A stretch of DNA of 42,616 nucleotides from a virus. The position numbers were made by a program, and so were the translations under genes. Below the pieces are notes generated by a model. That model saw only the letters and a list, made by a program, of their open reading frames with translations. It did not search any database and was not told where the DNA came from. Positions 1-42,616 of the stretch are shown here, one piece after another. Where the stretch lies: the IMG/VR virus record IMGVR_UViG_3300045988_017468; one strand, 5' to 3'. Positions within the stretch are counted from its first letter, which is position 1. Each line of letters starts with the position of its first letter.

Positions 1-55
1 AGCAGTTCACACATTGCTGTGATCTCTGCGCTTGTCCACGGATTGTGCCCCTGCA
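1..55. repeat. Exact 55-bp terminal duplication, identical to 42562..42616
   Basis: Base-by-base comparison of the two window ends. A coding frame reads through the junction. Confidence 0.97.
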
Positions 56-191
56 TCCTGCCGCTCATAGTGTCCCGGCCAATGCCGATATACTTAGCGA
101 CTTCCTGATCGCGGTAGCCGCAGCTGTGGAACCGGCCCCGAAGTTTCCAGTACGGAATCTGCCGGAAGGTGCCCTGTATGACCTTCATCAT
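1..191 (-). CDS. DUF739-like HTH phage regulatory protein, 5' part (continues across the junction into 42561..42495)
   Basis: Absent from the ORF track because the window edge cuts it. ATGATG at 191..186 follows an AAAGAGG SD. Translation MMKVIQGTFRQIPYWKLRGRFHSCGYRDQEVAKYIGIGRDTMSGRMQGHNPWTSAEITAMCELL continues as LDIRQNEIGELFFPSLEKGESA* after the junction. The pattern recalls DUF739-type phage HTH proteins. Confidence 0.7.
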   Translation of the reverse strand, partial: MMKVIQGTFRQIPYWKLRGRFHSCGYRDQEVAKYIGIGRDTMSGRMQGHNPWTSAEITAMCEL

Positions 192-281
192 GCTTCGACC
201 TCTTTTCTTTGATGTGTGCCAGCCGCTCCGGCTGTCTTGCATCCCAGCGCTGTTCAAGCCAGCGCTTGTTGTAGTGCTTCT

Positions 282-1127
282 TCACGGCTTCCACTCCACA
301 AACTCGCCATTTTTGAGGGTATAGTAAACTTTTTCTCTGATGGCAGAACCATCCACGCGGGCCATTTTGGCACAGATCATGTGGCCGTCATCATCGTACT
401 CGGTCAGTACGATGTAGCAGCCCAGTGCGCCGCACGCCTTACCGCAAGCGCCGTTTACAACGGCGATGCTATCTTTTCCGTCTGCTTTTGCGCTGCAATA
501 AGCCCCAGTGGCGGCCGCCGTGCTGGAATCGCCGCTGGAACCCGCCGTGCTGCAATAGCCGCTGGAACCAGCCGTGCTGGAATAGCCGCTGGAACCCGCC
601 GTGCTGGAATCGCCGCTGGAACCAGCCGTGCTGCAATAGCCGCTGGAACCAGCCGTGCTGGAATAGCCGCTGGAACCAGCCGTGCTGCAATAGCCGCTGG
701 AACCAGCCGTGCTGCAATAGCCGCTGGAACCAGCCGTGCTGGAATTGCCGCTGGAACCCGCCGTGCTGGAATTGCCGCTGGAAAAAGGCTCTTTGCCCTT
801 CACCCGATTAAAAACGGCATTCACCGTAGCTTTTACCAGCCCTGCAAAATTCACCTCACCTTTCACCGTCAGCTCAGTGCAGGCCAGTTTACTGTCCTCT
901 TCGCTTTTATCCACGTTCCCGCCGCACTCGACCTCAAAAAAGCGCGGGCTATCATTCAACGGGTAGTAGTGCAGCACATCCAGAGGGTTCTCGCAGGCGT
1001 GCATACCAGCGCGGCAGCAGTCGGCCTTGTCCTCATGGTAGGTCTTGCCCACCTCATACTGCTTGCCACGGCACTGCATATTTTTGTCCATGGCCTTATA
1101 TGCGATAATCTTCTCACTCATGCTCAT
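282..1127 (-). CDS. DUF7666-like phage protein with a central 9-aa tandem-repeat (solenoid-like) region
   Basis: ORF track, 281 aa. The N-terminus YKAMDKNMQCRGKQYEVGKTYHED...CRAGMHACENPLDVLHYYP matches a family I recall in phages. It is followed by 10 SSG[YND][SC]STAG repeats and a conserved-looking C-terminus (IVLTEYDDDG...). The SD is AAGGAAGG; the true start may be the second ATG at 1121. Confidence 0.75.
   Translation of the reverse strand: MSMSEKIIAYKAMDKNMQCRGKQYEVGKTYHEDKADCCRAGMHACENPLDVLHYYPLNDSPRFFEVECGGNVDKSEEDSKLACTELTVKGEVNFAGLVKATVNAVFNRVKGKEPFSSGNSSTAGSSGNSSTAGSSGYCSTAGSSGYCSTAGSSGYSSTAGSSGYCSTAGSSGDSSTAGSSGYSSTAGSSGYCSTAGSSGDSSTAAATGAYCSAKADGKDSIAVVNGACGKACGALGCYIVLTEYDDDGHMICAKMARVDGSAIREKVYYTLKNGEFVEWKP
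513..782. repeat. 10 x 27-bp tandem repeat inside the CDS
   Basis: Unit gccgctggaaccNgccgtgctgNaatN. Copies differ almost only at the first base of two codons (Y/N/D and S/C). Confidence 0.95.
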
Positions 1128-1174
1128 AACCTTCCTTATTGGTGTGTTTCTTCTGTGCAGGCATGGTCAGCGCC

Positions 1175-1369
1175 TCACTTCTTGGAGCTGCCAAATGGGC
1201 CGCAATAGCTGCCAATGAGCAAGAGCGCGATCCACGCCGCCGTTCCGACGGCCCAGGTGAACGTCCAGTGCATCAATGCGCAGATGGCCCACACGGCGGC
1301 GCAGGTAACGCCCCACGAGATGCCCAGAAGGACGGCAAACGCGATGATGATCGATAGTACTTCACCCAT
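1175..1369 (-). CDS. Small membrane protein with two predicted TM helices
   Basis: ORF track, 64 aa, very hydrophobic. The ATG overlaps the upstream stop (ATGGGTGA). Confidence 0.6.
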   Translation of the reverse strand: MGEVLSIIIAFAVLLGISWGVTCAAVWAICALMHWTFTWAVGTAAWIALLLIGSYCGPFGSSKK

Positions 1370-1673
1370 TGCTCCGTGCCACCTTTGCGGCGCTCTCAGC
1401 TGCCTGTGCCGCTGAGTCCGCGCACCACTTGCCAGCCGGGGCGGTCTTGCGTGGGTCTGCCGGGGCTTCGTCCTCTTCCAGTAGCTGCTTCAAATCCTCC
1501 TGCATCCAGTGGTAAATGCTGGCCTTCTCCGAAGCGTTTTCCTCTTCTTTGGTAGGCATCTTGCCGAGCATAGTGCGAAATGCACCTCCAGCGACATTAA
1601 CCATAGCCTGCTGTTCCAACTCGTTGTACTTGCCGATGAGCTTGCAAATCTTATCTCGCATCGTAAATTTCAT
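1362..1673 (-). CDS. Hypothetical early protein
   Basis: ORF track frame with the start moved to Met13 (MKFTMRDK...), 2 nt after the antirepressor stop and behind an AAAGGGG SD. Confidence 0.55.
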   Translation of the reverse strand: MKFTMRDKICKLIGKYNELEQQAMVNVAGGAFRTMLGKMPTKEEENASEKASIYHWMQEDLKQLLEEDEAPADPRKTAPAGKWCADSAAQAAESAAKVARSNG

Positions 1674-1674
1674 G

Positions 1675-2475
1675 TTACGCACCCCTTTCAAACGTGGTCT
1701 GTTCCACATTCTCTTTGTGGTCGATGCTTGGCGTCAGGCCAATGGCCTTGAGCTGCTCATAAATGAACCGCTGGCCCGCTTCCGTCCAAACGGTGGTGTT
1801 TGGCGTGGTGATCTTGCCACTGTTGTGCTCAAACGGACGGCCTTTGCGGTTTTTGGTGTAACCTTTTCCGCTATACTTTGCGTATAATACCCACTGCCCG
1901 TCGCTGTTCTTCCACTGGATTTTCAGCCCGTGCAGGATGCTGTTCAGCTTCTCGCCGCTCATGCCGTAATCCTTTGCAATGCTGGTAGCCGTCCGGCAGT
2001 TATCGCCAATGCAAACGGCCCTGGCATACTCTGCATCTGGCTTCAGGTCTCTGTTCTCAGCCAAAAGCTGTTTGTTTACGGCCTTGAGCTGGTCATTCTG
2101 CCTCTGGGCGATAAGCACCGCACGGCGCATGACCGCCTCCGGGCTGTTCCACTGGGCTTCAATGGCCAGAAAATATTGCCGTGCCTGCTTGCCACGCTCG
2201 TTGCGCTGGATCATGCACAGCTCTTTGGCCATTGGGATGGTGAGTTGGTGATCGTCAATCGTGCGTTCCACCTCTCGGTTGCCTTCCGACTGAACTCGTA
2301 CATTTTTGTACGGGTTGAAATCTTCACCCTCGATAAATCCATATTCGACCATGCGCGGGAACCAAATGCGATAAGGTGTGTTGACTTCTAAGAAGTCGTG
2401 CAGCTCCCGGCCGCTCACCGTGGGGCGCTCCGGGTTATCGTAGCTAATGGGGATGAGATTGTTTAATTCGCTCAT
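1675..2475 (-). CDS. Phage antirepressor (AntA/AntB-like N-terminal domain plus KilAC-like C-terminal domain)
   Basis: Start moved to Met64 (MSELNNLIPISYD...) with an AAGGAGG SD. Motifs TVSGRELHDFLEVNTPYRIWFPRMVEYGFIEGEDF and AKDYGMSGEKLNSILHGLKIQW are typical of this family. Confidence 0.85.
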   Translation of the reverse strand: MSELNNLIPISYDNPERPTVSGRELHDFLEVNTPYRIWFPRMVEYGFIEGEDFNPYKNVRVQSEGNREVERTIDDHQLTIPMAKELCMIQRNERGKQARQYFLAIEAQWNSPEAVMRRAVLIAQRQNDQLKAVNKQLLAENRDLKPDAEYARAVCIGDNCRTATSIAKDYGMSGEKLNSILHGLKIQWKNSDGQWVLYAKYSGKGYTKNRKGRPFEHNSGKITTPNTTVWTEAGQRFIYEQLKAIGLTPSIDHKENVEQTTFERGA

Positions 2476-2675
2476 GCCGTTTTGTCCTCCTTTTCCTTGA
2501 TGATCTCGCTGACGGCAGCTTCCATCTTTTCCCGAATGCCGGGAGGGTTGCGCTTGCTGTTCAAAATCAGTGAACAGTAGCTTCTCGAAAATCCAAGATG
2601 CTTTGCTACGTCGTCTACTGTAATCTGGTTGTTGTGCATCCGGCCCACTAAACGGCCTGTCCATTTTTCAGGCAC
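2472..2675 (-). CDS. Cro-like small HTH regulator, first gene of the early minus-strand operon
   Basis: GTG start 7 nt after GAAGGAGG. HTH segment ITVDDVAKHLGFSRSYCSLILNSKR. Stop overlaps the antirepressor start (ATGA). Confidence 0.6.
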   Translation of the reverse strand: MPEKWTGRLVGRMHNNQITVDDVAKHLGFSRSYCSLILNSKRNPPGIREKMEAAVSEIIKEKEDKTA

Positions 2676-2711
2676 TTTCACACCTCCTTCAAAATGTAAG
2701 TTGAAACAAAA

Positions 2712-2740
2712 TTGACAACGGCGCACCGATTTGCTATACT
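2712..2740 (+). promoter_or_regulatory. Sigma70-type promoter TTGACA-17-TATACT firing rightward, away from the cro start
   Basis: Hexamers at 2712..2717 and 2735..2740 with an exact 17-bp spacer. Confidence 0.6.
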
Positions 2741-2747
2741 GTTCAAG

Positions 2748-3053
2748 GCTCCTAGTTAAACTGATTCAAAAGGAAGGTGATTTCATTGACCCAACTTTTG
2801 AGCCAGCCAGTTCCAGACACGAGCAAGTGCGTGAAGCGCTAGGGCTTACAAGGCGGTGCCGACCCGCCAAAGGAAGCGGCGTACCCATAGCCCTGCAAGT
2901 TGTTTTTGCAGCCCGGGCGTTACTTTTGCGCCGCGCATGGCGCAAAAGACGTGCAAACGCGCATGTTTGCATTACCGCCGGGGTGCAAGTGCGTTCTGGT
3001 GACAAATCGGTGAAAAGTCTGTCTGTGAAACAACCGCAGGCAGATTTTTTCTT
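2748..3053 (+). ncRNA. Candidate structured RNA of about 300 nt, antisense to the leader of the cro transcript
   Basis: Bounded by the 2712 promoter and the 3019..3053 terminator. No credible ORF. Perfect hairpins at 2852-2868, 2893-2911, 2923-2948 and 2952-2971; the last two share the loop GCGCAT. Confidence 0.35.
3019..3053 (+). terminator. Intrinsic terminator
   Basis: 7-bp stem CTGTCTG/CAGGCAG (one G-U pair), 11-nt loop, then ATTTTTTCTT. Confidence 0.6.
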
Positions 3054-3073
3054 ATCGCCGTGTCAAATACCAG

Positions 3074-3102
3074 TTGAAAAAGTTTACAAAGTGTGTTACT
3101 AT
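3074..3102 (+). promoter_or_regulatory. Promoter TTGAAA-17-TACTAT with an extended -10 (TGt), candidate repressor-gene promoter
   Basis: Hexamers at 3074..3079 and 3097..3102; TG at 3094..3095. Confidence 0.55.
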
Positions 3103-3103
3103 G

Positions 3104-3115
3104 TAGTTGCAGACA
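3104..3115. promoter_or_regulatory. Candidate operator half TAGTTGNNNACA, repeated at 3208..3219
   Basis: TAGTTGCAGACA lies just downstream of the 3097 -10 box. TAGTTGTCAACA overlaps the -35 of the minus promoter. Only two copies exist. Confidence 0.25.
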
Positions 3116-3188
3116 CATAGTAAAAAAGCTTAGGCGGTACGACCCGCTGGGGCTTTGTGTTTTGTTAACTATTTCAACTGACAAGAGC

Positions 3189-3217
3189 ATTATACAGCTA
3201 GCAGAGTTAGTTGTCAA
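3189..3217 (-). promoter_or_regulatory. Consensus promoter TTGACA-17-TATAAT firing leftward toward cro (candidate early lytic promoter)
   Basis: Reverse complement of 3212..3217 is TTGACA and of 3189..3194 is TATAAT, with an exact 17-bp spacer. Confidence 0.65.
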
Positions 3218-3274
3218 CATTTTGTACTAACTTTACTAACTTTTGTATGGATGCACGAAAAAGGAGCTGCTTTT

Positions 3275-3625
3275 ATGAGCACTTTTTACGACAACTATAT
3301 AAAGCTGTGTGCTGTTCACGACAAATCCCCAACTGCGGTATCAAAAGAAATTGGCCTTTCTAACGCAGCTGCCAGTGGCTGGAAAAACGGCAAAAAGCCT
3401 TCTGCGGTTACAAAGCAAAAGCTTGCCGACTACTTTGGTGTCACGGTCGAAGAGTTGACCGGCGAAGAGCAAAAAGAAAAGCCCAACGCCTTAGATGGCA
3501 TTGAGCTTGAAAAATTGTCACCAGCCCGCCGTGCGCTGCTGGAAGCGCTGGAGGGCATGGATGACGAAAACATTATGAAAATTGTTCGGATTGCTCAGGC
3601 AGTTAAAAAGGAGCTTCCAGAGTGA
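3275..3625 (+). CDS. XRE/CI-like HTH repressor without a peptidase domain
   Basis: Start moved to Met9 (MSTFYDNYIKLC...) 8 nt after AAGGAG. HTH segment PTAVSKEIGLSNAAASGWKNGKKP. Divergent from the cro-like gene. Confidence 0.8.
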   Translation: MSTFYDNYIKLCAVHDKSPTAVSKEIGLSNAAASGWKNGKKPSAVTKQKLADYFGVTVEELTGEEQKEKPNALDGIELEKLSPARRALLEALEGMDDENIMKIVRIAQAVKKELPE

Positions 3626-3942
3626 GTATACATCTTAATAGAAAAGAGCTCAAACTTCTGAAAGCCCTTGATCAGGAATATCCCGGTGGTGTTGAACGGA
3701 CAAAAGAATTGTTTCAAGACGCTACGGCGCTTGAAGAGCTTGGCTTTGCAGATTCCGCATCGGTGAGCTATCGCAAGTCTGCGGTTTGGATCACGGAAAG
3801 CGGCAGGCAGTATTTGCGAGATAGAAAAGCAAACAGGTTCTCGCTCCCGACGAAAGTGGTCGGCGGGATTGTCACCTTGATTTTGATTCCGGTTCTGGTG
3901 AATCTGATTTCAGATTATGTATTACCAATACTTTTCAAATAA
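3622..3942 (+). CDS. C-terminally membrane-anchored protein co-transcribed with the repressor
   Basis: GTG start overlaps the repressor stop (GTGA). C-terminal TM helix VVGGIVTLILIPVLVNLISDYVLPILF. Confidence 0.6.
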   Translation: MSIHLNRKELKLLKALDQEYPGGVERTKELFQDATALEELGFADSASVSYRKSAVWITESGRQYLRDRKANRFSLPTKVVGGIVTLILIPVLVNLISDYVLPILFK

Positions 3943-4077
3943 GAACCACTCAATCGTCCAGACAAAGCGGTAAAAGATGTCCTCAACGAAAAAGCGGCAG
4001 ATTCGATGCTGTTTTTTGGGCTTGTACCAGTTTCCGTTCTCGTCCTGCTTCAAAATGTTCAGTTTACAAAAGAGCAT
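3922..4077 (-). CDS. Small aromatic-rich ORF (51 aa), second gene of a two-ORF cassette
   Basis: ATG 4 nt after GGAGG, translation MLFCKLNILKQDENGNWYKPKKQHRICRFFVEDIFYRFVWTIEWFLFEKYW. Lies in an AT-richer stretch. Its 3' end overlaps the 3622..3942 gene tail-to-tail by 21 nt. Confidence 0.35.
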   Translation of the reverse strand: MLFCKLNILKQDENGNWYKPKKQHRICRFFVEDIFYRFVWTIEWFLFEKYW

Positions 4078-4216
4078 AAAACCTCCGAATGACTTCTTGA
4101 AGCTGGTTTTCGGATAACGAAAGAATCTCACTGATGGCAAGACGCACAAGCTTGTCGTGCGATTCTTTTTCTTCCATTGTATCACATTTTGCAAACATTG
4201 TGCTGGTTTCTTGCAC
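4064..4216 (-). CDS. Small helical ORF (50 aa), first gene of the two-ORF cassette
   Basis: Not in the ORF track (under 60 aa). GTG 8 nt after AAGGAGG, translation MQETSTMFAKCDTMEEKESHDKLVRLAISEILSLSENQLQEVIRRFYALL. Its stop lies 4 codons past the next ATG. Confidence 0.4.
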   Translation of the reverse strand: MQETSTMFAKCDTMEEKESHDKLVRLAISEILSLSENQLQEVIRRFYALL

Positions 4217-4305
4217 TTTATTTTCCTCCTTTGGCATTTTCCTTGATAACTTAGTTTTTCGGCAGCTGGTTGGCTGCCTATTTTTGTATATGTGAGGTGC
4301 TTATT

Positions 4306-5025
4306 ATGGCAAATATCTGTCCTGTCTGCGGCGGCAAGCTGGGCCTGCTGAACCGAGAGAAGAGTGCGGACGGCCTGATCTGTGCCGGGTGCAGTAACTT
4401 TTTCTTTTCAAAATTGGGAATCCGGGCAGCAAAGCAACCGACAGCTGCACTTGCGGAATACTGGATTACGCTGGAAAACCGCCGAAAGACGTTCAAAGAA
4501 ACCGATTCCATCTATGATGGTGACGCGCTCTTTGTGTCCATTGACAAAACCAACCGGCTGTTTTGTTTTGGGCACCGCGGCGGTGATAAAGGCCCTCGCA
4601 TGATCTACAGCTTTGATGAAGTCGCCGGTTATGAATCTGACGCGCCTGACGATTTGACGGTGACGGAGACTAAAGGTGGCATTGGCCGTGCCGTGATCGG
4701 TGCAGCTGTCGCCGGTCCTGTGGGTGCGATCGTGGGAGCTGCTACCGCCAAAACAGAGACCCGCAAAGGCAACCGCAGCAAAGAAAACGTTTCCATCCGT
4801 TTTACGCTCCCTCTTGGAGAAACCAGTCTGCCGACAACGGTTTATCCCGGCGGCATGACCGCCTTTCTCAAGAGATGCAAAGTCAGCCAGGAGAAGCCAC
4901 AGGCTGCCACTCCGGCGGCATCCAGCGTCGCCGATGAACTTTTGAAGTTTAAGCGGTTGCTGGATATGGGCGCCATCACGGAATCGGAGTACAACGCAAA
5001 GAAAGCTCAGTTGCTTGGCCTGTGA
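4306..5025 (+). CDS. Zinc-ribbon (DUF4428-like) / glycine-zipper / SHOCT-domain protein
   Basis: Start at Met13 (MANICPVCGG...). CxxC...CxxC motif, hydrophobic segment GIGRAVIGAAVAGPVGAIVGAATA, and C-terminal ELLKFKRLLDMGAITESEYNAKKAQLL, which is SHOCT-like. Confidence 0.7.
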   Translation: MANICPVCGGKLGLLNREKSADGLICAGCSNFFFSKLGIRAAKQPTAALAEYWITLENRRKTFKETDSIYDGDALFVSIDKTNRLFCFGHRGGDKGPRMIYSFDEVAGYESDAPDDLTVTETKGGIGRAVIGAAVAGPVGAIVGAATAKTETRKGNRSKENVSIRFTLPLGETSLPTTVYPGGMTAFLKRCKVSQEKPQAATPAASSVADELLKFKRLLDMGAITESEYNAKKAQLLGL

Positions 5026-5071
5026 ACTTGTTCACAACTGCATTATACAGCTATCTGTTGTAATGCGTCAG

Positions 5072-5172
5072 GCGCAAAAAAGTGCGCAAAAATACTGCAT
5101 TTTCGCTATAACGTTTGTTTTGCGCTGACTTTTGCGCGAAATACGCGCGTTTTACGCTGAATACGCGCAAAA
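5072..5172. repeat. Cluster of the 8-mer GCGCAAAA / TTTTGCGC
   Basis: GCGCAAAA at 5072, 5084 and 5165. TTTTGCGC at 5118 and 5130. Both pairs are spaced 12 bp. The same 8-mer forms the arms of the 2923..2948 hairpin. Confidence 0.7.
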
Positions 5173-5183
5173 TATGCGCGTTG

Positions 5184-5396
5184 TTATTCGCGGTTGCAAG
5201 GCTGTTGCAAATTTTGCAACAGGTCAGCGGCTACAGCCCCGCCGGGCTCACCGGCGGCAGCGTGCAGCTTGTCAAGAGCGGCGATCTTGTGGGCCGCGTA
5301 CATCATCGCAAGGGCTTGCTGATCTGGCGTCATGCTCACATAGCAGGCCAGAGCGGCGCGGATATAGGTGCTGAAGTGCTTCATCTTGTCTTTCAT
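5184..5396 (-). CDS. Hypothetical helical protein (70 aa)
   Basis: ORF track; GGGAGGA SD 7 nt upstream of the ATG. Confidence 0.45.
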   Translation of the reverse strand: MKDKMKHFSTYIRAALACYVSMTPDQQALAMMYAAHKIAALDKLHAAAGEPGGAVAADLLQNLQQPCNRE

Positions 5397-5399
5397 GGC

Positions 5400-5510
5400 T
5401 CATTCCTCCCAGGGTGCAGGGGTGCGGTCGGTGCCAGTCAGGATACTGGCGGGCATTCCATCGATGATGGTCATTTCGGTTTCTTTACCGTTTCTTTGCT
5501 CAAAATCCAT
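5400..5510 (-). CDS. Small ORF (36 aa) upstream of 5184..5396
   Basis: Not in the ORF track. ATG 8 nt after AAGGAG, translation MDFEQRNGKETEMTIIDGMPASILTGTDRTPAPWEE. The stop lies 3 nt before the next ATG. Confidence 0.4.
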   Translation of the reverse strand: MDFEQRNGKETEMTIIDGMPASILTGTDRTPAPWEE

Positions 5511-5556
5511 TTTGCTTTCTCCTTTCTTTTGTGCACATCTACGATTTATAAACCAA

Positions 5557-5585
5557 ATTCTACCATGCGCCGTTGGAAAATAAAA
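5557..5585 (-). promoter_or_regulatory. Candidate extended -10 promoter (TGgTAGAAT) for the 5510->5184 operon
   Basis: Reverse complement of 5557..5565 is TGGTAGAAT. The -35 (TTTTAT) is poor. Confidence 0.35.
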
Positions 5586-5603
5586 TACGGATAAAATTTG
5601 TCG

Positions 5604-5636
5604 AATGGCGCAGATTTTTTCTGCGCCATTTTTTGT
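5604..5636 (+). terminator. Strong intrinsic terminator
   Basis: Perfect 10-bp stem AATGGCGCAG/CTGCGCCATT, 7-nt loop, then a T-run. Confidence 0.75.
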
Positions 5637-5668
5637 TAAAAATACGCCGATATTATGGGGGTGAAAGT

Positions 5669-6256
5669 ATGAGTTATTTTACGGCAAGCCAAATCGGAAA
5701 AGCGCTTGCAAAAGCACGGGTGTCTGCCCGTCTGAGTCAAGCGGAGATCGCAAGGCGCATCGAAAAAGGAGAGCGCACCGTGCAGAGCTGGGAAAAAGGA
5801 TGTACCAGCCCGGACAGTGACGAGATCATGGATTGGTGCACGGCGTGTGGCGTGTCTCCCATATCTGTGTTCATGGAGATGACCCACCCGGATCTGTACA
5901 AAGTGCCGGATGACGGCAAGGCCGACGATGAGCTAAACGCGGAGTTGCGCCGTCTCGTGGTAAATCTGCCGCCGCTGACGAAAAGGCTACTCCTCTTCAT
6001 ACTGAAAGGCAGTCACGGCAGCAGCCCGCCTGCTGTCATATCGGAGATAGCTGCAAACTTGCACTGCCCGCTCAACAACAGGACAAGCGTGTGCGGGACC
6101 ATCATAGACCAGTATACCTATGCGCAGATCGCGGGCCTTGACCCATGCCCGGACGCTCCGCAGCCTCCCATTGACGACCTGAAGATCAACTACAAGGCCG
6201 GAAGAGCCGCTGCTGAAAATGGCGCATTCGGATATATCGGGCAGAAAAATGAGTAA
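5669..6256 (+). CDS. XRE-family HTH protein with a C-terminal domain of about 130 aa and unknown function
   Basis: Start at Met33 (MSYFTASQIG...) behind GGGGGTGA. HTH segment LSQAEIARRIEKGERTVQSWEKG. Lies directly upstream of the integrase gene. Confidence 0.7.
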   Translation: MSYFTASQIGKALAKARVSARLSQAEIARRIEKGERTVQSWEKGCTSPDSDEIMDWCTACGVSPISVFMEMTHPDLYKVPDDGKADDELNAELRRLVVNLPPLTKRLLLFILKGSHGSSPPAVISEIAANLHCPLNNRTSVCGTIIDQYTYAQIAGLDPCPDAPQPPIDDLKINYKAGRAAAENGAFGYIGQKNE

Positions 6257-6259
6257 GCC

Positions 6260-6550
6260 ATGAAATGCGTGAGACCATGCTGCAGGAAAGAGATCCCGGA
6301 TGGTGCTTCTTTTTGTCCGTGGTGCGGGAAGAAACAGCCGGAAGCCGCCCCGCAGCAAAGAAAAAAGCGCCGCCGCCCAAAGGGCAGCGGCACAGTGTAC
6401 CCTTGTGTATGGAGGTGTGGATTTTATGAAAAAACGGGTCAACACGGCATTTTGGGTGGAAAAGGAAAAGCGCTGGTGCATCGCGGTTCAGAAGAACGGC
6501 ACCCGCAAGCGGTTTTACAGCAGCACGCCGGGCCGCACCGGCCAGCGTGA
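6260..6550 (+). CDS. Zinc-ribbon ORF overlapping the integrase start; possibly a remnant or recoded N-terminus
   Basis: MKCVRPCCRKEIPDGASFCPWCGKK...RRRPKGSGTVY. The part beyond residue ~47 looks non-protein-like and overlaps the int frame. No SD. Confidence 0.25.
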   Translation: MKCVRPCCRKEIPDGASFCPWCGKKQPEAAPQQRKKRRRPKGSGTVYPCVWRCGFYEKTGQHGILGGKGKALVHRGSEERHPQAVLQQHAGPHRPA

Positions 6551-7562
6551 AGCAAACGCAAAAGCGGATGCATGGCTTGATGATAGCATCCGTGACGGGA
6601 AAAAGAAGGTCAGCGTCCTTTATTCAGAGTGGGTGGAAGAGCTGAAGCTGACTTGCGGGACGTCCTATGTGACACAATGCCAGCGTTACGGAGACTGCTA
6701 CATCCTGCCGACCTGTGGGAACATCCGCATTGACGAGTTAACCGAGGGCGATCTTCAAAAGGCAATTGACGTTTCGTTCCGGAAGCGCTCACAGAAAAAG
6801 AACCAGCGCAAGCCCATCTCAAACCAGCCGTTGAGCCGAAAGACGCTTATGACGATCCGGGCTGCGGAAACCGCCTTTGTCAAGTGGTGCCGAAGAAACA
6901 AGTACACGGCGCTCCACCCCGACCTGTCTATCCCGAAGAATGCCAGGATGGGGAAACGCACGATCTTGCAGCCCACCGCCTTGAAGACCCTGTTCAGCGT
7001 AGACACCCGCACCTACTATGGAAAGCCGGTATTTGATGAATATATCTACGCCTACCGCTTTGCAGTTGCGACCGGCCTACGCCCCGGGGAGCTGATTGGT
7101 CTCTGGTATGGTGACATCAAGGGGAACACGGTCAATCTTCGGCGCAGCATCAACGTGCACCGGGAGCAGACCACCGGAAAGAATGAAAACGCCATCCGCT
7201 CTTTTGACATGGGAAAGGAAGCACGGGATGCCTATGAGTCGCAGGTACAGCTTCTAAAGGCTCAAGGCATACTGCTAAACTACAATACCTCGCTGTTTCA
7301 GATCCCGTCAGAGCATACGCTCTATCGCCGCTGGGAATCGTATCAGGAAGCAAACGGGCTTGAGCCGAAAGTCTCACTTTACGAGCTTCGGCACACTTTT
7401 GTCAGCGTTGAATCAAGCGTCCTGACTGACAGCCAGCTGAAGATGCTTGTAGGTCATAGCAAGAACATGGACACTGCCGGAGTGTATCGGCACGAGCTTG
7501 ACGGTCAGAGGGAAGACCTTGCTGCCGCTACCACCGAGGCATTCAAAAAGGCACAGGCCTGA
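6426..7562 (+). CDS. int: Tyrosine recombinase (phage integrase)
   Basis: Start at Met43 (MKKRVNTAFW...) 8 nt after GGAGGTG. Catalytic-region motifs GLRPGEL, LYELRHTF and VGHSKNMDTAGVYRH. Confidence 0.93.
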   Translation: MKKRVNTAFWVEKEKRWCIAVQKNGTRKRFYSSTPGRTGQREANAKADAWLDDSIRDGKKKVSVLYSEWVEELKLTCGTSYVTQCQRYGDCYILPTCGNIRIDELTEGDLQKAIDVSFRKRSQKKNQRKPISNQPLSRKTLMTIRAAETAFVKWCRRNKYTALHPDLSIPKNARMGKRTILQPTALKTLFSVDTRTYYGKPVFDEYIYAYRFAVATGLRPGELIGLWYGDIKGNTVNLRRSINVHREQTTGKNENAIRSFDMGKEARDAYESQVQLLKAQGILLNYNTSLFQIPSEHTLYRRWESYQEANGLEPKVSLYELRHTFVSVESSVLTDSQLKMLVGHSKNMDTAGVYRHELDGQREDLAAATTEAFKKAQA

Positions 7563-7565
7563 CTC

Positions 7566-7586
7566 TGGTAACATTTTTGGTAACAC
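7566..7586 (+). repeat. 21-bp direct repeat TGGTAACATTTTTGGTAACAC, copy 1 (candidate integrase arm-type sites)
   Basis: Identical to 7775..7795. Each copy contains GGTAACA twice. Confidence 0.85.
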
Positions 7587-7701
7587 TCTTTTTTGTAAAC
7601 GTAGCAAAATACATGGGCTACAAACCAACCACACTGCCTTTTTAGCAAGTGTTTAGGTGCGTTGCAGATATGTTTTTGACGTAACTCAATCATTTTTTGT
7701 T

Positions 7702-7725
7702 GTTCGACTCCCATCGCCTCCACCA
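7702..7725 (+). other. attP core candidate: 3' end of a tRNA gene (T-loop to CCA)
   Basis: GTTCGACTCCCATCGCCTCCACCA reads as T-loop TTCGACT, 3' T-stem, 3' acceptor strand, discriminator A and CCA. The upstream sequence is not tRNA-like. Confidence 0.65.
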
Positions 7726-7728
7726 TGA

Positions 7729-7772
7729 AGAAAGAACGTCATTTCGTTTAGAAATAACGTTCTTTTCTTTAT
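7729..7772 (+). terminator. Hairpin after the tRNA fragment; would terminate the reconstituted tRNA gene after integration
   Basis: Stem of about 10 bp (7730-7739 / 7757-7766), 17-nt loop, followed by CTTTAT. Confidence 0.5.
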
Positions 7773-7774
7773 CA

Positions 7775-7795
7775 TGGTAACATTTTTGGTAACAC
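7775..7795 (+). repeat. 21-bp direct repeat, copy 2
   Basis: Identical to 7566..7586, 209 bp apart, flanking the tRNA-like core. Confidence 0.85.
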
Positions 7796-7821
7796 ATCGC
7801 TGAAAAACAGCTTTATAAACG

Positions 7822-7861
7822 CAAAAACATCCCCGAGGAACCGTCAGGATCCCCGGGGATG
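7822..7861 (-). terminator. Intrinsic terminator ending the minus-strand accessory cluster
   Basis: 8-bp stem CATCCCCG/CGGGGATG, followed on the minus strand by TTTTTGCGTTT. Confidence 0.65.
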
Positions 7862-7916
7862 GTGCTATGTATGGCCGTTTTGGGCAGCGCGGCCACGGTG
7901 GTGATACCGGCGGTGA

Positions 7917-8252
7917 TCACTCAGACAAAGAGACAATCTTCCGCATTACTAGCTCATACTCTTTCGGGTACACCATCTTTATTGCTTTCATGTGCTCGTC
8001 AAGCACCTGCATCAGACCGCCAAATGGCACAGAGCTGGCAGCCGCCACAAAGTCGCTTTGCGGTTCCGCTGCCGTGGAGTACGCCGCCCGGTAATCCGTG
8101 GGTGGAAATGCCTGGGTCTGCGTTTCAGGTGTGTGCGCTTCTTCCAGCTCGTCCCGCACAGTGCAGAGGGCGGCAAGCTTTTCCACGCTCTGCCAGTCCG
8201 TCGAACCGCATTTCAGCTTGTGAATGTGGGTGTTGATCTCGTCAATGTCCAT
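7917..8252 (-). CDS. Hypothetical acidic protein (accessory cluster gene 8)
   Basis: ORF track, 111 aa; AAAGGGGG SD. Confidence 0.55.
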   Translation of the reverse strand: MDIDEINTHIHKLKCGSTDWQSVEKLAALCTVRDELEEAHTPETQTQAFPPTDYRAAYSTAAEPQSDFVAAASSVPFGGLMQVLDEHMKAIKMVYPKEYELVMRKIVSLSE

Positions 8253-8269
8253 GCCTGCCGCCCCCTTTC

Positions 8270-8671
8270 TTATGCGTTGCGCAAGATGTCAGCGGCCCGC
8301 TTGTAGGCGTCACGCTCTGCACCGGTGGCCTCCTGCATCATGTCCTCGATGTCAGAGATCATACGCTCACGGCCATCCGTGCGGGAGTAGTGCCCGCGCA
8401 CATAGTGACGGCCTCGGTTGGCATAGCTGTTGCCCCGGTTGTAACCGTTTCCGGCATCATGGCCGAAAGTCCCGCGCATGTCAGCTTCCCACTCGCCCGC
8501 ACGGCTGTACTCGCCGCCCTCGCAGTAGTCCTCGATGCGGTGGATGTCCAGAATGATGTCCACGATCTCGCCGATCATCTCAACATCACCCGGGGATCGG
8601 TTCTTTTTGTCGGTCAGCTCCATGAGCTCTTCGCACATCTCATCCTTCAGATGATTCAGTTTATCCAGCAT
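8270..8671 (-). CDS. Hypothetical protein with a central Arg/Gly/Tyr/Asn-rich low-complexity segment (cluster gene 7)
   Basis: ORF track, 133 aa; AAAGGAGA SD. Segment GNGYNRGNSYANRGRHYVRGHYSR lies between acidic helices. Confidence 0.6.
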   Translation of the reverse strand: MLDKLNHLKDEMCEELMELTDKKNRSPGDVEMIGEIVDIILDIHRIEDYCEGGEYSRAGEWEADMRGTFGHDAGNGYNRGNSYANRGRHYVRGHYSRTDGRERMISDIEDMMQEATGAERDAYKRAADILRNA

Positions 8672-8687
8672 GACTTTATCTCCTTTC

Positions 8688-9110
8688 TTATGCTACCCGC
8701 TCAACAATCAAATTGCCGTTTGCAATGCTGACTGCCTGCGTACTGGTGTTCTTAACCGCCACGGTCACGCAGCAGCCGCGCGGCACCTCGATGAACGCGG
8801 CCACGAAAACGTTGAAGAAATTTTCGACTGCCGCCGGGGTGACAATGGCTGTCGCACTGGTCAGCGACTCACCGCCGACAGCCAGCGCCACGGAAATGGG
8901 TCCAACAGTGCCGCCGGTGGGAATGGCGATATTGCCGCCAAAGCTTACCTTGAAGCGCGCTTTGCATTGATTGGTCAGACCCCGCAGGGTCACAAGGCCG
9001 CTGCCCTCACGGTGCATGATGCAGGCAGGGGCTTTCACCGCGGTCTCAGTCAGGGGAAGGTTTTCACCCGCCGCCACGATGACGGTGTTGGAGTTGCTAA
9101 ATTCAGCCAT
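8688..9110 (-). CDS. Beta-rich protein resembling the BclA C-terminal (C1q/TNF-like) domain, without a collagen stalk (cluster gene 6)
   Basis: Start at Met13 (MAEFSNSNTV...) 9 nt after AAGGAGG. Alternating beta pattern, a CC pair, and an ending ...SIANGNLIVERVA that recalls the BclA ending ...SASIIIEKVA. Confidence 0.5.
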   Translation of the reverse strand: MAEFSNSNTVIVAAGENLPLTETAVKAPACIMHREGSGLVTLRGLTNQCKARFKVSFGGNIAIPTGGTVGPISVALAVGGESLTSATAIVTPAAVENFFNVFVAAFIEVPRGCCVTVAVKNTSTQAVSIANGNLIVERVA

Positions 9111-9324
9111 TATCCGAAACCTCCTTTTCTGCACAAACAGGCGCATTTACCGCATAAACGGTTTTTAAGATATCCATCCAAGAATTGGATGGATCTGCTT
9201 TTTCCGTATCAAGCAGGGTTTTCAAAATGAAAACATAAGTGTTCAATTCCATCATGCTCATTTTGTTCTTATCCATGCTGTACAGATAATCTACAAACTG
9301 CTGTTTCAGCTCTGCTACGGTCAT
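9103..9324 (-). CDS. Hypothetical helical protein (cluster gene 5)
   Basis: ORF track, 73 aa; AAAGGAG SD. Stop overlaps the next start (ATGGCTGA). Confidence 0.55.
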   Translation of the reverse strand: MTVAELKQQFVDYLYSMDKNKMSMMELNTYVFILKTLLDTEKADPSNSWMDILKTVYAVNAPVCAEKEVSDNG

Positions 9325-9342
9325 TCAAATACTCCTTTCATA

Positions 9343-9371
9343 GAAAAACGCCGGGACTTTTGCCCCGGCGC
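9343..9371 (-). terminator. Intrinsic terminator inside the accessory cluster
   Basis: Stem CGCCGGG/CCCGGCG, followed on the minus strand by TTTTTCT. Confidence 0.6.
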
Positions 9372-9437
9372 TCTGGTTTGCAAAATCAGCTCAGGGGCTG
9401 AACATTTTCCATTTTGGAAAAAGTTGCCGTGATTCGG

Positions 9438-10277
9438 TTATGCGCAGTTGCCGCAGCCGGTCCCACAGCCATAGTAAATGGCGTTGGGGTTGGGCACCTG
9501 ATAGGCAGGCACGGGAGCTTTCTGCTGCAGAGTCCCGATGATCTGGTTGGTCTGCGCGTTCATCGCGGTGGTCAGGAACGCGCTCTGGCGATCCTGAGAA
9601 GCAGCCCGGCGCAGCTCGTTGTTCTCGCTCTGCAGGGTGGCGATCTTATCGTTGGTCAGGAAGTCGAGCACCGCGCGGGTGTTGCTGTTCTGATTCTCGA
9701 TGATGTCCCGGGTGTTGTTGTTCATGGCGTTCTGCGTTGCGCAGAAGCCCTGCTGCATCTGGTTCCGGGTGTCGCACTCCTGAGTGGCCAGATTGTAGTT
9801 AACGCCCTGGATCGCGGTCTGGGTCTTGCAGCAGCAGTCTGCCAGCTGTGTAGCCAGAGCATTCTGACCCTGCATCAGCGCAACGTTGGTGCCGTTGAAG
9901 CCCTGCTGCATGGCGTTGGTGACACCGTTCAGGCCCTGCTGCACGCCGTTGAAGCCCTGAAGCATCCCGGTGTTCATGGCATAGAAGCCATCACACAGGC
10001 CGCTTTCAAGCCCGTTCAGCTTGTTCATGACGCTCTGGTTGTCGAAGCCACGCTGCAGGTCTGCCTGTGTGACAGCGCTGGTCATATAAGGCGAAGCGCC
10101 GCCCATGCCGCCGCCCCAGCCAAAGCCGCCCATGCCGCCCCAGCCGAACATGCCGAAGATCAGAAAGAGGACGATCCAGCCCATCCAGTCGCCGCCCCAG
10201 CCATTGAGGCCGTTGCTGTAGCCGTTGGCGGGCTGTACCGGCATAGTCAGAACCGTGCTATCAGAAGAAAGAGACAT
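9438..10277 (-). CDS. Membrane-anchored Gly/Trp-, Gln/Asn- and Cys-rich protein (cluster gene 4)
   Basis: ORF track, 279 aa; AAAGGAG SD. TM helix flanked by GWGG repeats (GWGGDWMGWIVLFLIFGMFGWGGMGGFGWGGGMGG). QQGFNG-type repeats, a CCC motif and the C-terminus YYGCGTGCGNCA. Confidence 0.7.
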   Translation of the reverse strand: MSLSSDSTVLTMPVQPANGYSNGLNGWGGDWMGWIVLFLIFGMFGWGGMGGFGWGGGMGGASPYMTSAVTQADLQRGFDNQSVMNKLNGLESGLCDGFYAMNTGMLQGFNGVQQGLNGVTNAMQQGFNGTNVALMQGQNALATQLADCCCKTQTAIQGVNYNLATQECDTRNQMQQGFCATQNAMNNNTRDIIENQNSNTRAVLDFLTNDKIATLQSENNELRRAASQDRQSAFLTTAMNAQTNQIIGTLQQKAPVPAYQVPNPNAIYYGCGTGCGNCA

Positions 10278-10310
10278 AGTTTTACTCCTTTACGTTAGAT
10301 TTTGAAATTT

Positions 10311-10337
10311 ATTCTAAATGCGGCCGCATTTTAGAAT
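10311..10337. repeat. Near-perfect 27-bp palindrome centred on GCGGCCGC
   Basis: ATTCTAAATGCGG/CCGCATTTTAGAAT with one bulged T. Lies between cluster genes 3 and 4 and overlaps the stop at 10331. Confidence 0.6.
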
Positions 10338-10555
10338 CCAAACATATTTTTCATGCCGTTGAGCATCGGCGCGATCTGCTGCGCCCGCTGCTGAATGGCG
10401 TTGAGCTGCTGCTGTGAAAGCTGGCCGGAGGTGAGCATCTGGTTTATCATCTCCTGCGGGTTCTTTCCCTGCATCTGGCCCATAAACTGCTGGAACTGCC
10501 CGCCAATAGGGTTCTGAGCCTGTCGGCCCATCGAATTAAACAAGCTGCTGCCCAT
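10331..10555 (-). CDS. Small Gln-rich protein (cluster gene 3)
   Basis: ORF track, 74 aa; AAGGAGGG SD. About a quarter of the residues are Gln. Confidence 0.6.
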   Translation of the reverse strand: MGSSLFNSMGRQAQNPIGGQFQQFMGQMQGKNPQEMINQMLTSGQLSQQQLNAIQQRAQQIAPMLNGMKNMFGF

Positions 10556-10558
10556 CGT

Positions 10559-11002
10559 TTAGCCCTCCTTTTCCGGCTCTGGTGCTTCTTGCTTCTCCAA
10601 CGCCGCCAGCTTTGCCGCCAACTCGTCGAACTCCTTGCGGGTGACATACTCCCCGCCTGCGGCTTGCGTGGCTGCAATCGACGCTTTGGGGACGCTGGTG
10701 CGTTCCTTGTAGTCGTAGATTCGGAGCGGAAACGGCCTGCCGTCCTGCCCAACTTCTTTGATGTAAAAGGTATCGGAATCAGCATCCAGTAAAAGCACCC
10801 GGCTCCCGTTGGCGACCAGATAGCCCCGGGCCGCTGCTTCGCCTTGCACCCAGATAAAGCCGCTGTCAGTCGGTGCGGCCTGCCCCTGCATTGTCGGCAT
10901 CATGACGGGCTGGGGTTGGTACTGTGCTGCCCTGAGCTGTTCAAGCTGCCCCTGCGGCTGTTGCGGGTAAAACACTTGCGGGTATCCGTTATAGATCGGC
11001 AT
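10559..11002 (-). CDS. Protein with a Pro/Gln/Tyr-rich N-terminus, beta-rich core and Glu-rich tail (cluster gene 2)
   Basis: Start at Met16 (MPIYNGYPQVFYPQQPQ...) 6 nt after AAGGAGG. Core motif FIWVQGEAAARGYLVANGSRVLLLDADSDTFYIKEV. Confidence 0.6.
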   Translation of the reverse strand: MPIYNGYPQVFYPQQPQGQLEQLRAAQYQPQPVMMPTMQGQAAPTDSGFIWVQGEAAARGYLVANGSRVLLLDADSDTFYIKEVGQDGRPFPLRIYDYKERTSVPKASIAATQAAGGEYVTRKEFDELAAKLAALEKQEAPEPEKEG

Positions 11003-11381
11003 CGTTTTCCTCCTTGTACCAGTAGTAGATCGGGCATTCTGCGCCACTGTCCCAGCTGTCCCACCACGCGCCGTCGATGACGGTCAGAACGTGGCCGGAG
11101 CAGCCCAGCACATACACGCCGTGCGGGTACTCCCGGGCAAAATCTGCCACGGTGTAACAGGTGGTGCAGTCCGCCTCCACCATGCCGCGCTTGTAACCCT
11201 GCTTTTGGAGGTATGCGCCCCATGTGCGGTTGGCGCTGGGCATATCGCCGACGATAAAGCCAGTAAGCGCAAGCCCAAGGTAAGCTTTCTCCCAGTCTTG
11301 GCCCGTTGCGGCTGCCACGGCCCGCACTACGCAGTCCCCTACGCTGCTCCCGCGCGGGTTCGGGTTAAACTTGTGCCACAT
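10989..11381 (-). CDS. Putative papain-fold Cys/His peptidase-like protein (cluster gene 1)
   Basis: Start at Met17 (MWHKFNPNPRGSSVGDCVVRA...) 6 nt after AGGGAGGGG. Candidate catalytic Cys in GDC and His in CSGHVLTVIDG. The function is inferred. Confidence 0.45.
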   Translation of the reverse strand: MWHKFNPNPRGSSVGDCVVRAVAAATGQDWEKAYLGLALTGFIVGDMPSANRTWGAYLQKQGYKRGMVEADCTTCYTVADFAREYPHGVYVLGCSGHVLTVIDGAWWDSWDSGAECPIYYWYKEENDADL

Positions 11382-11451
11382 GGTGCGCCCCTCCCTTTGC
11401 GACCATAGTACCTTTTCTGCTGAACCCATGCGTTAAACGAACGTACAACGA

Positions 11452-11498
11452 AGGACAAAAAGAAAAGCGCCCACACGGCACAGGACTGTGTAGGCGCT
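11452..11498 (-). terminator. Minus-strand intrinsic terminator upstream of the accessory cluster (insulator-like)
   Basis: Stem AGCGCC-ACAC / GTGT-GGCGCT, followed on the minus strand by TTTTCTTTTTG. Confidence 0.55.
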
Positions 11499-11540
11499 CA
11501 ATCATTTGCACTCAATGAGTACAATATTTTCAAAAAGTGC

Positions 11541-11569
11541 TTGACGTTTACACTCATTGGGTGTATAAT
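11541..11569 (+). promoter_or_regulatory. Near-consensus promoter TTGACG-17-TATAAT of the plus-strand moron cassette
   Basis: Hexamers at 11541..11546 and 11564..11569 with an exact 17-bp spacer. Confidence 0.7.
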
Positions 11570-11614
11570 AAAGATAGTGAAAGATACAAACACACAACAT
11601 GGAGGTGCAAAATT

Positions 11615-11794
11615 ATGAGAAACGCTATTGAAATCGCCGCTGATATCCGCAATACTGCAGCGTGGGATCTCGAGCTGTGCGAAGAACTGTGCGAGGCGGC
11701 CGGAATGGAAGACGAGTGGAACACGGCAGACGGCGATAACTTTGAGGCTGTCGTTGAAGCCGCCGCTGAAAAACTGGGCGTTGAGATCTACTAA
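11615..11794 (+). CDS. Small highly acidic protein (59 aa; 16 Asp/Glu against 3 Arg/Lys)
   Basis: Start at Met27 (MRNAIEIAADIRNTAAWDLELCEELCEAAGMEDEWNTADGDNFEAVVEAAAEKLGVEIY) 9 nt after GGAGG. Confidence 0.65.
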   Translation: MRNAIEIAADIRNTAAWDLELCEELCEAAGMEDEWNTADGDNFEAVVEAAAEKLGVEIY

Positions 11795-11795
11795 A

Positions 11796-11842
11796 TAAAA
11801 AATCCCCCGCCCGATGCTTGCCACACCGAACGGGGGATTTTG
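11796..11842. terminator. Bidirectional intrinsic terminator
   Basis: Stem ATCCCCCG/CGGGGGAT with A-run and T-run flanks and a 21-nt loop. Confidence 0.6.
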
Positions 11843-11848
11843 TGAAAG

Positions 11849-11867
11849 ACACCTCACACGGAGGTGT
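11849..11867. promoter_or_regulatory. Inverted repeat ACACCTC-N5-GAGGTGT, candidate operator for the downstream HTH protein
   Basis: Perfect 7-bp arms located 38 bp upstream of the 11905 start. Confidence 0.35.
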
Positions 11868-11904
11868 GCATTTATCCTATCACACGAAAGGAAGGAAGTC
11901 AATC

Positions 11905-12222
11905 ATGTATACCAAAGCAGAGCTTTTTTCAATGGCCGCAGAGCAGCCGAAGGAAATCTTTGTCAACAACATCACTCTGAGCGTACCAGACGATGCTGAC
12001 AGCTGCCTTAATCTGGATGCTGAGAAGGAAAAGCTGTCCTCCATCTGGGATCTGGCGCACTTGTCTATGCGGGAGCTGGTCTCACGCACTGGCCTGTCTC
12101 AGACCGCTTTTGCAAAGCGGACGGGTATCCCGCTTCGCACGGTGCAGAACTGGTGTGTCGGCACCCGCGACTGCCCGGCATACGTCCGCTTCCTGCTGGC
12201 CGAGCACTATGGGCTGATCTGA
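11905..12222 (+). CDS. HTH DNA-binding protein (XRE-like, C-terminal HTH)
   Basis: Start at Met30 (MYTKAELF...) behind AAGGAAGGAAG. HTH segment MRELVSRTGLSQTAFAKRTGIPLRTVQNWCVG. Confidence 0.7.
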   Translation: MYTKAELFSMAAEQPKEIFVNNITLSVPDDADSCLNLDAEKEKLSSIWDLAHLSMRELVSRTGLSQTAFAKRTGIPLRTVQNWCVGTRDCPAYVRFLLAEHYGLI

Positions 12223-12235
12223 GGGGGATTCCGGT

Positions 12236-13186
12236 ATGGCATCAAAAGACTTGACGGGTCATACTTTTGGGAGCTGGATCGTGATAGGTGCATCCGAAAA
12301 GAGCGGCTATGTAAAATGCCGCTGCAAGTGCGGCACAGAAAGAGATGTCCTTCGAGAATCCCTGACCCGAGGGGCAAGCAAGTCCTGTGGGTGCGTTCAT
12401 ACCAGGAGCGAGGCCCAGCTCAAGATGGACGAGCGGAGAAAAAAAGAGGGAGACCTTACTGGAAAGCGGTTTGGGCGTTGGACTGTCTTGCATCGTGCGG
12501 AAAAAGATGGGTATTTTACATGCCAGTGTGAGTGTGGCACTATAAAAGATGTGTATCGGCATAGCCTTATGTCCGGAATGAGCACAGGCTGTCAGCATTG
12601 CGCTTTCTCGCATAGCGATGCAATGAAGAGCGCAGCAGCCCAAAAATCCGCCAAAGCAAAAAAATCCGCTATCGAAAAGTACGAAGGGAAGACTGTGAGC
12701 GGCTGGAAGATCATCGAAATCCTACCCCCTCGAAAGCCAGACGTATCCATGTGGTGCAAAGCAGTCTGCCCGCAGTGCGGAAAAATCGTTGAAGTCAGAC
12801 TTTCAAACATAACACGCACTAACCCTATACTTCGGTGCTCCGACTGTGCCCGTGACATGAAAGACAAGGTCGATGTCATCCACAGCGTTACCCAGGTGGA
12901 TGGCTCTTCCCTCTCCTCTGTGAAATCGCGGATGGGCGGAAAGGTCAACCGGAACTCCAAGACCGGAGTAAACGGCGTTGTAAAAAGGCCGAACGGGCGG
13001 TACTTTGCCTATATCAACTTCAAAAGGAAACAAATTTATCTCGGCCTGTACGAAAGCCTTGACGATGCGATTGCCGCCCGGAAAAAGGCGGAAGCGGCGA
13101 TTTATGGCGAGTATCTTGACCAGCATGAAGGTTGGGAAGAAGAGCTTGCAAGCCGTCTCAAAGAACTCAAAAAAGAGAAAAAATAG
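12236..13186 (+). CDS. Protein with three Cys4 zinc-ribbon-like modules and a C-terminal AP2-type DNA-binding domain
   Basis: Three repeats of L(T)G..FG.W.V........Y..C.C.CG...V....L..G...(S/T)CG(C). C-terminal GVNGVVKRPNGRYFAYINFKRKQIYLGLYESLDDAIAARKKAE is AP2-like. No HNH motif seen. Confidence 0.7.
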   Translation: MASKDLTGHTFGSWIVIGASEKSGYVKCRCKCGTERDVLRESLTRGASKSCGCVHTRSEAQLKMDERRKKEGDLTGKRFGRWTVLHRAEKDGYFTCQCECGTIKDVYRHSLMSGMSTGCQHCAFSHSDAMKSAAAQKSAKAKKSAIEKYEGKTVSGWKIIEILPPRKPDVSMWCKAVCPQCGKIVEVRLSNITRTNPILRCSDCARDMKDKVDVIHSVTQVDGSSLSSVKSRMGGKVNRNSKTGVNGVVKRPNGRYFAYINFKRKQIYLGLYESLDDAIAARKKAEAAIYGEYLDQHEGWEEELASRLKELKKEKK

Positions 13187-13227
13187 AAAAACCCCCGATG
13201 CTCCAAACGGAACACCGGGGGTTTGCT
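13187..13227. terminator. Bidirectional intrinsic terminator between the convergent cassette and the late operon
   Basis: Stem ACCCCCG/CGGGGGT with A-run and T-run flanks and an 18-nt loop. Confidence 0.65.
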
Positions 13228-13458
13228 TTACTCAAAAACTTTTGCAATGCTTTTCAGCCGATAGCCTATTGCCGTCCGGCTGTAATGCGTCTGTGCTGCA
13301 ATGTCCGGCAATGGAAGCCGCTCAACGTACCGCAAAAGAGCTATCTTCCGGTCTACCCTCCCAAGCGGTGCGGTTTTGATGGCGGCGGTCATCTGTTGTC
13401 GGTCAAGTCCTTGCAGGCACAGTGGCAGCACCACACGAGCCGCCGCCACAGGCAGCAC
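13228..13458 (-). CDS. Sigma-70 region-4-like HTH ORF, possibly the 3' part of a frameshifted gene
   Basis: RVDRKIALLRYVERLPLPDIAAQTHYSRTAIGYRLKSIAKVF. No SD in front of any candidate start. Confidence 0.4.
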   Translation of the reverse strand: MLPVAAARVVLPLCLQGLDRQQMTAAIKTAPLGRVDRKIALLRYVERLPLPDIAAQTHYSRTAIGYRLKSIAKVFE

Positions 13459-13585
13459 CGAGCCAGAAAGGCTGCGGCAACTCTCCGGCGTTGCGCACCA
13501 TTACGGGGACGTTACCGAAATGGTCGATTTTGCCGCATCTCTTGATCTCACAAAATCGTTTCTGTTCGTATGTAGTGCTTGCCAT
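13403..13585 (-). CDS. Small ORF with a strong SD, possibly the 5' part of the same HTH gene
   Basis: ATG 5 nt after GGAGG. It overlaps the 13228..13458 frame, which is +1 relative to it and open from about 13500. Confidence 0.4.
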   Translation of the reverse strand: MASTTYEQKRFCEIKRCGKIDHFGNVPVMVRNAGELPQPFWLGAACGGGSCGAATVPART

Positions 13586-13595
13586 GATATCCTCC

Positions 13596-13934
13596 TTACT
13601 GCTTTTCCAGCGCCGCTTTCATGCGGTCAAAGAAAAACTGGATAATGGTGCCGATGGTCTCATCGGTGATGGCCCACGAGATGAATTTGCCCCACTTGCT
13701 GGCGCTGAGAGCCGTGCGGAGCATCTGCGCCACCCACGCCTTGCGCTCTGCGCCTCTCTTGGTGCCCTGAATCTCATGTTCTGCCTGCTCGATCAGGTCG
13801 AGCACAGTGCCCTTGACAGCCGCACCATAGCCCAGCCGGATGCAGCCCAGTGCATAGAACGCAAGGCCGCCCAGCATGAGCACGAGGGCCACAGGGGCGG
13901 GAAGTGCGGTCAAAAGGTTACGAATCGCTTCCAT
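13596..13934 (-). CDS. Putative holin (LL-H-family-like, N-terminal TM)
   Basis: ORF track, 112 aa; AAAGGAG SD. TM segment PAPVALVLMLGGLAFYALGCI. Sits in the lysis cassette. Confidence 0.6.
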   Translation of the reverse strand: MEAIRNLLTALPAPVALVLMLGGLAFYALGCIRLGYGAAVKGTVLDLIEQAEHEIQGTKRGAERKAWVAQMLRTALSASKWGKFISWAITDETIGTIIQFFFDRMKAALEKQ

Positions 13935-14307
13935 GATTGGTAACTCCTTTCAAAAGATAGTTGTCGATGTCGGTGCGGCTCTTCTGCATCCCCTCGCGAT
14001 TGTTGCCGGACAGCTGCGCATCCAGAAGGTTGCGCACCCCGTCGAGGGTCAGACGGCTCACCTCGTCAATTTCTTCAAAGCGGCGCAGATCTCGGGCAAG
14101 GGCCTGCGTGTGTTGGAGCTGGCCCTGCTCTAAGGTGCCGATGCGCTTGTCCATCTCATCCAGCCGCTTGTTCTGCACGTTGTCCGGTTCCTGCGCCTTT
14201 TTGATGTACTTGTGAATGATTTCCAGCACCTTGTCAATGGTGATGGCTGCAGCACACAGGCTACCCAGGATGCCAAGCACCCACAGCAAAGCTTCTTTTT
14301 CGGTCAT
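13918..14307 (-). CDS. Membrane-anchored coiled-coil protein of the lysis cassette (holin or holin-associated)
   Basis: ORF track, 129 aa. N-terminal TM LLWVLGILGSLCAAAITI. ATGA overlap with the lysin stop. Confidence 0.55.
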   Translation of the reverse strand: MTEKEALLWVLGILGSLCAAAITIDKVLEIIHKYIKKAQEPDNVQNKRLDEMDKRIGTLEQGQLQHTQALARDLRRFEEIDEVSRLTLDGVRNLLDAQLSGNNREGMQKSRTDIDNYLLKGVTNHGSDS

Positions 14308-15101
14308 TTGTCCTCCCGGAGACGGGTCAGACCCTTCTTGCGGATGATACGGGAGTAGTTGATCTCTGTCACGTTGAGGTCAACATTGCCGGAGATGCCA
14401 GGCACGCTGCCTTTGCTGGTGTGCTGGTGGGCATTGTACTTGAAGTCCACCTTCGGGGTCTTGCCGGTGTAGTCAGCAAGCCACACGTCCCACCGGGAGG
14501 ATAGCCTGGCCATATCCAGTTCGTATTTGTAGCCGGTATAGGTGTAGAGCTGGGCGTAAAAGCCCATCTTTTCCACCTGTTCCAGCGCGTAGGCGGTGAG
14601 GTTGGTGAGGTCGAGGGTGCTCATGGGTTTGAGTTTGTTTTCCTCCACGTCCACCGCGAGGGGCATGGTAAGCTTCTTGCCGTAGACCGCCTGCCGCACA
14701 AGGGCAAGCTCTGCATCGGCCATCGCCTCGCTGGTGGCGTAGGTGTAGTAGTAGACACCCACGTCCAGCCCAGCCGCTTTGGCGTTGCGGTAGTTCGCTT
14801 CAAAGGTGGGGTCGATGTACAGGCCGTCTGCTCGCTTGGAGAGCTTGTGGTTAGTGCTTACGGTCTTGAGCATGGCTCCCTTGTAGCCCGCTGCTGCCAC
14901 CTGTGCCCAGTCGATGGTGCCCTGATACCGGCTCACGTCAATGTACCGGTAGGGCGGTTCACCTGCCCACCCGGTCACGGTGTCCACAGTGGGCACGTCC
15001 GGTGCAGGGGCAGGCTCTTCCTTGTCGGCGCTGTCACCGGCAGCGTGGGAGAGCGCAGAAAAGATATCCCGCAGGAAGTCAAGCATCACTTTCCACCTCA
15101 T
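14304..15101 (-). CDS. Endolysin, glycoside hydrolase family 25 muramidase
   Basis: Signature YIDVSRYQGTIDWAQVAAAGYKGAMLK. The start is uncertain; ATGs at 15110, 15101 and 15086 are all possible. Confidence 0.9.
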   Translation of the reverse strand: MRWKVMLDFLRDIFSALSHAAGDSADKEEPAPAPDVPTVDTVTGWAGEPPYRYIDVSRYQGTIDWAQVAAAGYKGAMLKTVSTNHKLSKRADGLYIDPTFEANYRNAKAAGLDVGVYYYTYATSEAMADAELALVRQAVYGKKLTMPLAVDVEENKLKPMSTLDLTNLTAYALEQVEKMGFYAQLYTYTGYKYELDMARLSSRWDVWLADYTGKTPKVDFKYNAHQHTSKGSVPGISGNVDLNVTEINYSRIIRKKGLTRLREDK

Positions 15102-15222
15102 AAAATCCATCCTCCGTCAGCTTTTTCATCACGGCATCCTTGTACCGGTCAGGCACGTTGTCGATGGTAAAAGCGCCGTCAAAGCGGTGCAGCTTGATTT
15201 GGGTCACATAGAACAAAACCAT
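15079..15222 (-). CDS. Small ORF (47 aa) upstream of the endolysin gene
   Basis: Not in the ORF track. ATG 5 nt after AAGGAGG, translation MVLFYVTQIKLHRFDGAFTIDNVPDRYKDAVMKKLTEDGFYEVESDA. Confidence 0.45.
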   Translation of the reverse strand: MVLFYVTQIKLHRFDGAFTIDNVPDRYKDAVMKKLTEDGFYEVESDA

Positions 15223-15233
15223 AACATCCTCCT

Positions 15234-15605
15234 TTACTGTGCGGCCAGCAGGTCGAGCATAGCCGCTTCCAGAGCAGCAAGGCGCTCTTCTGCGGTGGGA
15301 AGCTGTGCCTTTTCCTCTACTTCCTTGCGGGCCTTTTCCTGTGCAGCAAGCTCTTCGGCGGTGTACAAGATGTACCGCTGCACCTCCACCTCTTCGTCAT
15401 AGGCTCCCTTTGCGGCGACACCGGGCACGTCCACCACCTTCCAGCGGTCACGGCCCCCGTTGGGGTAGGTCTTGTACTCGTAGTGACTGACCTCTTCCAC
15501 GCCCGCCACAGCATCGTGGTGGATGGTCTGGGTCTCCTGCTTGAGGTAGCCTTTCGTCAAGTCGGGGTTTTCCATGTGGTTGCCGTTGCTGTCGATAATT
15601 TTCAT
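15234..15605 (-). CDS. Hypothetical tail-region protein
   Basis: ORF track, 123 aa; AAAGGAG SD. Confidence 0.6.
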   Translation of the reverse strand: MKIIDSNGNHMENPDLTKGYLKQETQTIHHDAVAGVEEVSHYEYKTYPNGGRDRWKVVDVPGVAAKGAYDEEVEVQRYILYTAEELAAQEKARKEVEEKAQLPTAEERLAALEAAMLDLLAAQ

Positions 15606-15620
15606 GTGTGCTCCTTTCGG

Positions 15621-16109
15621 TTATGCCACTCTGCGCCAGATGTACACACAGTATGCCGGGGGCTGGACGGTAGTGGAAGCGCCGTAGATTGATGACACAT
15701 TTGAAGCGTCAAATGTGATTCTGTCCGGACTTATAAGTTCGCCTTGAAAAGAAAGTGGAACGTCGTTACCTCCTGCGCCTGCGGGTATGAGATTGAACGC
15801 TTCGTATCCAGCTGTAACAGAACCGCCAGTACTACTCGAACCAGATGGTCTTGAAATCAATTCACCAGTAATATTCGGCAGTCCAGCCTCTACCGTTGTA
15901 CCGGCTGGATGCGTGTCGCTTGCACCCCAGATAGTGCAATCCTCAATGCGTTCCCATGTGCCGCCGTAAAGCTCTGCCGGGCTGGTAGCGTTTTCGCTGA
16001 TGTACAGGCTGCCCACGGGGTGGTCTCGCTCGACTACCGCCGCAAGGACTTGCTGATAGATAGCATAGGCATCAGGGCCAATGCCGTTTTTGAGTTCTCC
16101 TAGTGCCAT
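15621..16109 (-). CDS. Stand-alone tail-collar-type receptor-binding module, paralog of the fibre C-terminus
   Basis: Shares GASDTHPAGTTVEAGLPNITG and SIYGAS.TVQPPAY with the 446-aa fibre. AAAGGAGA SD. Confidence 0.75.
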   Translation of the reverse strand: MALGELKNGIGPDAYAIYQQVLAAVVERDHPVGSLYISENATSPAELYGGTWERIEDCTIWGASDTHPAGTTVEAGLPNITGELISRPSGSSSTGGSVTAGYEAFNLIPAGAGGNDVPLSFQGELISPDRITFDASNVSSIYGASTTVQPPAYCVYIWRRVA

Positions 16110-16120
16110 TGTTTCTCCTT

Positions 16121-17461
16121 TCAGTCAGTACGAAGCCAAGTGCAAGTAAAGTATGCCGGGGGCTGGACGGTATCGGATGCGCCGTAAATGGAGTTGGAAC
16201 GAGAAGCGTCAAATCCGAAGGGCGCACCACCGGAGGGAATACCGACATTTGTTGAGATGCTGTTATAGCTGTCCTCTCCAGTAGTTGTGCCGTTTTCGTA
16301 GAAAGCTCCTGTTATTCTAGTATGTGAATCGTTAGTAAAGCCATCTCGAAGTGCGGCAACAAACTTGCCCGTAATATTTGGCAGTCCCGCCTCTACCGTT
16401 GTGCCAGCTGGGTGCGTGTCGCTTGCACCCATTAACACCCTATCTTGCGCAATCTTTTTCCACGTGCCGCCGCCAAATGTCACAGCCGGGTTTTCCGGGC
16501 TGATGGTCTGATAGATACTACCCACAGGATGTGCCGCAAGCAGGAAGTTGGAGTAGATGGAGCCGTCACCATAGAACTGACCACCATACTTGATGGGATA
16601 CCACCGGGCGGAAATTTCCGCAGTCGGAATGTTGTGTGCACGGATACGGATAGCTCCGGTTCGAGTTTCTGGGTTTACAAGCATAGCTTTACCGGCTACG
16701 TCTGCGCTTGCAGGGTCGATGCTGACAGATACCACAGTCGTGGACGTAACATCTGCTGTGATATCAATGTAATGCGGGTACTCTGCAACTTCTGTGTCTG
16801 TTTGCCACCCCGTAATTGGAATGGAAAGATCATGTGGAACGACGGAGTCTGCTTTGCCTGCCAGAGCATCACCGGTAGCCTTTGCGTCGGCAGGAGCGTT
16901 TTCGGTCTTGAGGGTCTTGTCTGTACCGGCCCGCGTGCCTGCCAGCGCGGCACTTGCAGCGGCTTCCTCAGCGCTCTTCTGGGCAGCGGATTCGCTGGCA
17001 GAGGAATTGGTTTCGGAGGTGGATGCAGCAGAAGCGCTGTCGGCAGCGGCAGCGGCAGAGGTGGCAGCAGCTTTTTTGCTTGCGTTGGCATCCGATGCAG
17101 AACCAGCCGCAGCAGATGCGGCGGTTTCTGCCGTGGCGGTGGAATTTGCCACCTCCTGCAAAGCGCCGGTCTTAGCGTTGCCGATGTCAGTCAGTGCAGC
17201 GTCTTTTGTCTGGGTGATGGCCGTGGTGGCCGTAGTCTGGGCTTGCTGGACAGCGGCCACAGAGTCCGCTTTCTGCTGGTCGATGTTTGCCACAGCATCG
17301 GATGCTTTTTTCTCGCTGGCTGCCGCCGCATCTGCCTTCTGGGTGGCCGTGGCAGCGAACTGCTCCACATACTCGCCCATCTGGGCGATGTCTTCCCGGA
17401 CTTCCACACCTTTTTTTGCGGTACGGATGCCCGAGATAACTTCCGGAAAAGTCTTTGTCAT
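16121..17461 (-). CDS. Tail fibre / receptor-binding protein (Ala-rich coiled stalk plus C-terminal tail-collar-like domain)
   Basis: ORF track, 446 aa. Ala/Ser/Thr-rich N-terminal half and a C-terminal HPVGSIY...GGGTWKKI collar-like motif. Confidence 0.85.
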   Translation of the reverse strand: MTKTFPEVISGIRTAKKGVEVREDIAQMGEYVEQFAATATQKADAAAASEKKASDAVANIDQQKADSVAAVQQAQTTATTAITQTKDAALTDIGNAKTGALQEVANSTATAETAASAAAGSASDANASKKAAATSAAAAADSASAASTSETNSSASESAAQKSAEEAAASAALAGTRAGTDKTLKTENAPADAKATGDALAGKADSVVPHDLSIPITGWQTDTEVAEYPHYIDITADVTSTTVVSVSIDPASADVAGKAMLVNPETRTGAIRIRAHNIPTAEISARWYPIKYGGQFYGDGSIYSNFLLAAHPVGSIYQTISPENPAVTFGGGTWKKIAQDRVLMGASDTHPAGTTVEAGLPNITGKFVAALRDGFTNDSHTRITGAFYENGTTTGEDSYNSISTNVGIPSGGAPFGFDASRSNSIYGASDTVQPPAYFTCTWLRTD

Positions 17462-17955
17462 AAACTGATCACTCCTGTAGGTGTGTCGTAGATGGTGTCG
17501 GTCTCAAAGTCAAAGGTGTCCCACAGCCAGTCCGCACCCGCATCCGCGGTAACATTTCTTTTATACGGATTGCAAGTGCCCTCTATGGTAAAGGCCATAT
17601 CATGTCGGTTTTTCTCACTGGGGTCTACCCGCCAAAGGCCCTGCCAGTACCAGGCACTGTCCTCATCAAAAACGCACCGAAGCCACTTGCCCTGTAAGGC
17701 ATTTTCAAGGGCGCTTTGGATGGTTGTCCATTGCTTTTTCGGAGACTTACAGATAAGCTCCAGCTTGATGGTGCGCTGCTTGTAGTGCACTTCCCCATCC
17801 AAAGCCCTGGACAGGTCTAGGATAAAGTCAGAGCCCGGGACATTGACAAGCATCGTCTCTGGCTCTGCACCGGATATCATAGGGCTGCCCACCTTCAGAT
17901 AAAGGCCAAGGTCTTTGAGGGTATGGACATTTCCGATCTGTGCGCCCATCAGCAT
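17458..17955 (-). CDS. Distal-tail-protein (Dit)-like protein, N-terminal domain only
   Basis: Motif HTLKDLGLYL...EPETMLVNVPGSDFILDLSRALDGEVHYKQRTIKLEL is typical of Sipho_tail/Dit N-termini. GGAGGTGA SD. Confidence 0.6.
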   Translation of the reverse strand: MLMGAQIGNVHTLKDLGLYLKVGSPMISGAEPETMLVNVPGSDFILDLSRALDGEVHYKQRTIKLELICKSPKKQWTTIQSALENALQGKWLRCVFDEDSAWYWQGLWRVDPSEKNRHDMAFTIEGTCNPYKRNVTADAGADWLWDTFDFETDTIYDTPTGVISL

Positions 17956-18197
17956 TTGAGCTCACCTCCGCTCTGGATCACGGCCAGCTGCTCCGGGGTC
18001 AGAGGGCTGTATACCAACTTTTCTCCGTCCCACACATAGTGCGAGCCGCCATCCTCCCAGTCCTCCGGGAACTCATCGAAGACCATGCAGTTGTCTGGGA
18101 GAGGGTTCGGGATCACTTCTTCAACGCCCCATCCGCCGCTGTAAATGCGACCATCGGAGCACACTTTGCACATAAATTTACAGCCGGGTACTTTCAT
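17949..18197 (-). CDS. Hypothetical tail-region protein
   Basis: ORF track, 82 aa; GAGGTGAAGGA SD. Confidence 0.55.
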   Translation of the reverse strand: MKVPGCKFMCKVCSDGRIYSGGWGVEEVIPNPLPDNCMVFDEFPEDWEDGGSHYVWDGEKLVYSPLTPEQLAVIQSGGELKC

Positions 18198-18209
18198 CTG
18201 TCCTTCACC

Positions 18210-20222
18210 TCACATAAAACCGTATAGTTCTCGTGGCATACAGAGGGAGTCATTTTGTGTCCACCCGTCAGAGACGGGGCTTTCCAGGTCGATACTGAAA
18301 TTCGTCGGCACTACTACCGGGGTGTAGTTGTTGCCCGTGACATAGTTCGATGTGCGCTCACGACCGGGTCCAAAAGTGATGCCCCCTGAGTTGACCCGCA
18401 CCGTCCGCATGTGAGTGGTGTTCCACGGGTAAGTCATGGCGTATTCCACGCCATTGACCGGGATGACCATGGTCACACATCCGGCAGTGCCGCCGCTGGC
18501 CCACCATGTGGATCCTTTCTTGCTGGTATAGGTCAGATACACAGCAGAAAAATCGGCCAGGTCCAGCGGGATTGTCTGTGCTCCAAAAGAGCTGTTGTCC
18601 CCAAAGTCCCAGATACGGGCGTTTCGGATGCCGTAGAAGGTAATCTTTCCAGAGTCGATAGTGCAGCTGCCGTTGCCGTCTGTGATGGAAATGCTATCCG
18701 ACTTGATGTTGACCATGCTGGAACCGGAAAGCACTTTTATGCCGTCGTTGGTGATCTGCACCCTTTTGTTGGGCAGCTGGTCATGCCGGACGATAAGGCC
18801 GTTTTCCGGGGTAAACTCCAAAAAATTGGTAGCCGTTTTGGCTGCTTCACCAGCTTTTTTGTCCACATCGTCCACTCTTTTGTCGTTAGACTTCTGGTAC
18901 TTGAAAAACTGGTTAAGGGTGCTCTGCTGATATTTTTCAGCGGATGCCGTATCCTCATCCAGCAGGTTGGTGCGGCCCAGGTTGGCCACCTGCCGGTCGG
19001 TCAAAGTCTGCCGGGTCATGCCGAAGGTATACTCTTTTTTGTCCGGCTGATCCAGCGGCTCCACCAGCTTTGTGCACAGCATGATGACATCGATGCTGTG
19101 GGGCTTGCTGATAATGTGGGCATAGCTGGCAAAAGTCAGCCTGTCCTTGTCATAGCCTGCGTCCCGCAGATCCACAGCCTTGACGGTGTAGCTCGTCACC
19201 ATCAAGCTGTTTTTCTGAAGATCCTGCACGCCTGCAGCAAAAGTGTCGTTGTCGCTGTCGGTGTCATACTCGCCCAGGGCTGACACGATGCCAAACTTCT
19301 GGGCCGCTGCATCATTCTGGATCCATCCGCAGTCGCCGTCACTGCTGTCCAGCCGGTACGAATACCCTTTTGGAAGATATTTATTGACGGTCGCCGCGTC
19401 CGTTCCAGAAATGCCATAGCGCTCTTCATGGCTTTCTGTGTACTTTTCACCCCACCACAAAAATTTCCACTTCCACTTTGTCTCCTCGACCGTGTGCTTG
19501 CTTCCCATGGGATACACACGGGTAAAAAGACTGTTGGTATCGGTTTTTTCTGTGAAATCCAGCAGGTTCACGCCGTACTCAATGGTCTGGTTGACCAAAC
19601 GGTCAGCTTCAAAGGCCTGATCGCAATAGTTGAGCACGTTGTTGCCCGTGGCGGGGTTGTAGGTACAGTAAGCATAGCCGCCGTACACCTTGAGCACCAT
19701 CTTGTCGATGATATCCCAGGTACTGCCGTAGTCTTCGCCCACACCGTAGCTGTCCCGGTCTCCATAGTGCACAACAAGATCACCCAGTGCCGCAGTGACA
19801 GTGCCAAGCTCAAAGCGTTTCATTTTCATGTTGCCGCACTGCTGGTTGTGGGCATCGATGAGGTGCTGCAAAAACTGCGCCAACCTTCCCTCGTAGTTAA
19901 AAGGGGTGATTGCGCTGTCATTGAAGTAAGACAAAGCGCCCTCGCAGTAGATGACCCTGCGGTTGTACCAGTCTGCCTCATGGCTCAGGACACGCCCGCG
20001 CCAGATCTCTTTATCGTCCTGTTCAACGGTGATGCAGGTGGACATTTTTTGCAGGCTCTCATACTGCTCATGGTCGCGCGTCATGGTAAAAGAAAGGCTG
20101 CCGCCCTTGCTGACCTCTCGGGTCAGCTTGGGAGACAGCACAAGGGCATTGCGGTTATTGGGAGCGTAGATCAGGCGCTCGTCGTTGGGGTTGCCAAAGG
20201 GATATGCAAAAATTTTGTACAA
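18210..20222 (-). CDS. Tail-associated (Tal-like) baseplate hub / minor structural protein
   Basis: TTG start. N-terminal pattern GGSLSFTMTRDHEQYESL...EIWRGRVLSHEADWYNRRVIYCEGALSYFNDS is typical of Tal N-terminal domains. Follows the tape measure gene. Confidence 0.7.
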   Translation of the reverse strand: MYKIFAYPFGNPNDERLIYAPNNRNALVLSPKLTREVSKGGSLSFTMTRDHEQYESLQKMSTCITVEQDDKEIWRGRVLSHEADWYNRRVIYCEGALSYFNDSAITPFNYEGRLAQFLQHLIDAHNQQCGNMKMKRFELGTVTAALGDLVVHYGDRDSYGVGEDYGSTWDIIDKMVLKVYGGYAYCTYNPATGNNVLNYCDQAFEADRLVNQTIEYGVNLLDFTEKTDTNSLFTRVYPMGSKHTVEETKWKWKFLWWGEKYTESHEERYGISGTDAATVNKYLPKGYSYRLDSSDGDCGWIQNDAAAQKFGIVSALGEYDTDSDNDTFAAGVQDLQKNSLMVTSYTVKAVDLRDAGYDKDRLTFASYAHIISKPHSIDVIMLCTKLVEPLDQPDKKEYTFGMTRQTLTDRQVANLGRTNLLDEDTASAEKYQQSTLNQFFKYQKSNDKRVDDVDKKAGEAAKTATNFLEFTPENGLIVRHDQLPNKRVQITNDGIKVLSGSSMVNIKSDSISITDGNGSCTIDSGKITFYGIRNARIWDFGDNSSFGAQTIPLDLADFSAVYLTYTSKKGSTWWASGGTAGCVTMVIPVNGVEYAMTYPWNTTHMRTVRVNSGGITFGPGRERTSNYVTGNNYTPVVVPTNFSIDLESPVSDGWTQNDSLCMPRELYGFM

Positions 20223-20225
20223 ATT

Positions 20226-22838
20226 TTAATTTCCCCTTTCTGCCAGCGTGGCCAGATGGCCCAGCTGTGCATCAATAGAAGGTGCCAGTGCGCCCACCAG
20301 CGTGCCGTCGTCCAGCTTAATGACAGTGTTTGCCGTCTGGGGAAGGTACTGCTGCACCACGTTGTACAGCGCGTCCACGGACTGCTGCATTTTCTGCTGG
20401 TAGGACGAAAGCCGCCCGTTTGCCGGGCTTTCGCCGAACGCATAGCCGTCGGTGCGGAAATCGTACCCGGCAAAGCTGCGCTGGCTGCCGTACCAGTAGG
20501 CGTCCTGAATGTCCTTGTAGGAAAGCGTCGTGCTCTTGCTGTCAGTGCTTTTCTTTTCGCCGTTTTTACTGCCAAGCCATGCGGCCAGACCGATACCGCC
20601 CGCCACAGCAGCCACGCCCAGGATGGCAGCCAGCACAGGGTTGGATGCCACAAGCGAGACGATATTGCCCAGACTGCCCATGATAGAGGTGGCCATGCTG
20701 GACACCCCGCTGGCGACGTTGGCCAGCTGGGCACCTGCCCCACCCGATGCGCTTAAGCTGGACAGGATGGAGCCAAAGCTTTGCACCGCTGTCCCCGCTT
20801 CTGTTGCGCTGGCAGCAATGCCGTCCGTAAAGAGCGATTTGATGGTAGCGAAGGCCGCTTTTACGCCGCCCCCACTGTACGCGTCATTGATGACACTCAG
20901 CGCATCCGCCGCCCACTTGGAGATAAGCTCCCGCTGATCCTGCGATACCTCGCCCCAGATGAGATTTGCCACGTCTGTAGCCAACCCGGCCCAGTTGCGG
21001 TTTTTCAGGTCGGTGAACGCGTTTTGCAGGCGGCCAAAGATGCCGTTCGACCACTGCTTCTGCGCATTGCTGAGGTTCTGGTCAATGCGGCTTTGCAGCT
21101 CCGTCACGGACAAAACCACATCGTCACAGCTCTTTTGCGTGGTCGTGGTCACTTTTCCGGCCGCATCGGTCACTTTCTTTGTGACCGATTTGATAGTCTT
21201 CTCCGTGCCGTCCACCACTTCTTTCCAAGAGTCCGTGATGGTCTCCACGGTCTCCTTTGTGGTGCCCTTGAGCTTTTTGGTGGTGCCGTCGTAGACGTTG
21301 TATGTATTGTCGGCAGTCTCCACCACGCGCTGGATGTTACCCACGATGTTTCCCGTTCCGGCAAGGATCTGCTTCGACGTTTCGGTGACGGTATCTGCCA
21401 GCTTTTTGGTGTCAGCAGCCGCTTTGGCGGTAGATTTTTTGCTTTTTCCGCCGCCTGTGCCGCCCGAGGCAGTGATGCTGCTTCCGCCGTTTCCGGCGGC
21501 AGCGGCTGCCTTTGCCTGCCGTTCCGTCCAGCTTTCGTTGTAGATGCCTTTTCCGTTTTTAGCGTCCTGCCGTCGGCGGTCGTAGTTGCTCTGGCTGTTT
21601 TTGTCAGAGCGGTACTGCTTGTATCCTTCGTCACTGTTCTCGTACCCCGCGTAAGCATTCTTCCCAAGGGCTTTGTTGAGCTTGAAGCTCAATTTATCGA
21701 GAACGCCGATTCCGGCAGAGCCAAGCTCTCCAAATTTCTTGATGACGGAGTTGATGGGGTTGTTCAGTTCCAGAATGGCCTCGCCGAGCCCCTTCCAGCC
21801 GTCCGTCTTGTAAGCTTCGATGGCCGCCACGGTCATATCGTTGAGGTTGGAGATTACCACGCCGATTCCGCTGCTGAGGTCGCCCGTCATGAGCCCGGCC
21901 AGCTGGCTCACGTTGTCTTTCAGGGTGGAAACGCGGCCATTCATGGTCTGGCTCTGGGTGTCCATGGCGTTGTAGTAGCGCCCGCCCTCCTCGCTGGCAG
22001 CAATAAGGGCATTAGACAGCAGGTCATAGCTGATGGTCATGTTCTGGACTTCCTGCACCGTTTTCCCGGTGTAGTCAGCCAGCACCTGATAAACGTTGAT
22101 TCCGGCATAGGCAAACTGCTTGATGTCGATTGCGGACGCTTTGCCCACATTGGCGATCTGCTGCAGATTGGCTGCCATGCGGGAAAGCTCCGCGTTGCCT
22201 CCGCCCGTGGCGGAAACAGCATCGCCAAGCGCCATGATGACCTTGCGGGAGTAGCTCGCGTTTTCACCGGCGCTGATGAGCAGTTGGTTTGCCTGCGTCA
22301 GCGAATCCACGCTGAACGGAGTGCGGGCTGCGTCCTCTTGAATGGCCGCCATGGCCTCATTGGCCGCCTGTGCATCGCCCAACATATTGGTTAGACCCAC
22401 GCGGTAACTTTCGATTTGGGCGTTGTACTCGATGCCCATAGACACAAACTGCTTTGCACCACTGAGGGCCGCGGTGGAAAGCGTGGAGATGGCAGAAGCC
22501 AGAAGCTGCGATTTTGTCAGCGCCGCCGTCAGCCCACTTCCCGTACTGCTGGCCGATTTGCCAAAGGAGTCCATGCCGTTGTTTGCGGATTTCAGGGCGG
22601 AGGCGGTTGTTTTGAGCTGTGCCTCAGCTGCTGCAAGCTGATTTTTCAGCTCTTTGGTCTCAGCCGAGGTCTTGCCCGTCTTGGCGGCAGATTCGTTATA
22701 CTGCTTTGTCAGTTCCAGAACGCTTTTTGCGGCCTTGCTGTACTCGCTGGAAAGCGCCGTCACGGTCTTTTTAGTCTCGCTCTGGACGTTGTTGATGCCC
22801 CGCTCATACGCGGACGTGTCCAGCCCAAGAGTGGCCAT
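20226..22838 (-). CDS. Tape measure protein
   Basis: About 870 aa, helical and Ala/Gly-rich, positioned after the G/T chaperones. I prefer the ATG at 22838 over the TTG at 22841. Confidence 0.9.
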   Translation of the reverse strand: MATLGLDTSAYERGINNVQSETKKTVTALSSEYSKAAKSVLELTKQYNESAAKTGKTSAETKELKNQLAAAEAQLKTTASALKSANNGMDSFGKSASSTGSGLTAALTKSQLLASAISTLSTAALSGAKQFVSMGIEYNAQIESYRVGLTNMLGDAQAANEAMAAIQEDAARTPFSVDSLTQANQLLISAGENASYSRKVIMALGDAVSATGGGNAELSRMAANLQQIANVGKASAIDIKQFAYAGINVYQVLADYTGKTVQEVQNMTISYDLLSNALIAASEEGGRYYNAMDTQSQTMNGRVSTLKDNVSQLAGLMTGDLSSGIGVVISNLNDMTVAAIEAYKTDGWKGLGEAILELNNPINSVIKKFGELGSAGIGVLDKLSFKLNKALGKNAYAGYENSDEGYKQYRSDKNSQSNYDRRRQDAKNGKGIYNESWTERQAKAAAAAGNGGSSITASGGTGGGKSKKSTAKAAADTKKLADTVTETSKQILAGTGNIVGNIQRVVETADNTYNVYDGTTKKLKGTTKETVETITDSWKEVVDGTEKTIKSVTKKVTDAAGKVTTTTQKSCDDVVLSVTELQSRIDQNLSNAQKQWSNGIFGRLQNAFTDLKNRNWAGLATDVANLIWGEVSQDQRELISKWAADALSVINDAYSGGGVKAAFATIKSLFTDGIAASATEAGTAVQSFGSILSSLSASGGAGAQLANVASGVSSMATSIMGSLGNIVSLVASNPVLAAILGVAAVAGGIGLAAWLGSKNGEKKSTDSKSTTLSYKDIQDAYWYGSQRSFAGYDFRTDGYAFGESPANGRLSSYQQKMQQSVDALYNVVQQYLPQTANTVIKLDDGTLVGALAPSIDAQLGHLATLAERGN

Positions 22839-22852
22839 CAATTCAAAAAGTT

Positions 22853-23161
22853 TCAGGGCGTATCACCTCCGTTCAGCCCGGCCAGAATACGAGCCTTGAT
22901 TTCCTCTGCGCTCTGCTGGGGCAGGGCGGGAGTATTAAAGTCGGGCAGGGTGTCCACCCAACGACACTCCATGCCCACAAGGCCAGCCAGAGCGTCCGTG
23001 ATGTAGGCGCGGTAGCTCTTCTCGTAAGCTTCCTGCTGCATCGCATTGACGCAATGTTGGGCAATGTAGGGTTTGCCAATGGCTTTCAGCATATCCAGCC
23101 GGATGGATGAGATCAGCCGCCGATATCGGTCTGAGCCAACCTCACCAACGAGGATAAAAAA
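22853..23161 (-). CDS. Tail assembly chaperone T-frame extension, expressed as a G-T fusion by -1 frameshift
   Basis: The -1 frame is open from the slippery site through the 79-aa ORF of the track (FFILVGEVGSDRYRRLISSIRLDMLKAIGK...). Confidence 0.6.
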   Translation of the reverse strand, partial: FFILVGEVGSDRYRRLISSIRLDMLKAIGKPYIAQHCVNAMQQEAYEKSYRAYITDALAGLVGMECRWVDTLPDFNTPALPQQSAEEIKARILAGLNGGDTP

Positions 23162-23517
23162 TCCAGCACATCCCGGTCGTTGATGGTCTCCGTGATGACG
23201 CGCAGGGTTTTGAAGGGAGTCATCTTTTCGGGGTTGCCGTCCTTGTCTGTTTCCAGCTCATACAGCAAAGGCAGCAGCTCCGCTGTGTTCTGAGCATTGT
23301 CGAACAGCAGCTTTTTTGCCATTGCCTTGATGTTCTTGCGGCCCTGGGCTTCTTTCTTTGCCTTGAGCTCATCGGGAGTTTCACTGCCCGTGAGGATGGG
23401 GCCGACTTTGCGCAGCTCCATCACCTGCGTCTCGGTCAGCAGGGTGGCCACCTTGTCCGCGATCATGTAACAGTGGCGCAGAAATTCTGTTTCGTCCATC
23501 TGGTTGAGAGTTTTCAT
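23113..23517 (-). CDS. Tail assembly chaperone (gpG-like)
   Basis: ORF track, 134 aa, between the major tail and tape measure genes. AAGGAG SD. Confidence 0.75.
   Translation of the reverse strand: MKTLNQMDETEFLRHCYMIADKVATLLTETQVMELRKVGPILTGSETPDELKAKKEAQGRKNIKAMAKKLLFDNAQNTAELLPLLYELETDKDGNPEKMTPFKTLRVITETINDRDVLDFLSSLVRLAQTDIGG
23155..23161 (-). other. Slippery heptamer U_UUU_UUA for programmed -1 frameshifting
   Basis: GAT TTT TTA in the G frame, 14 codons before the G stop. Fits X_XXY_YYZ. Confidence 0.6.
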
Positions 23518-23528
23518 TGTTCCACTCC

Positions 23529-24104
23529 TTATGCTGCCGCGTCTTCGCTTACAAAGAACTCCATTGGGACGGTCTCGTCGCCCATGCGGACACAGCCCGT
23601 CAGGGTGACGGACACATTGCCCTTGCCCTTGTCGGTTGTCTTGAGGGACAGGCCACCCGTGCTGATTGCGTTGTCCAGCCGAACAGCCACATAGCCGCCG
23701 CCGATGAGGTCGCCCACAAACCAGATGGTTTTGAAGTCGCCCGTGGTCTTGTCAGTTTTGAACGTCATGCGGGGCGTTACTTTGCCCCCGGCCACGTCCG
23801 CTGCGCCCAGCGCCATGCGGATGACCTCGGCGGAGGTATTCAGCGCGGTGAAGGCCAGCGTGCAGTCGTAGTCCTCAATTTCCATGAGCTCCACGGTGTT
23901 CTTCTGGCAGTTGTCCACATCTTCGCCCAGGTCGGTGATGTTGGGGGTGCAGGTGGCGGTGATGCCGCCAGTGGTTGCGCAGATGATGTCGGCATCAGCG
24001 ACGGCGGTCTGGACCTCAGTGTTGAACTTGTTCAGCACAAGGCCCGCGTTGATCTGCATGGACTTGAATGCTTCTGCGGAAATTTTGGTAAATTTTCTTC
24101 CCAT
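23529..24104 (-). CDS. Major tail (tube) protein
   Basis: Start at Met7 (MGRKFTKISAEAF...) behind AAGGAGA. Size and position are right and the sequence is beta-rich. Confidence 0.8.
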   Translation of the reverse strand: MGRKFTKISAEAFKSMQINAGLVLNKFNTEVQTAVADADIICATTGGITATCTPNITDLGEDVDNCQKNTVELMEIEDYDCTLAFTALNTSAEVIRMALGAADVAGGKVTPRMTFKTDKTTGDFKTIWFVGDLIGGGYVAVRLDNAISTGGLSLKTTDKGKGNVSVTLTGCVRMGDETVPMEFFVSEDAAA

Positions 24105-24112
24105 AATTCTCC

Positions 24113-24490
24113 TTACTCGCATAGCTGCGTGATCTCAAAATTCAGGTACTCGCACAAATAGCCCTCGGGCGGGTTGTCCATCGGCTGGGCCCACGGGGTG
24201 CCTTTGCGCAAAAGAATAGCGCCGCCCTCGCACGGCACGGTCAAACCGCCTGCAAGGGCTGCGCTAATTTGGTCTTCGGTCTGTAAGATGGGTAAACGCC
24301 CTGCGCTGCTTGGATACCACAAGCGGCCATGAAACGACGCTTCCTCGTTCCAGCCGCCGGGGACGGCGGGCTTGTAGGTCAGGTAGGGCAGGGAAGCGGC
24401 GGGCGGGATGTTGTCTTCCAGATAGCCCGGGATGCCAAATCCGTTGAAAAAAGCGTTCAGTGCCCGGTTGATGCTCTCAGACGGTCCCAT
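24113..24490 (-). CDS. Tail completion / tail terminator-like protein
   Basis: Start at Met9 with a TAATG overlap. Assigned by position between the head-closure and tail-tube genes. Confidence 0.5.
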   Translation of the reverse strand: MGPSESINRALNAFFNGFGIPGYLEDNIPPAASLPYLTYKPAVPGGWNEEASFHGRLWYPSSAGRLPILQTEDQISAALAGGLTVPCEGGAILLRKGTPWAQPMDNPPEGYLCEYLNFEITQLCE

Positions 24491-24858
24491 TACGGCAGCA
24501 CCGCCTTTTTGCACTTGACGGCCCGCAGCCCCATGCCGGATTCCGGCGGGGCTTTGCTTTCGTCCGCTGTGCTTGTGATCTGAAAGGTCTGCCCGTCGCT
24601 TACCCGCTTGATATAGTCCGGGAAAGCCAGCGGCACACCTGTGTTAACCAGCAGCGTATAGGTGGAAGCGGTGTCAGCCTGCTCCGCCACCTGAGCTTCC
24701 ACAGTGGTGTCGTGGCGCTCCACAGCCTCAAACTCGGGGCCATCCTGCCAGCCGGACACAAAGCCGCCCACGCCGTCCGGCTCATAGCTGCGGGTCTGAA
24801 AACGGTATTTTTGGGTAAAGCTCTGCATCACGGTGGATGCAGTGAACGAATTGACCAT
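24490..24858 (-). CDS. Head closure / head-tail adaptor protein (SPP1 gp16-like)
   Basis: Start at Met60 (MVNSFTASTV...). Size, position and the motif YRFQTRSYEPDGVGGFVSGW resemble this family. Confidence 0.6.
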   Translation of the reverse strand: MVNSFTASTVMQSFTQKYRFQTRSYEPDGVGGFVSGWQDGPEFEAVERHDTTVEAQVAEQADTASTYTLLVNTGVPLAFPDYIKRVSDGQTFQITSTADESKAPPESGMGLRAVKCKKAVLP

Positions 24859-24859
24859 G

Positions 24860-25270
24860 TCACATCTTCCTCCACTGATTGATCTCGGATTTATAGCGGG
24901 TCTTTCCGTCTGCAGCAAGCCCGTCCGTGCCTGTAGCCATCGTGCCGGACCACCCGGCAAAGGACTGGGACACATACACGCCGCTGGACGGCAGAGCCTT
25001 GTCGTATGCGTCGATTTTTTCAGCCAGCGCAACAAAAGCAGGCGGCACGCGCATGGGCTGCACCGTCCCGGTGAAGGTCTCGGCGGTCAGATCGCCGTCT
25101 CCGGCCTTGTGCACGCCGTCATTGAAGATGGATCCGCACACGAGGAAATACTGCCCCGGCACTACCCCGGCGGGAACGGTATCCGGCTCAAAGGCGAACT
25201 CCCCGGCAACGGGGTCGTCCGCCCGGTCAAAGAAATTGTGCGTGTAGACGCACAGCTCCGGTACAGTCAT
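24860..25270 (-). CDS. Head-tail connector-like protein
   Basis: ORF track, 136 aa; AAGGAGG SD. Lies immediately after the major capsid gene. Confidence 0.5.
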   Translation of the reverse strand: MTVPELCVYTHNFFDRADDPVAGEFAFEPDTVPAGVVPGQYFLVCGSIFNDGVHKAGDGDLTAETFTGTVQPMRVPPAFVALAEKIDAYDKALPSSGVYVSQSFAGWSGTMATGTDGLAADGKTRYKSEINQWRKM

Positions 25271-25296
25271 GGGGCGTCCTCCTTACAAAGGGGCGA

Positions 25297-26190
25297 TCAC
25301 TCGCCCGGGGTAATGGTCTCGACAGCGATACCATCCAGATACTCAGCAAACAGGGTCACGCCCATAATGGCGTAGCTCTCGGAGGTTGCAGTGCTGTAGT
25401 TTGCCTGAGTGTGGAAGCCGATGAGGTTGCTTGCCTCGCCTGCGGTCCGGTAGACCAGACCTGCGCGGGCAAACTCGCTATCCGCAGGATCCACATAGTA
25501 CATGACGATGTTGTCTACCGGGGTGGCAATAACCTTTCCCTTCGCGATCTCACTGTCGGACAGCAGGAAGATGGTGTTGTAGCCCATGAAGTCCTTGATG
25601 TACTGGAAGCCGAACTGGTTCTGCACGGTGATATTGGCATTGCCCAGATAGTCGTACACGTCCATCACGTTGACAAAGCCAACAACGCCGGTCACGGTGC
25701 GATGCATGGTCTTGAACTTGTTCTCGACCGCGCCCTTGGCATGTGCCAGCGCCATCTGGAAGGTCTTGGGAGTGCCCTTCAGGGTGCCGGTGTTCAGGAA
25801 CTTGTAGAACTTATCCGTTACCAGAGCGGTCAGGTCGTACAGGAACTCATCATCGGTCTTCTGCACGGCGACATCGTAGCCGTAATTCTGGATCGCCTCA
25901 AGGGTGACAGACTTGCCGTACTTGTCGATGGTGATCTTGCCGTACTCCTTCTCCTTGACGGTGTACTTGCTGAACGGGATCTCTTCGCCCTCGCCCACGG
26001 TGCCGCTCTGCAGGGTGCCCTGCGCATACTTGCTCTTGAGCACGGTGCCAGGCTGCATCCGGATAGGGCGCATGATGCCCAGAATGGTGCGCAGATGGTC
26101 CCAGTTGCGCTGGAAACGGGTCACAAAGTCGATTTCACGCGAGGCTACGGTGATATCGGTGGTCATGGTGATATTTTCTTTTGCTGCCAT
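25297..26190 (-). CDS. Major capsid protein (SPP1 gp13-like)
   Basis: ORF track, 297 aa, directly downstream of the scaffolding gene. Confidence 0.85.
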   Translation of the reverse strand: MAAKENITMTTDITVASREIDFVTRFQRNWDHLRTILGIMRPIRMQPGTVLKSKYAQGTLQSGTVGEGEEIPFSKYTVKEKEYGKITIDKYGKSVTLEAIQNYGYDVAVQKTDDEFLYDLTALVTDKFYKFLNTGTLKGTPKTFQMALAHAKGAVENKFKTMHRTVTGVVGFVNVMDVYDYLGNANITVQNQFGFQYIKDFMGYNTIFLLSDSEIAKGKVIATPVDNIVMYYVDPADSEFARAGLVYRTAGEASNLIGFHTQANYSTATSESYAIMGVTLFAEYLDGIAVETITPGE

Positions 26191-26193
26191 ATG

Positions 26194-26781
26194 TTATTCC
26201 TTTCCGCCGCCTGTAAACAGGTCGACATTTGCTGCAATGGCCGCCTGGCGTTCGCCAGCGTCCTTGATTGCAAAAATTTGGTCTTTGGTCATTTTGGAGC
26301 CGGTGTTGGTGGGCGGGGTGTCCACCTTTGCGCCGGTGGTGGTCGTAGTGCCCACGAAGTCGCTCCAATCAGCTTTCAGGCTGTCGGCGTGCTTTTTGGC
26401 GTCCTTGACCTCGCCCTTATCGTCCAGCTCCAACTTGTCGATATCCTCGCCAGACAGCCGCACGACCCGATCAGCATACTTGTCCAGCACCCCGGCGGAC
26501 TTCAGCAGCTCCCGGAACTTGGCTTCCTTGGCTGCGTGGGTGTCCTTCTGGGTCTGCTGGGCTTTGTAGTCGGTCAGCGCCTTTTCAGCGGCCTGCTTGC
26601 CGATGCTGGCTGCGTCGCGGTCCTTTTCGGCTTTGGCGAGGGCTGCGTTCTTCTCATCGAGCTGGTTCTGCAAGGTGTCCGTTTCCTCATGCAGCACGTC
26701 CAGAATTTTCTTGAGCTTGCCGCTGGTGTCGGTCGTTTCATCTTCCAGAATCGCCCGGAGAGTCTTGCGTTCGAGTGCCAT
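26194..26781 (-). CDS. Scaffolding protein
   Basis: ORF track, 195 aa. Charged, coiled-coil-rich and upstream of the capsid gene. Confidence 0.8.
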   Translation of the reverse strand: MALERKTLRAILEDETTDTSGKLKKILDVLHEETDTLQNQLDEKNAALAKAEKDRDAASIGKQAAEKALTDYKAQQTQKDTHAAKEAKFRELLKSAGVLDKYADRVVRLSGEDIDKLELDDKGEVKDAKKHADSLKADWSDFVGTTTTTGAKVDTPPTNTGSKMTKDQIFAIKDAGERQAAIAANVDLFTGGGKE

Positions 26782-26857
26782 GTGATAGTCCTTTCTGCCC
26801 TTGCTCGGGCTGCCATGCTTGGCAATAAGGTTTAATTTGCCGGACGTGCTGCCGGCG

Positions 26858-26931
26858 TGGTGCCGCTTGCAGGAATCGAACCCGCGTCCTCTGGTTACAA
26901 ATCAGCAGCTCTACCATTGAGCTAAAACGGC
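26858..26931 (-). tRNA. tRNA with anticodon loop UUUGUAA, read as Thr(UGU); the anticodon stem is non-canonical
   Basis: Hand fold: acceptor GCCGTTT/AAGCGGC, D arm GCTC-AATGGTA-GAGC, T arm GCGGG-TTCGATT-CCTGC, encoded CCA. Anticodon-stem pairs 27-43 and 31-39 are mismatched. Confidence 0.6.
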
Positions 26932-26970
26932 ATAAAAAAGCGGCTGACGCTGTGCGCCAACCGCTGAGTA

Positions 26971-27219
26971 TTAATTTGATTTCTGAGAAGCTACCATAAT
27001 AACGCGATTTCCTTTTCCATACGCATTATCGCAAAGTTCCTGAAGATGTTCTCTTGCTTTCTGCATTTCAACCAAAAGAATTCGTTCTTTTGTTTCCTGC
27101 AGGTAATATGGAGAAAGGTCAACGCGTGGGGCGCTGTTCCGTTCAAACATTTCTTGAAGTTTTTTGAGGTCTTCAAACGTACATCCTTCAACCATAGCGG
27201 TGTAAACAATGTTATCCAT
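26971..27219 (-). CDS. Hypothetical protein in an AT-richer patch
   Basis: ORF track, 82 aa; AAGGAGG SD. Confidence 0.5.
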   Translation of the reverse strand: MDNIVYTAMVEGCTFEDLKKLQEMFERNSAPRVDLSPYYLQETKERILLVEMQKAREHLQELCDNAYGKGNRVIMVASQKSN

Positions 27220-27223
27220 GTGT

Positions 27224-27676
27224 TTAAGCCTCCTTGTTCGCTTCTTCTACCGCGATCTCTCGCAGCTCGTCAATGTGTTCTTCCACCGCCGGGCGGAGGA
27301 ACGGACGGGGGGCCATGCCCCGGGTAAAGTGCCACTTGCCGTTGAAGTCTTTCCAGACCCACGGCGTTTTGCGTCCGTTGCCTTTCTCGGCAAAGATGCC
27401 CGTGCCAAGCTCCACATAGACGCTGTAAAAGAGATTTGACCCGATGGTCACAGTCTTTTTGGCGAGGTTGAGGGCAAAGGTCAGGCTCTGCTTGAGCGCG
27501 CCGCCCACGTAGCCCTCAATGCCTGTGCTGTCTGCCGTTCCAGTAGGCACAAGCAGCTGGGCGTAGTCTTGCACTTTCATGCCCCAGATGATCAGCACCC
27601 GCTCTGCCCATGAGTCCAGCGCCTCATGCAACTGCGGGGTGTTGTCGGTGAATTTGATGTCGTAGTTAAAGTTCAC
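27224..27676 (-). CDS. HK97 gp10-family head-tail joining protein
   Basis: GTG start (GTGA overlap). Motif YSVYVELGTG...APRPFLRPAVEEH. Confidence 0.7.
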   Translation of the reverse strand: MNFNYDIKFTDNTPQLHEALDSWAERVLIIWGMKVQDYAQLLVPTGTADSTGIEGYVGGALKQSLTFALNLAKKTVTIGSNLFYSVYVELGTGIFAEKGNGRKTPWVWKDFNGKWHFTRGMAPRPFLRPAVEEHIDELREIAVEEANKEA

Positions 27677-27906
27677 GGCTTATCCCTCGGTTCTCGCTTT
27701 TTCTTTAAGATGCGACCGCACTCAGGGCAGAAATTCAGCGGCCCGGCCCGGTGAGTAATAACGCCGCGCACGCCCATGTGTTTCCGGTGCTTTTTGGTGA
27801 TGAGGCTTACTTGGTAGGTGGTATATAAATCAGGATCATCTTTTGGCTCGTGTTCTTTCCACCACTTGAGCCGCTCGCAAAATTTGCAAGGCTTCTTCTC
27901 ATCCAT
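27673..27906 (-). CDS. Small zinc-ribbon protein
   Basis: ATG at 27906, 9 nt after AAGGAGG. CKFC...CPEC motif. Confidence 0.6.
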   Translation of the reverse strand: MDEKKPCKFCERLKWWKEHEPKDDPDLYTTYQVSLITKKHRKHMGVRGVITHRAGPLNFCPECGRILKKKREPRDKP

Positions 27907-28933
27907 GCTTTGCAACCTCCTTCTTTCTCTTGCGCTCTTCCGCCCACCACATTTGCTCTTTCTCTTTGCCGCCCTTGGATTTATACCACTCGGTGTAATC
28001 CATGACGGGGGTGGTCTCTTTGGTCACATTGTCTCGCTGCATGGCGTTCTGCCGGGGATACTTGCCCAGCGCAGAGGACAGCACACAGCGGCAGTGGTAG
28101 ACCATCTCCGGGGCGGCGTTTGGGTCGCCGGGGCGCTGAATCTCGTAACCCATGACCTTGAAAGGCTCGTCAAGCTCTGCCGTCTGCTGGTCAAGCAGGC
28201 GGTGCATTTCACGGGTGCGGTAGTCGTGGGTAGAGTTCCAGCGCTTTTTGACCTCGATGCCCAAAGCCTGGGCGTTGCGCATCTGCTGCAAAGCCCCGGC
28301 GTTTTGGGCGCTGGTAAGGGCTGTGATGGCGTTGTTCATGGCCCAGTGGATCTCCGTGTCTGCCATGCCGTTGACGGCCTGCACGGCGATGTCGTGGACG
28401 CTCTTGCCCTGCACGATGCCCTGCATGACGTAGCGGTTGAACACCCTGGCGTCATAGGTGCGGTTGCTCTCGCTCTTGATGCGCTTATTGGGCACCATGC
28501 GGGGGTTCTCTTTCAGCAGGAGTTTAACCGATTCGGTGTTGTACAGGGTCAGCCCGAACGTCACGCCTGCGGCCTGTTCCAGCTCGTAGAAAGCCCAGTT
28601 TGCGCCAAAGGAAAAGATGTTGTATTGCTCGTCCCGGGCTAGCTTGTAGGCCGTCTCTTGGGCCGTGGTGCAGGTCTGGGTGATGCCGTCAAGCTTGGCG
28701 TGCATCAAATCGGACTGAAAGACCTGATTTTGCAGCCAGATGCGGTAATCCTCTTCGGTGATCTCGCCTGCATCCAGCTGTGCCCGTTTGCGCTCGTCCA
28801 GCGCTTTGTACTTTGCCAGAAACTCGGTAAGCTGCTCCTGCATCTCCCGGCGGGCAGTGCCGTACACCCGGAGGATGCGGCGGCGCAGGCGGTTCAGCTG
28901 GCGGGTAGAGATGCGGTCACGGTCAGAAATCAC
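27899..28933 (-). CDS. Minor head protein (Mu F / SPP1 gp7-like)
   Basis: GTG start coupled to the portal stop. Motif HDYRTREMHRLLDQQ...PGDPNAAPEMVYHCRCV. Confidence 0.85.
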   Translation of the reverse strand: MISDRDRISTRQLNRLRRRILRVYGTARREMQEQLTEFLAKYKALDERKRAQLDAGEITEEDYRIWLQNQVFQSDLMHAKLDGITQTCTTAQETAYKLARDEQYNIFSFGANWAFYELEQAAGVTFGLTLYNTESVKLLLKENPRMVPNKRIKSESNRTYDARVFNRYVMQGIVQGKSVHDIAVQAVNGMADTEIHWAMNNAITALTSAQNAGALQQMRNAQALGIEVKKRWNSTHDYRTREMHRLLDQQTAELDEPFKVMGYEIQRPGDPNAAPEMVYHCRCVLSSALGKYPRQNAMQRDNVTKETTPVMDYTEWYKSKGGKEKEQMWWAEERKRKKEVAKHG

Positions 28934-30318
28934 GTTTCATCACCGTCTCCCTCCCCCTCGCCCACGGTCTCCCGTGTTGCGCTCTCAGCCATCAGCGCGG
29001 CCTTGGCCTGCTCCTTTTGTTCCGGGGTGAGGTTGGGCAGCAGGTCGATGGCCATGTCCTGTCCGATGATGGCGGCCTCGGAAATCACCATGCTGACCTG
29101 CTCAGCTGTGTTGGTGATCTTGCTGCGGTTGAATGTCGGCATAGCGTTTTCAAAGCCAGCCAGTGCGCAGATCTGCCGGATGAACGGCTTGACCTGCGCC
29201 TCGAAGTCGTCTGCGTTCTGGTTCAGCGGCTCATAGGCTGCATCCAGATGGTCGTTGGTGCTGTCTGCACTCACGCAGTGCACATCCAGACCGCCGAAGT
29301 CCTCATACACCCGGGTGTGGAGCAGCTCCAACAGAGCCTGCCGGGCCGTCACAGGGATCTCGGTGGTGTAGGGGGTGATCTTGCCGCCCTCGCTGGTGTC
29401 TGCGCCTGCAATGTGGTACAGATTCAGCTTGACAAGGAACTCCTGCAGTTCGTCATCGGTCATGCCGTTGAAGTTCTCGCACAGCCAGTAGATCTGCGAA
29501 AAGTCCTGCAGGTCATTGCAGAAGCCAGACATCACCAGATCGGTGTTGTCAATGTAGGCTTTCAAGCCCACAAGGGTGCTCTGGTGTAGGTCTGAGCCCC
29601 ACAGCGGCACAATGGGAAGAGCGCTGTAGTTTTCGCCCTCTACGCTTTCCAGCCCGCCGCCGGGTGTGGTGACGGTCACGCTCTTGTATGCCTGCTTCGG
29701 CGTTGTCTCTTGCATCACATTGCCGATTTTGCTTTCCGTGTACTCAGTGAAGCCGTCTAGCTCGTACAGGATATAGTGCATATCTGTGTCCGGGTTCAGC
29801 CGCCAGAAGCGCACACCCGCCTGCAAAAGGCTTGTCTTCTCATCGTACAGGGGCGCAAACTCGGTCAACTTGAAAACCACCAAGTGGTCGTTGTTCCAGA
29901 ATCCGAAGCTCTCGCCGTGGATCAGGGCGAAATATCCGGCCTTCTGGATCTGCTCATCAAAGTTCTGCCCCAGTCTGTCCTTGTCCACGCCCTCGTCTGC
30001 AAAGACCACACCGTTGCCGAGGGAGTAGGTCGCCCGCTGCTTGTTGAGCCGCCGGAAAAGATTGCTCTTGACCATATCTGGGTGTGGGGTGTCTTGCTTG
30101 GTGTTTTTGGATAGGCGCTTCAGCATCAAAGCGTAAGCCTGCGCAAAGCGTTCAGCCCCCGGGTTTTTCTGGGCATCGTACAGGTCGGCGTCCAGAGCCA
30201 TCTTGTAGGGCTTGGAAGCGCAGTGTTGCTGCACGAACCGCCGGATGAAATCAGGCTGTTCCCCGGCGGCTTGCGCCTGCTGAAATGTCTGGAATGTGTA
30301 TACAGTGCTCAAAATCAA
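28930..30318 (-). CDS. Portal protein (SPP1 gp6-like)
   Basis: 462 aa directly after terL, with an acidic C-terminus. TTG start; the exact start is uncertain. Confidence 0.85.
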   Translation of the reverse strand: MILSTVYTFQTFQQAQAAGEQPDFIRRFVQQHCASKPYKMALDADLYDAQKNPGAERFAQAYALMLKRLSKNTKQDTPHPDMVKSNLFRRLNKQRATYSLGNGVVFADEGVDKDRLGQNFDEQIQKAGYFALIHGESFGFWNNDHLVVFKLTEFAPLYDEKTSLLQAGVRFWRLNPDTDMHYILYELDGFTEYTESKIGNVMQETTPKQAYKSVTVTTPGGGLESVEGENYSALPIVPLWGSDLHQSTLVGLKAYIDNTDLVMSGFCNDLQDFSQIYWLCENFNGMTDDELQEFLVKLNLYHIAGADTSEGGKITPYTTEIPVTARQALLELLHTRVYEDFGGLDVHCVSADSTNDHLDAAYEPLNQNADDFEAQVKPFIRQICALAGFENAMPTFNRSKITNTAEQVSMVISEAAIIGQDMAIDLLPNLTPEQKEQAKAALMAESATRETVGEGEGDGDET

Positions 30319-31562
30319 TCCCTCAGTTTCACAAGGCGCTTTGTGCGCACGAAATAGCGGATAGCGTCCATGCAGTGGTCGTTTACCTTCAGCACGGTGT
30401 CGTCTTTATCCGGGTCCCAAGCGTACACGCCGAACTCTTCCAGCGTGTGCTTGCAGTCCTTGTATATTTTCAGCCGCCCGGTCTGCAGCATGGTCTGCAC
30501 GTCCAGAATGCCGCTCAGAACGTCATTATTTGCGGGGGTCTGGGTAAAGCCATTCTTGCGCAGTTCCGTAATCAGGGGCAGGGCAGAGGGGTCCACAATG
30601 ATCCTCTCCGGCTTGAGACCATCCAGCCACGCCTTGAGGTCTGCAACATACTCGCCCACGGTCTTTTGCCGCTTCTGTTCCCGGCCGCTGTAGTAGTACT
30701 CCCGGGTGACGATCCAGCAGTCTGCATCTGCCTGCTTCTGGAACAGCAGAAAGGTCGTTGCGTTCTGGGTGCCAAAGTCACACGCCACATAAGTGCTCTT
30801 TGGAGACAGCGCCGGCAGCACATCAACGACGTGCTTCTTGCGGTCGAACATGTCATAAACAAGGCCCTCCGCCACCGTCCACAGGCCCAGAATGTAGCGC
30901 TGATAGAAAACGCCGCTGTACTGGCTGCGGTATCTGGCCTTGATGTCCTCGGAAAGTGACAAGTTGTCGTCCATCGTGAAATGGAGATACATCATCCTGC
31001 GGGAACGGCATTTCCGCACCCATTCCAGATAAAACCAGTGCTGCGGGCTGCCCGGGTTGCAGTTGAACCAGAACTTTGACCCGGTGACAGAGCAACGGGC
31101 TGTGGCCTGATTGACGAAGCTCTGCGGCATCAGGGCCACCTCGTCGAAGAATGCCCCGGCAAGGGTGATGCCCTGGATCAGGTCCTGGCTGCTCTCGTCC
31201 TTGCCGCCGAAAAAGTAAAACTCGTTGGTTCTGCCGCTCTTGCTGACGGTCATGCAGTTTTCTGCCCGGTGCTCCTTGACGTTGTAGCCACGGGCTGCAA
31301 GCTGCTGCTTGAGCGTGCCCATCACGTTGCGCCGGAAGCTGGCGATGGTCTTGCCACACATGGCAAACTGCTGGCCGCTGTAGCAGGTCATAGCCCACTG
31401 GACGAAAGAGAAGCTCATGGCAAAGGTCTTGCCAGAGCGGATAGCGCCATCGGCAATGATGCCGTTGTAGCCGCTGTATGCGCTCTGCGGTGTCCACCAG
31501 CAAAGAACCATCTTTTGCCGCTGGCTGAGGGCTTTCCAGCGAAAACCGTTACTTTTCCGCAT
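30315..31562 (-). CDS. terL: Terminase large subunit (PBSX/Terminase_3-like)
   Basis: Start at Met13 (MRKSNGFRWK...). Walker A motif DGAIRSGKT. Overlaps the terS end. Confidence 0.93.
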   Translation of the reverse strand: MRKSNGFRWKALSQRQKMVLCWWTPQSAYSGYNGIIADGAIRSGKTFAMSFSFVQWAMTCYSGQQFAMCGKTIASFRRNVMGTLKQQLAARGYNVKEHRAENCMTVSKSGRTNEFYFFGGKDESSQDLIQGITLAGAFFDEVALMPQSFVNQATARCSVTGSKFWFNCNPGSPQHWFYLEWVRKCRSRRMMYLHFTMDDNLSLSEDIKARYRSQYSGVFYQRYILGLWTVAEGLVYDMFDRKKHVVDVLPALSPKSTYVACDFGTQNATTFLLFQKQADADCWIVTREYYYSGREQKRQKTVGEYVADLKAWLDGLKPERIIVDPSALPLITELRKNGFTQTPANNDVLSGILDVQTMLQTGRLKIYKDCKHTLEEFGVYAWDPDKDDTVLKVNDHCMDAIRYFVRTKRLVKLRD

Positions 31563-32025
31563 TGTCGTCCTCTTCCTTTGGCAGCATCTCCACGTCATCC
31601 GGCGGGCTGAGGTCTGCGGCGGCGCTCAGTGCCTCCACAAGACCATCGTCCGGGACTTCTATGCTATTCTGGTCTCCCAGCATGGCAAACTTGTCCACGA
31701 TGGTGCCGAAGGCCGTGGACAGCTGCGGCAGCGTCGCTTCTGCAATTTTGTCCGGGTCGGCCATCGCTTTGAGATACAGCCCGAGAAGATCCTGCGCTTC
31801 CACGCTTTTGCTGCCTAAGTAGGAAAGCATGTCCTGCGTGTTCTGCTCTTTTTTTTGGGCGCACAAATCCGCACACTTGGGATTGTCTTTCACGATTTTC
31901 CGCACGGTGCTTTCTGCCACGTCGTTCAGCTTGGAGGCTCTGGCGTAGCTCTGCAGCTGCACATAGTCAGCAACGATCTTCTTTTTTTGCTTATCTGTCA
32001 GCCGCTTTGCGCTCACCGCCACCAC
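31549..32025 (-). CDS. terS: Terminase small subunit
   Basis: N-terminal HTH-like segment LTDKQKKKIVADYVQLQSYARASKLNDVAESTVRKIV and an acidic tail. GTG start at 32025 or 32016. Confidence 0.75.
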   Translation of the reverse strand: MVAVSAKRLTDKQKKKIVADYVQLQSYARASKLNDVAESTVRKIVKDNPKCADLCAQKKEQNTQDMLSYLGSKSVEAQDLLGLYLKAMADPDKIAEATLPQLSTAFGTIVDKFAMLGDQNSIEVPDDGLVEALSAAADLSPPDDVEMLPKEEDDNAEK

Positions 32026-32056
32026 CTTCCTAAATTCTTGATGTCATATTCAAATT

Positions 32057-32500
32057 TCACTTTTCCATACCTCTGCCAAACCACTTATTTAAGTTTTTGT
32101 CTGCGCGTTTGCGTGCGCGTTCGTATGTAGAAGAGGTAATTTCTGTTTCGCTGCGGCCTTTGCCGTTTGGCTTGCTAGAGTTTCTGTATTCTTCAAGCGA
32201 CTTATACTTGAATTTTTTTGCTCTTTTAGTTCTTTTTTCCCAGTCTGCTTTTATTCCTGTTGCACGCTCTTTTAGATTGTCCTCAACCCATTTTTGTGGA
32301 TTTTCTCCGCCTCTGTTTTTTATTTTGTTAAGAAGAAGTTCTTTTGCCATCCAGTCAGGAGTATCTTTAACTTTCATATTGGATTCATATTCCATTTTTG
32401 CAAGTTCTAGTGTTTCCTGCGATGTTTTATATCCCCCTCCGATGGAAATGTTACCAAAAGAGGATTTTCTTGCTGAACTTCCGCTTCCACGTTTGCTCAT
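32057..32500 (-). CDS. Basic Lys-rich protein, paralog B, N-terminus MSKRGSGSSAR
   Basis: ORF track, 147 aa; AAGGAGG SD; AT-richer than the flanks. Confidence 0.7.
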   Translation of the reverse strand: MSKRGSGSSARKSSFGNISIGGGYKTSQETLELAKMEYESNMKVKDTPDWMAKELLLNKIKNRGGENPQKWVEDNLKERATGIKADWEKRTKRAKKFKYKSLEEYRNSSKPNGKGRSETEITSSTYERARKRADKNLNKWFGRGMEK

Positions 32501-32512
32501 TGCGCATCCTCC

Positions 32513-32923
32513 TTACTTACGGCGCTTTTCCCACTTTGGGTTGTCCACTCCAAGTTCTTTGAGAATAATATCCCTTGCGAAAGTCGTTTGCTTTGATGTA
32601 AATTCGGGCTTTGGGTAAGCATCAATATCGTGTAACACAACCGCTTTACTAATTCTTTCTTCTACCGCTTGTGTAGCAACCCAAGACTTTTTTAACCCTT
32701 CAAACGTGTAATTCTTTGCACCAGCGAAGTTTGGGTTGTTTAGAACTCGTTCTGCTTGCTCCGCATAGTTTTTGTATGTTTCTGTTTCTCTTACAAGCTT
32801 TACTGCCTGCGCGATCTGCTTACTTTCGATAGATGAAAATCCAGCCTCTTTCGCTTCGTTATAGTCCGTTTTTGAATAGTTGCCCCCCGCTCTCGCGGAG
32901 CTGCCCGAACCTCGTTTACTCAC
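32513..32923 (-). CDS. Basic protein, paralog A, N-terminus (M)SKRGSGSSAR
   Basis: GTG start 7 nt after GAGGAGG; 136 aa; AT-richer than the flanks. Confidence 0.7.
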   Translation of the reverse strand: MSKRGSGSSARAGGNYSKTDYNEAKEAGFSSIESKQIAQAVKLVRETETYKNYAEQAERVLNNPNFAGAKNYTFEGLKKSWVATQAVEERISKAVVLHDIDAYPKPEFTSKQTTFARDIILKELGVDNPKWEKRRK

Positions 32924-33539
32924 GGTATTGCCTCCTCTCGTATTGAAATGGTTTAATTTTGGTCACGTTCCAGTCGAATTCTGCCGGGCATTTCCCATAC
33001 CACAAAATGCTGCTCGGCTGCAGCACTTCCAGCGCCTTGCGGCAGTGCTTGGCGAAACATTCCGCTTCGTATGGGTCAGACTGCGTTCCGTGGCTGGAAA
33101 TGCTCACGATAGCGTTTCTCGGTTCTCCATCAAAGCACCAGTCATAGCTTTGCTCACCGCACCAGCAGAGCGTTGGAATCACATGGATTCCGTGGGCTTG
33201 CCAGTAGGCAGCCAGCCAGTGCTTTTTGTAGTGCATAAAAAGCTGCACTGCAAGCGGCATGTCGCTGTACAGAGAAAAATCAGGAGAACATACAGCACCG
33301 AACTGCTGCAAAAGCGGAATGTATTTGTCAGGGTTGTTCCAGAACCGTTCAAACTGGTAATCGTCCTTGTAAAAATGCACGCCCTTTGTGGCCTTGTCTT
33401 TGGCAGTCAGTGCATAGTTGACAGGAATCCATTCCAGCTTGTCGATTCGGATGTCCGTTTCTGGCTTGATCGCGGGGATGCCGTACTTTCCTACGCCTGG
33501 AAAAATCATTTTCTCGGTGTTTTCCATCGGCAGAATCAT
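32916..33539 (-). CDS. DUF4417-like protein
   Basis: Start at Met32 (MILPMENTEK...) behind GGAAGGGA. Motif VHFYKDDYQFERFWNNPDKYIPLLQQFGAVCSPDFSLYSDMP matches my recollection of DUF4417. Confidence 0.7.
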   Translation of the reverse strand: MILPMENTEKMIFPGVGKYGIPAIKPETDIRIDKLEWIPVNYALTAKDKATKGVHFYKDDYQFERFWNNPDKYIPLLQQFGAVCSPDFSLYSDMPLAVQLFMHYKKHWLAAYWQAHGIHVIPTLCWCGEQSYDWCFDGEPRNAIVSISSHGTQSDPYEAECFAKHCRKALEVLQPSSILWYGKCPAEFDWNVTKIKPFQYERRQYRE

Positions 33540-33601
33540 GGCATTCCCTTCCGTGCAAAAGAAAAACCGCCCGGAAATCCGAACGGTCAAAATATCGAAT
33601 A

Positions 33602-33737
33602 TGCCGTCAGCCGGATTTGAACCGGCACCCACGGAATGGATGTGCGCAGTGGTTGGCTATGCAGTGATGTTCCCGTGGTGTCACCAGCGTTGTCCCGCCT
33701 TAAATAGGCGGCGCTCTGCCAATTGAGCTATAGCGGC
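33602..33737 (-). ncRNA. 136-nt tRNA-like gene carrying a ~67-nt insertion in the variable region
   Basis: Hand fold: acceptor GCCGCTA/TGACGGC (1 mismatch), D arm GCTC-AATTGGCA-GAGC, anticodon arm CCGCC-UAUUUAA-GGCGG (A at position 33), T arm GCCGG-TTCAAAT-CCGGC. The insert contains a 6-bp stem CCACGG/CCGTGG. Confidence 0.35.
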
Positions 33738-33860
33738 ATATAAGCAGCAACGCCGTTATCTGTTTTTACCGGACAGTAAGACGTTGCCGCTGCATCTGGA
33801 ACTTTTTGCGGCCAGATGCCCCGCTACTCTCTGCATGCCGTCCCCCGGTCATGCAAAGTC

Positions 33861-33936
33861 TGGCACTCCAGGCAGGGCTCGAACCTGCAACCTGCGGTTT
33901 TGGAGACCGCTGCTCTACCACTTGAGCTGCCGGAGT
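33861..33936 (-). tRNA. tRNA-Trp (anticodon CCA)
   Basis: Canonical 76-nt cloverleaf by hand. Acceptor ACTCCGG/CTGGAGT with A1-U72 and discriminator G73, anticodon arm GCGGT-CUCCAAA-ACCGC, T arm GCAGG-TTCGAGC-CCTGC, encoded CCA. Confidence 0.93.
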
Positions 33937-33942
33937 ATAAAA

Positions 33943-34011
33943 AGCCGCCCTTGGAATCGAACCAGCCGTGCCTACACACACGCACCGCGCCCCACATTGC
34001 GCTCAGGCGGC
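33943..34011 (-). pseudogene. Degenerate tRNA-like element
   Basis: The acceptor (GCCGCCT/GGGCGGC) and D arm (GCGC/GCGC) are good. The T stem is weak, and the anticodon region is a 4-bp stem with a 10-nt loop GUGUGUGUAG. Confidence 0.25.
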
Positions 34012-34020
34012 CATATAGCA

Positions 34021-34054
34021 AATAAAAACAGCCCACGGTTCGCCGCCGGGGCTG
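34021..34054 (-). terminator. Intrinsic terminator
   Basis: Stem CAGCCC-CGG / CCG-GGGCTG, followed on the minus strand by TTTTTATTT. Confidence 0.6.
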
Positions 34055-34428
34055 CTTGAGTTGACGCACATCCTGCGGGGCATGCTGGCCCGCTCGGATT
34101 TCCGGTGCTGCTGTTCACGGGCGGAGGTTTCAGGGCGTGGGCAAGATTTCAGGAATCCCACACCCACCCGCACACCGGTGGTGAATCACTCCATGCGTCA
34201 GACATGCCGCGTTACAGACTTTGCGGCGTTCGGTGCGATGTCGCGGAGTCGAACCGCGTCCCATCTCCCGGGTCGGTGGGGCACCCAAGTGTTACATCGC
34301 ATAGAAGCAGCCCGCAAAGCACGGTGTCAAAGTGAAAAGCGTTAAGCGGCATGAACGAAAGGAGAATCCGTATGGGGCCGCGCTTTGGAAGCTGCTGAGA
34401 AGCGGCGCACCGCTTTGCGCGGTTCCGC
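34024..34428 (-). ncRNA. Candidate structured RNA of about 400 nt with an embedded tRNA-like minihelix
   Basis: Bounded by the 34464..34436 promoter and the 34054..34021 terminator. No ORF. Nested complementary segments are listed in the findings. The acceptor-like stem plus T arm lies at 34235..34300. Confidence 0.4.
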
Positions 34429-34435
34429 TTATGCC

Positions 34436-34464
34436 ATGATACAGGAAGTTAGCACAAATGTCGA
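34436..34464 (-). promoter_or_regulatory. Promoter TCGACA-17-TATCAT
   Basis: Reverse complement of 34459..34464 and 34436..34441, with an exact 17-bp spacer. Confidence 0.5.
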
Positions 34465-34503
34465 TTCAAACGGCACAAAACAAGTGTCAAAATAATGTGT
34501 GTT

Positions 34504-34995
34504 TTATTGGTCAGTTTGGATATTTTTCCAAATTTCAGCAAGCGCCTCCATCCCCTCCCGGATATAGACGGAAACGGCATTGACGTTTTTAAAACTCACG
34601 CTCTCCGCGATTTTGCGCTGGCACAGGTTCTGGACGTAATAATCATAGATGCAGTCAGCTTGTTTACGAGCACGTGCAGACCCACTCAGGCAGTAGGCTC
34701 GCCGGGCAGCCTCGGTGCGCAGTTCACAGAGATCAATCTCCATCTGCTTGAGGTTCCGCTCTTCTGTGTCGATTCTCTCCACGGCAAAGCCCACTTTGTC
34801 ACCGGCTCCGCCGCCCATCGGCATCCCGCTCATGCTCTGGGTGCACTTTTCGGCAGTATCCCGGATGCGCTGGATCTTCTGCTTCTGGGCCTCGACCTGC
34901 TCCGCCAGATCTCTGCACTGCTGAAACCACGCTTTGACGGTTCGGTAATCCGGCAGTTCCGGCTCGTTGGTTTCAGGTGTCCAGGTTTGGATCAT
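34504..34995 (-). CDS. Putative late-gene transcriptional regulator (sigma region-4-like HTH; DUF1492/ArpU/RinA-type position)
   Basis: ORF track, 163 aa. C-terminal HTH-like segment CIYDYYVQNLCQRKIAESVSFKNVNAVSVYIREGMEAL. It is the last gene before the tRNA and packaging region. Confidence 0.5.
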   Translation of the reverse strand: MIQTWTPETNEPELPDYRTVKAWFQQCRDLAEQVEAQKQKIQRIRDTAEKCTQSMSGMPMGGGAGDKVGFAVERIDTEERNLKQMEIDLCELRTEAARRAYCLSGSARARKQADCIYDYYVQNLCQRKIAESVSFKNVNAVSVYIREGMEALAEIWKNIQTDQ

Positions 34996-35369
34996 GTATC
35001 TGCCTCCATTTCTTCGATCCAGATTTCTGCTCTGGGGTTTTTCTTGTCGTAATCCACCCGGCTGCCATCGTGGGCGGCCACGATCTGGCTGTTATCGTCC
35101 GCCAGCACCTTGGCCTTTACCAGAATGTCGGTTGTAGCCTCGATGAGGTTTGCCAGATCGACCTTGCGCCGGGTGGCCATGTAGTACACGCACCGCACGT
35201 TCACGCGGGCTGTGATGGGGTTGTAAGGCCGCTTGATCTGCCACAGGCACTTTTCCTGATACTGCATGAATGCCTCGCTGGGGGCCACAATGCGGCGGTT
35301 TGCGTGGGCCTTGAGGATGCGGACGGAGTTTTTCTTTGTGCGGGGGTCACCGTAAAGGATCAGGTGCAA
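34992..35369 (-). CDS. rusA: RusA-family Holliday junction resolvase
   Basis: YGDPRTKKNS...VDLANLIEATTDILVKAKVLADDNSQIV pattern. TTG start 6 nt after GGGAGGTGA. Confidence 0.85.
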   Translation of the reverse strand: MHLILYGDPRTKKNSVRILKAHANRRIVAPSEAFMQYQEKCLWQIKRPYNPITARVNVRCVYYMATRRKVDLANLIEATTDILVKAKVLADDNSQIVAAHDGSRVDYDKKNPRAEIWIEEMEADT

Positions 35370-35608
35370 TTGTCATCACCTCCCAGTAGCTCGTTTCCAC
35401 TCAGCTTTGCTTCTGTTTCTTTTACAATTCTATCTGGTATGATATAATCACACGGAAGTTCGTTAGAAAGGCCACAACTTTCATGGCTTCCGAGGTTGTG
35501 GATGCAATCCTTACACCCGTTTTCAAATTTTGCATCACAATATCTTTGCAGGATAAGGGCCGCTTCCACAGCTTCTTTATCTGTCGGGATATAAAGCACA
35601 TTCAGCAA
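35360..35608 (-). CDS. Small Cys-rich hypothetical protein
   Basis: ORF track, 82 aa; TTG start behind GGAAGGGAGA. Confidence 0.5.
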   Translation of the reverse strand: MLNVLYIPTDKEAVEAALILQRYCDAKFENGCKDCIHNLGSHESCGLSNELPCDYIIPDRIVKETEAKLSGNELLGGDDNCT

Positions 35609-35826
35609 AAGATATCTCTCCCTTCCTGCATCCGCTTGAAGGTTTCCTCGTAGGAGTAGACCTTCGCCGGGACGAACTGCATTGTGTTTGCATCCGCCAG
35701 CATCACAACGTCCTCATGCTTTTCGATCAGCTGGCGAAGCTCTTTCATGTAGGCCACCAGCCCGCAGGCATCCGAATACGAAACGCCGCGGCTCATCAGC
35801 TGCTTGATAAACTGTTTTTGTGTCAT
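35602..35826 (-). CDS. Hypothetical protein
   Basis: ORF track, 74 aa; ATGA overlap with the upstream stop. Confidence 0.55.
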   Translation of the reverse strand: MTQKQFIKQLMSRGVSYSDACGLVAYMKELRQLIEKHEDVVMLADANTMQFVPAKVYSYEETFKRMQEGRDIFC

Positions 35827-36983
35827 GCTTTTCCTCCAATCAAATCATCAATGCACATCTGGGTAGCTTGTTCCGGCACATCTTCCCAGCCAATGCCGAT
35901 GTAGTCCAACACACGCCCCCATCCGTACCAGTTTCCGTTTTCGTCCCGGCAGACGTGTTTCATCCAGAACTCCCACTCTTTGGGATTGGTCTCTCGCAAA
36001 ATGTCGAACCGGTGTGGTCTTCCTTCAACGTGGATGCCAAACCCGCACATTGTGCAGCCGGTGCGCTGTGCCTTTGTGGTGTACAGATTTCCATCCTTGT
36101 CCCGTGCGATCTCGCCGTATTCGGCCGGAATAGGCACATTCAGATCAAGTGCAAGCTGTAAAACGTCCTGTCGATCAAAAATCGCAAATGGGGCGCTGCG
36201 GGTGGTTGTCTTGCCGAAATAGTTGCAGCCGTGCATCTTCAGGCTCTTTTCACGCCGCCCGCCCTCGCTTGCCATAAGGCCCATGTAAGGCACACTGTCG
36301 TGTTCCCTCGCCCAGTCGTTACAGGGCTTTTCCTTGAGGTAGTAGCAGCAGCGGTCAGATACTTTGAACGGCGCAGCCTGATAGCCGAGTGCCGCGCCCT
36401 CCGCATCTGCGCCGCCAAACAAGTCAAGCCATTTCTGCGGAAGCTTCATCCGGCTGTTTTTCTGCCAGCCGCCATATTCGCCGGTCTCGCCGGTGATGAT
36501 TGCATGGCGTACGGTGGCGTTTTGTTCGGTCGGGTTTTGCAGCAGCATGATCTTACCGGCTTTTTCTTTACTGATTACTGGCCAGCCAAATTCCTGCAAG
36601 ACCTGAACTTTACTTTTCAGAGGCTTCAGGAACACAAAAGACGGCGCTTCACCCTCACCTATCCAGTTCTTGTATTCGGTTTCCATCTCTGCTGCTATCT
36701 GCTTGTGCACCTGCTGCACGCCCTTGCCTTCCAGCGATGAGCAGGACACGCATGTAACGGGCAGTCCGATGCTCTCCAAAAAGTAGTGCAGCGTGATGGA
36801 ATCCAGACCTCCCACGGACAGGTGCACGCCCTTGTCGTGTTCTTTTGCCCAGTAATAGAACGCCTCGGCCATCTCTTGCGCGTGTTCCACTTTGCGCTTG
36901 TACTCCCACTTTTGCATCGTCTGAAAGCGCTCAATGTTCGCCAAAGAGCCGTTTTCAGCCATAATTTCCTGAACCGTCTTCAT
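35823..36983 (-). CDS. PAPS-reductase-family (PP-loop ATP pyrophosphatase; DndC/IbrA-like) protein
   Basis: PP-loop motif HLSVGGLDSITL near the N-terminus. C-terminal Cys cluster CTMCGFG. 386 aa. Confidence 0.8.
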   Translation of the reverse strand: MKTVQEIMAENGSLANIERFQTMQKWEYKRKVEHAQEMAEAFYYWAKEHDKGVHLSVGGLDSITLHYFLESIGLPVTCVSCSSLEGKGVQQVHKQIAAEMETEYKNWIGEGEAPSFVFLKPLKSKVQVLQEFGWPVISKEKAGKIMLLQNPTEQNATVRHAIITGETGEYGGWQKNSRMKLPQKWLDLFGGADAEGAALGYQAAPFKVSDRCCYYLKEKPCNDWAREHDSVPYMGLMASEGGRREKSLKMHGCNYFGKTTTRSAPFAIFDRQDVLQLALDLNVPIPAEYGEIARDKDGNLYTTKAQRTGCTMCGFGIHVEGRPHRFDILRETNPKEWEFWMKHVCRDENGNWYGWGRVLDYIGIGWEDVPEQATQMCIDDLIGGKA

Positions 36984-37408
36984 CCTTCACTTCTCTCCCT
37001 TGATGGTTTCTGCGGATACTGCCACTCCACCACATGGTGGATGGTGCCGCCATAGTCAGGGTTCAACCAGCCATTAAAGCCGTAGCAGTCCTTCATGTAG
37101 ACACCGACCTTGTAGCCCTCCTCTTCCGTGTACAAGAGAAGCTGTTCGCTCACGTCGCACTCAAGAGTGCCCTCGCATTTATTCTCGTCCACCTCGTGGT
37201 GCAGCAGCGGGATCTCACTGGCCGGGTGCCAGTTCAGGCAGGTGCATTTAGGGTGTGCGGTAGGTGCCGCATTGACGAGTTTTTTCACGTGCTTCAGCGC
37301 GGCTGCCACAATGTATGTCGAGGCCGCCTCACATTTCTCAGCCTCGATAATCCATTTTTCAAGATGCTGAATCACATCCTCCGCATAGATCAGGCGTTTT
37401 TCAGCCAT
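36980..37408 (-). CDS. DUF551-like protein
   Basis: Start at Met69 (MAEKRLIYAED...) with an ATGGCTGA overlap. The C-terminal W...P / VVEWQYPQKP pattern is DUF551-like. Confidence 0.55.
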   Translation of the reverse strand: MAEKRLIYAEDVIQHLEKWIIEAEKCEAASTYIVAAALKHVKKLVNAAPTAHPKCTCLNWHPASEIPLLHHEVDENKCEGTLECDVSEQLLLYTEEEGYKVGVYMKDCYGFNGWLNPDYGGTIHHVVEWQYPQKPSRERSEG

Positions 37409-37904
37409 TTTGATCAACCTCCTTCGGAGGCAAGGGCATCCAGCCCACAACCGGATAATCAACCCTGTTGTTGTAGACTTCGTCCTGATTGAAGTGGCGA
37501 TATTCCCACCACCCTTTGGGGATGATGTAATCATCATGTTCTTCATCCAGCTCGCACCATTTTTCAAGTTCATCCCAGTAAAAAATGCTATCTTCGGATA
37601 AGAGCGTTCCATCTTCGTAGTGGGCCGTTGTAATTCCGCATTCTCCAGATTCGGTCTGATACATAATCAGCACTTCTTCTTCGACCTTCGGCGGGTCGAT
37701 TTTCGGGTCTCTCCATACGGGCCGCAAGCTCTTGGGGTCAATGGTGGGGAGACTTTCGAGATCCGTCAGCTCACCTGCAACATCTTCGCAGAACAGGGTG
37801 TCAGCATCTTTTCCTTTCGCTTCTTCCTCTGCAAGGTCTTTTTTCAAGATGTTTTCCAGCTCGCCAACATCAGCCAGCCGGACAATCTTCTTTTTCTCAG
37901 CCAT
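37401..37904 (-). CDS. DUF551-like protein
   Basis: ORF track, 167 aa; C-terminus ...VVGWMPLPPKE. Confidence 0.6.
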   Translation of the reverse strand: MAEKKKIVRLADVGELENILKKDLAEEEAKGKDADTLFCEDVAGELTDLESLPTIDPKSLRPVWRDPKIDPPKVEEEVLIMYQTESGECGITTAHYEDGTLLSEDSIFYWDELEKWCELDEEHDDYIIPKGWWEYRHFNQDEVYNNRVDYPVVGWMPLPPKEVDQNG

Positions 37905-38079
37905 GTGTCAAAACCTCCGTTCTCTTGACATGGATGTCCCGGTACTCCGGGTAGTGGTCGCCCGCCATCTGGCAGGCGTGAAATTCTGCGGCCTGCTGGC
38001 TGCTGGCGGTCAGACGGTAGGTCAGGGCCGCGTCTCCTACCGGGCCGCTGCACAGCACAACAACATGATATTTAGGCAC
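37897..38079 (-). CDS. Small hypothetical protein (60 aa)
   Basis: GTG 6 nt after AAGGAGAGG, inside the longer track ORF 37897..38271. Translationally coupled at both ends. Confidence 0.45.
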   Translation of the reverse strand: MPKYHVVVLCSGPVGDAALTYRLTASSQQAAEFHACQMAGDHYPEYRDIHVKRTEVLTHG

Positions 38080-38872
38080 TCTTCGCCTCTCCTTTCTTAC
38101 GCAAAGGCCTGCGATTTGCAGCGTTTTTGAGGAAATCGGGGGCTTTTGCTGCATCTTCTGGGGGACGCGTGACCAATTTGTCACGCCCCGCCCCGATGGG
38201 GTTTGTCCTGCGGTACTCTTCCACAGACGTGCAGCCCTGCCGGGCGGCTTCCGCCAGCGCCTTGCGGACATAGGCCCAGCTGTGGCCGCCCAGATCCTCG
38301 CACTTGCGGATGATCTCGGTCACAAGGTCAGCGCCCAGGCGCTCAACGTAAACGGGCAGCTCTTTCTTGCCTGTTTCGCTCAGCTTTCCGATACGGTCCC
38401 GGAATTCTTCAAAAACAATGGTCGTCGTCAAGTCGTCTCGCGCATCCGCGCGCGTGTCGGAGTCTACGATAGTAGACGACGACTGTACTTTGTACTTTGT
38501 ACTTTGACCTTTGTACTTTGGTGTGCATTTGGTTTCTGCCGGTTTCTCCGGAAAACCATTTGGTTTCTCTCGGTTTTCTGCAATAACCATTTGGTTTTTT
38601 TCGGTTTTCTTGGGTCTGCCGCCTTTACTGCCGGATTCTCTATGAGACAAAACGGAACGTTGATACGTTTTAATATTCTCGTCCATGAACGGTCGAAGTG
38701 CTTCAAAAGCCATCTGTTCCAGAGGTTCCAGTCCATCCGGTTCCTCTCCGTGCTCCACATACCGCCGCATCTTGGTGATGGTATTTTTGTACTGCTCAGG
38801 TGGAAGAATATCCAAAATCACAAATTTGTCGAATGGAATCATCAACGCTTTCGGCCTGATTTCATCGTCCAC
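38072..38872 (-). CDS. Replisome organizer / DnaD-domain replication initiation protein
   Basis: GTG start behind GGAGGTG. C-terminal LPVYVERLGADLVTEIIRKCEDLGGHSWAYVRKALAEAARQG is DnaD/DnaB_2-like. The gene contains the iteron block. Confidence 0.7.
   Translation of the reverse strand: MDDEIRPKALMIPFDKFVILDILPPEQYKNTITKMRRYVEHGEEPDGLEPLEQMAFEALRPFMDENIKTYQRSVLSHRESGSKGGRPKKTEKNQMVIAENREKPNGFPEKPAETKCTPKYKGQSTKYKVQSSSTIVDSDTRADARDDLTTTIVFEEFRDRIGKLSETGKKELPVYVERLGADLVTEIIRKCEDLGGHSWAYVRKALAEAARQGCTSVEEYRRTNPIGAGRDKLVTRPPEDAAKAPDFLKNAANRRPLRKKGEAKSA
38484..38612. repeat. Iteron block inside the organizer gene: 5 x 7-bp TGTACTT plus 3 x ~25-bp CATTTGGTTT.T..CGGTTT(T)CT at 31-bp spacing
   Basis: Heptamers at 38484-38518 (one degenerate). 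Long iterons start at 38526, 38557 and 38588. The palindrome GTCTACGATAGTAGAC lies at 38462-38477. Confidence 0.8.
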
Positions 38873-38924
38873 GGTGCACCTCCTTCCTTACACGCCCGTA
38901 TAGCCAGATAGCACAGCTGGGAGG

Positions 38925-39404
38925 TCAGAACGGGAGATCGCCGTCGTCTGTGATCTCTGCGAAATCATCCGCGGAACCCTGCGAGAAGTTCTGCGCCGCC
39001 TGCGGGGCGCTGTGAGAGGCTTTTGCTTCGGAAGTATAACTTTCCGTCTGCTGGTCGAAATCGCGCACAGCGGGCTTGTCTGCCGCCTTTGGTCCGCAAA
39101 AGCTGACGTTGTTTGCCAGAACCTCCACTTTCGTGCGGTTGCTGCCCTGCTTGTCCTGATACGAGCGGGTCTGGATACTGCCGTCAATGGCGATCATGCT
39201 GCCCTTCTGGAAGTACTTGCAGATAAACTCTGCCGTCTGCCGCCAGGCAACGATATCGATAAAATCGGCCTTGCGTTCCTCGCCCTTCGGGGTATATGTA
39301 CGGTCAACCGCAATGCTGAAGCTGCACACGCTGGTGCCGTTCTGGGTGGTCTTCAGCTCCGGGGTATGGGTAAGGCGGCCCATCAATGCCACGATGTTAA
39401 GCAT
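38925..39404 (-). CDS. ssb: Single-stranded DNA-binding protein
   Basis: OB-fold N-terminus MLNIVALMGRLTHTPELKTTQNGTSVCSFSIAVDR and acidic tail DDGDLPF. Confidence 0.95.
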   Translation of the reverse strand: MLNIVALMGRLTHTPELKTTQNGTSVCSFSIAVDRTYTPKGEERKADFIDIVAWRQTAEFICKYFQKGSMIAIDGSIQTRSYQDKQGSNRTKVEVLANNVSFCGPKAADKPAVRDFDQQTESYTSEAKASHSAPQAAQNFSQGSADDFAEITDDGDLPF

Positions 39405-40038
39405 GCGTCAATCCTCCATCTTCTTTCGGCTGCTTTTTGGCGCATTCCATGCACAGGATACGCCCGTATTTTTTCTTGCTCCGGTCAGCTGCCTGCTGAG
39501 CAGTGACCTTTTCGCCCTTGTAAGTGAACCCTTCCACGGGCTTCCCGCAGCTGGCGCAGGTGGGCTTTGCCGGGGGCGGCGCTGTTGGCCTGTCGTACTT
39601 GGTCGTATCTTTATCCCAGTAAACATCCGCGCCAATGCCAAGGGCCTTGCAGGCCACGCTCTGCGCGTCCGTGTAGGCCTTTTTATAGGCTTCGTCATCC
39701 GTGCGCTTGCCGTCTTTTTCTGTGGAGATCAGCATCGAGCCGCCCACGCCGGGAATCGGGGCGCTCCATTCGTTCTTTTCCCCGCCCTCATCGAGCTGCC
39801 GGATGTAAAGATTGGTGCAGCAATGCACCATGATCTCTCCGTTTACCCCGGGCTTTTCCTCAAAGATGGGCGGATCGAACCGCCAGCCAATGCCAGCGGG
39901 ACCGAAAAGCTCTGTCAGCTTCTTGACCCTCCACATGGGATTGATGTCCGTCATCCCCTTCAGACGGCCGCCGCCGATCGCCTTCCGCGCCTCCTTGGGC
40001 ACGCCACGGGCGCTTTCATAAATGGTCATTTTGTCCAT
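39397..40038 (-). CDS. Single-strand annealing recombinase (Rad52/Sak- or Erf-like) with a C-terminal zinc ribbon
   Basis: Start at Met29 (MDKMTIYESARG...). Motif GRLKGMTDINPMWRVKKLTELFGPAGIGW. C-terminal CASCG...CMEC. Lies immediately upstream of ssb. Confidence 0.55.
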   Translation of the reverse strand: MDKMTIYESARGVPKEARKAIGGGRLKGMTDINPMWRVKKLTELFGPAGIGWRFDPPIFEEKPGVNGEIMVHCCTNLYIRQLDEGGEKNEWSAPIPGVGGSMLISTEKDGKRTDDEAYKKAYTDAQSVACKALGIGADVYWDKDTTKYDRPTAPPPAKPTCASCGKPVEGFTYKGEKVTAQQAADRSKKKYGRILCMECAKKQPKEDGGLTHA

Positions 40039-40441
40039 GTTTGTACTCCACCTCTTTGCATCCGTGCTCCAGGCACATGCTCTCCAGTTCAGCGTAAGAG
40101 CTGTTGTATGCCGTCTCTGCACCGTATGCCAGGTCTTTGGTCAATCCAAAGCACTCTGACTGTGACAGCACGATCTCCACTGCATAGACTGCGCGGCCCA
40201 ATGCTCTGGCCGCTTCCTGGCAGATGTGCACATAATCAGCCTGATCCTCGCCCGTGTATTCCCTGTCCGGGTGAAGTCTCATATACGACTGCCCACCGGC
40301 AACTGCCTTCTGAACCGTGCCGCAGCACCGGGATGCATCGCCCAGCTTTGCCAGAGCGTCCAGAATCAGCGCAAGCTTCCACTCCGGCACATTGGCCGCA
40401 TAGTTCAGGCAAATTTCTTTTTTTTTTTCATCACACTGCAT
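40016..40441 (-). CDS. Hypothetical protein with an A11 tract at codons 5-9
   Basis: ATG at 40441, 5 nt after GAGGTGA (MQCDEKKKEICLNY...). Confidence 0.55.
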   Translation of the reverse strand: MQCDEKKKEICLNYAANVPEWKLALILDALAKLGDASRCCGTVQKAVAGGQSYMRLHPDREYTGEDQADYVHICQEAARALGRAVYAVEIVLSQSECFGLTKDLAYGAETAYNSSYAELESMCLEHGCKEVEYKHGQNDHL

Positions 40442-40446
40442 AAGGA

Positions 40447-40611
40447 TCACCTCATAGATACCTGCTGCCCGGAATCGTCCATGACAAGGTACGTGCGCGT
40501 CGGGTCAGTCTTTTTGAGCTGATCCGCATACTGTTCCGCGTCCTGCACACACCGGAAAGGGATCTCGTTCAGGAAGGCCATATCTGCCCCATAGATCTGA
40601 ACCGTGCTCAT
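40447..40611 (-). CDS. Small hypothetical protein (54 aa)
   Basis: Start at Met25 (MSTVQIYGADMAF...) behind GGGAGGTGG. Confidence 0.5.
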   Translation of the reverse strand: MSTVQIYGADMAFLNEIPFRCVQDAEQYADQLKKTDPTRTYLVMDDSGQQVSMR

Positions 40612-40766
40612 TTGCGCCACCTCCCGTTTTTCCATGCCCGCCAGACCAGAAAGACCACGACCAGAACGTTGAATCCGATCCATAAGGTCAGCCCACGGTC
40701 CACCGCCTTTGCCGCCGGGGTAGAAAGTGCTTCCACGGCCCGGAACAGCAGCTCTGTTTTACTCAC
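40608..40766 (-). CDS. Small C-terminally anchored membrane protein (52 aa)
   Basis: Not in the ORF track. GTG 7 nt after AAGGAGA, translation (M)SKTELLFRAVEALSTPAAKAVDRGLTLWIGFNVLVVVFLVWRAWKNGRWRK. ATGA overlap with the next gene. Confidence 0.5.
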   Translation of the reverse strand: MSKTELLFRAVEALSTPAAKAVDRGLTLWIGFNVLVVVFLVWRAWKNGRWRK

Positions 40767-40801
40767 TGTAAAATCTCCTTTCGTTCAAGAATACTTTGCT
40801 T

Positions 40802-41342
40802 TGCCTTTGCGTTTCGGAACATTCCTGCTCTGTGCTTTTCCTTTGCTCTTCAGCGCAAATCTGCTCTACGCCGTTGCGCATCTCTTCGTATCTATGCCTT
40901 AGCGAATCGTCGCGCATCCATGCCTTTGCATTGCCAAGGTCAGCCTGGCTTATCTATGCCTTTGCGCTGCATAGCAAAGCGGCGCGTATCTGCTCTACGC
41001 CCTTGCGATGCCTTGCCGCCCACACCACGCCCAGCCTTGCCTTTGCTTTTCGACACGAGACCATGCATTGCCTTTGCTTTGCTTATCGAGGCAAGTCTGA
41101 TCCAAGCGATCTACGCCTATCTACGCCGTTGCGCTGCGCTTTCCAGCTGAGCCTTGCCTTTGCCCCGCGCTGCACTGCAGTGACTACCTGTGCCCCTGCT
41201 GAGCAAACTTGTCAGCACAATGCCGTTGCCGAGTTCTGCGCACATATCCGCGCCTTCGCAAAGCTGTTACAGGCTATCCAGCGCCTTTGCAAATCATATC
41301 ATTGCCGTAGCAGATCAAATCCTATCCATGCAATGCCGTTGC
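40802..41342 (+). repeat. Non-coding array of at least 12 same-orientation 9-mers YGCCNTTGC, with embedded ~20-bp repeats
   Basis: TGCCTTTGC at 40802, 40921, 40957, 41038, 41069 and 41155. TGCCGTTGC at 41221 and 41334. CGCC(G/C)TTGC at 40869, 40999 and 41124. CGCCTTTGC at 41282. The 20-mer ATCTGCTCTACGCC(G/C)TTGCG occurs at 40859 and 40988. Confidence 0.85.
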
Positions 41343-41972
41343 TCAGTCGATGATGTCAAAGGTGAAGCGGCCCTTGCCGCTGTTTCTCCACTGGCCGATG
41401 CCGCGCAGAACGCCGTAGTCCAGCCACTCCAGAACCGCATTCTCGAGCGATTCGTCCATGAGAAGGATCTCAAACTCGCAGGTGCTGCCTGCCGGAATTT
41501 CCTCAGAGTTGGCCAGGCTCACACGCTCACCCTGGGCCGTCTGAGCACGCAGGGGGCGCTGGCAGTCGCCGATCTTGCCGTTGACCTTGATGGGGATCAT
41601 GCGGGGCTGCGGGAAGATCAGGCCATCGATGACCTTCTTGTAGGCAGAGAGCTTGCCGCTCTCGTTGACGGCCCGTTTCTTGCCTGTTTCTGTCTTTCCG
41701 CCCACGCGGGCCAGCATACCGCAGGAATCCTTAAAGAATCCCTTGATTTGGTAATCATACAGAACCGGCTCTCCGTTCTCGTTGCGGGGGAAGACGGTCA
41801 TACCCTTGTCTGCCACGGCATCCGCGCCCAGAGCGGCCACCTCATCCTCGATCGTTGCTGCATCCGGGCTCTTGCTGGCAATGAAATCCCGGGCGACGTT
41901 CTGGTTGGAGGGCCAAGTGCCCAGCACCGGCTCCAGGAAGGTGATCTTGACTTTCAGAATTTTGGTTTTCAT
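41343..41972 (-). CDS. Hypothetical early protein (209 aa)
   Basis: ORF track; AGGAGA SD 7 nt upstream. I cannot name a family with confidence. Confidence 0.65.
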   Translation of the reverse strand: MKTKILKVKITFLEPVLGTWPSNQNVARDFIASKSPDAATIEDEVAALGADAVADKGMTVFPRNENGEPVLYDYQIKGFFKDSCGMLARVGGKTETGKKRAVNESGKLSAYKKVIDGLIFPQPRMIPIKVNGKIGDCQRPLRAQTAQGERVSLANSEEIPAGSTCEFEILLMDESLENAVLEWLDYGVLRGIGQWRNSGKGRFTFDIID

Positions 41973-42016
41973 GCTGATTTCTCCTATATCTTGTGGTTTA
42001 TGTAATCCAAAACGAA

Positions 42017-42220
42017 TTATCTTGCGTACAGCAGGTTTCCCAGAGCGTCCCGCACCTGGATCATCTCGTAGTGCCGGATGTTTTCATCTGCCCAGTGCTG
42101 GGCCTTAACGCTGGCGGGCTCCCCGGGGTATTCGTCCGGCGTGAGCGGGTCTGTGAACTGCCTGACATCGCAGCCCCGAGGGTTCTTACGGTAGGCGTAA
42201 GCATATACAATCATGCTCAT
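42017..42220 (-). CDS. Hypothetical protein
   Basis: ORF track, 67 aa; ATGA overlap with the upstream stop. Confidence 0.5.
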   Translation of the reverse strand: MSMIVYAYAYRKNPRGCDVRQFTDPLTPDEYPGEPASVKAQHWADENIRHYEMIQVRDALGNLLYAR

Positions 42221-42498
42221 GCGCCCCTCCGGTTCTGCCGGTAGTCCGGCTCCTCGGTGCGGGCGTGGGTGCGGTCAACGCGGCCATAGCGGCGGGCGGT
42301 CTGCTCACGATCCTTGGCGGCAAAGCCCAGCCGCAGGAACATCACCGCTGCCAGCACCAGGCACAGGGCCGTGGCAAACTGGACGTCGGAGATGGTTCTG
42401 CCCGTCTGTGCGCTGCCCTCGATACCCATGCCGTACAGTAGGCCAACGGCCCCGCTGGCCACGGCCAGCCTGTACCATACGCCGGATTTGATCTTCAT
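42217..42498 (-). CDS. Small membrane protein (two TM helices)
   Basis: ORF track, 93 aa. ATG 5 nt after AAGGAGA and overlapping the DUF739-like stop (ATGA). Confidence 0.6.
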   Translation of the reverse strand: MKIKSGVWYRLAVASGAVGLLYGMGIEGSAQTGRTISDVQFATALCLVLAAVMFLRLGFAAKDREQTARRYGRVDRTHARTEEPDYRQNRRGA

Positions 42499-42616
42499 GC
42501 GGATTCTCCTTTCTCAAGTGAGGGGAAAAACAGTTCCCCGATCTCATTCTGTCTGATGTCAAGCAGTTCACACATTGCTGTGATCTCTGCGCTTGTCCAC
42601 GGATTGTGCCCCTGCA
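42495..42616 (-). CDS. DUF739-like HTH protein, 3' part (42562..42616 duplicates 1..55)
   Basis: Same frame as 1..191 across the junction; stop TGA at 42497..42495. Confidence 0.7.
   Translation of the reverse strand, partial: QGHNPWTSAEITAMCELLDIRQNEIGELFFPSLEKGESA
42562..42616. repeat. Exact 55-bp terminal duplication, identical to 1..55
   Basis: Base-by-base comparison. Confidence 0.97.

Follow-up and report, generated by a model that had tools for sequence, protein, structure and literature searches.

A FuFi-1 RNA gene beside a predicted face-to-face promoter switch in a temperate phage

What occupies the 599 bp that separate the start of a 67-aa helix-turn-helix (HTH) gene (2675, minus strand) from that of an XRE-type repressor gene (3275, plus strand)? 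The window, the whole stretch of 42,616 nucleotides that we analysed, encodes an integrase, a repressor and an antirepressor by Pfam and PHROG domain assignment, and the close relatives of its phage are IMG/VR viral contigs of about 42 kb. The preliminary description had seen 600 bp without credible ORFs, which was borne out, the 129-aa ORF being discounted as broken in about half of the relatives. The gap is flanked by the following genes:

1675-2475, minus strand: antirepressor gene with AntA and KilAC domains, second in the early lytic unit (Pfam, PHROG)
2472-2675, minus strand: gene of the 67-aa HTH protein, first in the early lytic unit (weak HTH_31/HTH_3 matches, below the Pfam cut-offs)
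3275-3625, plus strand: XRE-type repressor gene, 116 aa (Pfam, PHROG)

The antirepressor was assigned by Pfam ANT (E 3.5e-22) and AntA (E 7.7e-22) and by PHROG 63, anti-repressor Ant (E 3.7e-50); the repressor was assigned by Pfam HTH_3 (E 3.2e-6) and HTH_26 (E 8.4e-6) and by PHROG 8 and PHROG 4 (transcriptional regulator/repressor). The 67-aa protein had been labelled Cro-like. Its identity is 95-99% in most relatives and about 52-75% in the most distant ones, while that of the repressors ranges from about 30% to 99% and the operators vary widely too. Since it is conserved independently of immunity type, the 67-aa protein is probably not the operator-specific Cro, and the label is doubtful.

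The FuFi-1 cassette

The plus-strand RNA of the gap matched the Rfam family FuFi-1 (RF02986) over the full length of the model (positions 1-175 of 175), with a cmscan score of 68.3 bits against a gathering score of 59.6 (E 3.7e-14 over the 1.1 kb searched and 1.4e-12 over the whole window). It is almost certainly a member of this family. A divergent sister FuFi-1 in relatives also scored above the threshold (63.2 bits). The RNA, at first presented as an unrecognised feature, is thus already catalogued. In the main text of Weinberg et al. (2017, NAR 45:10811), FuFi-1 is described as a structured RNA that ends in a terminator and has no assigned function; self-cleavage was not found and no function was proposed there, and a 'sophisticated biochemical function' was considered likely. 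In the window, a promoter and a terminator of its own delimit the FuFi-1 cassette at 2712-3050 (~340 bp), whose predicted RNA is ~303 nt long (2748-3050):

2712-2740, plus strand: FuFi-1 promoter, TTGACA-17-TATACT with TG-extended -10 (consensus scan 11/12; predicted start near 2747/2748)
2748-2826, plus strand: 5' leader of the RNA, outside the Rfam model (fold, covarying helices 1 and 2, alignment of classical leaders)
2827-3049, plus strand: FuFi-1 RNA core with its multi-stem junction (cmscan)
3012-3050, plus strand: intrinsic terminator, stem 3017-3027/3035-3045 plus an A-U extension, U6 at 3045-3050 (fold)

Promoter, terminator and FuFi-1 match together uphold the earlier proposal of a plus-strand, non-coding RNA gene of about 300 nt that runs from promoter to terminator. 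A consensus scan yielded 4 promoter sites in 2.5 kb against 1.8 +/- 1.4 in shuffled sequences, a count that is not significant by itself. Conservation carries more weight: all 48 unique intergenic regions of the family have the three promoters (this one and the two of the switch described below) with almost unchanged hexamers and a constant 17-nt spacer. For the FuFi-1 promoter, which had already been noticed, we counted TTGACA-17-TATACT in 43 regions (39 of them TG-extended), TTGACT-17-TACAAT in 4 and TTGACA-17-AATACT in 1. The promoters are consensus-predicted, which is a point against the brake on lytic transcription proposed below.

In the folded leader, a stem (2761-2772/2795-2806) encloses a purine-rich, Shine-Dalgarno-like box and a small hairpin, and the motif AAAGGAG...TTGACCAAACTTTTGA...GCC.G.TCC is common to the window and to classical FuFi-1 leaders. 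A leader model built from the classical FuFi-1 5' domain matched the window weakly at 2769-2801 (14.5 bits, E 0.23 over 209 kb) and matched a bridging locus, L148, with E 7e-5. Because the match in the window is weak, homology of the leaders rests on the identity of the motif and on the bridging locus. The FuFi-1 transcript would accordingly be longer than the Rfam model, with a conserved promoter and a structured 5' domain upstream of it.

The whole RNA (2748-3058) folds at -120.1 kcal/mol (z -3.4). The GC-rich hairpins noted before are present and conserved in relatives, including the two that share the loop GCGCAT (2924-2947 and 2952-2971). A covariation check among related phages, which the preliminary description had suggested, was positive: in 39 unique RNAs of the window and sister types, 26 of 67 pairs show compensatory changes on both sides, and paired cells amount to 98.2%, against 93.1% in shuffles and 36-49% with slid partners, figures that come from a structure derived from the same alignment, with most double changes contributed by two clades. 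G.U is the commonest pair at many stem positions, and folding favours the plus strand over the minus strand in 39/39 window-type and 39/40 classical RNAs.

The plus-strand terminator was likewise upheld. Its hairpin (-20.2 kcal/mol, z -5.2, followed by U6) aligns to FuFi-1 model positions 141-175, which makes it the Rho-independent 3' end typical of the family; a simple terminator scan missed it because of its G.U pairs. Read on the minus strand, the hairpin loses much of its stability (-10.4 kcal/mol, z -1.0), so that it should act mainly on the plus strand, and for this hairpin the claim that no terminator exists on the minus strand stands. Elsewhere in the interval, the scan lists one weak terminator-like candidate on the minus strand, at 2971..2952, with 7 stem pairs and a broken T tail, which is the second GCGCAT hairpin in reverse. 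A bidirectional terminator was mostly rejected: classical FuFi-1 terminators average -12.7 kcal/mol on the plus strand against -9.0 on the minus strand, and an A-run of at least 4 precedes only about one in four of them.

The window RNA shares with the family the junction with its CAUAG, UGCA and GGU.ACAAAU blocks, the 3' intrinsic terminator and the setting in a Clostridia-type temperate phage. It scores far below classical members (68 bits versus 120-151), its leader is ~80 nt long versus ~215 nt, and an insert of ~50 nt (2915-2975) relative to the consensus bears the two extra GCGCAT-loop hairpins. The conserved first hairpin, GC.GAACyAAAAC.GC, reads GGCGG-UGCCGAC-CCGCC here, so that the stem is kept while the loop is UGCCGAC instead of GAACyAAAAC; in the sister type (L139/L142) this hairpin does not form in the model alignment. 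As the loop of the first hairpin lies outside what the Rfam threshold requires, the window RNA is best called a divergent FuFi-1 subtype.

FuFi-1 RNAs belong to phages or prophages of Firmicutes and Fusobacteria, and the window fits this setting by its temperate gene set and by Clostridia-side homologues: the neighbouring HTH protein has only distant ones (51-56%), in Oscillospiraceae, Congzhengia and Clostridia MAGs. The gap interval had no match among 50,697 GenBank phage records, and a 28-mer of the window RNA was absent from 185,579 representative genomes. Classical full-length FuFi-1 gave only a 39-nt match in one unannotated faecal phage.

The switch, the cassette and their relatives

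The switch proper occupies 3034-3274 (~200 bp). Its homologues in relatives are minimal switches of 223-275 nt, in which the FuFi-1 part has no counterpart. Its features are:

3071-3090, no strand: 20-bp inverted repeat, left arm CAGTTGAAAAAGTTTACAAA, which shares positions with the P2 -35 box (probable operator)
3074-3102, plus strand: P2, the second plus promoter, TTGAAA-17-TACTAT with TG extension (scan 9/12; predicted start near 3109)
3127-3170, plus strand: G.U-rich hairpin followed by UUUGUGUUUUGUU, at the P2 transcript start (fold)
3161-3180, no strand: 20-bp inverted repeat, right arm TTTGTTAACTATTTCAACTG, a short way past the lytic start (probable operator)
3217-3189, minus strand: early lytic promoter, TTGACA-17-TATAAT (consensus scan 12/12; predicted start near 3182)

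The early lytic promoter, reported before and now confirmed as a full consensus site, is kept in 48/48 family regions. P2 is conserved in 48/48 as well, and also in other switch types of related phages, which supports the earlier suggestion that this promoter behind the terminator is likely the repressor promoter, facing the early lytic one. The predicted start sites of the two are ~73 nt apart. What had been read as an unusually long switch would thus be a P2-minus promoter pair of ordinary spacing, the upstream promoter belonging to the accessory RNA cassette. The overlap had also been said to go well beyond that of P2 and 186; the true pair is within the range given there for P2/186.

The consensus scan revealed no other minus-strand promoter between 3188 and 2676 and no good promoter between 3170 and 3275. 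The lytic transcript is predicted to cross the whole FuFi-1 gene in antisense before it reaches the 67-aa gene, with a leader of ~507 nt, in agreement with the ~500-nt leader and ~300-nt overlap first described.

The two arms of the 20-bp inverted repeat are its only matches in the 42.6-kb window (chance expectation 0.01), and the pair, placed around P2 and its transcript start, probably represents the operators. The only other Rfam match in the interval, mir-84 (20.9 bits versus 60, E 0.046), was rejected as spurious, a reflection of this repeat. The stretch between the promoters (3103-3188) folds at -24.2 kcal/mol on the plus strand versus -16.3 on the minus strand, and 3109-3175 alone at -19.1 kcal/mol (z -2.0). 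Similar hairpins with U-rich tails lie behind P2 in the switches of relatives (L139, L053, L036). As modelled, the 3127-3170 hairpin is possibly an attenuator or the end of a ~55-nt RNA.

The region 2712-3050 is an accessory cassette that is variably present, replaced or deleted. In some relatives, the slot holds a cro-type XRE-HTH gene and a membrane-protein gene; others show a clean 162-nt deletion (2823-2984) between 10-bp direct repeats, and still others have lost promoter and core, with only the terminator left. Where present, cassette and promoter keep 92-100% identity across most phages with differing operators and with repressors of only ~38-99% identity, and about 85% in one sub-lineage. 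The deletion variants L013 and L014 seemingly circulate as otherwise intact ~43-kb phage genomes, so that the RNA appears dispensable for propagation. An intact protein gene in homologous phages had been named in advance as the sign of a decayed ORF. Such genes do occur in some relatives, but 2676-3033 has neither nucleotide nor translated similarity to the slot-filling genes. Their being unrelated in sequence points to cassette replacement, and a decayed ORF, given also the frequent breakage of the 129-aa frame, was rejected. With a promoter and a terminator of its own, a place between core genes and presence or absence among relatives, the FuFi-1 unit has the features of phage morons, lysogen-expressed accessory cassettes (Owen et al. 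2020, PMC7067206).

Placement of the RNA and its possible roles

A total of 46 unique, independent FuFi-1 loci were fetched from viral contigs by RNA pattern alone, and all 13 that were tested were confirmed by Rfam. By our estimate, the RNA lies beside Cro/CI-type genes in about 42 of them. In 28 loci, FuFi-1 and a small convergent gene meet 3' end to 3' end (the gene matching DUF739 in 10, HTH_3/HTH_26 in 8-9), and the next gene beyond, on the RNA's strand, encodes HTH_3 in 14/21 cases, also with Peptidase_S24 in 5. The other 18 have the gene order of the window; with flanking ORFs picked by hand, their downstream genes on the RNA's strand carry HTH_3 in 12/19 cases and an ImmA-type M78 peptidase in 4, and their upstream divergent genes carry HTH_3 (9/15) or antirepressor domains. 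These data very probably reflect a rule, whereby FuFi-1 is placed on the repressor's strand and antisense to the 5'-proximal part of the early lytic unit, with cro/CI genes that are unrelated between loci. In the commoner layout, a point against the brake proposed below, the RNA follows cro; lytic transcription may read through it there, and ~1/4 of the terminators have an A-tract that could stop minus-strand transcription too.

The combination seen in the window had seemed an unfamiliar layout. It recurs in full in four distant phages (L180, L225, L208, L216), each with a plus promoter 22-47 nt past the terminator, a facing TTGACA-17-TATAAT-like minus promoter 128-154 nt past it, and then the repressor gene. 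The placement rule was not found in the searchable literature, and the main text of Weinberg et al. (2017) does not mention it. The family itself was already known; new here are the placement rule, the longer conserved transcript and the natural knock-outs.

The reading that we favour, tentatively, is that the interval combines a face-to-face switch with an adjoining FuFi-1 cassette whose RNA acts as a brake in the direction of lysogeny. The switch and the first early gene have the FuFi-1 gene between them, which runs in the repressor's direction. As to mechanism, a brake on early lytic transcription is possible, and we put it forward with more reserve. Polymerases from the strong FuFi-1 promoter could collide head-on with those from the lytic promoter. 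An abundant, stable RNA fully complementary to ~300 nt of the lytic leader would pair with leaky early transcripts, those encoding the HTH protein and the antirepressor, and so inactivate them. A fully active lytic promoter would in turn read through the FuFi-1 promoter and silence it, making the switch sharper. The conserved junction and loops may imply a further, structure-dependent partner, protein or RNA.

With the predicted promoter 3217-3189 as the start of the early unit, the geometry would be that of an antisense RNA. A point against the brake is that 73 nt separate the predicted RNA (2748-3050) from the start codon of the 67-aa gene, whose RBS and start lie at about 2690-2673, and that the RNA overlaps neither the RBS nor the coding region of any early gene. 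Junction and loops are conserved across Firmicutes and Fusobacteria, which plain cis-antisense would not need, and this points to some other activity. One such possibility, somewhat unlikely in our view, is that FuFi-1 is a lysogen-expressed, trans-acting RNA moron directed at a host or foreign-phage component, for example in protein sequestration, defence or exclusion, with the usual accessory-gene site as its place and the antisense overlap incidental. Its own promoter and terminator, its presence, replacement or deletion among relatives, the conservation of junction and loops across phyla, the dispensability indicated by the deletion variants, the lack of overlap with any RBS and a promoter independent of immunity type all speak for this explanation. 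Against it, position and orientation are tightly constrained in ~42/46 loci with unrelated cro/CI genes, and neither a consistently linked protein gene nor a trans target near the loci was found. An HMM of the 67-aa HTH family, which covers the window type and a 58-aa homologue beside FuFi-1 in AT-rich loci (BLASTP E 2e-7), had clear members in only 3 of the 46 unique loci, giving no dedicated protein partner. In searches for trans targets, the loop-1 complement occurred 11 times in 474 kb at scattered positions, and RNAduplex comparison of the window RNA with 249 translation-initiation regions placed cro-like, antirepressor and repressor genes below average.

It is improbable that FuFi-1 serves the repressor operon as a regulated 5' leader, a riboswitch or attenuator in which terminator read-through sets the repressor level. 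In the window, the repressor gene does follow the RNA on one and the same strand, the stretch 3170-3275 lacks a good promoter, and classical leaders show two mutually exclusive pairings by eye. However, a separate conserved promoter, P2, follows the terminator, and in the 28 loci where the RNA is convergent with the next gene there is nothing downstream to regulate. In addition, the main text of Weinberg et al. (2017) judged motifs of the FuFi-1 type to be improbable riboswitches since they are rarely found in 5' UTRs.

Even less likely is a small protein, either an 18-codon ORF (TTG at 2787) or the 129-aa ORF (2731-3120), to which the RNA structure would be secondary. A strong Shine-Dalgarno-like box, AAGGAAGGTGA, stands 4 nt (TTCA) before the TTG, and in classical loci the same box precedes comparable ORFs of 12-18 codons, for example MTKLLTLPALLR. 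Yet the mini-ORF is thrown out of frame by indels from clade to clade (TTGCCTG versus TTGCCCTG; L139 versus window), the conserved letters are those of covarying helices, and the first codon of the 129-aa ORF precedes the predicted start of the transcript. That the minus strand is the functional one, as a nascent lytic-leader element (e.g. a put-like antiterminator) or a DNA-level element, is hardly credible: the lytic transcript must cross the region and cis-acting leader RNAs exist in other phages (HK022 put), but what pairs as G.U on the plus strand would be a C.A mismatch on the minus strand, 78/79 sequences fold better as plus strand, and promoter and terminator both suit the plus strand.

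The brake in the direction of lysogeny can also be framed more broadly, and in this form it is rather unlikely: FuFi-1 might be a third, RNA component of phage switches in Firmicutes and Fusobacteria, a repressor-independent 'RNA lock' on the early unit. Since the cassette is near-identical across differing repressors and operators, a prophage RNA would pair with the early leaders of heteroimmune relatives. If so, cross-immunity would not be confined to phages of the same repressor specificity, the deletions found in nature would mark escape from the lock or its loss, and the junction would recruit a host factor (RNase or polymerase) for the lock to be effective. The recurring placement gives an orphan RNA a testable role in the lysis-lysogeny decision, for which the natural deletion variants are ready-made knock-outs. 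For annotation, this means that an RNA gene can account for a long 'empty' gap between cro and CI in phages of gut Clostridia.

Comparison with known phage RNAs and switches

Structured immunity-region RNAs that restrain early or antirepressor expression in the lysogen are known as c4 in P1 and P7, CI RNA in P4 and CA in N15 (Rfam C4, RF01695). They are processed from the strand of their own target and act by short loop-to-target pairings. The window differs in that neither a C4 covariance match nor a loop-complementary target was found: C4 gave no match at E <=1 in 2400-3500 with permissive filters and none at gathering score in the whole window.

P22 sar opposes ant and lambda OOP opposes cII, both as terminator-ended antisense RNAs of about 70-77 nt; sar overlaps the RBS of its target, and OOP the coding end. 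Like these, FuFi-1 in the window would be a terminator-ended RNA whose promoter lies within the very early lytic or antirepressor unit that it opposes, and, as with the sar target, the opposed operon carries an antirepressor gene. Unlike them, FuFi-1 is ~300 nt long, highly structured and conserved across phyla, and it overlaps only the untranslated leader, reaching neither the RBS nor the coding sequence.

The pR/pL switch of coliphage 186 and of phage P2 is reportedly arranged face to face (Callen, Shearwin and Egan 2004). The window resembles the 186/P2 type in its converging lytic and lysogenic promoters (predicted overlap ~73 nt) and in having the repressor gene behind the lytic promoter: the P2 promoter (3074-3102), as predicted and conserved in 48/48, faces 3217-3189, and the repressor begins at 3275. 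The general principle of face-to-face promoter switches has been set out (PMC5001618). The comparison concerns layout and not descent; by Pfam and PHROG the window regulator is a generic XRE HTH protein, with no sign in these assignments of kinship to the proteins of 186. Whereas 186 and P2 are not known to have a second convergent promoter with a structured RNA, the window has a predicted one, 360 nt further along the lytic leader. The cassette that supplies it resembles phage morons as a promoter-gene-terminator unit between two core genes that varies among close relatives; it departs from them in that it carries a non-coding RNA, which keeps its place and orientation in phages well outside a single lineage.

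The RNA cassette in the switch interval

In the window, 599 bp separate the gene for a 67-aa HTH protein (2472-2675, minus) from the XRE repressor gene (3275-3625, plus). The preliminary description had placed three promoters here, and a consensus scan recovered exactly these:

3217..3189, minus: lytic promoter, TTGACA-17-TATAAT, 12/12
2712..2740, plus: FuFi-1 promoter, TTGACA-17-TATACT, 11/12, TG-extended
3074..3102, plus: P2, the likely repressor promoter, TTGAAA-17-TACTAT, 9/12, TG-extended

The promoter count (4 sites versus 1.8 +/- 1.4 in shuffles) was by itself not significant. Across the family, the hexamers of all three promoters were nearly invariant, with 17-nt spacers, in 48 of 48 unique intergenic regions.

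When all Rfam families were searched, window 2827-3049 (plus) matched FuFi-1 (RF02986) at 68.3 bits, above the gathering score of 59.6, over the whole model and with the terminator hairpin included. The loop of hairpin 1 is unlike the FuFi-1 consensus, and an insertion of about 50 nt in the variable stem carries both hairpins with GCGCAT loops, which are real. The window RNA thus belongs to a known family, as a new and divergent member. The layout had been presented as unrecognised; the RNA is in fact catalogued, and other phages have the same arrangement. In the 2017 FuFi-1 study, the authors judge FuFi-1 and its companion motifs to be improbable riboswitches, and no self-cleavage was found and no function proposed (PMC5737381). 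Within the searchable literature, the motif name turned up in that study alone.

On the plus strand, the FuFi-1 terminator hairpin folded with -20.2 kcal/mol (z -5.2), followed by U6, as compared with -10.4 kcal/mol (z -1.0) on the minus strand; G.U pairs in the stem explain its absence from the scan output. The scan did list a putative weak terminator-like site at 2971..2952 (minus), which is the second GCGCAT-loop hairpin in reverse. The plus-strand terminator of the preliminary description therefore stands, and its statement that the minus strand has none holds for the FuFi-1 hairpin, with this weak candidate to be set beside it. The entire predicted transcript (2748-3058) folded with -120.1 kcal/mol (z -3.4).

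We aligned 39 unique RNAs, from predicted start to terminator, of the window type and of the L139 type, a diverged sister version. RNAalifold predicted 67 pairs and saw compensatory changes in 26 of these, so that the hairpin covariation suggested as a check on the initial reading is present among related phages. Paired cells amounted to 98.2%, versus 93.1% in column shuffles and 36-49% with partners slid by 1-3 columns, in a test whose structure was derived from the same alignment and in which two clades account for most of the double changes. G.U was the commonest pair at many positions. In 39 of 39 window-type sequences and in 39 of 40 classical ones (high-scoring and unlike the window type), the fold of the plus strand was better than that of its complement, which argues that the functional FuFi-1 RNA is the plus-strand transcript. 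A structure acting inside the lytic leader itself is ruled out by the same comparison.

The 5' leader upstream of the Rfam model

In classical loci, 208-228 nt separate a conserved TG-extended promoter, TTGAAA-17-TAAAAT, from the start of the Rfam model downstream, and the whole leader is conserved and structured. No Rfam family covers this leader, so that RF02986 models just the 3' part of a predicted transcript of about 380 nt. The conserved upstream promoter and 5' domain, about 215 nt ahead of the Rfam match, were found in the following IMG/VR loci:

L166, L168, L177, L179, L180, L184, L185, L196, L200, L209, L214, L225

In 20 leaders, RNAalifold predicted a helix, GGGCAR/YTGCCC, that encloses a Shine-Dalgarno-like GAAAGGAG box along with a small covarying hairpin; two further hairpins were also predicted. 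The window leader (2748-2826, about 80 nt) is a shortened version with the first part of the classical design: it has a stem (2761-2772 with 2795-2806) and the purine box, together with a small hairpin and CAACTTTTGAG. When the classical 5' domain was made into a covariance model, this matched the short-leader loci L199 (E 3.6e-11), L204 (E 3e-6) and L148 (E 7e-5); its match on the window was weak (E 0.23 over 209 kb) but fell where expected, at 2769-2801.

GGGCAR lies immediately 5' of GAAAGGAG and can pair either with an arm upstream, which gives a hairpin at the 5' terminus, or with the downstream YTGCCC arm, for example in these leaders:

L185:3704-3823, minus
L177:7193-7312, minus
L200:3337-3456, plus

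By eye both partners appear to covary, and RNAalifold picked the downstream pairing; such alternatives would fit a conformational switch. In every lineage, the purine box is followed by a mini-ORF of 12-18 codons (window 2787-2843, plus, MTQLLSQPVPDTSKCVKR; MTKLLTLPALLR-like in classical leaders). Since indels shift its frame between clades, we read the conservation of the leader as RNA-level, and the mini-ORF is probably not coding. STAB-SD 5' stabilisers are known from Bacillus, and by analogy the purine box could be one of this kind.

A variable slot and the placement of FuFi-1

We retrieved 146 IMG/VR loci with the repressor and the 67-aa HTH, mostly on viral contigs about 42 kb long; for 131 of them we oriented and clustered the intergenic regions, which came to 89 unique sequences. 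The biggest cluster (590-602 nt) is the window type, with FuFi-1 cassettes 84-100% identical to that of the window. The L139-type lineage, in which the 67-aa HTH is merely 54% identical, has a strongly diverged FuFi-1 (63.2 bits) in the same place and orientation. Gaps of 609-645 nt are filled by an XRE-HTH gene on the minus strand and by a gene for a small membrane protein, and no FuFi-1 was found in them even with permissive filters. Gaps of 223-275 nt hold just the face-to-face pair, with the plus promoter by the early gene and the minus promoter by the repressor gene. In nucleotide and translated comparison, the window shared only 3034-3274 with other switch types, and 2676-3033 showed no resemblance to their genes. 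The 600-bp interval thus resolves into a switch of about 200 bp and, occupying a variable slot, an RNA cassette of about 340 bp: within what had been taken for an unusually long switch, the switch proper is an ordinary 186-like convergent pair.

Within the switch proper, a 20-bp inverted repeat unique within the window (arms 3071-3090 and 3161-3180) flanks P2 and its transcript start, and its arms are likely operators. AGTTGAAA occurs three times in the 42.6-kb window, always within the switch interval (2699-2706, 3072-3079, 3172-3179). The copy immediately upstream of the FuFi-1 promoter -35 could be an operator half-site, at least three copies being a weak sign alone that also appeared in 15 of 100 shuffles. 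The P2 transcript starts with a G.U-rich hairpin and then a GGUUUUGUU-like U-rich sequence (window 3127-3170, plus; likewise in the loci L139, L053 and L036). The inter-promoter stretch with this hairpin is more stable on the plus than on the minus strand across the window family (-24 versus -16 kcal/mol in the window). The hairpin could attenuate repressor transcription, or it could be the end of a short RNA (about 55 nt) running antisense to the lytic 5' end. Besides the 116-aa repressor at 3275, the lysogeny module has another XRE-type HTH regulator, of 194 aa (5672-6256, plus), adjoining the integrase gene (6300-7562).

A 162-nt deletion (window 2823-2984) between 10-bp direct repeats GCAAGTGCGT (2823-2832, 2985-2994) takes out the FuFi-1 core and leaves promoter, leader and terminator in L012-L014, L089, L095, L098, L132 and L134. 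It is present on two backbones, with the 67-aa HTH 97% and 74% identical to that of the window, and such variants are natural knock-outs of FuFi-1. L143 and L144 have lost the promoter and core, with the terminator alone remaining. In most phages, cassette and 67-aa HTH are 92-100% identical beside repressors at about 38-99% identity; the operator region (about 3160-3250) also differs among phages sharing a 92-100% identical cassette, and in the L004/L005-type sub-lineage the cassette is about 85% identical. Because cassette and HTH are kept while repressors and operators vary, the FuFi-1 promoter is probably independent of the immunity-specific repressor, and the 67-aa protein is unlikely to be the operator-specific Cro. 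The FuFi-1 gene is accessory and independent of immunity type.

Independently of proteins, IMG/VR was searched with the pattern of the first FuFi-1 hairpin alone, yielding 104 stretches, 80 loci and, once one chance match was removed, 46 unique RNAs; the 13 loci tested were all FuFi-1 by Rfam (80-151 bits). Gene calls around them were crude (greedy longest ORFs), making the counts approximate. In layout A (28/46), the RNA ends near the 3' end of a convergent 52-105-aa gene, at -14 to +200 nt, mostly -14 to +30. By Pfam, 10 of these 28 proteins are DUF739 and 8-9 HTH_3/HTH_26; the next gene beyond, on the strand of the RNA, has HTH_3 in 14 of 21 cases, five also with Peptidase_S24. One such locus read fully, L168, runs from early genes (minus) through FuFi-1 promoter, leader, core and terminator (plus) to a cro-like gene (minus), divergent lytic and repressor promoters, and CI-like and ImmA-like genes (both plus). 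Layout B, the order of the window, accounts for 18 of 46. Among hand-selected flanking ORFs, its downstream genes on the strand of the RNA have HTH_3 (12/19) or M78/ImmA peptidase (4), and its upstream divergent genes HTH_3 (9/15) or the antirepressor domains Bro-N, ANT, pRha and ORF6C. The full composite layout recurs in L180, L225, L208 and L216, whose FuFi-1 RNAs are classical, high-scoring and unrelated in sequence to that of the window. There, the terminator is followed 22-47 nt on by a plus promoter, then by a facing TTGACA-17-TATAAT-like minus promoter (128-154 nt past the terminator; predicted starts about 63-84 nt apart) and the repressor gene. In about 42 of 46 loci, L203, L183, L191 and L176 being ambiguous or short-flanked, FuFi-1 lies on the strand of the repressor and opposes the early lytic unit over its initial few hundred bases.

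In layout A (L152, L166, L156, L173, L153 and others), convergent Cro-like ORFs enter the FuFi-1 terminator. Their last residues are K(Q/T)KNC, for which the complement of the terminator 3' arm and U-tract codes; the cassette thus supplies the C-terminus and stop codon of its neighbour. Four AT-rich, Fusobacterium-like loci (L160, L187, L191, L198) have a 58-aa homologue of the 67-aa HTH (BLASTP E 2e-7), divergent and 173-176 nt upstream of FuFi-1, the same position as in the window; this HTH family showed no general linkage to FuFi-1.

Other features were seen in passing. Rfam gave a 136-nt tRNA match at window 33602-33737 (minus, 45.6 bits), not called by ARAGORN and adjoining tRNA-Trp (33861-33936); the match may be a tRNA interrupted by an insertion or intron, or else a degenerate copy. 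In a DUF7666 protein (window 282-1127, minus), nine-residue repeats (GSSGYCSTA and variants) form a collagen-like stretch of about 100 residues, which produces long spurious ORFs on the opposite strand. L143, a relative without FuFi-1, has a skipping-rope RNA (251-321, minus, 58.8 bits), and the FuFi-1-bearing phage contigs L199 and L196 have a type II hammerhead ribozyme (9879-9947, minus) and a pemK RNA (11436-11535, minus), respectively.

Possible function and precedents

The FuFi-1 gene encodes a structured, strand-specific RNA and runs from its own promoter to its own terminator. It lies in the early lytic unit, near the 5' end, and points against that unit, with the antisense geometry that the preliminary description had proposed. 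In a lysogen, where the lytic promoter is repressed, the strong FuFi-1 promoter would yield a stable RNA. Leaky lytic transcription would collide head-on with polymerases from this promoter, and its leader would be fully complementary to the abundant FuFi-1 RNA, both effects holding the HTH gene and the antirepressor gene, the second early lytic gene, off. At full strength, the lytic promoter would read through across the FuFi-1 promoter and shut it down. Interference between convergent promoters combined with antisense effects is an established principle (PMC5001618). Against such a brake as the whole story, junction and loops are conserved across phyla, FuFi-1 overlaps no ribosome-binding site, and the deletion variants are apparently viable. 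The main rival, that FuFi-1 is expressed in the lysogen and acts in trans with some partner, strikes us as rather doubtful: neither a linked protein family around FuFi-1 loci nor a trans target was found. What FuFi-1 does can be tested directly, given its placement rule, the 5' domain outside the Rfam model and the deletion variants found in nature.

For interference and antisense control of the early lytic unit, the closest phage precedents are P22 sar, lambda OOP and 186 pR/pL, the last of which the switch proper of the window resembles in its convergent promoter pair.

Follow-up and report, generated by a model that had tools for sequence, protein, structure and literature searches.

The eight genes at positions 7917-11381 of the 42,616-nucleotide stretch of viral DNA analysed here (the window) are one copy of a conserved mobile cassette that is found in thousands of gut phages. 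The cassette represents a large uncharted part of gut-virus biology and not a private oddity of one phage. As to what it does, we tentatively favour a model, with a probability of about 0.3, in which this self-contained accessory cassette belongs to the lytic (late) programme and produces an accessory protein assembly that is fibrous or coat-like.

Gene cluster and flanking signals in the window

All eight co-oriented, minus-strand open reading frames that a sequence-only reading had reported are present, and its statement that each has a strong SD held when coordinates and SDs were checked in the sequence. The SD lies 5-10 nt 5' of the start codon in each gene, and gene ends overlap or are tightly spaced. 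The genes and the signals around them are:

10989-11381, minus strand: g1, 130 aa, SD GGGAGGGG
10559-11002, minus strand: g2, 147 aa, SD AAGGAGGAA; its start overlaps the end of g1
10331-10555, minus strand: g3, 74 aa, SD AAGGAGGG
9438-10277, minus strand: g4, 279 aa, SD AAAGGAG
9103-9324, minus strand: g5, 73 aa, SD AAAGGAG
8688-9110, minus strand: g6, 140 aa, SD AAAGGAGG; overlaps the end of g5
8270-8671, minus strand: g7, 133 aa, SD AAAGGAG
7917-8252, minus strand: g8, 111 aa, SD AAAGGGGG
11467-11481, minus strand: terminator-like hairpin and T-run 5' of g1
10316-10331: perfect 16-nt palindrome AAATGCGGCCGCATTT in the 53-nt g3-g4 gap
about 9340-9374, minus strand: internal intrinsic-terminator-like hairpin between g4 and g5/g6, with a 13-bp GC-rich stem and UUUUU
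7822-7849, minus strand: terminator 3' of g8, hairpin at 7831-7849
7702-7725: attP core TGGTGGAGGCGATGGGAGTCGAAC (minus-strand reading), equal to the 3' end of the host tmRNA gene

The three terminators proposed earlier (upstream, internal and after g8) are all present. The upstream hairpin closes any transcript coming from upstream, and a search of the minus strand ahead of g1 gave no sigma70-like promoter, as the sequence-only reading had also noted. For the internal hairpin, z = -3.3 and 0 of 200 shuffles fold equally well. The stretch containing the g8 terminator is 89.6% identical to part of Faecalibacterium phage FP_Lugh.

The proposed proximity to attP is confirmed by a tyrosine integrase at 6300-7562, by two exact 20-nt arm-type repeats (7566-7585 and 7775-7794; 0 expected by chance) and by the tmRNA junction of integrated copies. 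In those copies, the sequence after g8 is followed by the tmRNA 3' end and then by smpB, and alignment shows that they diverge from the window exactly beyond the attP core. We place the core at 7702-7725 because integrated copies run from g8 into the tmRNA 3' end. The core lies about 190 nt from the end of the cassette and is context, outside the cassette itself.

Recurrence and mobility of the cassette

About 165 independent loci in gut Clostridia phages keep the order (g1) g2-g3-g4-[hairpin]-g6-g7-(g8), with order and orientation maintained at g4 identities down to about 30%. The cassette genes therefore travel together widely outside this phage, which answers the co-occurrence check proposed earlier. 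The idea that all eight genes form the unit did not survive, however: the conserved unit consists of g2, g3 and g4 together with a beta-sandwich gene and g7, and the beta-sandwich slot is occupied by g6 in the window, whereas other lineages have an unrelated Cys-rich beta protein there. Core members are g2 (158 ORFs across the surveyed loci), g3 (150) and g7 (135, with divergent alleles). The first gene, g1, is a frequent member that is missing from about a third of cassettes; g8 is frequent but optional (55 ORFs, the last cassette gene in every case); and g5 is lineage-specific and optional, with only 20 ORFs and many near-identical cassettes that lack it. Across loci, the median g2-to-g3 distance is -8 nt, so that the genes overlap and g2 appears to be translationally coupled to g3; g3 and g4 are a median of 53 nt apart, and g6 and g7 are spaced by 12 nt. 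The hairpin keeps its position between g4 and g6 in very divergent cassettes, and under a strict rule a hairpin with a T-tail was found in 60 of 116 unique g4-to-g6 intergenic regions, with differing stem sequences. Bacteroidota phages, crAss-like phages among them, have a parallel cassette headed by g4 homologues at about 80 loci.

It is extremely improbable that eight unrelated small ORFs are adjacent here by chance and form no functional unit. Dispensability of g5 and g8 in many phages would fit such a view, but synteny in the Clostridia-phage loci at low identity and different insertion sites, the parallel Bacteroidota cassette, and the translational coupling together with the conserved hairpin all argue against it; chance clustering is already contradicted by the synteny survey.

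Sequence comparison across loci shows that the conserved unit transfers as a block among unrelated phage backbones and genome positions. At least four genome sites are used: the cassette may come after lysis genes, after the receptor-binding protein (RBP) or after an integrase, or lie within the head module. The cassette directly follows the holin/endolysin genes in this phage lineage and also in Dulem virus 33, bajarodcaudo virus 5 and Ceridwen; bajarodcaudo virus 2 and L050-type phages have it between a minor head protein (SPP1-gp7-like in several lineages) and scaffold/MCP; and in Dulem virus 36 it comes immediately after the RBP. It also occurs in replication regions, and it is located at variable-region hotspots and near homing endonucleases. 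The cassette is on the late-gene strand, co-oriented with the late genes. Holin or TM-coiled-coil genes often adjoin it. In the window, a TM-coiled-coil gene at 13918-14307 adjoins the endolysin, and a homologue of this gene accompanies cassettes sited in the head module. In the crAss-like phage cr109_1, the g4 homologue lies three genes 3' of a holin and is preceded by gp65 and by a TM-coiled-coil gene described as 'lysis regulatory protein-like'. Peptidase genes are further companions: HExxH genes lie 3' of the cassette in L068 and Dulem virus 39, and also 3' of the Bacteroidota cassette, and PolyVal-type genes accompany some others.

This distribution bears on the proposal that the cluster occupies a moron slot and serves lysogenic conversion, that is, that a prophage-expressed cassette alters the surface or fitness of the host. 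Morons usually comprise one or two genes, whereas the cassette has at least five that are co-adapted. In the window the cassette forms the final block ahead of attP and so comes to lie at the prophage-host junction with tmRNA/smpB, and it has terminators on both sides; its mosaic alleles and moron-like spread between phages also suit the proposal. The attP-proximal position is specific to this lineage, however, and elsewhere the cassette lies within late-strand strings of head and tail genes. One carrier, Butyrivibrio phage Ceridwen, lacks both integrase and excisionase and was judged virulent by its authors, who saw only lytic growth. No signal peptide was found in the sequences of the soluble cassette proteins, so that these proteins would have no route to the surface of a living lysogen, and the window lacks a sigma70-type promoter upstream. 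These observations weaken the proposal, and we consider it distinctly unlikely.

Predicted properties of the cassette proteins

None of the eight proteins matched Pfam, NCBIfam, PADLOC or PDB sequences, and six matched PHROG families, all annotated as unknown function. The cluster has no counterpart in the standard phage modules, as had been stated; no curated functional family matched either, and homology searches assigned g1-g8 to no known unrelated function. Residue counts for g3, g4, g7 and g8 bear out the low-complexity, Cys-rich composition described before.

The hallmark protein, g4, matches phrog_16490 (E = 3.4e-61), and its homologues form more than 7951 clusters at 90% identity. It contains 13% Gly, 21% Gln plus Asn and nine Cys. 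A short N-terminal peptide with the motif TMPVxPA precedes a hydrophobic helix at residues 29-44 or so, with Gly/Trp loops on either side; a Gly/Asn/Gln-rich segment bearing an invariant CCC (residues 148-150), a long helix (about 170-250), a Pro-rich PxPAY motif and a CxC-type Cys tail follow. Both Pro motifs are conserved. These features agree with the earlier picture of a membrane-anchored protein rich in Gly/Trp, Gln/Asn and Cys, with one predicted hydrophobic anchor (best Kyte-Doolittle 19-residue window 1.69, at residue 35). In the AF2 model pLDDT was 39.8; only helix 29-44 reached about 69, and no structure was predicted for residues 45-169. Homologues are present in Bacteroidota phages, where other annotators label them 'viral fiber/spike', in crAss-like phages, and in two viruses whose assigned hosts are gut archaea; both of the latter homologues lack the Pro/Cys tail and a beta-sandwich neighbour.

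Structure prediction and Foldseek likewise upheld the description of g6 as a BclA-C/C1q-like beta-sandwich with no collagen stalk. Judged from its AF2 model (pLDDT 96.2, pTM 0.88), g6 is a stand-alone TNF/C1q/BclA-C/ExsF-like jelly roll and probably a compact, well-folded trimer. The model matched F-BclA, BclA, BxpB and ExsFA (TM 0.67-0.76, E about 1e-6) as well as phage proteins of around 135 aa that likewise stand alone and of which some carry the name 'BclA protein' (TM up to 0.89). The PDB structures closest to it are phage fibre knobs and TNF-like trimers with a distal or anchoring place in the Bacillus exosporium. The g6 family (phrog_20016, E = 4.4e-61) comprises 615 clusters at 50% identity.

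Among the remaining proteins, g1 (phrog_3754, E = 9.5e-30) is a putative papain-type Cys-His-Asp enzyme: Asp16-Cys17, His97 and Asp108 are invariant in an alignment of 33 diverse homologues, and Cys17, His97 and Asp108 would fit a papain-type triad, in line with the papain-like Cys/His fold suggested earlier. Homologues in Bacillus phages are annotated 'putative peptidase', and g1 itself matched neither Pfam, PDB nor a C39 profile. Ten distant homologues of g2 (phrog_21718, E = 1.8e-24) align with a layout of Pro/Gln/Tyr-rich N-terminus, short beta-rich core and helical acidic C-terminal tail. The small Gln/Met/Asn-rich g3 (32% Q+N) matches phrog_22984 (E = 1.8e-19). In g7, an Arg/Gly/Tyr-rich centre lies between N- and C-terminal parts that are acidic and helical (R, G, D and E each 11%; net charge -10); phrog_28802 is matched at E = 5e-6 by the window protein and at 1.2e-63 by an L050 homologue. 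The acidic g8 (net charge -8) matched no family in domain, family and PHROG searches.

In favour of a module for superinfection exclusion, anti-phage defence or counter-defence, the membrane protein g4 is joined with variable partners, the cassette lies at variable-region hotspots and near homing endonucleases, and g6-g8 diversify rapidly. We nevertheless regard this function as highly improbable, given the lack of PADLOC matches, a search of the cassette proteins that found no nuclease, NTPase, sensor or toxin domains, a low-complexity Cys-rich composition unlike that of known defence systems, and conservation of the cassette across host phyla.

A possible late assembly and its alternatives

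It is possible that the cassette builds a self-assembling surface or envelope structure. In the model that we favour, g4 would be the abundant main subunit, its dose set above that of the downstream genes because a terminator directly follows g4. Its N-terminal hydrophobic Gly/Trp-rich segment would anchor it either to the cell membrane or within a hydrophobic socket; the Q/N-rich segment and long helix could form a stalk, a role suggested by composition; and the Pro-rich peptide and Cys cluster at its end could cross-link or bind metal. The g6 trimer might cap or anchor this stalk by clamping the Pro-rich peptide, by analogy with ExsF/BxpB trimers, which grip the exosporium-leader peptides of BclA and F-Anchor, likewise Pro-rich, in this way; ExsF binds such N-terminal leader peptides in its trimer clefts (PMC12357932). 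The Q-rich g2 and g3 may co-assemble with g4 or act as its chaperones, g7 and g8 may be exchangeable accessory parts, and g1 may process one component, with a small HExxH metallopeptidase-like gene perhaps replacing it elsewhere. Assembly would be cytoplasmic in the infected cell, as for virions and spore coats, because the partner proteins lack signal peptides, and the product would be exposed at lysis, on virions or cell remains.

Several observations favour this fibre- or coat-like assembly. Conserved order and orientation, the g2-g3 overlap and the close g6-g7 spacing point to a functional unit. A late role is suggested by late-strand orientation, by the head-module, post-RBP and post-lysis sites, by Ceridwen, and by a 30.7-kb carrier genome without annotated integrase of which the cassette makes up about 11%. 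Retention of the hairpin and T-run after g4 despite differing stems is consistent with dose control, and the Cys/His/Asp set of g1 and the HExxH genes 3' of cassettes with an associated protease. A fibre or cap arrangement is suggested by the g6 fold, ExsF peptide binding and the two g4 Pro motifs, and also by the joint absence of Pro/Cys tail and beta-sandwich neighbour in the archaea-assigned viruses; the 'viral fiber/spike' labels agree. Against this, the g4 model is poor, a strongly hydrophobic anchor is unusual in a tailed-phage fibre, about a third of cassettes lack g1, and a universal docking site would be required on unrelated siphovirus and crAss-like virions. In addition, many cassettes encode a small sigma-region-4-like regulator of their own, with a linked promoter-like motif, which suggests separate control and not simple membership of the structural operon.

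The holin and TM-coiled-coil neighbours fit a membrane or lysis role equally well. The cassette could be a lysis or egress accessory that tunes or completes envelope disruption. In this reading g4 would cross the membrane once, carry a large soluble domain and act like an antiholin, a spanin-like factor or T4 holin T. The position of the cassette after holin/endolysin genes in this lineage, Dulem virus 33, Ceridwen and bajarodcaudo virus 5, the neighbourhood in cr109_1, the TM-coiled-coil homologue that moves with the cassette in the head module, and the single hydrophobic helix of g4 are all consistent with this. We nonetheless think it unlikely, since all complete carriers examined have an endolysin and holin-like genes that are separate from the cassette, either next to it or elsewhere, no PHROG lysis family was matched, and the cassette also lies far from lysis genes, in head modules and replication regions. 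Moreover, the g4 family spans phages of monoderm, diderm and archaea-assigned hosts, which makes an envelope-specific mechanism such as a spanin unlikely, and we know of no precedent in lysis systems for a TNF-like trimer or Q-rich proteins.

Placement between an SPP1-gp7-like minor head protein and the scaffold gene in several lineages raises another alternative, in which the capsid carries low-complexity g2, g3 and g4 and delivers them along with the DNA, with g4 inserting into the membrane of the recipient and a peptidase processing the cargo. The largely unstructured prediction for g4 would suit passage through the tail channel, and peptidase genes (g1 or PolyVal-type) travel with the cassette. 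This alternative is improbable: the compact, probable g6 trimer could not pass the tail, and the head module is one of at least four cassette positions.

The fibre- or coat-like assembly also accords with how the genes vary. In cassettes whose g4 proteins are 94-100% identical, identities are 77-99% for g6, 58-100% for g7 and 59-99% for g8, a pattern that exposed or interacting distal parts would be expected to show.

A conserved and portable gene cassette

PHROG and Pfam scans show the window to be a temperate siphovirus. The eight minus-strand genes considered here (g1 to g8, numbered from the 11381 end) lie between its lysis genes and its attP site, beyond a short plus-strand block.

Features of the window (terminase to endolysin from the PHROG and Pfam scans)
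30315-31598, minus: terminase
28930-30318, minus: portal
27899-28933, minus: minor head/morphogenesis protein
25297-26190, minus: major capsid protein
20226-22841, minus: tape measure protein
15621-20222, minus: tail and baseplate proteins
14304-15110, minus: GH25 endolysin
13918-14307 and 13596-13934, minus: two small membrane proteins, after the endolysin
11537-13943, plus: short block including an HTH protein, between the lysis genes and the cassette
12236-13186, plus: HNH homing-endonuclease-like gene (phrog_374), in the plus-strand block
7917-11381, minus: cassette, g1 to g8
6300-7562, plus: tyrosine integrase

Inspection of the sequence confirmed all eight open reading frames, each with a strong Shine-Dalgarno sequence; g1/g2 and g5/g6 overlap, and gaps of 3-17 nt separate g2/g3, g6/g7 and g7/g8. 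The three terminators that the sequence-only reading had assigned to the cassette were all found, as was the lack of a sigma70-type promoter upstream of g1. The attP-proximal location proposed in the same reading also held: no other block separates the cassette from attP, whose 24-nt core, TGGTGGAGGCGATGGGAGTCGAAC (7702-7725), is identical to the 3' end of the tmRNA gene and has on either side an exact 20-nt copy of the arm-type repeat TGTTACCAAAAATGTTACCA (7566-7585 and 7775-7794). In four integrated copies on metagenome scaffolds, the sequence downstream of g8 leads into a tmRNA 3' end with smpB adjoining, and window and integrated junction are identical through the core before diverging (the junction-bearing stretch in locus L251 is 12553-12901). 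These junctions indicate integration into ssrA, with the cassette last before attP. Around the terminator that follows g8, 48 nt (7824-7871) match the end of Faecalibacterium phage FP_Lugh at 89.6% identity; this match is the sole link at the nucleotide level between the window and any cultured phage, and it hints that the host is Faecalibacterium-like. Elsewhere, the window carries a tRNA-Thr(TGT) gene between the minor head protein and scaffold genes (26858-26931, minus) and a tRNA-Trp(CCA) gene upstream of the packaging genes (33861-33936, minus), and its GC content dips from an average of about 55% to 42% at 32001-33000 and 44% at 3001-4000.

The cassette protein families are very abundant, yet lie outside Pfam. 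Nothing above noise was found for g1-g8 in Pfam or NCBIfam, and these curated-family scans assigned none of the eight proteins to a known unrelated function. Among 64 diverse cassette members, only the neighboring small regulator matched Pfam (Sigma70_r4/GerE HTH), and PDB sequence and profile searches with g1, g2, g6 and a Cys-rich protein that can occupy the g6 slot gave no matches. Six of the proteins belong to PHROG families, all of "unknown function" (g1, 3754; g2, 21718; g3, 22984; g4, 16490; g6, 20016; g7, 28802), the named members of the 90%-identity clusters are all "hypothetical protein", and a full-text literature search found no mention of these PHROG ids in any paper. Literature searches on phage-encoded exosporium or BclA proteins, Lachnospiraceae virion proteomes, crAss-like lysis modules and the host strain of C3_41T2LP likewise yielded nothing bearing on the cassette. 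The g4 family nonetheless comprises more than 7,951 clusters (90% identity) at E ≤ 1e-3, with matches of the Clostridia type in more than 598 IMG/VR stretches, and the g6 family comprises 615 clusters at 50% identity. A scan for g4 of one genome per species gave 133 matches, nearly all in gut Clostridia, including Lachnospiraceae, Oscillospiraceae, Ruminococcus, Acutalibacteraceae and Blautia.

When per-gene HMMs were run against all ORFs of 165 loci (79 from IMG/VR, 6 GenBank phages and 80 genome contigs), a recurrent order emerged: (sigma-r4-like gene) (g1) g2 g3 g4 (g5 or another small gene) g6 g7 (g8). The most frequent ORFs were those of g4 (166), g2 (158), g3 (150) and g7 (135), followed by g6 (126), g1 (122), g8 (55) and g5 (20); in 33 loci the g6 slot holds an unrelated Cys-rich beta protein of about 130 aa instead. 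The possibility that the genes fail to occur together outside this phage is thus clearly contradicted. The cassette always lies in the orientation of the late genes, with a protease-like gene as its usual companion, but its position differs among phages.

Positions of the cassette
After the lysis genes and before the integrase/attP: window phage, Dulem virus 33
After the lysis genes: Butyrivibrio phage Ceridwen, bajarodcaudo virus 5
In the head module, between portal/minor head protein and scaffold/major capsid protein: phages of the type of locus L050, bajarodcaudo virus 2
Directly after the receptor-binding protein: Dulem virus 36
Adjoining the integrase, in the replication region: Dulem virus 39, locus L068

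The cassette is therefore a real, conserved and portable multigene unit. Identity to the window among 39 near-identical cassettes, with the window as reference, is highest for g4 (94-100%), g2 (91-99%) and g3 (91-100%), followed by g1 (81-95%), and falls distally to 77-99% for g6, 58-100% for g7 and 59-99% for g8, so that a conserved core is joined to mosaic distal genes. It is scarcely credible that the genes form no functional unit. A set of five to eight genes that is kept whole as it moves among unrelated phage backbones must bring a strong and portable advantage in the gut.

One reading of such a unit is a lysogenic-conversion moron, as the sequence-only reading had suggested. Like morons, the cassette is mobile, self-contained and flanked by terminators, and in the window phage it sits at the attP-proximal end. 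Unlike them, it consists of five to eight co-adapted genes with no recognizable host-directed effector, and it occurs within late structural operons and in Ceridwen, which lacks an integrase and an excisionase, was judged virulent and has been seen to grow only lytically. In another phage, of 30.7 kb and with no integrase annotated, the cassette lies in the head module, and a separate GH25 endolysin gene is present. Ceridwen and this phage show that the cassette is not tied to lysogeny, and Ceridwen and the head-module positions contradict a moron confined to temperate phages or variable genome ends. As to autonomous control with expression from the repressed prophage, a further mark of morons, the window has terminators and showed no sigma70 promoter; other lineages have a sigma-r4-like gene and an associated motif of their own. 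On balance, a lysogenic-conversion moron is unlikely.

Cassette products and their expression

The only link of the cassette to anything known is the fold of g6, a 140-aa protein. An AlphaFold2 monomer model built from an alignment of 45 diverse homologs is all-beta, with 11 strands (pLDDT 96.2, pTM 0.88). Its best Foldseek matches in the PDB are the C-terminal domains of F-BclA and BclA and the stand-alone proteins BxpB/ExsFA/ExsF (TM 0.67-0.76, E about 1e-6 to 1e-5, identity 8-12%), followed by TNF-family ligands and phage fiber or spike knobs (all matches E 1e-6 to 1e-4, TM 0.6-0.76). Against BFVD, the best matches are stand-alone proteins of about 135 aa from uncultured phages (TM up to 0.89), some of them named "BclA protein", followed by fibritin, tail-fiber and collagen-C1q proteins. 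By its predicted fold, g6 belongs to the TNF/C1q/BclA-C jelly-roll superfamily. The proposed BclA-C/C1q-like beta-sandwich thus stands at the level of the modeled fold, whereas membership by sequence does not, since g6 had no match to BclA_C (PF18573), to C1q profiles or to any other Pfam or NCBIfam family at E ≤ 1. The proposed lack of a collagen stalk was borne out: the jelly-roll extends throughout g6, and no cassette protein contains GXY collagen repeats. The Cys-rich alternative in the g6 slot was rejected as a homolog of g6 (hhalign probability 0.9%), and we treat the two as non-homologous replacements.

The hallmark protein, g4 (279 aa), begins with a conserved TMPVxPA peptide and a hydrophobic helix amid Gly/Trp repeats (residues 29-44, Kyte-Doolittle 1.69), the sole part modeled with pLDDT near 70. 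Next come a stretch rich in Gly/Asn/Gln that includes an invariant CCC, a long helix modeled with low confidence (170-250), a conserved PxPAY and a CxC-type Cys tail. The AlphaFold2 model made with 40 homologs has a pLDDT of 39.8, too low for a fold search, a value compatible with disorder or with a fold adopted only in an oligomer. Signal peptides are absent from the soluble cassette products, and g2 (147 aa), g3 (74 aa), g7 (133 aa) and g8 (111 aa) are characterized by composition only.

The hallmark also crosses host phyla. ORFs that match the C-terminal two-thirds of g4 are found in crAss-like phages and in a cultured phage of Bacteroides uniformis (HMM E = 1.6e-31 for cr109_1 gp64; 6.6e-40 for gene 36 of C3_41T2LP), and these homologs share with the Clostridia proteins the Gly/Trp-flanked hydrophobic segment, CCC, PxPAY and the Cys tail. 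More than 593 IMG/VR stretches carry the Bacteroidota type. In about 78 of 82 loci (L169-L248 among them) it heads a parallel cassette, in which g4 is accompanied by a beta protein containing Cys, a protein with beta and coiled-coil parts, an R/D/Y-rich peptide (optional), a helical protein and a metallopeptidase of the PolyVal type; examples are L167 (crAss-like cr109_1, 2919-6778) and L168 (Bacteroides phage C3_41T2LP, 4611-7856). The Bacteroidota beta protein B35 is weakly related to the Cys-rich g6 alternative (hhalign probability 42.6%, E 2.6e-4). Profile comparison detected no homology of the other partners, B34, B32 and B33, to g2, g7, g8 or g3, and a fusion of g3 to the N-terminus of Bacteroidota g4, considered for a common "GIDPN"-like motif, was rejected (hhalign probability 0.2%). 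The cr109_1 cassette genes contain in-frame stop codons under the standard code (recoding).

Two viruses assigned by their depositors to Methanomassiliicoccales also encode g4 homologs, annotated phrog_16490 (HMM E = 4e-19 and 5e-16): L249 4632-5555 in vir335 and L250 4641-5522 in vir215. A tail protein lies beside each, with a reverse transcriptase as a further neighbor in vir215; both homologs lack the Pro/Cys tail and a beta-sandwich neighbor.

The first protein, g1, is a candidate enzyme. Six residues, D16, C17, R20, L58, H97 and D108, do not vary across 33 homologs with 25-56% identity to the window protein. Bacillus phages, Geobacillus phage GBK2 and Lak megaphages encode relatives, and some of those in Bacillus phages bear the annotation "putative peptidase". 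Of the papain-like fold proposed for g1, the invariant order of Cys, His and Asp was upheld, and this order fits a papain-type (clan CA) enzyme; no Pfam or C39 match was found, and a profile search of the PDB found nothing. At about 130 aa, g1 is similar in size to the C39 domain of ComA, which has Cys17/His96/Asp112 in the same order and at nearly the same spacing as Cys17, His97 and Asp108 of g1. An assignment of g1 as a C39 double-glycine peptidase was nevertheless rejected, as hhalign against ComA C39 gave a probability of 0.1%.

The arrangement of the genes bears on their relative dose. Median spacings are an 8-nt overlap for g2/g3, 53 nt for g3-g4, 110 nt between g4 and the beta-sandwich gene and 12 nt for g6-g7. 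The g4-g6 spacer almost always contains a GC-rich hairpin and T-run just before the next Shine-Dalgarno sequence; its stem sequence varies between lineages, and 60 of 116 unique spacers qualify by a strict rule. In the window, the hairpin has a 13-bp stem followed by U5 (z = -3.3). A partial terminator after g4 would raise the dose of g2-g3-g4 above that of g6-g8, and we infer an operon of the type whose first product is the major subunit. A perfect 16-nt palindrome, AAATGCGGCCGCATTT (10316-10331), overlaps the g3 stop codon and the gap before g4 and could be an operator-like site.

Some lineages carry a small gene for a sigma-70-region-4/GerE-type HTH protein (Pfam matches) upstream of g2 (loci L040-L074, L073, L102, L130, L137, L162 and L164). 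This gene is followed by a hairpin and T-run and then by the motif [AG]TG-N1-3-AAAAT[AT]TA, about 20 nt before the g2 Shine-Dalgarno sequence (for example, L050 7157-7174). Among unique upstream regions, 29 of the 70 with the regulator contain the motif, as do 0 of the 78 without it; the background expectation is 0.005 per region. This distribution suggests a dedicated regulator/promoter pair. The window lineage has neither the gene nor the motif.

Known systems and a possible role

Several known systems resemble parts of the cassette. The Bacillus exosporium (BclA-C, F-BclA, BxpB/ExsFA/ExsF) shares the TNF/C1q jelly-roll of g6, and BxpB/ExsF in particular is, like g6, a stand-alone protein of about 140 aa lacking a collagen stalk and a signal peptide. 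The Cys-rich or Q-rich composition of the cassette proteins and their proposed cytoplasmic assembly also recall exosporium and coat. In contrast to the exosporium, the cassette is phage-encoded and has no collagen repeat or exosporium leader, and g2, g3, g4 and g7 have no exosporium counterparts; g6 itself shares only 8-16% sequence identity with the exosporium proteins. No match to spore coat or exosporium Pfam families (e.g. CotY/ExsY, GerQ, Tgl, DUF3992 Ena, DUF4183 F-ENA) was found for the window proteins or for the 64 cassette members, the Cys-rich g6 alternative included. Moreover, Faecalibacterium-like bacteria and Butyrivibrio are not known to sporulate; because the carrier hosts include such bacteria, a spore-specific function is unlikely. 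ExsF clamps Pro-rich leader peptides such as those of BclA and F-Anchor (PMC12357932), and g4 has conserved Pro-rich peptides (TMPVxPA, PxPAY) that g6 might clamp by analogy.

A second comparison is with accessory fibers and decoration proteins (T4 fibritin/whiskers, phi29 head fibers, SPP1 gp12, PRD1 P5, reovirus sigma1). The cassette shares their late expression context and, as judged by composition for the stalk, their helical segmented stalk with a TNF-like or beta-sandwich distal domain; reovirus sigma1 also has a hydrophobic N-terminal anchor, as does g4. The BFVD matches of g6 to fibritin, tail-fiber and collagen-C1q proteins point the same way, and g4 homologs have been annotated "viral fiber/spike" by others. 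The cassette differs in encoding stalk and knob as distinct polypeptides, in the membrane-grade hydrophobic helix and Gly/Trp loops of g4, which gave no confident model, and in hopping as a whole between unrelated virion types.

The third comparison, with T4 holin T and i-spanin Rz, bears on the reading that the cassette is a lysis or egress accessory system. As in these proteins, g4 has a short N-terminus, one hydrophobic helix and a large helical, Cys-bearing C-terminal part, and its gene often adjoins lysis genes; in cr109_1 the block comes directly after a holin gene and a "lysis regulatory protein-like" TM-coiled-coil gene. However, g4 has no sequence or PHROG relation to them, its family is shared by phages of monoderm and of diderm hosts, TNF-like and Q-rich proteins come with it, and holin and endolysin genes are present separately. 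With PHROG matches all of unknown function and a separate GH25 endolysin and TM proteins, the cassette proved neither a known lysis family nor the sole lysis genes. A lysis or egress role is a possibility that we regard as doubtful.

Our preferred reading, to which we give a probability of about 0.3, is a lytic-cycle accessory assembly. Here g4 would be an abundant anchored stalk or matrix, and a putative g6 trimer would cap or anchor it by clamping a Pro-rich g4 peptide, after the ExsF/BxpB analogy; g2 and g3 would be co-assembling partners, g7 and g8 exchangeable accessories and g1 a putative maturation enzyme. The structure might end up on virions, on the membrane or on the remains of lysed cells: a membrane site is favored by the hydrophobic anchor and by the movement of the cassette among unrelated virion types, a virion-associated structure by the fiber-like features, head and tail neighborhoods and variable distal genes. 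That the products are packaged or ejected proteins is quite improbable. Exclusion, defense or counter-defense is among the candidate benefits of so portable a block, but no PADLOC model, and thus no known anti-phage defense system, matched g1-g8 at E ≤ 0.1, and we consider such a role very unlikely.

A fuller version of the preferred reading, drawn by analogy and offered tentatively, is that the phrog_16490-based cassette may be a previously undescribed virus-encoded assembly system of Clostridia and Bacteroidota gut viruses (including crAss-like ones), possibly extending to methanogenic archaea. It would make a cross-linked fiber or "nap" resembling the spore exosporium; this structure would assemble in the cytoplasm, become exposed when the cell lyses and help virions or cell remains to adhere or persist in the gut. 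Since only the fold of g6 could be tied to anything described, and no paper was found to mention the PHROG families of the cassette, we regard the cassette as a so far undescribed kind of system, and the mechanistic model as weak. Abundant and conserved as the cassette is, there is so far no sign of unusual function. Its benefit may lie in a new structure of the virion or cell surface, a new device for lysis or egress, or a new exclusion system; to learn which would annotate, in one step, a sizeable part of the dark matter of the gut virome. Cultured carriers (Butyrivibrio phage Ceridwen and Bacteroides phage C3_41T2LP) make the cassette experimentally tractable.

Replacements and insertions in and around the cassette

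A larger helical protein of 259-332 aa takes the place of g7 in two phages (L083 8338-9117; L085 8317-9315); it looks loosely ferritin-like by sequence, a likeness backed by no Pfam match. HExxH metallopeptidase-like ORFs of about 105 aa follow g7 in two lineages without g1 (L068 11038-11358; L082 9234-9551) and may be non-orthologous replacements of the g1 enzyme.

The TM-coiled-coil protein beside the GH25 endolysin gene in the window (13918-14307, minus) has an N-terminal TM segment and a conserved ...LDxQxSGNN...NYL motif and matched no PHROG or Pfam family. A label of "XhlA-like" was dropped, as there was no Pfam XhlA match and the topology is reversed. Where the cassette occupies the head module, a homolog accompanies it, placed between g1 and the regulator gene (L050 5849-6154).

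HNH homing-endonuclease-like genes (phrog_374), with a repeated LTGxxFGRLTV motif, interrupt or adjoin the cassette at different points, and it seems to be a hotspot where homing endonucleases invade.

Homing-endonuclease-like insertions in other cassette loci
L022 9635-10459
L068 9520-10356
L080 12929-13723
L081 8280-8831, minus

The plus-strand block of the window (12236-13186) carries a paralog of these genes.

Follow-up and report, generated by a model that had tools for sequence, protein, structure and literature searches.

What is the function of three plus-strand genes that a temperate siphophage carries in the interval from its lysis genes to its integrase side, and that run against the genes on both of their flanks? 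The question is raised by a 42,616-nucleotide stretch of viral DNA (IMG/VR record IMGVR_UViG_3300045988_017468; henceforth termed the window), which derives from a temperate Faecalibacterium-type siphophage of the gut, the host being a commensal member of the Clostridia. Faecalibacterium is dominant in the gut community and associated with health, and to our knowledge the conflicts between these bacteria and their phages are almost unstudied. The literature was searched for anti-CRISPRs of Faecalibacterium phages, and nothing specific was found.

An initial annotation of the locus had likened it to anti-CRISPR operons of the acr-aca type, in which a small effector gene is followed by the gene of an autoregulator. 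When the cassette sequence was re-examined, all features listed there were found again. The likeness proved to be partly supported: the promoter, the autoregulator, the variable cargo, and a gene order like that of a Listeria phage speak for it, whereas the position of the operator, DNA mimicry, and the role of the AP2 protein had to be given up or revised. On balance, we consider it probable that the cassette is an anti-defense operon of the acr-aca type. The kind of locus is known; what is new are the candidate inhibitors that it encodes.

Anatomy and position of the cassette

The cassette consists of three genes under one near-consensus promoter, encoding a 59-aa hyper-acidic protein, a 105-aa helix-turn-helix (HTH) protein, and a 316-aa protein with zinc modules and an AP2 domain, and it is bordered by a hairpin at both ends (Table 1). 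Both flanks are encoded on the minus strand, with a GH25 endolysin gene (14304..15110) and holin-like genes on one side and seven genes (7917..11429) on the other. The locus had been described as the sole plus-strand unit inside a minus-strand late region. It is indeed the only block on the plus strand from the lysis genes to the seven genes at 7917..11429, but the site belongs to the accessory region from lysis to integrase, downstream of the lysis genes, and not to the structural operon.

Table 1. Features of the cassette and its borders, in window coordinates.
Feature	Position	Strand	Remarks
Left-border hairpin with T-run (11457-11466)	11467..11500	-	Terminator-like site 11481->11467 (terminator scan)
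Operator-like palindrome O2, CACTCA-A-TGAGTA	11509..11521	+	Upstream of promoter; 42 bp from O1, center to center
Sigma-70-type promoter, TTGACG (11541-11546)-17-TATAAT (11564-11569)	11541..11569	+	11/12 matches
Operator-like palindrome O1, CACTCA-T-TGGGTG	11551..11563	+	Within -35/-10 spacer; proposed site of the cassette HTH protein
Shine-Dalgarno sequence of acidic gene, GGAGGTG	11601..11607	+	7 nt ahead of ATG 11615
Gene of 59-aa hyper-acidic protein	11615..11794	+	ATG at 11615, stop ends at 11794; variable cargo slot; candidate effector
Long GC hairpin, flanked by A-run and T-run	11797..11841	.	19-bp stem; scored as minus-strand terminator
Inverted repeat ACACCTC-N5-GAGGTGT	11849..11867	+	Perfect; in leader of HTH gene; right arm is SD-like GGAGGTG
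HTH gene, 105 aa	11905..12222	+	Xre-type HTH at ~residues 55-100 (nt 12067-12204), C-terminal; extra N-terminal half
Gene of 316-aa protein	12236..13186	+	CasPR-like; three Cys-rich CapR-type zinc modules and C-terminal AP2
CapR-type modules of 316-aa protein	~12248-12394, 12452-12601, 12686-12847	+	
AP2 domain of 316-aa protein	~12941-13126	+	
Second hairpin, same type as 11797-11841	13187..13224	.	Common to cassette and converging minus-strand lysis-side genes

Promoter-like sites with at least 11 of 12 matches occur four times in the whole window, against 0.2 expected from Markov resamples. The site ahead of the cassette, which had been noted as near-consensus, is kept in about 50 related loci, whichever first gene follows, and its 11 matches bear out the view of an autonomous cassette with a strong promoter of its own. 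Such a promoter would fire on entry of the DNA and run at a low level in lysogens. The transcript would cover the cargo gene, here that of the 59-aa protein, and, after partial read-through of the internal hairpin, the HTH gene and the gene of the protein with three CapR modules and AP2. A sigma-70 promoter belonging to the HTH gene itself was considered and ruled out; none was seen by eye in 11842-11904, and a plus-strand scan found none there.

The hairpins bear on how the cassette is insulated. Read directly off the sequence, the one at the left border has a longer stem, GAGCGCCTACAC/GTGTGGGCGC. The internal hairpin and the one at the right border are the sole two of their type in the window, and counterparts of the internal hairpin in related loci have an apical motif in common. 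Bidirectional terminators had been proposed to insulate both sides. Hairpins do stand at both borders, but in the terminator scan the flanking and internal hairpins scored on the minus strand only, where their T-runs are longer, so the insulation would be mainly against minus-strand transcription. The internal hairpin is probably leaky in the plus direction, because some relatives (L001 type) have no such hairpin between the first gene and the downstream genes.

Promoter palindromes and the HTH protein

The candidate sites of the HTH protein lie at the promoter. O1 and O2 are the only sites in the whole window with at most one mismatch to the palindrome, and O2 is conserved and switches type together with O1 in related loci. 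Three operator types, CACTCAwTGGGTG, CACGCAATGCGTG, and CGCTCAATGAGCG, pair with the HTH types VQNW..TRD, VQDW..EKRA, and VQGW..GER, respectively, in 50/50 loci without exception. The type of the recognition helix tracks the type of the palindrome, whereas the cargo is reshuffled. More than one type is found with the first gene, which may be the 59-aa gene, the 70-aa gene, or another, and with the third position, which may hold a 316-aa gene, a 239-aa gene, a methyltransferase gene, or none. A comparison of the window with one related locus (L006) illustrates this pattern at the nucleotide level. Identity is 98-100% over the acidic gene, the hairpin, the leader, and the part of the HTH gene that encodes the N-terminal half, and drops to 73-83% over the operators and to 81% over the DNA-binding half of the HTH gene, i.e., two divergent patches flank near-identical DNA. 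Physical linkage could account for part of the co-variation between operator and HTH protein.

These comparative data, above all the match between operator type and recognition-helix type in 50/50 loci, point to the HTH protein as the autoregulator, as the initial annotation had assumed. Judged from sequence, it is very probably the autorepressor of the cassette, acting at O1 and O2 in a manner analogous to Aca proteins. Presumably as a dimer, it would bind at O1 within the spacer and also at O2, which lies 42 bp upstream, and thereby switch the promoter off, as Aca proteins and the N-terminal domain of AcrIIA1 do. The three matched classes of operator and HTH specificity would then constitute a natural experiment in repressor-operator co-evolution, and the conserved scaffold of promoter, operator, and HTH gene could serve as bait for new anti-defense candidates in gut viromes. 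The phage CI or Cro protein was also considered as the factor acting at the cassette promoter and was rejected, since the palindrome does not recur in the lysogeny switch region (~2700-3250).

The HTH protein had previously been assigned a different site, the perfect inverted repeat that follows the internal hairpin. The repeat is present at 11849-11867, but it does not track the HTH type and was rejected as operator: it is identical in loci of the N and D types and degraded in eight relatives (L047, L051, L062, and L069 types), and the palindromes that do co-vary lie inside the promoter and upstream of it. By itself the repeat is not significant, as about 2.6 such repeats are expected per window at one fixed spacing (own calculation, 4^-7 x 42.6 kb). 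In two variants (L041, L048) its pairing is retained via compensatory changes, and it may represent an RNA hairpin or a relic.

The HTH protein gives matches to the Pfam models HTH_3 and HTH_31 that fall short of the curated cut-off. The PDB includes structures of Aca1, Aca2, Aca10, and AcrIIA1; a phmmer search of all PDB chains with the 105-aa protein returned a single match (E 0.66), i.e., no detectable kinship to a solved Aca protein or to AcrIIA1. Likewise, BLASTP found no similarity to the AcrIIA1-like protein of a Listeria phage. The resemblance to known operons lies in the arrangement. Promoters of acr-aca operons have consensus boxes and one inverted repeat in the core promoter, often with a second repeat (PMC9410906), and the same combination of a consensus-like promoter, O1 in the spacer, and O2 nearby is found in the cassette. 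The cassette further resembles acr-aca operons (Aca1-Aca14, e.g., acrIF1-aca1 of JBD30; PMC9410906, PMC13551039) in having a conserved HTH gene downstream of variable small genes and, as proposed here, in the logic of autorepression. It differs from them in that its HTH protein matches no solved Aca and, at 105 aa, has an extra N-terminal half, and in that the HTH gene is preceded by a hairpin and followed by a further large gene.

The CapR-AP2 protein and its relatives

The third gene had been read as encoding a triple zinc-ribbon and AP2 protein, and three Cys-rich modules followed by a C-terminal AP2 domain were indeed found when domains were defined as in the description of the CasPR family (bioRxiv 10.64898/2026.02.23.707548). 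CasPRs are experimentally shown anti-CRISPRs that silence cas genes, act in lysogeny, and reside in acr loci of prophages; two of them, CasPRIB2 and CasPRIIA1, have two CapR modules each (Sanderson et al., bioRxiv 10.64898/2026.02.23.707548). In the first repeat of the 316-aa protein, C28, C30, C32, C51, and C53 form the same CxCxC-19-CxC spacing as C33, C35, C37, C56, and C58 of CasPRIB1. The second and third repeats are variants, with a spacing of CxxxCxxC...CxxC in the third. All four DNA-binding modules are modeled with confidence (pLDDT 91), and the top Foldseek match in the PDB is the AP2 domain of TEM1 (prob 1.0, 44 columns, rmsd 0.8 A). The AP2 model PF00847 is matched by 9/25 homologs, though not by the 316-aa protein itself at E<=0.01. 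Besides the 316-aa form, the CapR-AP2 variants comprise one of 239 aa and a 203-aa multi-zinc-ribbon protein.

Similarity to a 166-aa Listeria phage protein connects this protein to the CasPR family. The Listeria protein bears, under the same numbering, the residues singled out in CasPRIB1 (C33, C35, C37, C56, C58, R138, and R149). Hhalign aligned the two with 99.7% probability (E 1.8e-26) over residues 5-164 of the Listeria protein, the AP2 region included, and BLASTP against the Listeria CapR module gave 45% identity (E 9e-12). R149 is conserved in the 316-aa protein, and R138 is replaced by leucine. Members of the CasPR family were retrieved by BLASTp to CasPRIB1 at E<=1e-4 in nr with >=70% query coverage (bioRxiv 10.64898/2026.02.23.707548). 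With the Listeria protein of identical key-residue numbering as a stand-in for CasPRIB1 (QDA75636.1), the BLASTP HSPs covered ~78% of the query, and the best reached 48.5 bits, which by our own estimate of scaling probably corresponds to E>1e-4 at nr scale and hence falls below that cut-off. By homology, then, the 316-aa protein is a remote relative of the CasPR family. It has in common with CasPRs the CxCxC...CxC CapR modules, the AP2 domain, the helical linkers, and a Bacillota prophage setting with other candidate inhibitors encoded alongside, and differs from them in its remoteness, its three CapR modules, the deviating third module, and the absence of R138.

The surroundings of the Listeria gene extend the parallel. 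In Listeria phage LP-LmcIH1-9 (OR234010), the integrase gene is followed by small minus-strand genes and then, on the plus strand, by a 133-aa gene, a gene of an HTH protein like the N-terminal domain of AcrIIA1, and the CapR-AP2 gene, and this plus-strand block converges on endolysin and holin genes. As in acr loci of Listeria (AcrIIA1, CasPRIB1; phiEGDe/A118-type), a near-consensus promoter is followed on the plus strand by a small gene and then by the genes of an HTH protein and a CapR-AP2 protein. The position is also that of LP-LmcIH1-9, toward the integrase of a temperate siphophage and facing endolysin and holin genes, and homology of the last genes extends across the whole Listeria protein. 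There are also differences. The HTH sequences are unrelated, with the HTH at the C-terminus of the window protein and at the N-terminus of AcrIIA1; there are three CapR modules in the 316-aa protein and one in its Listeria counterpart; the first genes are unrelated; a hairpin separates the first gene from the HTH gene in the window; and the host is a Clostridia commensal instead of Listeria.

Because the Listeria CapR-AP2 homolog holds the same place in the same layout, the third gene appears to be the strongest anti-CRISPR candidate of the cassette, and not the generic DNA binder that it had been taken for. If homology to CasPRs is a guide, its product would bind specific host DNA, with a site inside a cas gene or another defense gene as the likeliest target, and by blocking transcription it would protect the prophage during lysogeny. 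CasPR-type transcriptional silencing would thereby extend, by analogy, to Clostridia and to a three-CapR architecture.

[quoted passage not shown] It was as phage-gene repressors that CapR domains were originally described, and the CapR protein of the Vibrio satellite PLE represses phage capsid genes. The cassette might accordingly serve regulation or competition. Its CapR-AP2 protein would then repress genes of rival phages or satellites, or else genes of the host outside immunity, and the outcome would be lysogenic conversion or superinfection exclusion, while the HTH protein would remain the autoregulator. A cassette with its own promoter in a classical moron position, between lysis genes and integrase, is consistent with such a role, and the authors of the CasPR study suggest that evolution could direct CasPR silencing against the lytic genes of competitors (bioRxiv 10.64898/2026.02.23.707548). 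We nevertheless regard this alternative as rather unlikely: the closest full-length homolog from a family of known function belongs to the CasPRIB1 type and lies in an acr-type layout, and sister loci hold an orphan DNA methyltransferase and small hyper-acidic proteins, typical anti-defense cargo, in the same slots.

The gene might also be what is left of a homing-endonuclease gene after loss of its HNH domain and form, together with its neighbors, selfish or neutral passenger DNA of no benefit to the phage. Its best PHROG match is phrog_374, 'HNH endonuclease' (6e-41); distant homologs carry HNH, HNH_3, or HNH_5 domains; and among close relatives the gene is present, shortened, replaced, or absent. 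CapR-type and AP2 DNA-binding modules are in fact common to the 316-aa protein and the HNH-AP2 homing endonucleases (phrog_374, phrog_99). Yet Pfam detects no HNH or other nuclease domain in the protein, and HNH in only 3/25 homologs. The confident models of all four DNA-binding modules, an open reading frame that many independent contigs carry in intact form and with 94-99% identity, and the place of the gene in a regulated operon with a conserved promoter, as opposed to a free-standing insertion, make such decay quite improbable.

The acidic protein and the variable cargo slots

The small gene ahead of the HTH gene occupies a slot for exchangeable cargo. At least six unrelated small proteins were found in this slot in related loci, several of them hyper-acidic, including proteins of 94-108 aa (25-29 acidic and 7-9 basic residues) and of 57 aa (17 acidic, 5 basic), in agreement with the small-effector slot of the initial annotation. 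The slot downstream of the HTH gene may carry an N6/N4 DNA methyltransferase (PF01555, 1e-50). In the window, a recount of the 59-aa protein confirmed 16 D/E and 3 K/R residues, and its model shows a small four-helix fold (pLDDT 93.9).

The protein belongs to a family of considerable breadth. The domain, which is unannotated, comprises 419 clusters at 50% identity and occurs alone, in tandem, or fused to DUF3846 or an HTH in phages and other mobile elements of Firmicutes. Acidity is kept across the family (mean -16.7 per 100 aa), and a diverse alignment has no conserved stretch. The protein matches nothing in Pfam, PHROGs, or NCBIfam; its model finds nothing in the PDB below E=1 and only uncharacterized phage proteins in BFVD (Foldseek for both); and its profile yields nothing credible among PDB sequences. 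A tblastn search of annotated phages and plasmids gave no match, possibly owing to low-complexity masking. The locus thereby points to an acidic domain family that is widespread and is not named in any database.

The high charge had led to the proposal that the protein is a DNA mimic. Charge is, however, the one argument for it: neither by fold (PDB, E<1) nor by sequence is there similarity to Ocr, ArdA, AcrIIA4, p56, and similar mimics, or to any other solved structure, and searches of Pfam, PHROGs, NCBIfam, BFVD, and the PDB gave no match to a known anti-defense protein, Acrs of solved structure included. As the fast-acting cargo of the operon, the protein would probably bind a host protein. 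The breadth of the family (419 clusters, tandem copies, fusions) is unusual for a narrow-spectrum Acr. A more far-reaching and distinctly tentative proposal is that the protein founds a large family of small acidic four-helix domains that act as general, portable inhibitors of a host defense or DNA-handling protein, while the HTH protein represents a new family of Aca-like regulators, with matched operator types that mark a site at which anti-defense cassettes are exchanged in gut Clostridia phages.

Since their genes are adjacent, and since at least one distant relative (P0042) combines the acidic domain with an Xre-type HTH_26 domain in a single protein, the acidic protein could alternatively be a partner or antagonist of the HTH protein, an anti-repressor or co-regulator that tunes the cassette instead of acting on the host. 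This is very improbable given that HTH proteins of the same types are also preceded by unrelated genes, or by no gene at all in that slot, and that in other phages (L010, L012) the acidic gene lies within early operons that lack this HTH. Least probable, with hardly any weight in our judgment, is a toxin-antitoxin or abortive-infection module with the HTH protein as antitoxin, for which the common two-gene layout of small protein and HTH and a weak match of the HTH protein to an Xre-like antitoxin model (PF20432, E 0.034) could be cited. Against it, the upstream gene is interchangeable and strongly acidic and has no toxin family match, and no cassette protein matches toxin models in Pfam or NCBIfam.

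Two of the fusion proteins with an acidic domain were looked up, and both lie on short contigs. At the few loci available from single-protein scans, distant members of the family adjoin small accessory or early genes.

Promoter, palindromes and the putative HTH regulator

The plus-strand cassette is most likely, and in our judgement probably, an acr-aca-type anti-defence operon of three parts: a strong promoter that would be autorepressed by a new Aca-like HTH protein, a variable cargo gene, and a CasPR-like DNA-binding protein that would probably silence a host defence gene during lysogeny. Every feature listed in the initial annotation (promoter, 59-aa gene, hairpins, repeat, HTH gene and 316-aa gene) was found, and only 0.2 promoter sites of this score are expected per window.

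Features of the cassette and the surrounding phage genome, in window coordinates
Feature	Position	Strand	Remarks
Ant-like gene	1675..2664	-	
CI-like HTH gene	5573..6256	+	
Integrase gene	6300..7562	+	
O2, second palindrome copy	11509-11521		centred 42 bp upstream of O1
Promoter TTGACG-17-TATAAT	11541-11569	+	score 11/12
O1, 13-bp palindrome	11551-11563		CACTCATTGGGTG; in -35/-10 spacer
59-aa acidic protein gene	ATG 11615	+	16 acidic, 3 basic residues
Hairpin	11797-11841		
Perfect repeat	11849-11867		ACACCTC-N5-GAGGTGT
HTH gene	11905..12222	+	
316-aa gene	12236..13186	+	
Hairpin	13187-13224		
GH25 endolysin gene	14304..15110	-	
Tape-measure gene	20226..22841	-	
Large terminase gene	30315..31598	-	
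Portal, head, tail and holin-like genes		-	

We compared 80 HTH-encoding loci from viral contigs and 2 relevant ones from genome bins, together with 13 loci encoding the acidic protein. Across the fetched HTH loci, the HTH gene always has the same plus-strand position, convergent with the lysis genes, and in related loci the promoter is retained irrespective of which gene comes next. O1 and O2 are the sole close matches to the palindrome within the window. Across loci, the palindrome occurs in three types, each tied to its own form of the recognition helix in the HTH protein: CACTCAwTGGGTG with ..RTVQNWC..TRD (N-type), CACGCAATGCGTG with ..VQDWC.EKRA (D-type), and CGCTCAATGAGCG with ..VQGWCLGER. 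(G-type). This pairing held in 50 of the 50 loci in which both could be read; since the genes on either side of the HTH gene are not confined to a single type, linkage by itself is unlikely to explain it. Between the window and the related locus L006, identity is 98-100% in the acidic gene, in the hairpin and leader that follow it and in the 5' half of the HTH gene, and falls to 73-83% in the operators and to 81% where the HTH gene encodes its DNA-binding half. The covariation of operator and HTH types suggests that the HTH protein recognises O1 and O2 as operators and represses the promoter of its own cassette, in keeping with the autoregulator proposed initially. The cassette promoter matches the anatomy described for acr-aca promoters, in which the boxes are of consensus type and an inverted repeat lies inside the core promoter, frequently with another one besides (PMC9410906). 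In the relatives L066-L075 and L080 (e.g. L067:3725-4321), the cassette HTH protein is longer, at 198-203 aa, through an additional Xre-type HTH domain at its N-terminus, and the promoter pattern did not find the usual cassette promoter in this group.

The initial annotation had singled out the perfect repeat (11849-11867) for a binding test with the HTH protein. As the operator we rejected it: the repeat is the same in N-type and D-type loci and is degraded in eight loci. Compensatory changes preserve its pairing in two variants. The right arm reads as an SD-like GGAGGTG, and the acidic gene has a 5' UTR similar to the HTH-gene leader; the repeat may form an RNA hairpin or be a relic. In sister loci L047, L051, L062 and L069, the leader corresponding to window 11861-11904 has an ATG 9 nt after an SD-like GGAGG, where the window reads ATC. 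The short ORF that begins at this ATG overlaps the beginning of the HTH gene out of frame; it could be a relic or an upstream ORF with a regulatory role.

A CasPR-like third gene

A Pfam search with the 316-aa protein itself gave no match, and tblastn pointed to Listeria phage LP-LmcIH1-9, which encodes a 166-aa protein whose C33, C35, C37, C56, C58, R138 and R149 are precisely those specified for CasPRIB1. A profile built from the family of the 316-aa protein aligns with residues 5-164 of the Listeria protein (99.7% probability, E 1.8e-26), repeat 1 of the 316-aa protein shows the cysteine spacing of the Listeria protein, and a confident AlphaFold model (pLDDT 91.2) has AP2 domains as its top PDB matches. 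The 316-aa protein thus corresponds to a full CasPR-type unit (its third CapR module, linker, AP2) after two further CapR modules. CasPRs, which combine CapR zinc modules with an AP2 domain, are abundant in prophage acr loci of Bacillota; they bind at sites within cas genes, prevent transcription and are active in lysogeny (2026 preprint, bioRxiv 10.64898/2026.02.23.707548). In the main rival, which we think rather unlikely, regulation is the same and the CapR-AP2 protein would act on competing phages or other host genes. A homing-endonuclease relic is less likely. PHROGs groups the protein with 'HNH endonuclease' DNA-binding modules, and the nuclease domain we looked for in it was not found.

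Gene order and orientation are the same in the Listeria locus: integrase, small minus-strand genes, then three plus-strand genes for a 133-aa protein, a 143-aa HTH-like protein and the CapR-AP2 protein, with a near-consensus promoter in front and converging on endolysin and holin genes. The 143-aa gene product resembles the AcrIIA1 HTH domain (PDB 5Y69, E 5e-4). This kind of locus is already known; the cassette is a new member from an unstudied host group and brings with it a putative new regulator family and several new candidate inhibitors.

In close relatives, the third-gene slot is either empty or holds a 239-aa version shorter by about one module's length, a DNA methyltransferase or a multi-zinc-ribbon protein of 203 aa. 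The methyltransferase, an orphan N6/N4 enzyme (PF01555, 1e-50), replaces the CapR-AP2 gene just 3' of the HTH gene at L034:3577-4509.

The acidic protein and the cassette hairpins

The 59-aa protein has 35 close clusters, all metagenomic and with no named member; a profile search extends its domain to 419 clusters (E<=1e-3), in which it stands alone, in tandem or C-terminally in larger proteins, with partners including DUF3846 and HTH_26. Distant members lie in early operons of other phages that lack the cassette HTH. The DNA mimicry suggested initially has nothing to uphold it beyond charge: acidity is conserved across the family, and the confidently predicted four-helix fold (pLDDT 93.9) had no match in a PDB search and only uncharacterised phage proteins in BFVD. 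In sister loci, unrelated small proteins, several likewise hyper-acidic, occupy the slot, which by guilt by association is the pattern expected of interchangeable anti-defence cargo; an HTH-partner role or a toxin-antitoxin module is less likely. A conserved protein of ~141-144 aa (MKK.INGxxYxTxTAxxLG...) recurs near the acidic-domain gene in otherwise differing phage contexts (L001:5364-5798; L052:2470-2904; L101:3132-3557), with a weak C-terminal ribbon-helix-helix match in the one member scanned.

Bidirectional terminators had been claimed on both sides of the cassette. The two long hairpins, at 11797-11841 and 13187-13224, are present, and no other hairpin of this type occurs in the window; our scan scored them as terminators on the minus strand only. 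They resemble each other (CCCCCG..CGATGCT...ACACCG..GGGGG), and hairpins after differing cargo genes in five sister loci (L041, L047, L048, L055, L076) have a common apical motif ending GAACACC; such hairpins may serve both as terminators and as joints at which cassettes are exchanged by recombination.

Genome context

The window is a temperate siphophage genome, and weak DNA matches plus one genome-bin locus point to Faecalibacterium or related Clostridia as the putative host. The cassette lies in a classical accessory (moron) region, with the lysis genes on one side and, on the other, seven minus-strand genes that finish close to the integrase. These span 7917..11381 if the one called at 10989..11429 starts at ATG 11381 (SD AGGGAGGGG), probably its true start because its relatives are annotated with 125-130 aa. 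Just upstream of that gene (region 11382-11500) sits a hairpin on the minus strand, with a T-run. At the end of the lysis block lies a gene for a 76-aa protein (13228..13458, minus strand; weak sigma-70 region-4-like HTH match, PF08281, E 1e-3) that almost every sister locus retains. It is convergent with the cassette, and the distal hairpin is common to both.

Elsewhere, two convergent near-consensus promoters ~500 bp apart, at 2712-2740 (plus) and 3217-3189 (minus; a perfect TTGACA-17-TATAAT), adjoin HTH genes at 2731..3625, a position that suggests a lysis-lysogeny switch. A fourth promoter site scoring at least 11/12 lies at 35421 (plus), and the early region carries a PAPS-reductase-like gene (35823..36983, minus; phrog_424, 8e-28).

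Follow-up and report, generated by a model that had tools for sequence, protein, structure and literature searches.

The window analyzed here is the whole 42,616-nt stretch of viral DNA in IMG/VR record IMGVR_UViG_3300045988_017468, which comes from a gut phage. Its genes of interest are arranged in the order late regulator, two tRNA-like elements, DUF4417, two small genes termed A and B, an HTH protein gene in the terS position, TerL, and an SPP1-type portal. The features most relevant to A and B are as follows:

32916-33539, minus strand: DUF4417 gene, 207-aa form (Pfam PF14386, E=2.4e-53); a GTG at 33632 would allow a longer ORF
32916-32923, minus strand: overlap GTGAGTAA, 8 bases, where the A start codon overlaps the DUF4417 stop codon
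32513-32923, minus strand: gene A, 136 aa, GTG start; leader, all-alpha body, and short basic C-terminus ending NPKWEKRRK
32882-32923, minus strand: leader of A, (M)SKRGSGSSARAGG, 14 codons, spelled as leaders directly downstream of DUF4417 typically are
32508-32512, minus strand: ribosome-binding site of B, GGAGG, directly 3' of the A stop codon; the upstream sequence is AAGTAAGGAGGATGCGCA, then ATG
32057-32500, minus strand: gene B, 147 aa, ATG start; leader, variable middle with NPQKW, and conserved C-terminal tail
32468-32500, minus strand: leader of B, MSKRGSGSSAR, 11 codons, 8 of the 10 after the start spelled unlike those of the A leader
32060-32143, minus strand: C-terminal tail of B, EITSSTYERARKRADKNLNKWFGRGMEK, a Trp-plus-basic element also found on other bodies and in proteins with other leader types
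31549-32025, minus strand: HTH protein in the terS position, with weak HTH matches only; given as context, membership in the module not being implied

The coordinates of A and B, which both lie on the minus strand, agree with a preliminary description of this DNA, as does their position at the start of the packaging/head module, where they are followed by the terS-position HTH gene, TerL, and the portal gene. The start of TerL (30315-31598; Terminase_6N, E=3.5e-15) is overlapped by the HTH protein gene, and the best relative of TerL is from a human-faecal phage, followed by those of Streptococcus and Clostridium phages. MuF is a separate gene (27899-28933, MuF-like, 344 aa), whose product is 81% identical to that of the MuF gene (PF04233) at a related locus, L001. 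One PHROG match to this 344-aa protein carries the label 'head maturation protease.'

Gene A is tightly joined to the gene before it. Its ribosome-binding site, read from the sequence as GAGAGGAGG, sits within the 3' end of DUF4417, and the DUF4417/A-type overlap also occurs in L002, L001, and L185-L190. This layout indicates that A is translationally coupled to DUF4417. A frameshift fusion of the two proteins was also considered and dropped; upstream of A its frame stays open for just 13 codons, a +1 shift would be needed, and no evidence for one was found. Gene B begins 12 nt after A.

Both proteins start with (M)SKRGSGSSAR, and the codon pairs that separate the two leaders (agt/agc, cga/cgt, ggt/gga, tcg/agc, ggc/gga, agc/agt, tcc/tca, and gcg/gca) are exactly those originally listed. 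In total there are 10 nucleotide differences, spread over these eight codons, and no amino-acid changes. Under a crude neutral model with ~25% synonymous sites, the probability that all of the leader differences would be silent is ~3e-5. Homology collapses at codon 12, and over codons 12-21 the differences (~19 nonsynonymous, ~7 synonymous) have reached saturation. A BLASTP alignment of A with B accordingly contains only the 11-mer (11/11, E=2e-4). Recent gene conversion between A and B was rejected as an origin for the common leader because 8 of its 10 codons are respelled. The two leaders of L001 differ from each other by ~11 synonymous changes. Judging from these spellings, the two leaders within one genome are old copies and not recent conversions.

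Beyond the leader, the resemblance between A and B is limited but real. The NP.KW...EKR-like patch that had been noticed by eye is present, in that A ends with DNPKWEKRRK and B contains ENPQKW...WEKRTKR. Homologues of 180-184 aa consist of an A-type body joined to a B-type C-terminal tail, and thus A and B are distant paralogues, A being the C-terminally short form. Both proteins are basic as first reported, with pI values of 9.5 (A) and 10.0 (B), and B has a net charge of +16. Their AT-richness likewise is not solely a matter of amino-acid composition, since GC3 is 0.38 in the A body and 0.34 in B versus 0.62-0.79 in the neighboring genes. The A leader has a backbone-like GC3 of 0.64, which drops to 0.38 at the leader/body junction.

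Family scans of A and B with Pfam, PHROGs, and NCBIfam returned nothing significant. The possibility that either is the terminase small subunit was rejected, because these scans gave no TerS match and a separate HTH protein occupies the terS position. In L189 a B-type gene does directly precede TerL, and an accessory role in packaging is thus conceivable. The IMG name of B, 'exonuclease V beta subunit,' is an automated artefact that finds no support in the family scans. An AF2 model of P0012, an A-type homologue of 184 aa that is 92% identical to A, has a body with pLDDT ~90 and disordered residues 1-16; in this model the leader looks as a docking peptide would be expected to look. The A-type protein gave no match in a PDB sequence profile search or in a Foldseek search with the model, and neither B nor P0012 had a match in GenBank phages by tblastn.

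A search of other phages for proteins with the same leader, which had been suggested as a check, proved productive. The back-translated leader pattern matches at least 120 viral contigs encoding 128 distinct tagged proteins, and when the leader is removed the bodies fall into at least 15 clusters without detectable similarity. All of these body families are basic (pI 9.5-11.2). The same pattern found only five matches in species-representative genomes, all of them out-of-context chance matches. Among 156 loci, the tagged genes occur in the orders DUF4417>TAG, TAG>DUF4417>TAG, and DUF4417>TAG>TAG, always accompanying a DUF4417 gene.

A set of 80 loci was also assembled on the basis of DUF4417 alone, the DUF4417 proteins being 84-99% identical to each other. 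In 71 of these, a gene with a strict-motif leader starts at the DUF4417 stop codon. Eight of the other nine have a variant leader there (VSKRGSDSS, MPKSGSGNNNKRGG, and others), and in one the leader is deleted. Thus, DUF4417 adjoins leader genes in essentially all 80 loci, and in 33 of them a leader gene also ends just upstream. The appearance of MPKSGSGNNNKRGG means that a DUF4417 protein 84% identical to that of the window can precede a rather different leader, a point against the handle explanation given below.

We refer to the proteins so linked as DUF4417-associated leader proteins. Each is basic, has an N-terminus of the form M-x(0-2)-[K/R/G]-R-G followed by small residues, and comes from a gene that directly adjoins, or overlaps with, a same-strand DUF4417 (or PLD-like) gene. 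Both A and B are members of this group, A through its 8-nt overlap with DUF4417 and B through its position 12 nt after A, and both are basic. The C-termini of leader proteins also have a common character; compared with control ORFs, their last 12 residues hold on average 5.1 versus 2.1 Lys+Arg, and Trp is present in 74% versus 21%. Scans of ten other body families yielded nothing significant except that the MGGRGASSG family corresponds to phrog_9479, whose function is not annotated. Among the non-significant results were weak hints of RadC/JAB and Ntox24. Some bodies look enzymatic, with an ATLF-like HExxH peptidase motif or a JAB-like HNHP motif.

The leader DNA is specific to the position it occupies beside DUF4417, and the same body clusters take the leader of whichever position they are in. 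For example, the leader DNA typical of the position just downstream of DUF4417 is joined to at least 12 unrelated bodies in other phages. These patterns, together with the break in homology and composition exactly at the leader/body junction, raise the question of whether the leader matters mainly as DNA, serving as a short 5' homology block for cassette exchange beside DUF4417 and encoding a peptide that has no role. We give this idea little credence, because the copies within the window differ at 8 of 10 codons, with even a switch between TCG and AGC for one serine, while their peptides are identical, and because related loci spell the one peptide with 54 different DNA sequences. Moreover, the diverged leader types of distant phages retain the same core of RG and small residues on unrelated DNA, as a DNA-only element would not. 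The initial proposal that selection acts on the peptide and not on the DNA is therefore well supported, both by the silent respelling between A and B and by the 54 spellings.

Such diverged leaders, of the MGGRG type, occur in the same arrangement in Streptococcus phages A25 and Str01, in Roseburia phage Jekyll, and in some mycobacteriophages, and they head proteins with the same Trp-plus-basic tail as B. In phage A25, gp22 is the DUF4417 protein and is followed by gp23, whose true start is MGGRGASSG. The A25 and Str01 genes are annotated as hypothetical only, and their deposited start codons cut off the leader. In mycobacteriophage IronMan, gp1 is followed by gp2, which begins MGGRGGSGG... 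and has a HEMGH motif with a weak ATLF-like peptidase match. Dorea phage DO134P1 has the DUF4417-leader pairing as well. The pairing is therefore old and wide. A literature search with the leader strings found nothing relevant and no published description of the system. The findings point to a system not described before, in which interchangeable phage proteins share a handle.

The Jekyll gene introduces another possible origin for the leader. In Bacillus subtilis and Staphylococcus aureus, bL27 has the N-terminal sequences MLRLDLQFF|ASKKGVGSTKNGR and ...|ASKKGVSSTKNGR, and the published Prp cleavage motif is MLxx(D/N)LQ(F/L)F'A(S/H)KK (PMC9405229). In comparison, the gene beside DUF4417 in Jekyll starts VVVNLQFF|GGRGGSSG, with a nine-residue Prp-type propeptide placed exactly before the leader, so that Prp cleavage would expose the same N-terminus as removal of Met does elsewhere. 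The leader might consequently mimic or derive from the mature N-terminal tail of bL27 together with the Firmicute Prp system, and act via a host factor (ribosome/tRNA or Prp). SKRGSGSS and the bL27 sequence SKKGVGST are identical at five of eight positions, with two conservative changes; this similarity is short, of low complexity, and statistically intractable, and Pfam scans of A and B returned no family. Jekyll is also the only such case found. The other NLQFF matches, both in the loci and in scans of two collections, are ordinary scaffold proteins, and in the window there is no Prp-type motif upstream of A or B or near any ORF start. In addition, the bL27 site could not serve as the anchor for all fifteen unrelated bodies, and a bL27-based explanation seems highly improbable.

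Clues to what the leader does come from loci in which its neighbor is different. Where a PLD-like enzyme takes the place of DUF4417, three body families, including those of A and B, carry a MARGAGASGW... leader instead. L001 resembles the window in several proteins (A body 83%, B body 69%, MuF 81%, and portal 54% identical), yet both of its leaders are MARGAGASGWGGGSGGGGAKGRREKYS and its upstream gene encodes an unrelated PLD-like protein (PF13091, E=6e-4, which is below the curated cut-off). The third body family (GAKSLDSTLV...) exhibits the same leader switch in L283. At all nine loci where a full-length PLD-like gene is followed by a leader gene, the leader is of the MARGAG type. L091 and similar loci have a TerL of the L001 type and only a remnant of the PLD gene, and their leaders are of the SKRGSGSS type and adjoin DUF4417. 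Because the same bodies bear another leader in L001 beside a similar MuF and a related portal, the leader tracks the adjacent enzyme gene and not the capsid. Across these loci, leader type follows the neighboring enzyme rather than the head, the terminase, or the protein body. Since the first leader physically adjoins the enzyme gene, part of the association is simple linkage, which only second and upstream leaders escape. The core of RG and small residues is common to leaders found with two unrelated enzymes, which hints at a further common partner, perhaps a host factor, a capsid component, or DNA.

These observations bear directly on an earlier suggestion that A and B are equivalents of the T4 internal proteins, packaged in the virion under a common targeting or processing tag. 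The suggestion holds in form, in that, following the T4 pattern (PMC3012670), a constant tag precedes unrelated small, basic, late bodies. Here there are at least 15 of these, and on this point the T4 parallel is stronger than was originally apparent. If it held in function, the leader would target proteins to the capsid or mark them for processing; A and B, like their relatives, would be packaged and injected as anti-defence cargo; and DUF4417 would be a further cargo or a loading factor. The cassette of many relatives is located within the head module, flanked by portal/MuF and the scaffold gene, and the MuF proteins of temperate phages are known to carry polymorphic toxin domains (PMC5576092). 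A late protein presumably would be useless against restriction unless it were carried over in the virion, and the enzyme-like bodies (ATLF-like HExxH peptidase, JAB-like HNHP) would also suit injected cargo.

Capsid targeting fits less well with the co-variation of leader and enzyme, in which portal, MuF, and capsid type are not followed. L002 illustrates this most clearly. Its DUF4417 is 94% and its A-type protein 92% identical to those of the window and the leader is the same, whereas its portal, TerL, ClpP protease, and HK97 capsid are unrelated to the head genes of the window. The T4 prohead protease motif is of the L/I-x-E type. No such site is present in the leader, and no dedicated prohead protease gene was found between the portal and capsid genes, which counts against the processing part of the suggestion. 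Nor does position alone prove that a protein is structural, because the MuF-scaffold site also hosts cytoplasmic anti-defence morons such as Acb2/Tad1. Virion mass spectrometry, the test first recommended, is available for one relative, Str01, and neither the leader protein APZ81907 nor the DUF4417 protein APZ81899 is among the 12 proteins detected (PMC6195288 Table 4). This is a weak negative, from a shallow and contaminated dataset. On balance, we consider a packaging tag unlikely, if still a serious contender.

The enzyme itself offers few functional clues. DUF4417 homologues are 207 aa long, and the AF2 model (pLDDT 89.8) has no PDB match at E<=0.001, the best being at E=0.018. The nearest viral fold matches outside the family are TGT/DpdA-like proteins, and these are weak (E=8e-4 and weaker, TM 0.45-0.54). 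The modeled resemblance to TGT and TIM barrels may be useful as a lead only. DUF4417 is the product of gene 1 or gene 2 in most of the ~385 mycobacteriophage records that match it and is common in phages of Streptococcus and gut Firmicutes. The four papers found to mention DUF4417 give no function for it.

The explanation that we tentatively prefer, at somewhat less than even confidence, is that the adjacent enzyme recognizes the leader as a handle and works with exchangeable partner or effector proteins. In this reading A and B are members of a polymorphic family of small, basic, late-expressed phage proteins built from three parts. The first is the disordered N-terminal leader, which stays constant (SKRGSGSS... 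or, in its general form, x-[K/G]-R-G and then small residues), the second an exchangeable body, and the third, in most cases, a C-terminal tail of Trp plus Lys/Arg that may bind nucleic acid. The leader would be recognized by the enzyme encoded alongside it, DUF4417 here and the PLD/HKD-like protein in a sister lineage, and enzyme and leader proteins would be made together via translational coupling. New bodies would enter by recombination just after the leader. The outcome would be a two-part module, in which a single nucleic-acid-type enzyme stays constant while its partner or effector proteins change. Such a module would probably act on DNA at about the time it is packaged, as part of the conflict with host defences. 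The frequent location of the cassette in the head module and its late expression suit packaging of these proteins equally well.

A more specific version of the handle proposal is a long shot. Both enzyme types belong to or resemble classes that use covalent nucleic-acid intermediates, namely PLD/HKD phosphodiester transferases and, weakly, the TGT/DpdA-like barrel in the case of DUF4417. The leader, which is rich in Ser, Gly, and Arg, might be a substrate of the enzyme, which would covalently join, or load, the exchangeable basic proteins onto phage DNA around packaging. Carried on the genome in this way, they would reach the next cell regardless of capsid type, providing head-independent delivery of polymorphic anti-defence or end-protecting proteins.

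Whichever function is correct, a widespread domain, DUF4417, gains a constant genetic partner in a leader that marks hypervariable small, basic, late proteins. A constant leader on hypervariable bodies is the kind of pattern typically seen at arms-race loci. Should the leader serve as a handle, for either enzyme coupling or packaging, it would supply a sequence rule for finding phage effector or anti-defence proteins in metagenomes, a possible cargo-loading tag, and a concrete route to testing how DUF4417 acts. The S. pyogenes phages A25 and Str01, Roseburia phage Jekyll, and IronMan-like mycobacteriophages are tractable models for this purpose.

Several known systems share features with these genes. 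Prp substrates, which include bL27 and the capsid and scaffold proteins of S. aureus phage 80alpha (PMC9405229, PMC5744158), likewise have a short N-terminal element and include Firmicute phage proteins. The residues just past the cleavage site of bL27 resemble the leader, and Jekyll has a full NLQFF propeptide in front of it. However, conservation of the leader covers the stretch after the cleavage point rather than the recognition motif, and A and B have no propeptide and so cannot be Prp substrates.

MuF polymorphic toxins (PMC5576092) are similar in that they are found in temperate phages of gut Firmicutes, combine a constant N-terminal part with a variable C-terminal effector, and are encoded near portal/MuF, as the leader proteins are in many relatives. 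Unlike these toxins, A and B lack a MuF domain (no Pfam match), their constant part is a disordered peptide of 11-27 aa instead of a folded head-protein domain, there is no evident immunity gene, and most bodies are small, helical, and basic, with no recognized toxin fold.

The internal proteins of T4 and other T-even phages (IPI, IPII, IPIII, and the polymorphic IP locus) are likewise small, mostly basic late proteins that are unrelated beyond a short, constant leader at the N-terminus; they are encoded in tandem at a variable locus and have bodies that diversify as expected of host conflict (PMC3012670). The T4 capsid targeting sequence has no sequence similarity to the leader of A and B, and neither a prohead protease nor a cleavage motif is seen here. 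In addition, the leader described here is tied to an adjacent DUF4417 or PLD-like gene and keeps its identity across unrelated head types. Finally, A25 gp22-gp23 and Str01 APZ81899-APZ81907 (phrog_9479) reproduce the arrangement of the window, in the order RusA, DUF4417, an overlapping small basic MGGRGASSG gene, terS, TerL, and portal, with another leader subtype and another body than those of A and B.

Two small adjacent genes of the window, A and B, each encode the 11-residue leader (M)SKRGSGSSAR at the N terminus. They stand in the following order on the minus strand.

RusA gene, then a late-regulator-like gene (phrog_36); minus; first in the module
33861-33936, minus: tRNA-Trp
33602-33737, minus: second tRNA-like element (Rfam tRNA model, 136 nt, 45.6 bits, E=9e-8; no ARAGORN call)
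Directly before A, minus: DUF4417, an enzyme-like gene (PF14386, E=2.4e-53)
32513-32923, minus: gene A, GTG start, 136 aa
32057-32500, minus: gene B, ATG start, 147 aa
After B, minus: gene for an HTH protein in the terS position, then TerL
After TerL, minus: SPP1-type portal, MuF-like gene, scaffold and major capsid protein

Gene A begins before DUF4417 has ended, its start overlapping the stop of that gene (GTGAGTAA), and GGAGG lies between the A stop and the B start. The tRNA-like element lies between tRNA-Trp and the DUF4417 start, where it overlaps what appears to be an N-terminal extension of the DUF4417 ORF. It is about 65 nt beyond normal tRNA length, an excess that points to an insertion or intron. 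At 33565-33588 stands a GC-rich hairpin with a T-run behind it. Elsewhere in the window, a 27-nt tandem repeat (517-783; 9.9 copies, 94% matches) lies inside overlapping long ORFs (216-1208, plus strand; 282-1127, minus strand) and probably belongs to a repetitive structural or surface protein. A DnaD-like replication initiator gene (38072-38872) contains short tandem repeats at 38484-38610, one of 7 nt (5.3 copies) and one of 31 nt (2.8 copies), which look like origin iterons.

Rechecking of the sequence bore out the codon list and gene sizes of the preliminary description, as well as its placement of the pair upstream of the packaging genes. Eight of the ten leader codons after the start differ between A and B (10 nucleotides) with no amino acid change, a TCG/AGC serine switch included. 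From codon 12 on the genes are saturated with replacements, and BLASTP aligns the 11-mer alone (E=2e-4). The NP.KW patch described earlier proved to be real homology, as homologues of 180-184 aa fuse an A-type body via DNPK to a B-type tail (EITSSTYERAxKR...WFGRGMxK). Because these proteins combine both parts, A and B are distant paralogues, with A a short form ending just past NPKW. Both genes are indeed AT-rich: the body of A has a GC3 of 0.38 and B one of 0.34, versus 0.62-0.79 across all neighbouring genes, and the leader of A has a backbone-like value of 0.64. This contrast makes the bodies look imported, with a junction immediately 3' of the leader. IMG labels the exact B protein, along with relatives of 143 aa, as "ATP-dependent exoDNAse (exonuclease V) beta subunit", a name without support in Pfam and NCBIfam scans and probably an automated artefact.

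When the leader pattern was back-translated and scanned on a viral contig collection, at least 120 stretches matched, which answers the earlier proposal to look in other phages for proteins starting MSKRGSGSS. Among the matches listed, six-frame analysis of the fetched loci yielded 128 distinct proteins that start with MSKRGSGSS[A/T]R. Stripped of their leaders, these form 15 clusters with no detectable similarity between them, and almost none of the bodies is recognised by Pfam, PHROGs or NCBIfam. Proteins of every one of the 15 clusters are basic, with pI 9.5-11.2. The last 12 residues hold 5.1 Lys/Arg (2.1 in control ORFs), and Trp occurs there in 74% of leader proteins versus 21% of control ORFs. 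An AF2 model of P0012, a 184-aa protein 92% identical to A, has a disordered leader (pLDDT ~39), a confident all-alpha body domain and a helical tail, and finds no match in the PDB. Judged by sequence, A and B are members of a large polymorphic family.

The constant neighbour of this family is DUF4417. In 156 loci, leader-bearing genes (TAG) are arranged as DUF4417>TAG, TAG>DUF4417>TAG or DUF4417>TAG>TAG. In a sample of 80 loci picked by DUF4417 alone (proteins mutually 84-99% identical), a strict-motif leader gene begins at the DUF4417 stop in 71; of the rest, eight carry a variant leader at that site and one has its leader deleted. An additional leader gene ends just upstream of DUF4417 in 33 of the 80. 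At about position 3621 of locus L262, the gene downstream of DUF4417 has lost its leader (VSK-KWVTDYSKIAAEE...) and kept its body intact, a natural leaderless variant.

Downstream of DUF4417 the leader copy reads GTGAGTAAAMGAGGTTCNGGNAGYTCYGCGAGAGCGGGCGGN (SKRGSGSSARAGG), and upstream of it ATGAGTAAACGNGGCTCTGGWAGTTCNACAAGGGCRAGY (SKRGSGSSTRASS). Identical body clusters are found at either position, each with the leader DNA of that position, so bodies are swapped by recombination immediately 3' of the leader. Across 54 leader spellings the variation is almost wholly synonymous, and copies inside one genome are old and respelled. Both features indicate selection on the peptide itself, as had been proposed, and rule out a leader that acts as DNA only.

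Comparisons between related loci reveal what the leader type follows. In a sister lineage (L001, L172, L185-L190, L283) DUF4417 is replaced by an unrelated PLD/HKD-like gene with an HKD-like motif and a PF13091 match (E=6e-4) that falls short of the curated cut-off; this gene likewise overlaps the next leader gene by 8 nt. All leader genes after it begin MARGAG[A/G]S..., continuing MARGAGASGWGGGSGGGGAKGRREKYS or a close variant in A-type, B-type and GAKSLDSTLV-type genes. Relative to the window, L001 differs in both leaders and the enzyme, with identities of 83% (A body), 69% (B body), 81% (MuF) and 54% (portal). L002 has the same leader, with DUF4417 94% and the A-type protein 92% identical, and unrelated portal and TerL. 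L091 and similar loci carry SKRGSGSS leaders by DUF4417, only a PLD remnant, and an L001-type TerL. In L283, a third body family (GAKSLDSTLV...) has switched leader as in L001. By these comparisons, leader type goes with the adjacent enzyme and not with head, terminase or body. Physical linkage cannot account for the switch of the second L001 leader, because bodies homologous to the window's own flank it on both sides.

In this PLD-like lineage, a 56-aa ORF lies behind the leader genes and directly before TerL (L001 3862-4032; L185 7466-7636; also L186-L188). It consists of a leader-like N terminus (MSALSASTGWNGGGSYGRAKDRRKLY) and a basic tail, nothing else, and is possibly a minimal member of the family. 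No separate terS candidate was seen in these phages.

Mainly because leader type tracks the adjacent enzyme, we tentatively favour, as the most likely mechanism, a leader that would act as a handle coupling exchangeable small basic proteins to the adjoining DUF4417 or PLD-like enzyme. The downstream role of these proteins is probably related to DNA or host defence. Capsid targeting, as proposed in the preliminary description, fits the head-module location and late expression, but seems rather unlikely given that the leader co-varies with the enzyme and not the head, that no dedicated prohead protease gene was found in the window, and that a cleavage motif is also absent. Furthermore, APZ81907 and APZ81899 of phage Str01 are missing from its 12-protein virion MS list (PMC6195288), although this is weak evidence. 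The two mechanisms are not exclusive, because the enzyme could act as a loader.

Close relatives carry the cassette either before terS, as in the window, or within the head module, where it sits behind portal/MuF and ahead of the scaffold gene (L006, L043, L047, L062, L019); it also occurs in prophage L002, with HK97-type portal, ClpP protease and capsid. In L186 (6395-6610) and L187 (6186-6401) the MuF-scaffold slot is held by an Acb2/Tad1-hairpin gene (anti-CBASS/Thoeris sponge), and sister phages have the DUF4417 cassette there instead. This marks the slot as an accessory-gene hotspot, and location there thus proves no structural role.

Diverged leaders (MGGRGASSG, MGGRGSASAG..., MGGRGGAGG) adjoin other DUF4417 clades, ParB-DUF4417 fusions among them, and some of these MGGRG-type proteins carry the C-terminal tail of B. 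In GenBank the pairing is present, unnoticed, in Streptococcus phage A25 gp22/gp23, and also in Str01 (APZ81899/APZ81907), Roseburia phage Jekyll, Dorea phage DO134P1 and mycobacteriophage IronMan gp1/gp2. IronMan gp2 begins MGGRGGSGG..., followed by a Gly-rich linker, an HEMGH motif and an ATLF-like match that is weak (E=0.002) and misses the Pfam cut-off. The leader motif is absent from L5. The true start of A25 gp23 (L197 2501-2911) is MGGRGASSGMSDKG; the deposited starts of this gene and of APZ81907 (L198) lie 27 nt too far downstream, dropping the MGGRGASSG leader, and the true starts overlap the DUF4417 end by 31 nt.

The Jekyll gene behind DUF4417 begins VVVNLQFF|GGRGGSSG, and in Firmicute bL27 NLQFF is the motif at which Prp cleaves (PMC9405229). 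Prp cleavage here would bare an N terminus like that left elsewhere by Met removal, and bL27 sequences (...NLQFF|ASKKGVSSTKNGR) resemble SKRGSGSSAR, so that the leader might be linked to Prp as a likeness of the bL27 tail after the cleavage site. Because Jekyll is the sole case found in the scans, we give this a low probability.

The preliminary observation as a whole is confirmed and considerably extended, to at least 15 body clusters, a DUF4417 neighbour and distant phages. A literature search found no description of the leader, and papers mentioning DUF4417 assign it no function; in the literature and databases searched, the leader/enzyme system is undescribed. For DUF4417, AF2 gives a confident model (pLDDT 89.8) in which Asp, His and Cys positions are conserved. 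Foldseek found nothing significant in the PDB (best E=0.018, TIM/EAL/TGT barrels); in a viral library, the hits after other DUF4417s are phage "queuine tRNA-ribosyltransferases" (DpdA/TGT-like; E=8e-4 and weaker, TM 0.45-0.54), a predicted resemblance that serves as a lead and not an assignment. Among known systems, the strong formal parallel is with the T4 internal proteins (PMC3012670). The part of the original interpretation that concerns form stands, and the part that concerns capsid targeting, still a hypothesis, is partly contradicted; the likeness lies in late proteins that vary behind an unchanging peptide tag.

Follow-up and report, generated by a model that had tools for sequence, protein, structure and literature searches.

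What, if not a protein gene, separates a regulator gene of this virus from its late genes? In the window, the whole stretch of 42,616 nt analysed here (IMG/VR record IMGVR_UViG_3300045988_017468), the original prediction had placed a free-standing structured RNA of ~400 nt that contains a tRNA-like minihelix and lies beside phage tRNAs. Our comparisons indicate that a minus-strand structured RNA of about 410 nt (34430-34021), between a promoter-like site and a terminator-like hairpin, is largely real and has close to the predicted extent; we infer its 5′ start near 34430, its termination and all of its processing steps. The conserved, strand-specific RNA, its bracketing by promoter and terminator and the minihelix were borne out by the analysis, whereas two nested helices, a kinship with ROOL or GOLLD and the free-standing gene were not. 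The region had also been thought to lack a credible ORF. Its ORFs are indeed short and overlap the RNA genes, and the lengths of indels and of the exchangeable cassettes described below are not multiples of three, which rules out a coding explanation.

By gene content, the RNA lies between a regulator gene and late genes (DUF4417, HNH, terminase). Directly upstream, a putative transcription regulator gene of 163 aa (34504..34995, minus strand) holds an identical position across all related loci. Its product matches the PHROG family phrog_36, 'transcriptional regulator', at E 2e-9, and its AF2 model comprises a helical hairpin and three C-terminal helices. Sequence searches of Pfam, NCBIfam and PDB yielded no identity for the protein, and Foldseek with the AF2 model returned no fold match below E 0.06, only coiled-coil noise; a Q-like or sigma-like identity is thus not supported. 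On the other side, the gene predicted to be DUF4417-like is assigned to DUF4417 by Pfam (E 1.6e-53), and HNH and TerL genes are located downstream in relatives. All relatives share the order regulator, promoter, RNA, terminator, tRNAs, second terminator and late genes, where the second intrinsic terminator was detected by the scanner at 33565..33588 (minus strand), just upstream of the DUF4417 gene start.

The promoter-like site TCGACA-17-TATCAT (34436..34464, minus strand) was recovered by the promoter scanner where it had been predicted. The lone scanner match carries no weight (one match vs 1.3 expected in shuffles); the promoter is credible because a -10-like hexamer (TATCAT, TGnTAAAAT, GATATT) keeps its position 5-7 nt upstream of a conserved AAGCGG in every sequence type. 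Segment 34432-34503 is exchanged as a block with the regulator allele, and homology breaks at ~34430, the presumed RNA start. At the opposite end, the predicted intrinsic terminator corresponds to a G+C-rich hairpin followed by a U-run (34021..34054, minus strand), in the window CAGCCCCGG..CCGUGGGCUG + UUUUUAUUU. Hairpin and U-run are kept in all types with stems that differ in sequence and covary between types (CAGCCCCGG.., CAGCCCUGG.., ACCAGCAUG.., CCCUGCACG..); we call the element terminator-like. A simple terminator scanner does not list 34054-34021 because the stem has a bulge.

This layout recalls the late leader of phage lambda with its Q gene, pR′, 6S RNA and tR′. In both cases the late genes come after a regulator gene directly followed by a promoter, a brief non-coding RNA and a terminator (a strong one in lambda), and a promoter-proximal terminator-like signal between regulator and late genes is found here as well. 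The present locus differs in that searches of Pfam, NCBIfam, PDB and protein folds revealed no Q-family regulator, the leader is folded and conserved, a tRNA slot is built into it, and the terminator is followed by tRNA genes. It is possible, if doubtful, that the RNA acts in cis as a leader of the late operon: a short RNA would be stopped at 34054-34021, and read-through over two or three terminators into the tRNAs and late genes would be achieved by antitermination through the regulator or by processive antitermination through a put- or EAR-like 5′ domain. Such a leader would account for the gene order kept in all relatives, for the promoter segment that is exchanged en bloc, up to the boundary at ~34430, whenever the regulator allele changes, and for the fact that the window leaves no space for a promoter between the terminators and the genes behind them. 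It is harder to reconcile with a regulator that has no Q-family, NusG-like or other assignment in Pfam, NCBIfam or PDB, and no conserved antiterminator/terminator alternative pairing was seen by eye; a leader would moreover need neither a tRNA-shaped slot nor a three-way junction with an invariant loop. The RNA body is 85-98% identical at the nucleotide level where the regulator is 73-80% identical, and by this comparison it is far better conserved than the flanking gene. In L265, it is still 95-98% identical beside a regulator that is only about 36% identical to that of the window, and the RNA is therefore not co-adapted to the protein.

We compared the homologous regions of roughly 250 related viral loci and set pair counts against those obtained for slid partners; compensatory changes are present in both domains of the RNA. 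The 5′ domain (34430-34301, minus strand) consists of the terminal hairpin H1 and the helix H2, followed by UUCUAU. H1 (34400..34430; outer stem 34430-25/34405-00, inner stem 34423-19/34413-09) corresponds to a hairpin predicted at about 34393-34425 and covaries in alignment A1, where its helix 1 is 91% paired, its helix 2 is 96% paired and 13 sequences carry a CG to UA double change. The minimum free energy (MFE) structure of the 5′ domain folded alone also gives H1. H2 is an 18-position long-range helix (34307..34395; strands 34395-34378 and 34324-34307) of 17 base pairs and a conserved C.C mismatch. Both sides change in 6/17 pairs, 94% of cells are paired compared with 31-47% for a slid partner, and the MFE recovers the helix in the window and in L266. 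Its pyrimidine-rich loop (34377-34325) contains a small hairpin that displays UUCUCCU (34366-34360). The UUCUAU linker (34301..34306), a presumed RNase P leader, directly abuts the tRNA-like element on the 5′ side; its columns are invariant in alignment A1, with single changes in a few loci, and a motif of the same type, GCUGCUUAUAU, also precedes the tRNA at 33737.

All complementary segments listed in the original prediction are present (8, 8, 7 and 7 bp, the T arm and the 5′ hairpin), yet its two nested helices do not hold up. The 8-bp complementarity 34346-53/34203-10 does not correspond to a conserved helix, and in the second pair (34312-19/34219-26) the segment 34312-19 is the 3′ strand of the better-supported H2. 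Both helices compete with H2, and their 3′ partners are the strands of a local trailer hairpin that can form instead (GCCGC-12 nt-GCGGC; 34206..34227, minus strand). This hairpin is optional: the Y, Z and V types lack the segment entirely, and the X-type trailer GCUGCU..AGCAGC is matched by a compensatory GCUACU..AGUAGC in L237.

The 3′ domain (34063..34199, minus strand) is a three-way junction built from H3 (34199-193/34069-063), H5 (34178-173/34107-102), H4 (34172-167/34121-116) and H6 (34099-096/34073-070). The 7-bp pair 34194-34200/34062-34068, proposed earlier as the closure of this domain, is supported by covariation, with one pair of the closing helix occurring as A-U, G-U or G-C across types. 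MAFFT alignment A2 does not keep H4 and H5 in register from type to type, and we therefore used an explicit segmentation for each type. On this segmentation, which is our own and biased towards structure, 99.6% of 1092 cells are paired compared with 20-52% when slid, and 21 further pair types occur. In H5, every one of the six pairs occurs in two to four canonical forms over five sequence types. Of five types subjected to independent MFE folding, four give this architecture; the junction is missing from the MFE of the X type and of L266.

The structure is tied to one strand. Many G.U pairs in the 5′ and 3′ domains correspond to A.C mismatches on the opposite strand, and only the minus strand folds modestly better than shuffled sequence: z = -2.3 vs -0.8 on the other strand for the whole RNA, -3.2 vs -1.9 for the 5′ domain and -2.2 vs -0.3 for the 3′ domain. 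An RNA without function, that is, a neutrally decaying tRNA array or a DNA-level site such as cos/pac or protein-binding repeats upstream of packaging genes, is scarcely credible on these grounds. The position just upstream of terminase-region genes and the clearly degenerate state of several tRNA-like elements would fit it, but neither form of it explains helices maintained by compensatory changes in both domains, a structure made strand-specific by G.U pairs and a conservation that exceeds that of adjacent coding sequence.

Between the two domains lies the tRNA-like element that had been described as a minihelix. In the window it is represented by allele A (34232..34300, minus strand), with the acceptor stem GCGAUGU/ACAUCGC (34300-294/34241-235), the T arm CGCGG-UUCGACU-CCGCG (34258-242) and the tail A-CC (34234-232). 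Allele A has the 7-bp acceptor stem, the 5-bp T stem, the 7-nt T loop (UUCRANY, G53-C61) and the discriminator of a tRNA; its body does not fit a D arm and an anticodon arm with 5-bp stem, 7-nt loop, U33 and purine 37. ARAGORN, which calls the downstream tRNA-Trp, does not call allele A, and the Rfam tRNA model gives no match at E<=10 across 34020-34440, in agreement with the earlier remark that neither the D nor the anticodon part resembles a tRNA. The cassettes of families B to G are likewise not called as tRNA.

Across the related loci, this slot holds 108 distinct cassettes, which fall into about 15 families and are preceded by UUCUAU and followed by N-CC. The predicted acceptor stem and T arm are both maintained in nearly all of them, and the acceptor and T stems covary across cassette families: all 12 pairs form in 46/72 cassettes, and 25 more contain one or two non-pairs. 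The cassettes range from a genuine tRNA-Asn to a 55-nt minimal mimic. In a survey of 14 loci and all 108 cassettes, ARAGORN called the GTTCCGG family only, and cassettes that qualify as tRNA are limited to the L073 type and the GTTCCGG/L266 type. As read from the sequence, the slot of L266 is filled by tRNA-Asn(GUU)-CCA and the following slot by tRNA-Arg(UCU); the tRNA in the slot of the L073 type passes the Rfam tRNA model at 47 bits. Cassette identity is only 55-79% between loci with 97-100% identical flanks, and cassette families reassort with both promoter alleles. This pattern shows that recombination exchanges cassettes as wholes, be they real tRNAs or minimal mimics, and that the top half alone is maintained. 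Selection on cassette identity is likely, since drift under the assumption that only the top half matters fails to explain cassettes that diverge between such flanks. Within families, variation is scattered and not concentrated in the anticodon-like loop.

The diversity of the slot raises the question of whether the cassettes serve as decoys. In this alternative, which we judge quite unlikely, tRNA mimics or a nuclease-resistant tRNA set would counter defences that cut or modify tRNAs, the conserved domains would provide expression and stability, and cassette diversity would reflect an arms race. Cassettes that are strikingly diverse and reassort inside near-identical flanks agree with it, as do several tRNAs of the operon, of Asn or Lys type, whose anticodon loops or stems are changed (the GTTCCGG family; loops UAUUUAA, CAUUUAA and GAGUUAA; A at position 33). 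Four reports describe defences acting on tRNAs and phage tRNAs that escape them by anticodon-loop changes (PMC10264068, PMC11555353, PMC12851939, PMC13056530). Against decoys, no defence or anti-defence gene is linked to the locus, the variation within families is not focused on one loop, and decoys would not account for the strong conservation of the 5′ and 3′ domains.

Downstream of the terminator-like hairpin, the tRNA-like genes continue on the minus strand. A second pseudo-tRNA (33943..34012) starts 8 nt after the U-run and retains acceptor, D and T arms with a (GU)n loop in place of the anticodon arm. It gives only a weak match to tRNA-Sec (18.7 bits) and occurs in 30 distinct versions with variable (GU)n length in 92 loci. 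It is followed by a canonical tRNA-Trp(CCA) (33861..33936; ARAGORN and Rfam, 59.3 bits), by spacer-2 with two hairpins read from the sequence (33738..33860) and by a tRNA with a variable-arm insertion of ~65 nt and the anticodon loop UAUUUAA (33602..33737; Rfam tRNA model, 45.6 bits). The last of these is the tRNA that fills the cassette slot in L073-type phages. Judged by eye, the second spacer-2 hairpin, GCAGCGGCAACG..CGUUGCUGC + UUAUAU, is a paralogue of H2 and its UUCUAU leader, and covarying versions of spacer-2 are present in L265, L266 and L268. Each tRNA or tRNA-like gene is preceded by a stable hairpin, a U-rich stretch and AU, too closely for a promoter to be accommodated. Because the slot can hold a tRNA-Asn (L266) or a tRNA recognized by Rfam (L073 type), and because the next tRNA-like gene, 8 nt past the U-run, has no space for a promoter of its own, the RNA is probably the leader and first spacer of a tRNA operon rather than a free-standing gene beside tRNAs.

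On balance, we think it probable from these sequence features that a phage ncRNA-tRNA operon opens the late region, with the RNA as its structured leader and first spacer, and that host enzymes process this RNA at the tRNA-like element. RNase P would cut after UUCUAU on the 5′ side of the element, and a nuclease acting on tRNA 3′ ends, such as RNase Z, would cut behind the discriminator or CC, so that the element would serve as punctuation. Cutting would free, as stable small RNAs, (i) a 5′ RNA of ~130 nt that ends in a hairpin and a U-rich tail and (ii) a 3′ RNA of ~210 nt with the terminator hairpin at its end. The downstream tRNAs and late genes would be reached only via read-through of the hairpin/U-run signals, and the released domain RNAs would be the functional products. 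In the V type (L120, L268), the acceptor stem of the cassette is broken, and intact punctuation is therefore not universal.

Operons of this kind have precedents. In the tRNA cluster of phage T4, small stable RNAs (species 1 and 2; rnaC, rnaD) are co-transcribed and released by tRNA-processing enzymes. The two cases would share non-tRNA stable RNAs within a phage tRNA operon, with processing being the presumed part here; the phage group and the host differ, and the present RNA has covariation-supported domains and a variable tRNA slot. MALAT1-mascRNA, mitochondrial tRNA punctuation and the E. coli 3′ETS-leuZ are further examples of tRNA-like handles or spacer RNAs. By analogy, a tRNA shape would set RNA ends via RNase P and RNase Z, and operon spacers would be functional. 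In contrast to these systems, the spacers here are found in a phage and form large covarying domains, not short linear sponges.

We compared the RNA with known families using Rfam 15. The RNA body has no match at the gathering threshold across the whole window or at E<=10 in 33500-34600, nor at E<=10 in five other sequence types or at E<=5 in nine related loci. The matches in the searched sequences are tRNAs, the only hits near the locus, and FuFi-1 elsewhere. Neither GOLLD nor ROOL, the families suggested originally, is matched by its covariance model in the window (E<=10) or in the nine related loci (E<=5), and the fallback suggestion of an undescribed class fits this result. T-box leaders and RNase P RNA likewise have no Rfam match. 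A tmRNA is rejected by ARAGORN and Rfam and by an acceptor stem that is internal, not formed from the 5′ and 3′ ends of the RNA; a bacterial Y RNA (YrlA) is rejected by Rfam and by the opposite topology, with an acceptor stem that opens into the flanks. As far as sequence can tell, the RNA is kin to the known 'phage tRNA-associated structured RNA' kind and stands outside the Rfam 15 families.

Kinship in kind raises the alternative of a scaled-down GOLLD or ROOL, in which the two domains would multimerise into an RNA-only assembly with a covalently linked tRNA; we consider this very improbable. ROOL measures roughly 580 nt, compared with ~410 nt here. GOLLD and ROOL are large structured ncRNAs of phages or prophages, often near tRNA islands, and GOLLD shares the layout of domain, tRNA and domain, with a conserved 3′ region, a 5′ region that varies and, in some cases, a tRNA in the linker between them (PMC12286853). 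The present RNA differs from them in that it is about half the size or less of GOLLD, which commonly exceeds 800 nt (PMC12286853), no Rfam model of either family matches it in sequence or structure, and its tRNA-shaped element is obligatory and occupies a defined, swappable slot with invariant flanks (UUCUAU, N-CC).

What the domain RNAs would do is suggested by AACCUCC (34123..34129, minus strand) on the 3′ side of the H4 loop. The motif is near-invariant in all types, the remainder of the loop differs between types in both length and sequence, and AACCUCC is unpaired in the MFE folds of the W, Y, Z and V types. It equals the anti-Shine-Dalgarno core in the 3′ tail of 16S rRNA. The weakest step of the leader-and-spacer reading is the proposal that Shine-Dalgarno pairing, or contact with the translation machinery, could be seeded by the AACCUCC loop and by the C/U-rich loops of the 5′ domain. 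GGAGGTT sites, the candidate targets of the AACCUCC loop, number 8 in the window vs 4.4 expected, no clear enrichment, and the anti-Shine-Dalgarno-like motif of the 5′ loop is not kept in all types, e.g. L266. An unlikely extension, which joins both domains to the slot, would be a two-domain RNA with AACCUCC on show in one domain and a plug-in tRNA-mimic cassette under diversifying selection. It would hijack translation at mRNA Shine-Dalgarno sites or ribosomes by means of its tRNA-shaped handle, or act as a programmable decoy against tRNA-targeting immune nucleases, with swaps between phages that match the defences of the host.

If the leader-and-spacer reading is correct, the RNA would be an abundant and well-delimited addition to the few large tRNA-linked phage RNAs (GOLLD, ROOL, T4 stable RNAs). 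Its function is made testable by a slot with invariant junctions and >100 natural cassettes, by the AACCUCC loop and by the fixed position in the late operon. It would further imply that phage tRNA-shaped elements can be kept for their top half only, which bears on the annotation of 'tRNA-like' genes and on work on tRNA-targeting immunity.

We also surveyed the distribution of the RNA. A 17-mer scan of species-representative genomes gave 104 matches, nearly all by chance; the homologous ones, L108, L120 and L148, all come from metagenome bins labelled Barnesiella or Bacteroides, which we suspect to be mis-binned. By blastn, the GenBank phage collection contains two unannotated gut 'Bacteriophage sp.' fragments that match, and the other 808 records match in tRNA-Trp only. 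The carriers are probably a family of gut phages with Faecalibacterium as host. The RNA family is present in hundreds of human-gut viral contigs.

We collected relatives of the locus with the upstream protein, a putative regulator encoded by the 163-aa ORF 5′ of the RNA, as query, which returned 80 viral contigs at 57–98% identity; a second query gave 80 more. Scanning for the 3′-domain pattern turned up at least 120 further contigs, and phages at a greater distance came from look-ups of three exact proteins. In total, about 250–270 copies of the unit were extracted, some contigs having been fetched twice. The non-coding region from ~34430 downstream is 85–98% identical where the upstream protein is only 73–80% identical. 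In locus L265, the entire RNA and tRNA module (3132–3826) is 95–98% identical to that of the window, though the L265 protein is only ~36% identical, and its downstream neighbour is a different HTH gene on the opposite strand. Homology breaks at ~34430, and the 70 nt upstream, promoter included, are exchanged along with the protein allele. In every sequence type, the conserved AAGCGG is preceded, 5–7 nt upstream, by a −10-like hexamer, which places the RNA 5′ end, and presumably the transcription start, near 34430. For the promoter originally proposed at 34464..34436 (−; TCGACA-17-TATCAT), the scanner finds the site, but the count of one compares with 1.3 in shuffled sequences. The RNA and tRNA module travels among phages in one piece, with the presumed transcription start as its left edge.

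The RNA occurs in five main sequence types, W (that of the window), X, Y, Z and V, plus L266. Two elements make up its 5′ domain (34430–34301, −), the terminal hairpin H1 and helix H2 (34395–78 with 34324–07). H2 spans 18 positions, among them a conserved C·C mismatch; a pyrimidine-rich loop lies inside it, and an invariant UUCUAU comes after it. In an alignment of 71 sequences, 93.9% of the 5′-domain cells are paired, compared with 31–47% with a slid partner; both sides have changed in 6 of 17 H2 pairs, and none of 500 shuffles reached the covariation score. The 3′ domain (34199–34063, −) forms a three-way junction of H3, an H5/H4 arm with a near-invariant AACCUCC at the end of its loop, and H6 (AUCC/GGAU). 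Using our own per-type segmentation, 99.6% of 1092 cells are paired here vs 20–52% when slid, and the six H5 pairs show two to four canonical pair types each. H3 is the predicted helix 34194–200/34062–68; it closes the domain and covaries between A-U, G-U and G-C. MFE folds computed separately for W, Y, Z and V share the 3′-domain architecture; the X-type fold differs, as does the 3′ domain of L266, whose 5′ domain folds as expected. AACCUCC and the C/U-rich loops may have a role.

The many G·U pairs fix the strand as minus. Folding energies favour the same strand modestly, with z-scores of −2.3 vs −0.8 on the other strand for the whole RNA, −3.2 vs −1.9 for the 5′ domain and −2.2 vs −0.3 for the 3′ domain; these values alone are not decisive, and the comparative data are. 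Neutral decay, or a DNA-level site with no RNA function, is highly improbable because the covariation is strand-specific. The terminator predicted at 34054–34021 is missed by the scanner, but every type has a hairpin there with differing, self-complementary stems, and we infer that it terminates transcription.

All complementary segments of the original prediction are present at their positions; its two nested helices, 34346–53/34203–10 and 34312–19/34219–26, are nevertheless not the conserved fold. The second occupies the 3′ strand of H2. Both also draw on a 22-nt trailer segment 3′ of the cassette (34227–34206), whose two strands can pair with each other instead and which is missing from types Y, Z and V. 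Type X has an unrelated local hairpin at this position, in which L237 shows a compensatory change. W-type RNAs may adopt the nested helices as an alternative conformer. The W-type trailer hairpin complements the leader segments CAUGCCGC and CUUUGCGG (within 34312–34353), and the X-type trailer, GCUGCUCUCCCGAAGCAGC in L073-type phages, complements the invariant leader GCUGCUUC; a leader–trailer stalk around the tRNA could thus replace H2 plus hairpin in an alternative fold, and may be either a switch or a consequence of duplication.

Between the two domains, conservation in W-type RNAs falls from 95% or more to 65–83% at exactly 34293–34245. Over all loci, this slot holds 108 distinct tRNA-like cassettes of about 15 families. 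Among the 72 cassettes analysed in detail, the acceptor stem and T stem are fully paired (12 pairs) in 46, one or two positions fail to pair in 25, and one, of type V, is broken; all are followed by N-CC, and the bodies measure 19 nt to about 120 nt. The V-type cassette (L120/L268, 3643–3712) is a chimera of a family F-like 5′ part and a 3′ part from another tRNA, so that its acceptor stem cannot form; the rule that the top half is kept has an exception here. Most cassettes receive no tRNA call from ARAGORN or Rfam. In L073-type phages the slot holds a tRNA with a long variable-arm insertion (Rfam, 47 bits), and in L266 it reads as a canonical tRNA-Asn(GUU)-CCA, with tRNA-Arg(UCU) in the following slot. 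The slot is therefore a tRNA gene position that consistently preserves the top half alone. Both promoter alleles occur with families A, B, C and E, and cassettes are 55–79% identical between loci with 97–100% identical flanks, which points to exchange through recombination. That the cassette is a tRNA-mimic decoy against tRNA-targeting immunity is an unlikely reading.

At the gathering threshold, Rfam detects tRNA-Trp (33864–33936, −), a tRNA with a ~65-nt insertion (33602–33737, −) and tRNA-Thr(UGU) (26861–26931, −); ARAGORN reports only the Thr and Trp tRNAs, and no tmRNA, in the window. A permissive Rfam search (E ≤ 10) of 33500–34600 gave no match on the RNA strand at 34020–34440, and added only a weak tRNA-Sec-like match at 33943–34012. 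Tested for membership in each Rfam family considered, including the suggested ROOL and GOLLD, the RNA matched none. GOLLD and ROOL are among the closest known counterparts, likewise phage-borne and close to tRNA islands, and the GOLLD linker at times contains a tRNA (PMC12286853), but a GOLLD-like assembly is improbable given the lack of an Rfam match.

Each tRNA or tRNA-like gene is preceded by a stable hairpin, a U-rich stretch and AU: the cassette by H2 and UUCUAU, and the tRNA at 33737 by a paralogous hairpin and UUAUAU. A second pseudo-tRNA (33943–34012, −) begins 8 nt past the U-run. Its acceptor, D and T arms are good, and a (GU)n-containing loop of varying repeat number (68, 69 or 70 nt) replaces the anticodon arm; 92 loci contain 30 distinct versions of it. 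Two further replacements of the anticodon arm are seen, one in L265, L303 and L381, the other in L108 and L339. These elements leave no room for a promoter between them, and the tRNAs further downstream therefore require read-through. We read the region, with somewhat better than even confidence, as the structured leader and spacer of a phage ncRNA–tRNA operon, for which the stable RNAs of the T4 tRNA cluster are a further near counterpart. The tRNA-shaped element would serve as a punctuation mark for RNase P and RNase Z, and the predicted processing would set both domains free as stable RNAs.

The tRNA at 33602–33737 passes the Rfam model and has a structured variable-arm insertion of 65–80 nt, which varies by locus while the tRNA body is kept. 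Position 33 of its anticodon loop is A rather than U (UAUUUAA, CAUUUAA or GAGUUAA), and in L073, L192 and L243 this tRNA also fills the cassette slot. The spacer 3′ of tRNA-Trp (33738–33860, −; L265 3710–3826, L266 4060–4150, L268 3960–4075) folds into two conserved hairpins, whose stems differ from type to type in a compensatory way. The second, with UUAUAU, resembles the H2 and UUCUAU leader and, in phages without the last tRNA, is followed by a U-run, terminator-like. The main-locus arrangement is repeated directly upstream of tRNA-Thr(UGU), where a terminator-like hairpin (26932–26975, −) is joined to UUUUUUAU.

All genes surrounding the RNA lie on the minus strand. The 163-aa ORF (34995–34504) comes first, and 870 nt without a credible ORF separate it from the DUF4417 gene (32916–33542; Pfam, E = 1.6e-53; PHROG 940 'nuclease', E = 5e-56), with a scanner-detected terminator (33588–33565, −) on its 5′ side. 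HNH and TerL genes lie downstream in relatives, and the lambda Q–pR′–6S–tR′ layout is another of the nearest known counterparts. Action in cis as a late leader or antitermination element is possible but doubtful; it, the decoy and the GOLLD-like assembly are not mutually exclusive. The DUF4417 gene and that of a 386-aa protein (35823–36983, −; PAPS-reductase-like PHROG, E = 8e-28) flank the regulator/RNA block, one per side. One upstream-protein homologue, on a 185-kb contig, is labelled Faecalibacterium sp., and the window's G+C content of ~55% fits Faecalibacterium. A second structured RNA motif of this genome, FuFi-1, lies at 2827–3049 (+; 68.3 bits vs a gathering score of 59.6).
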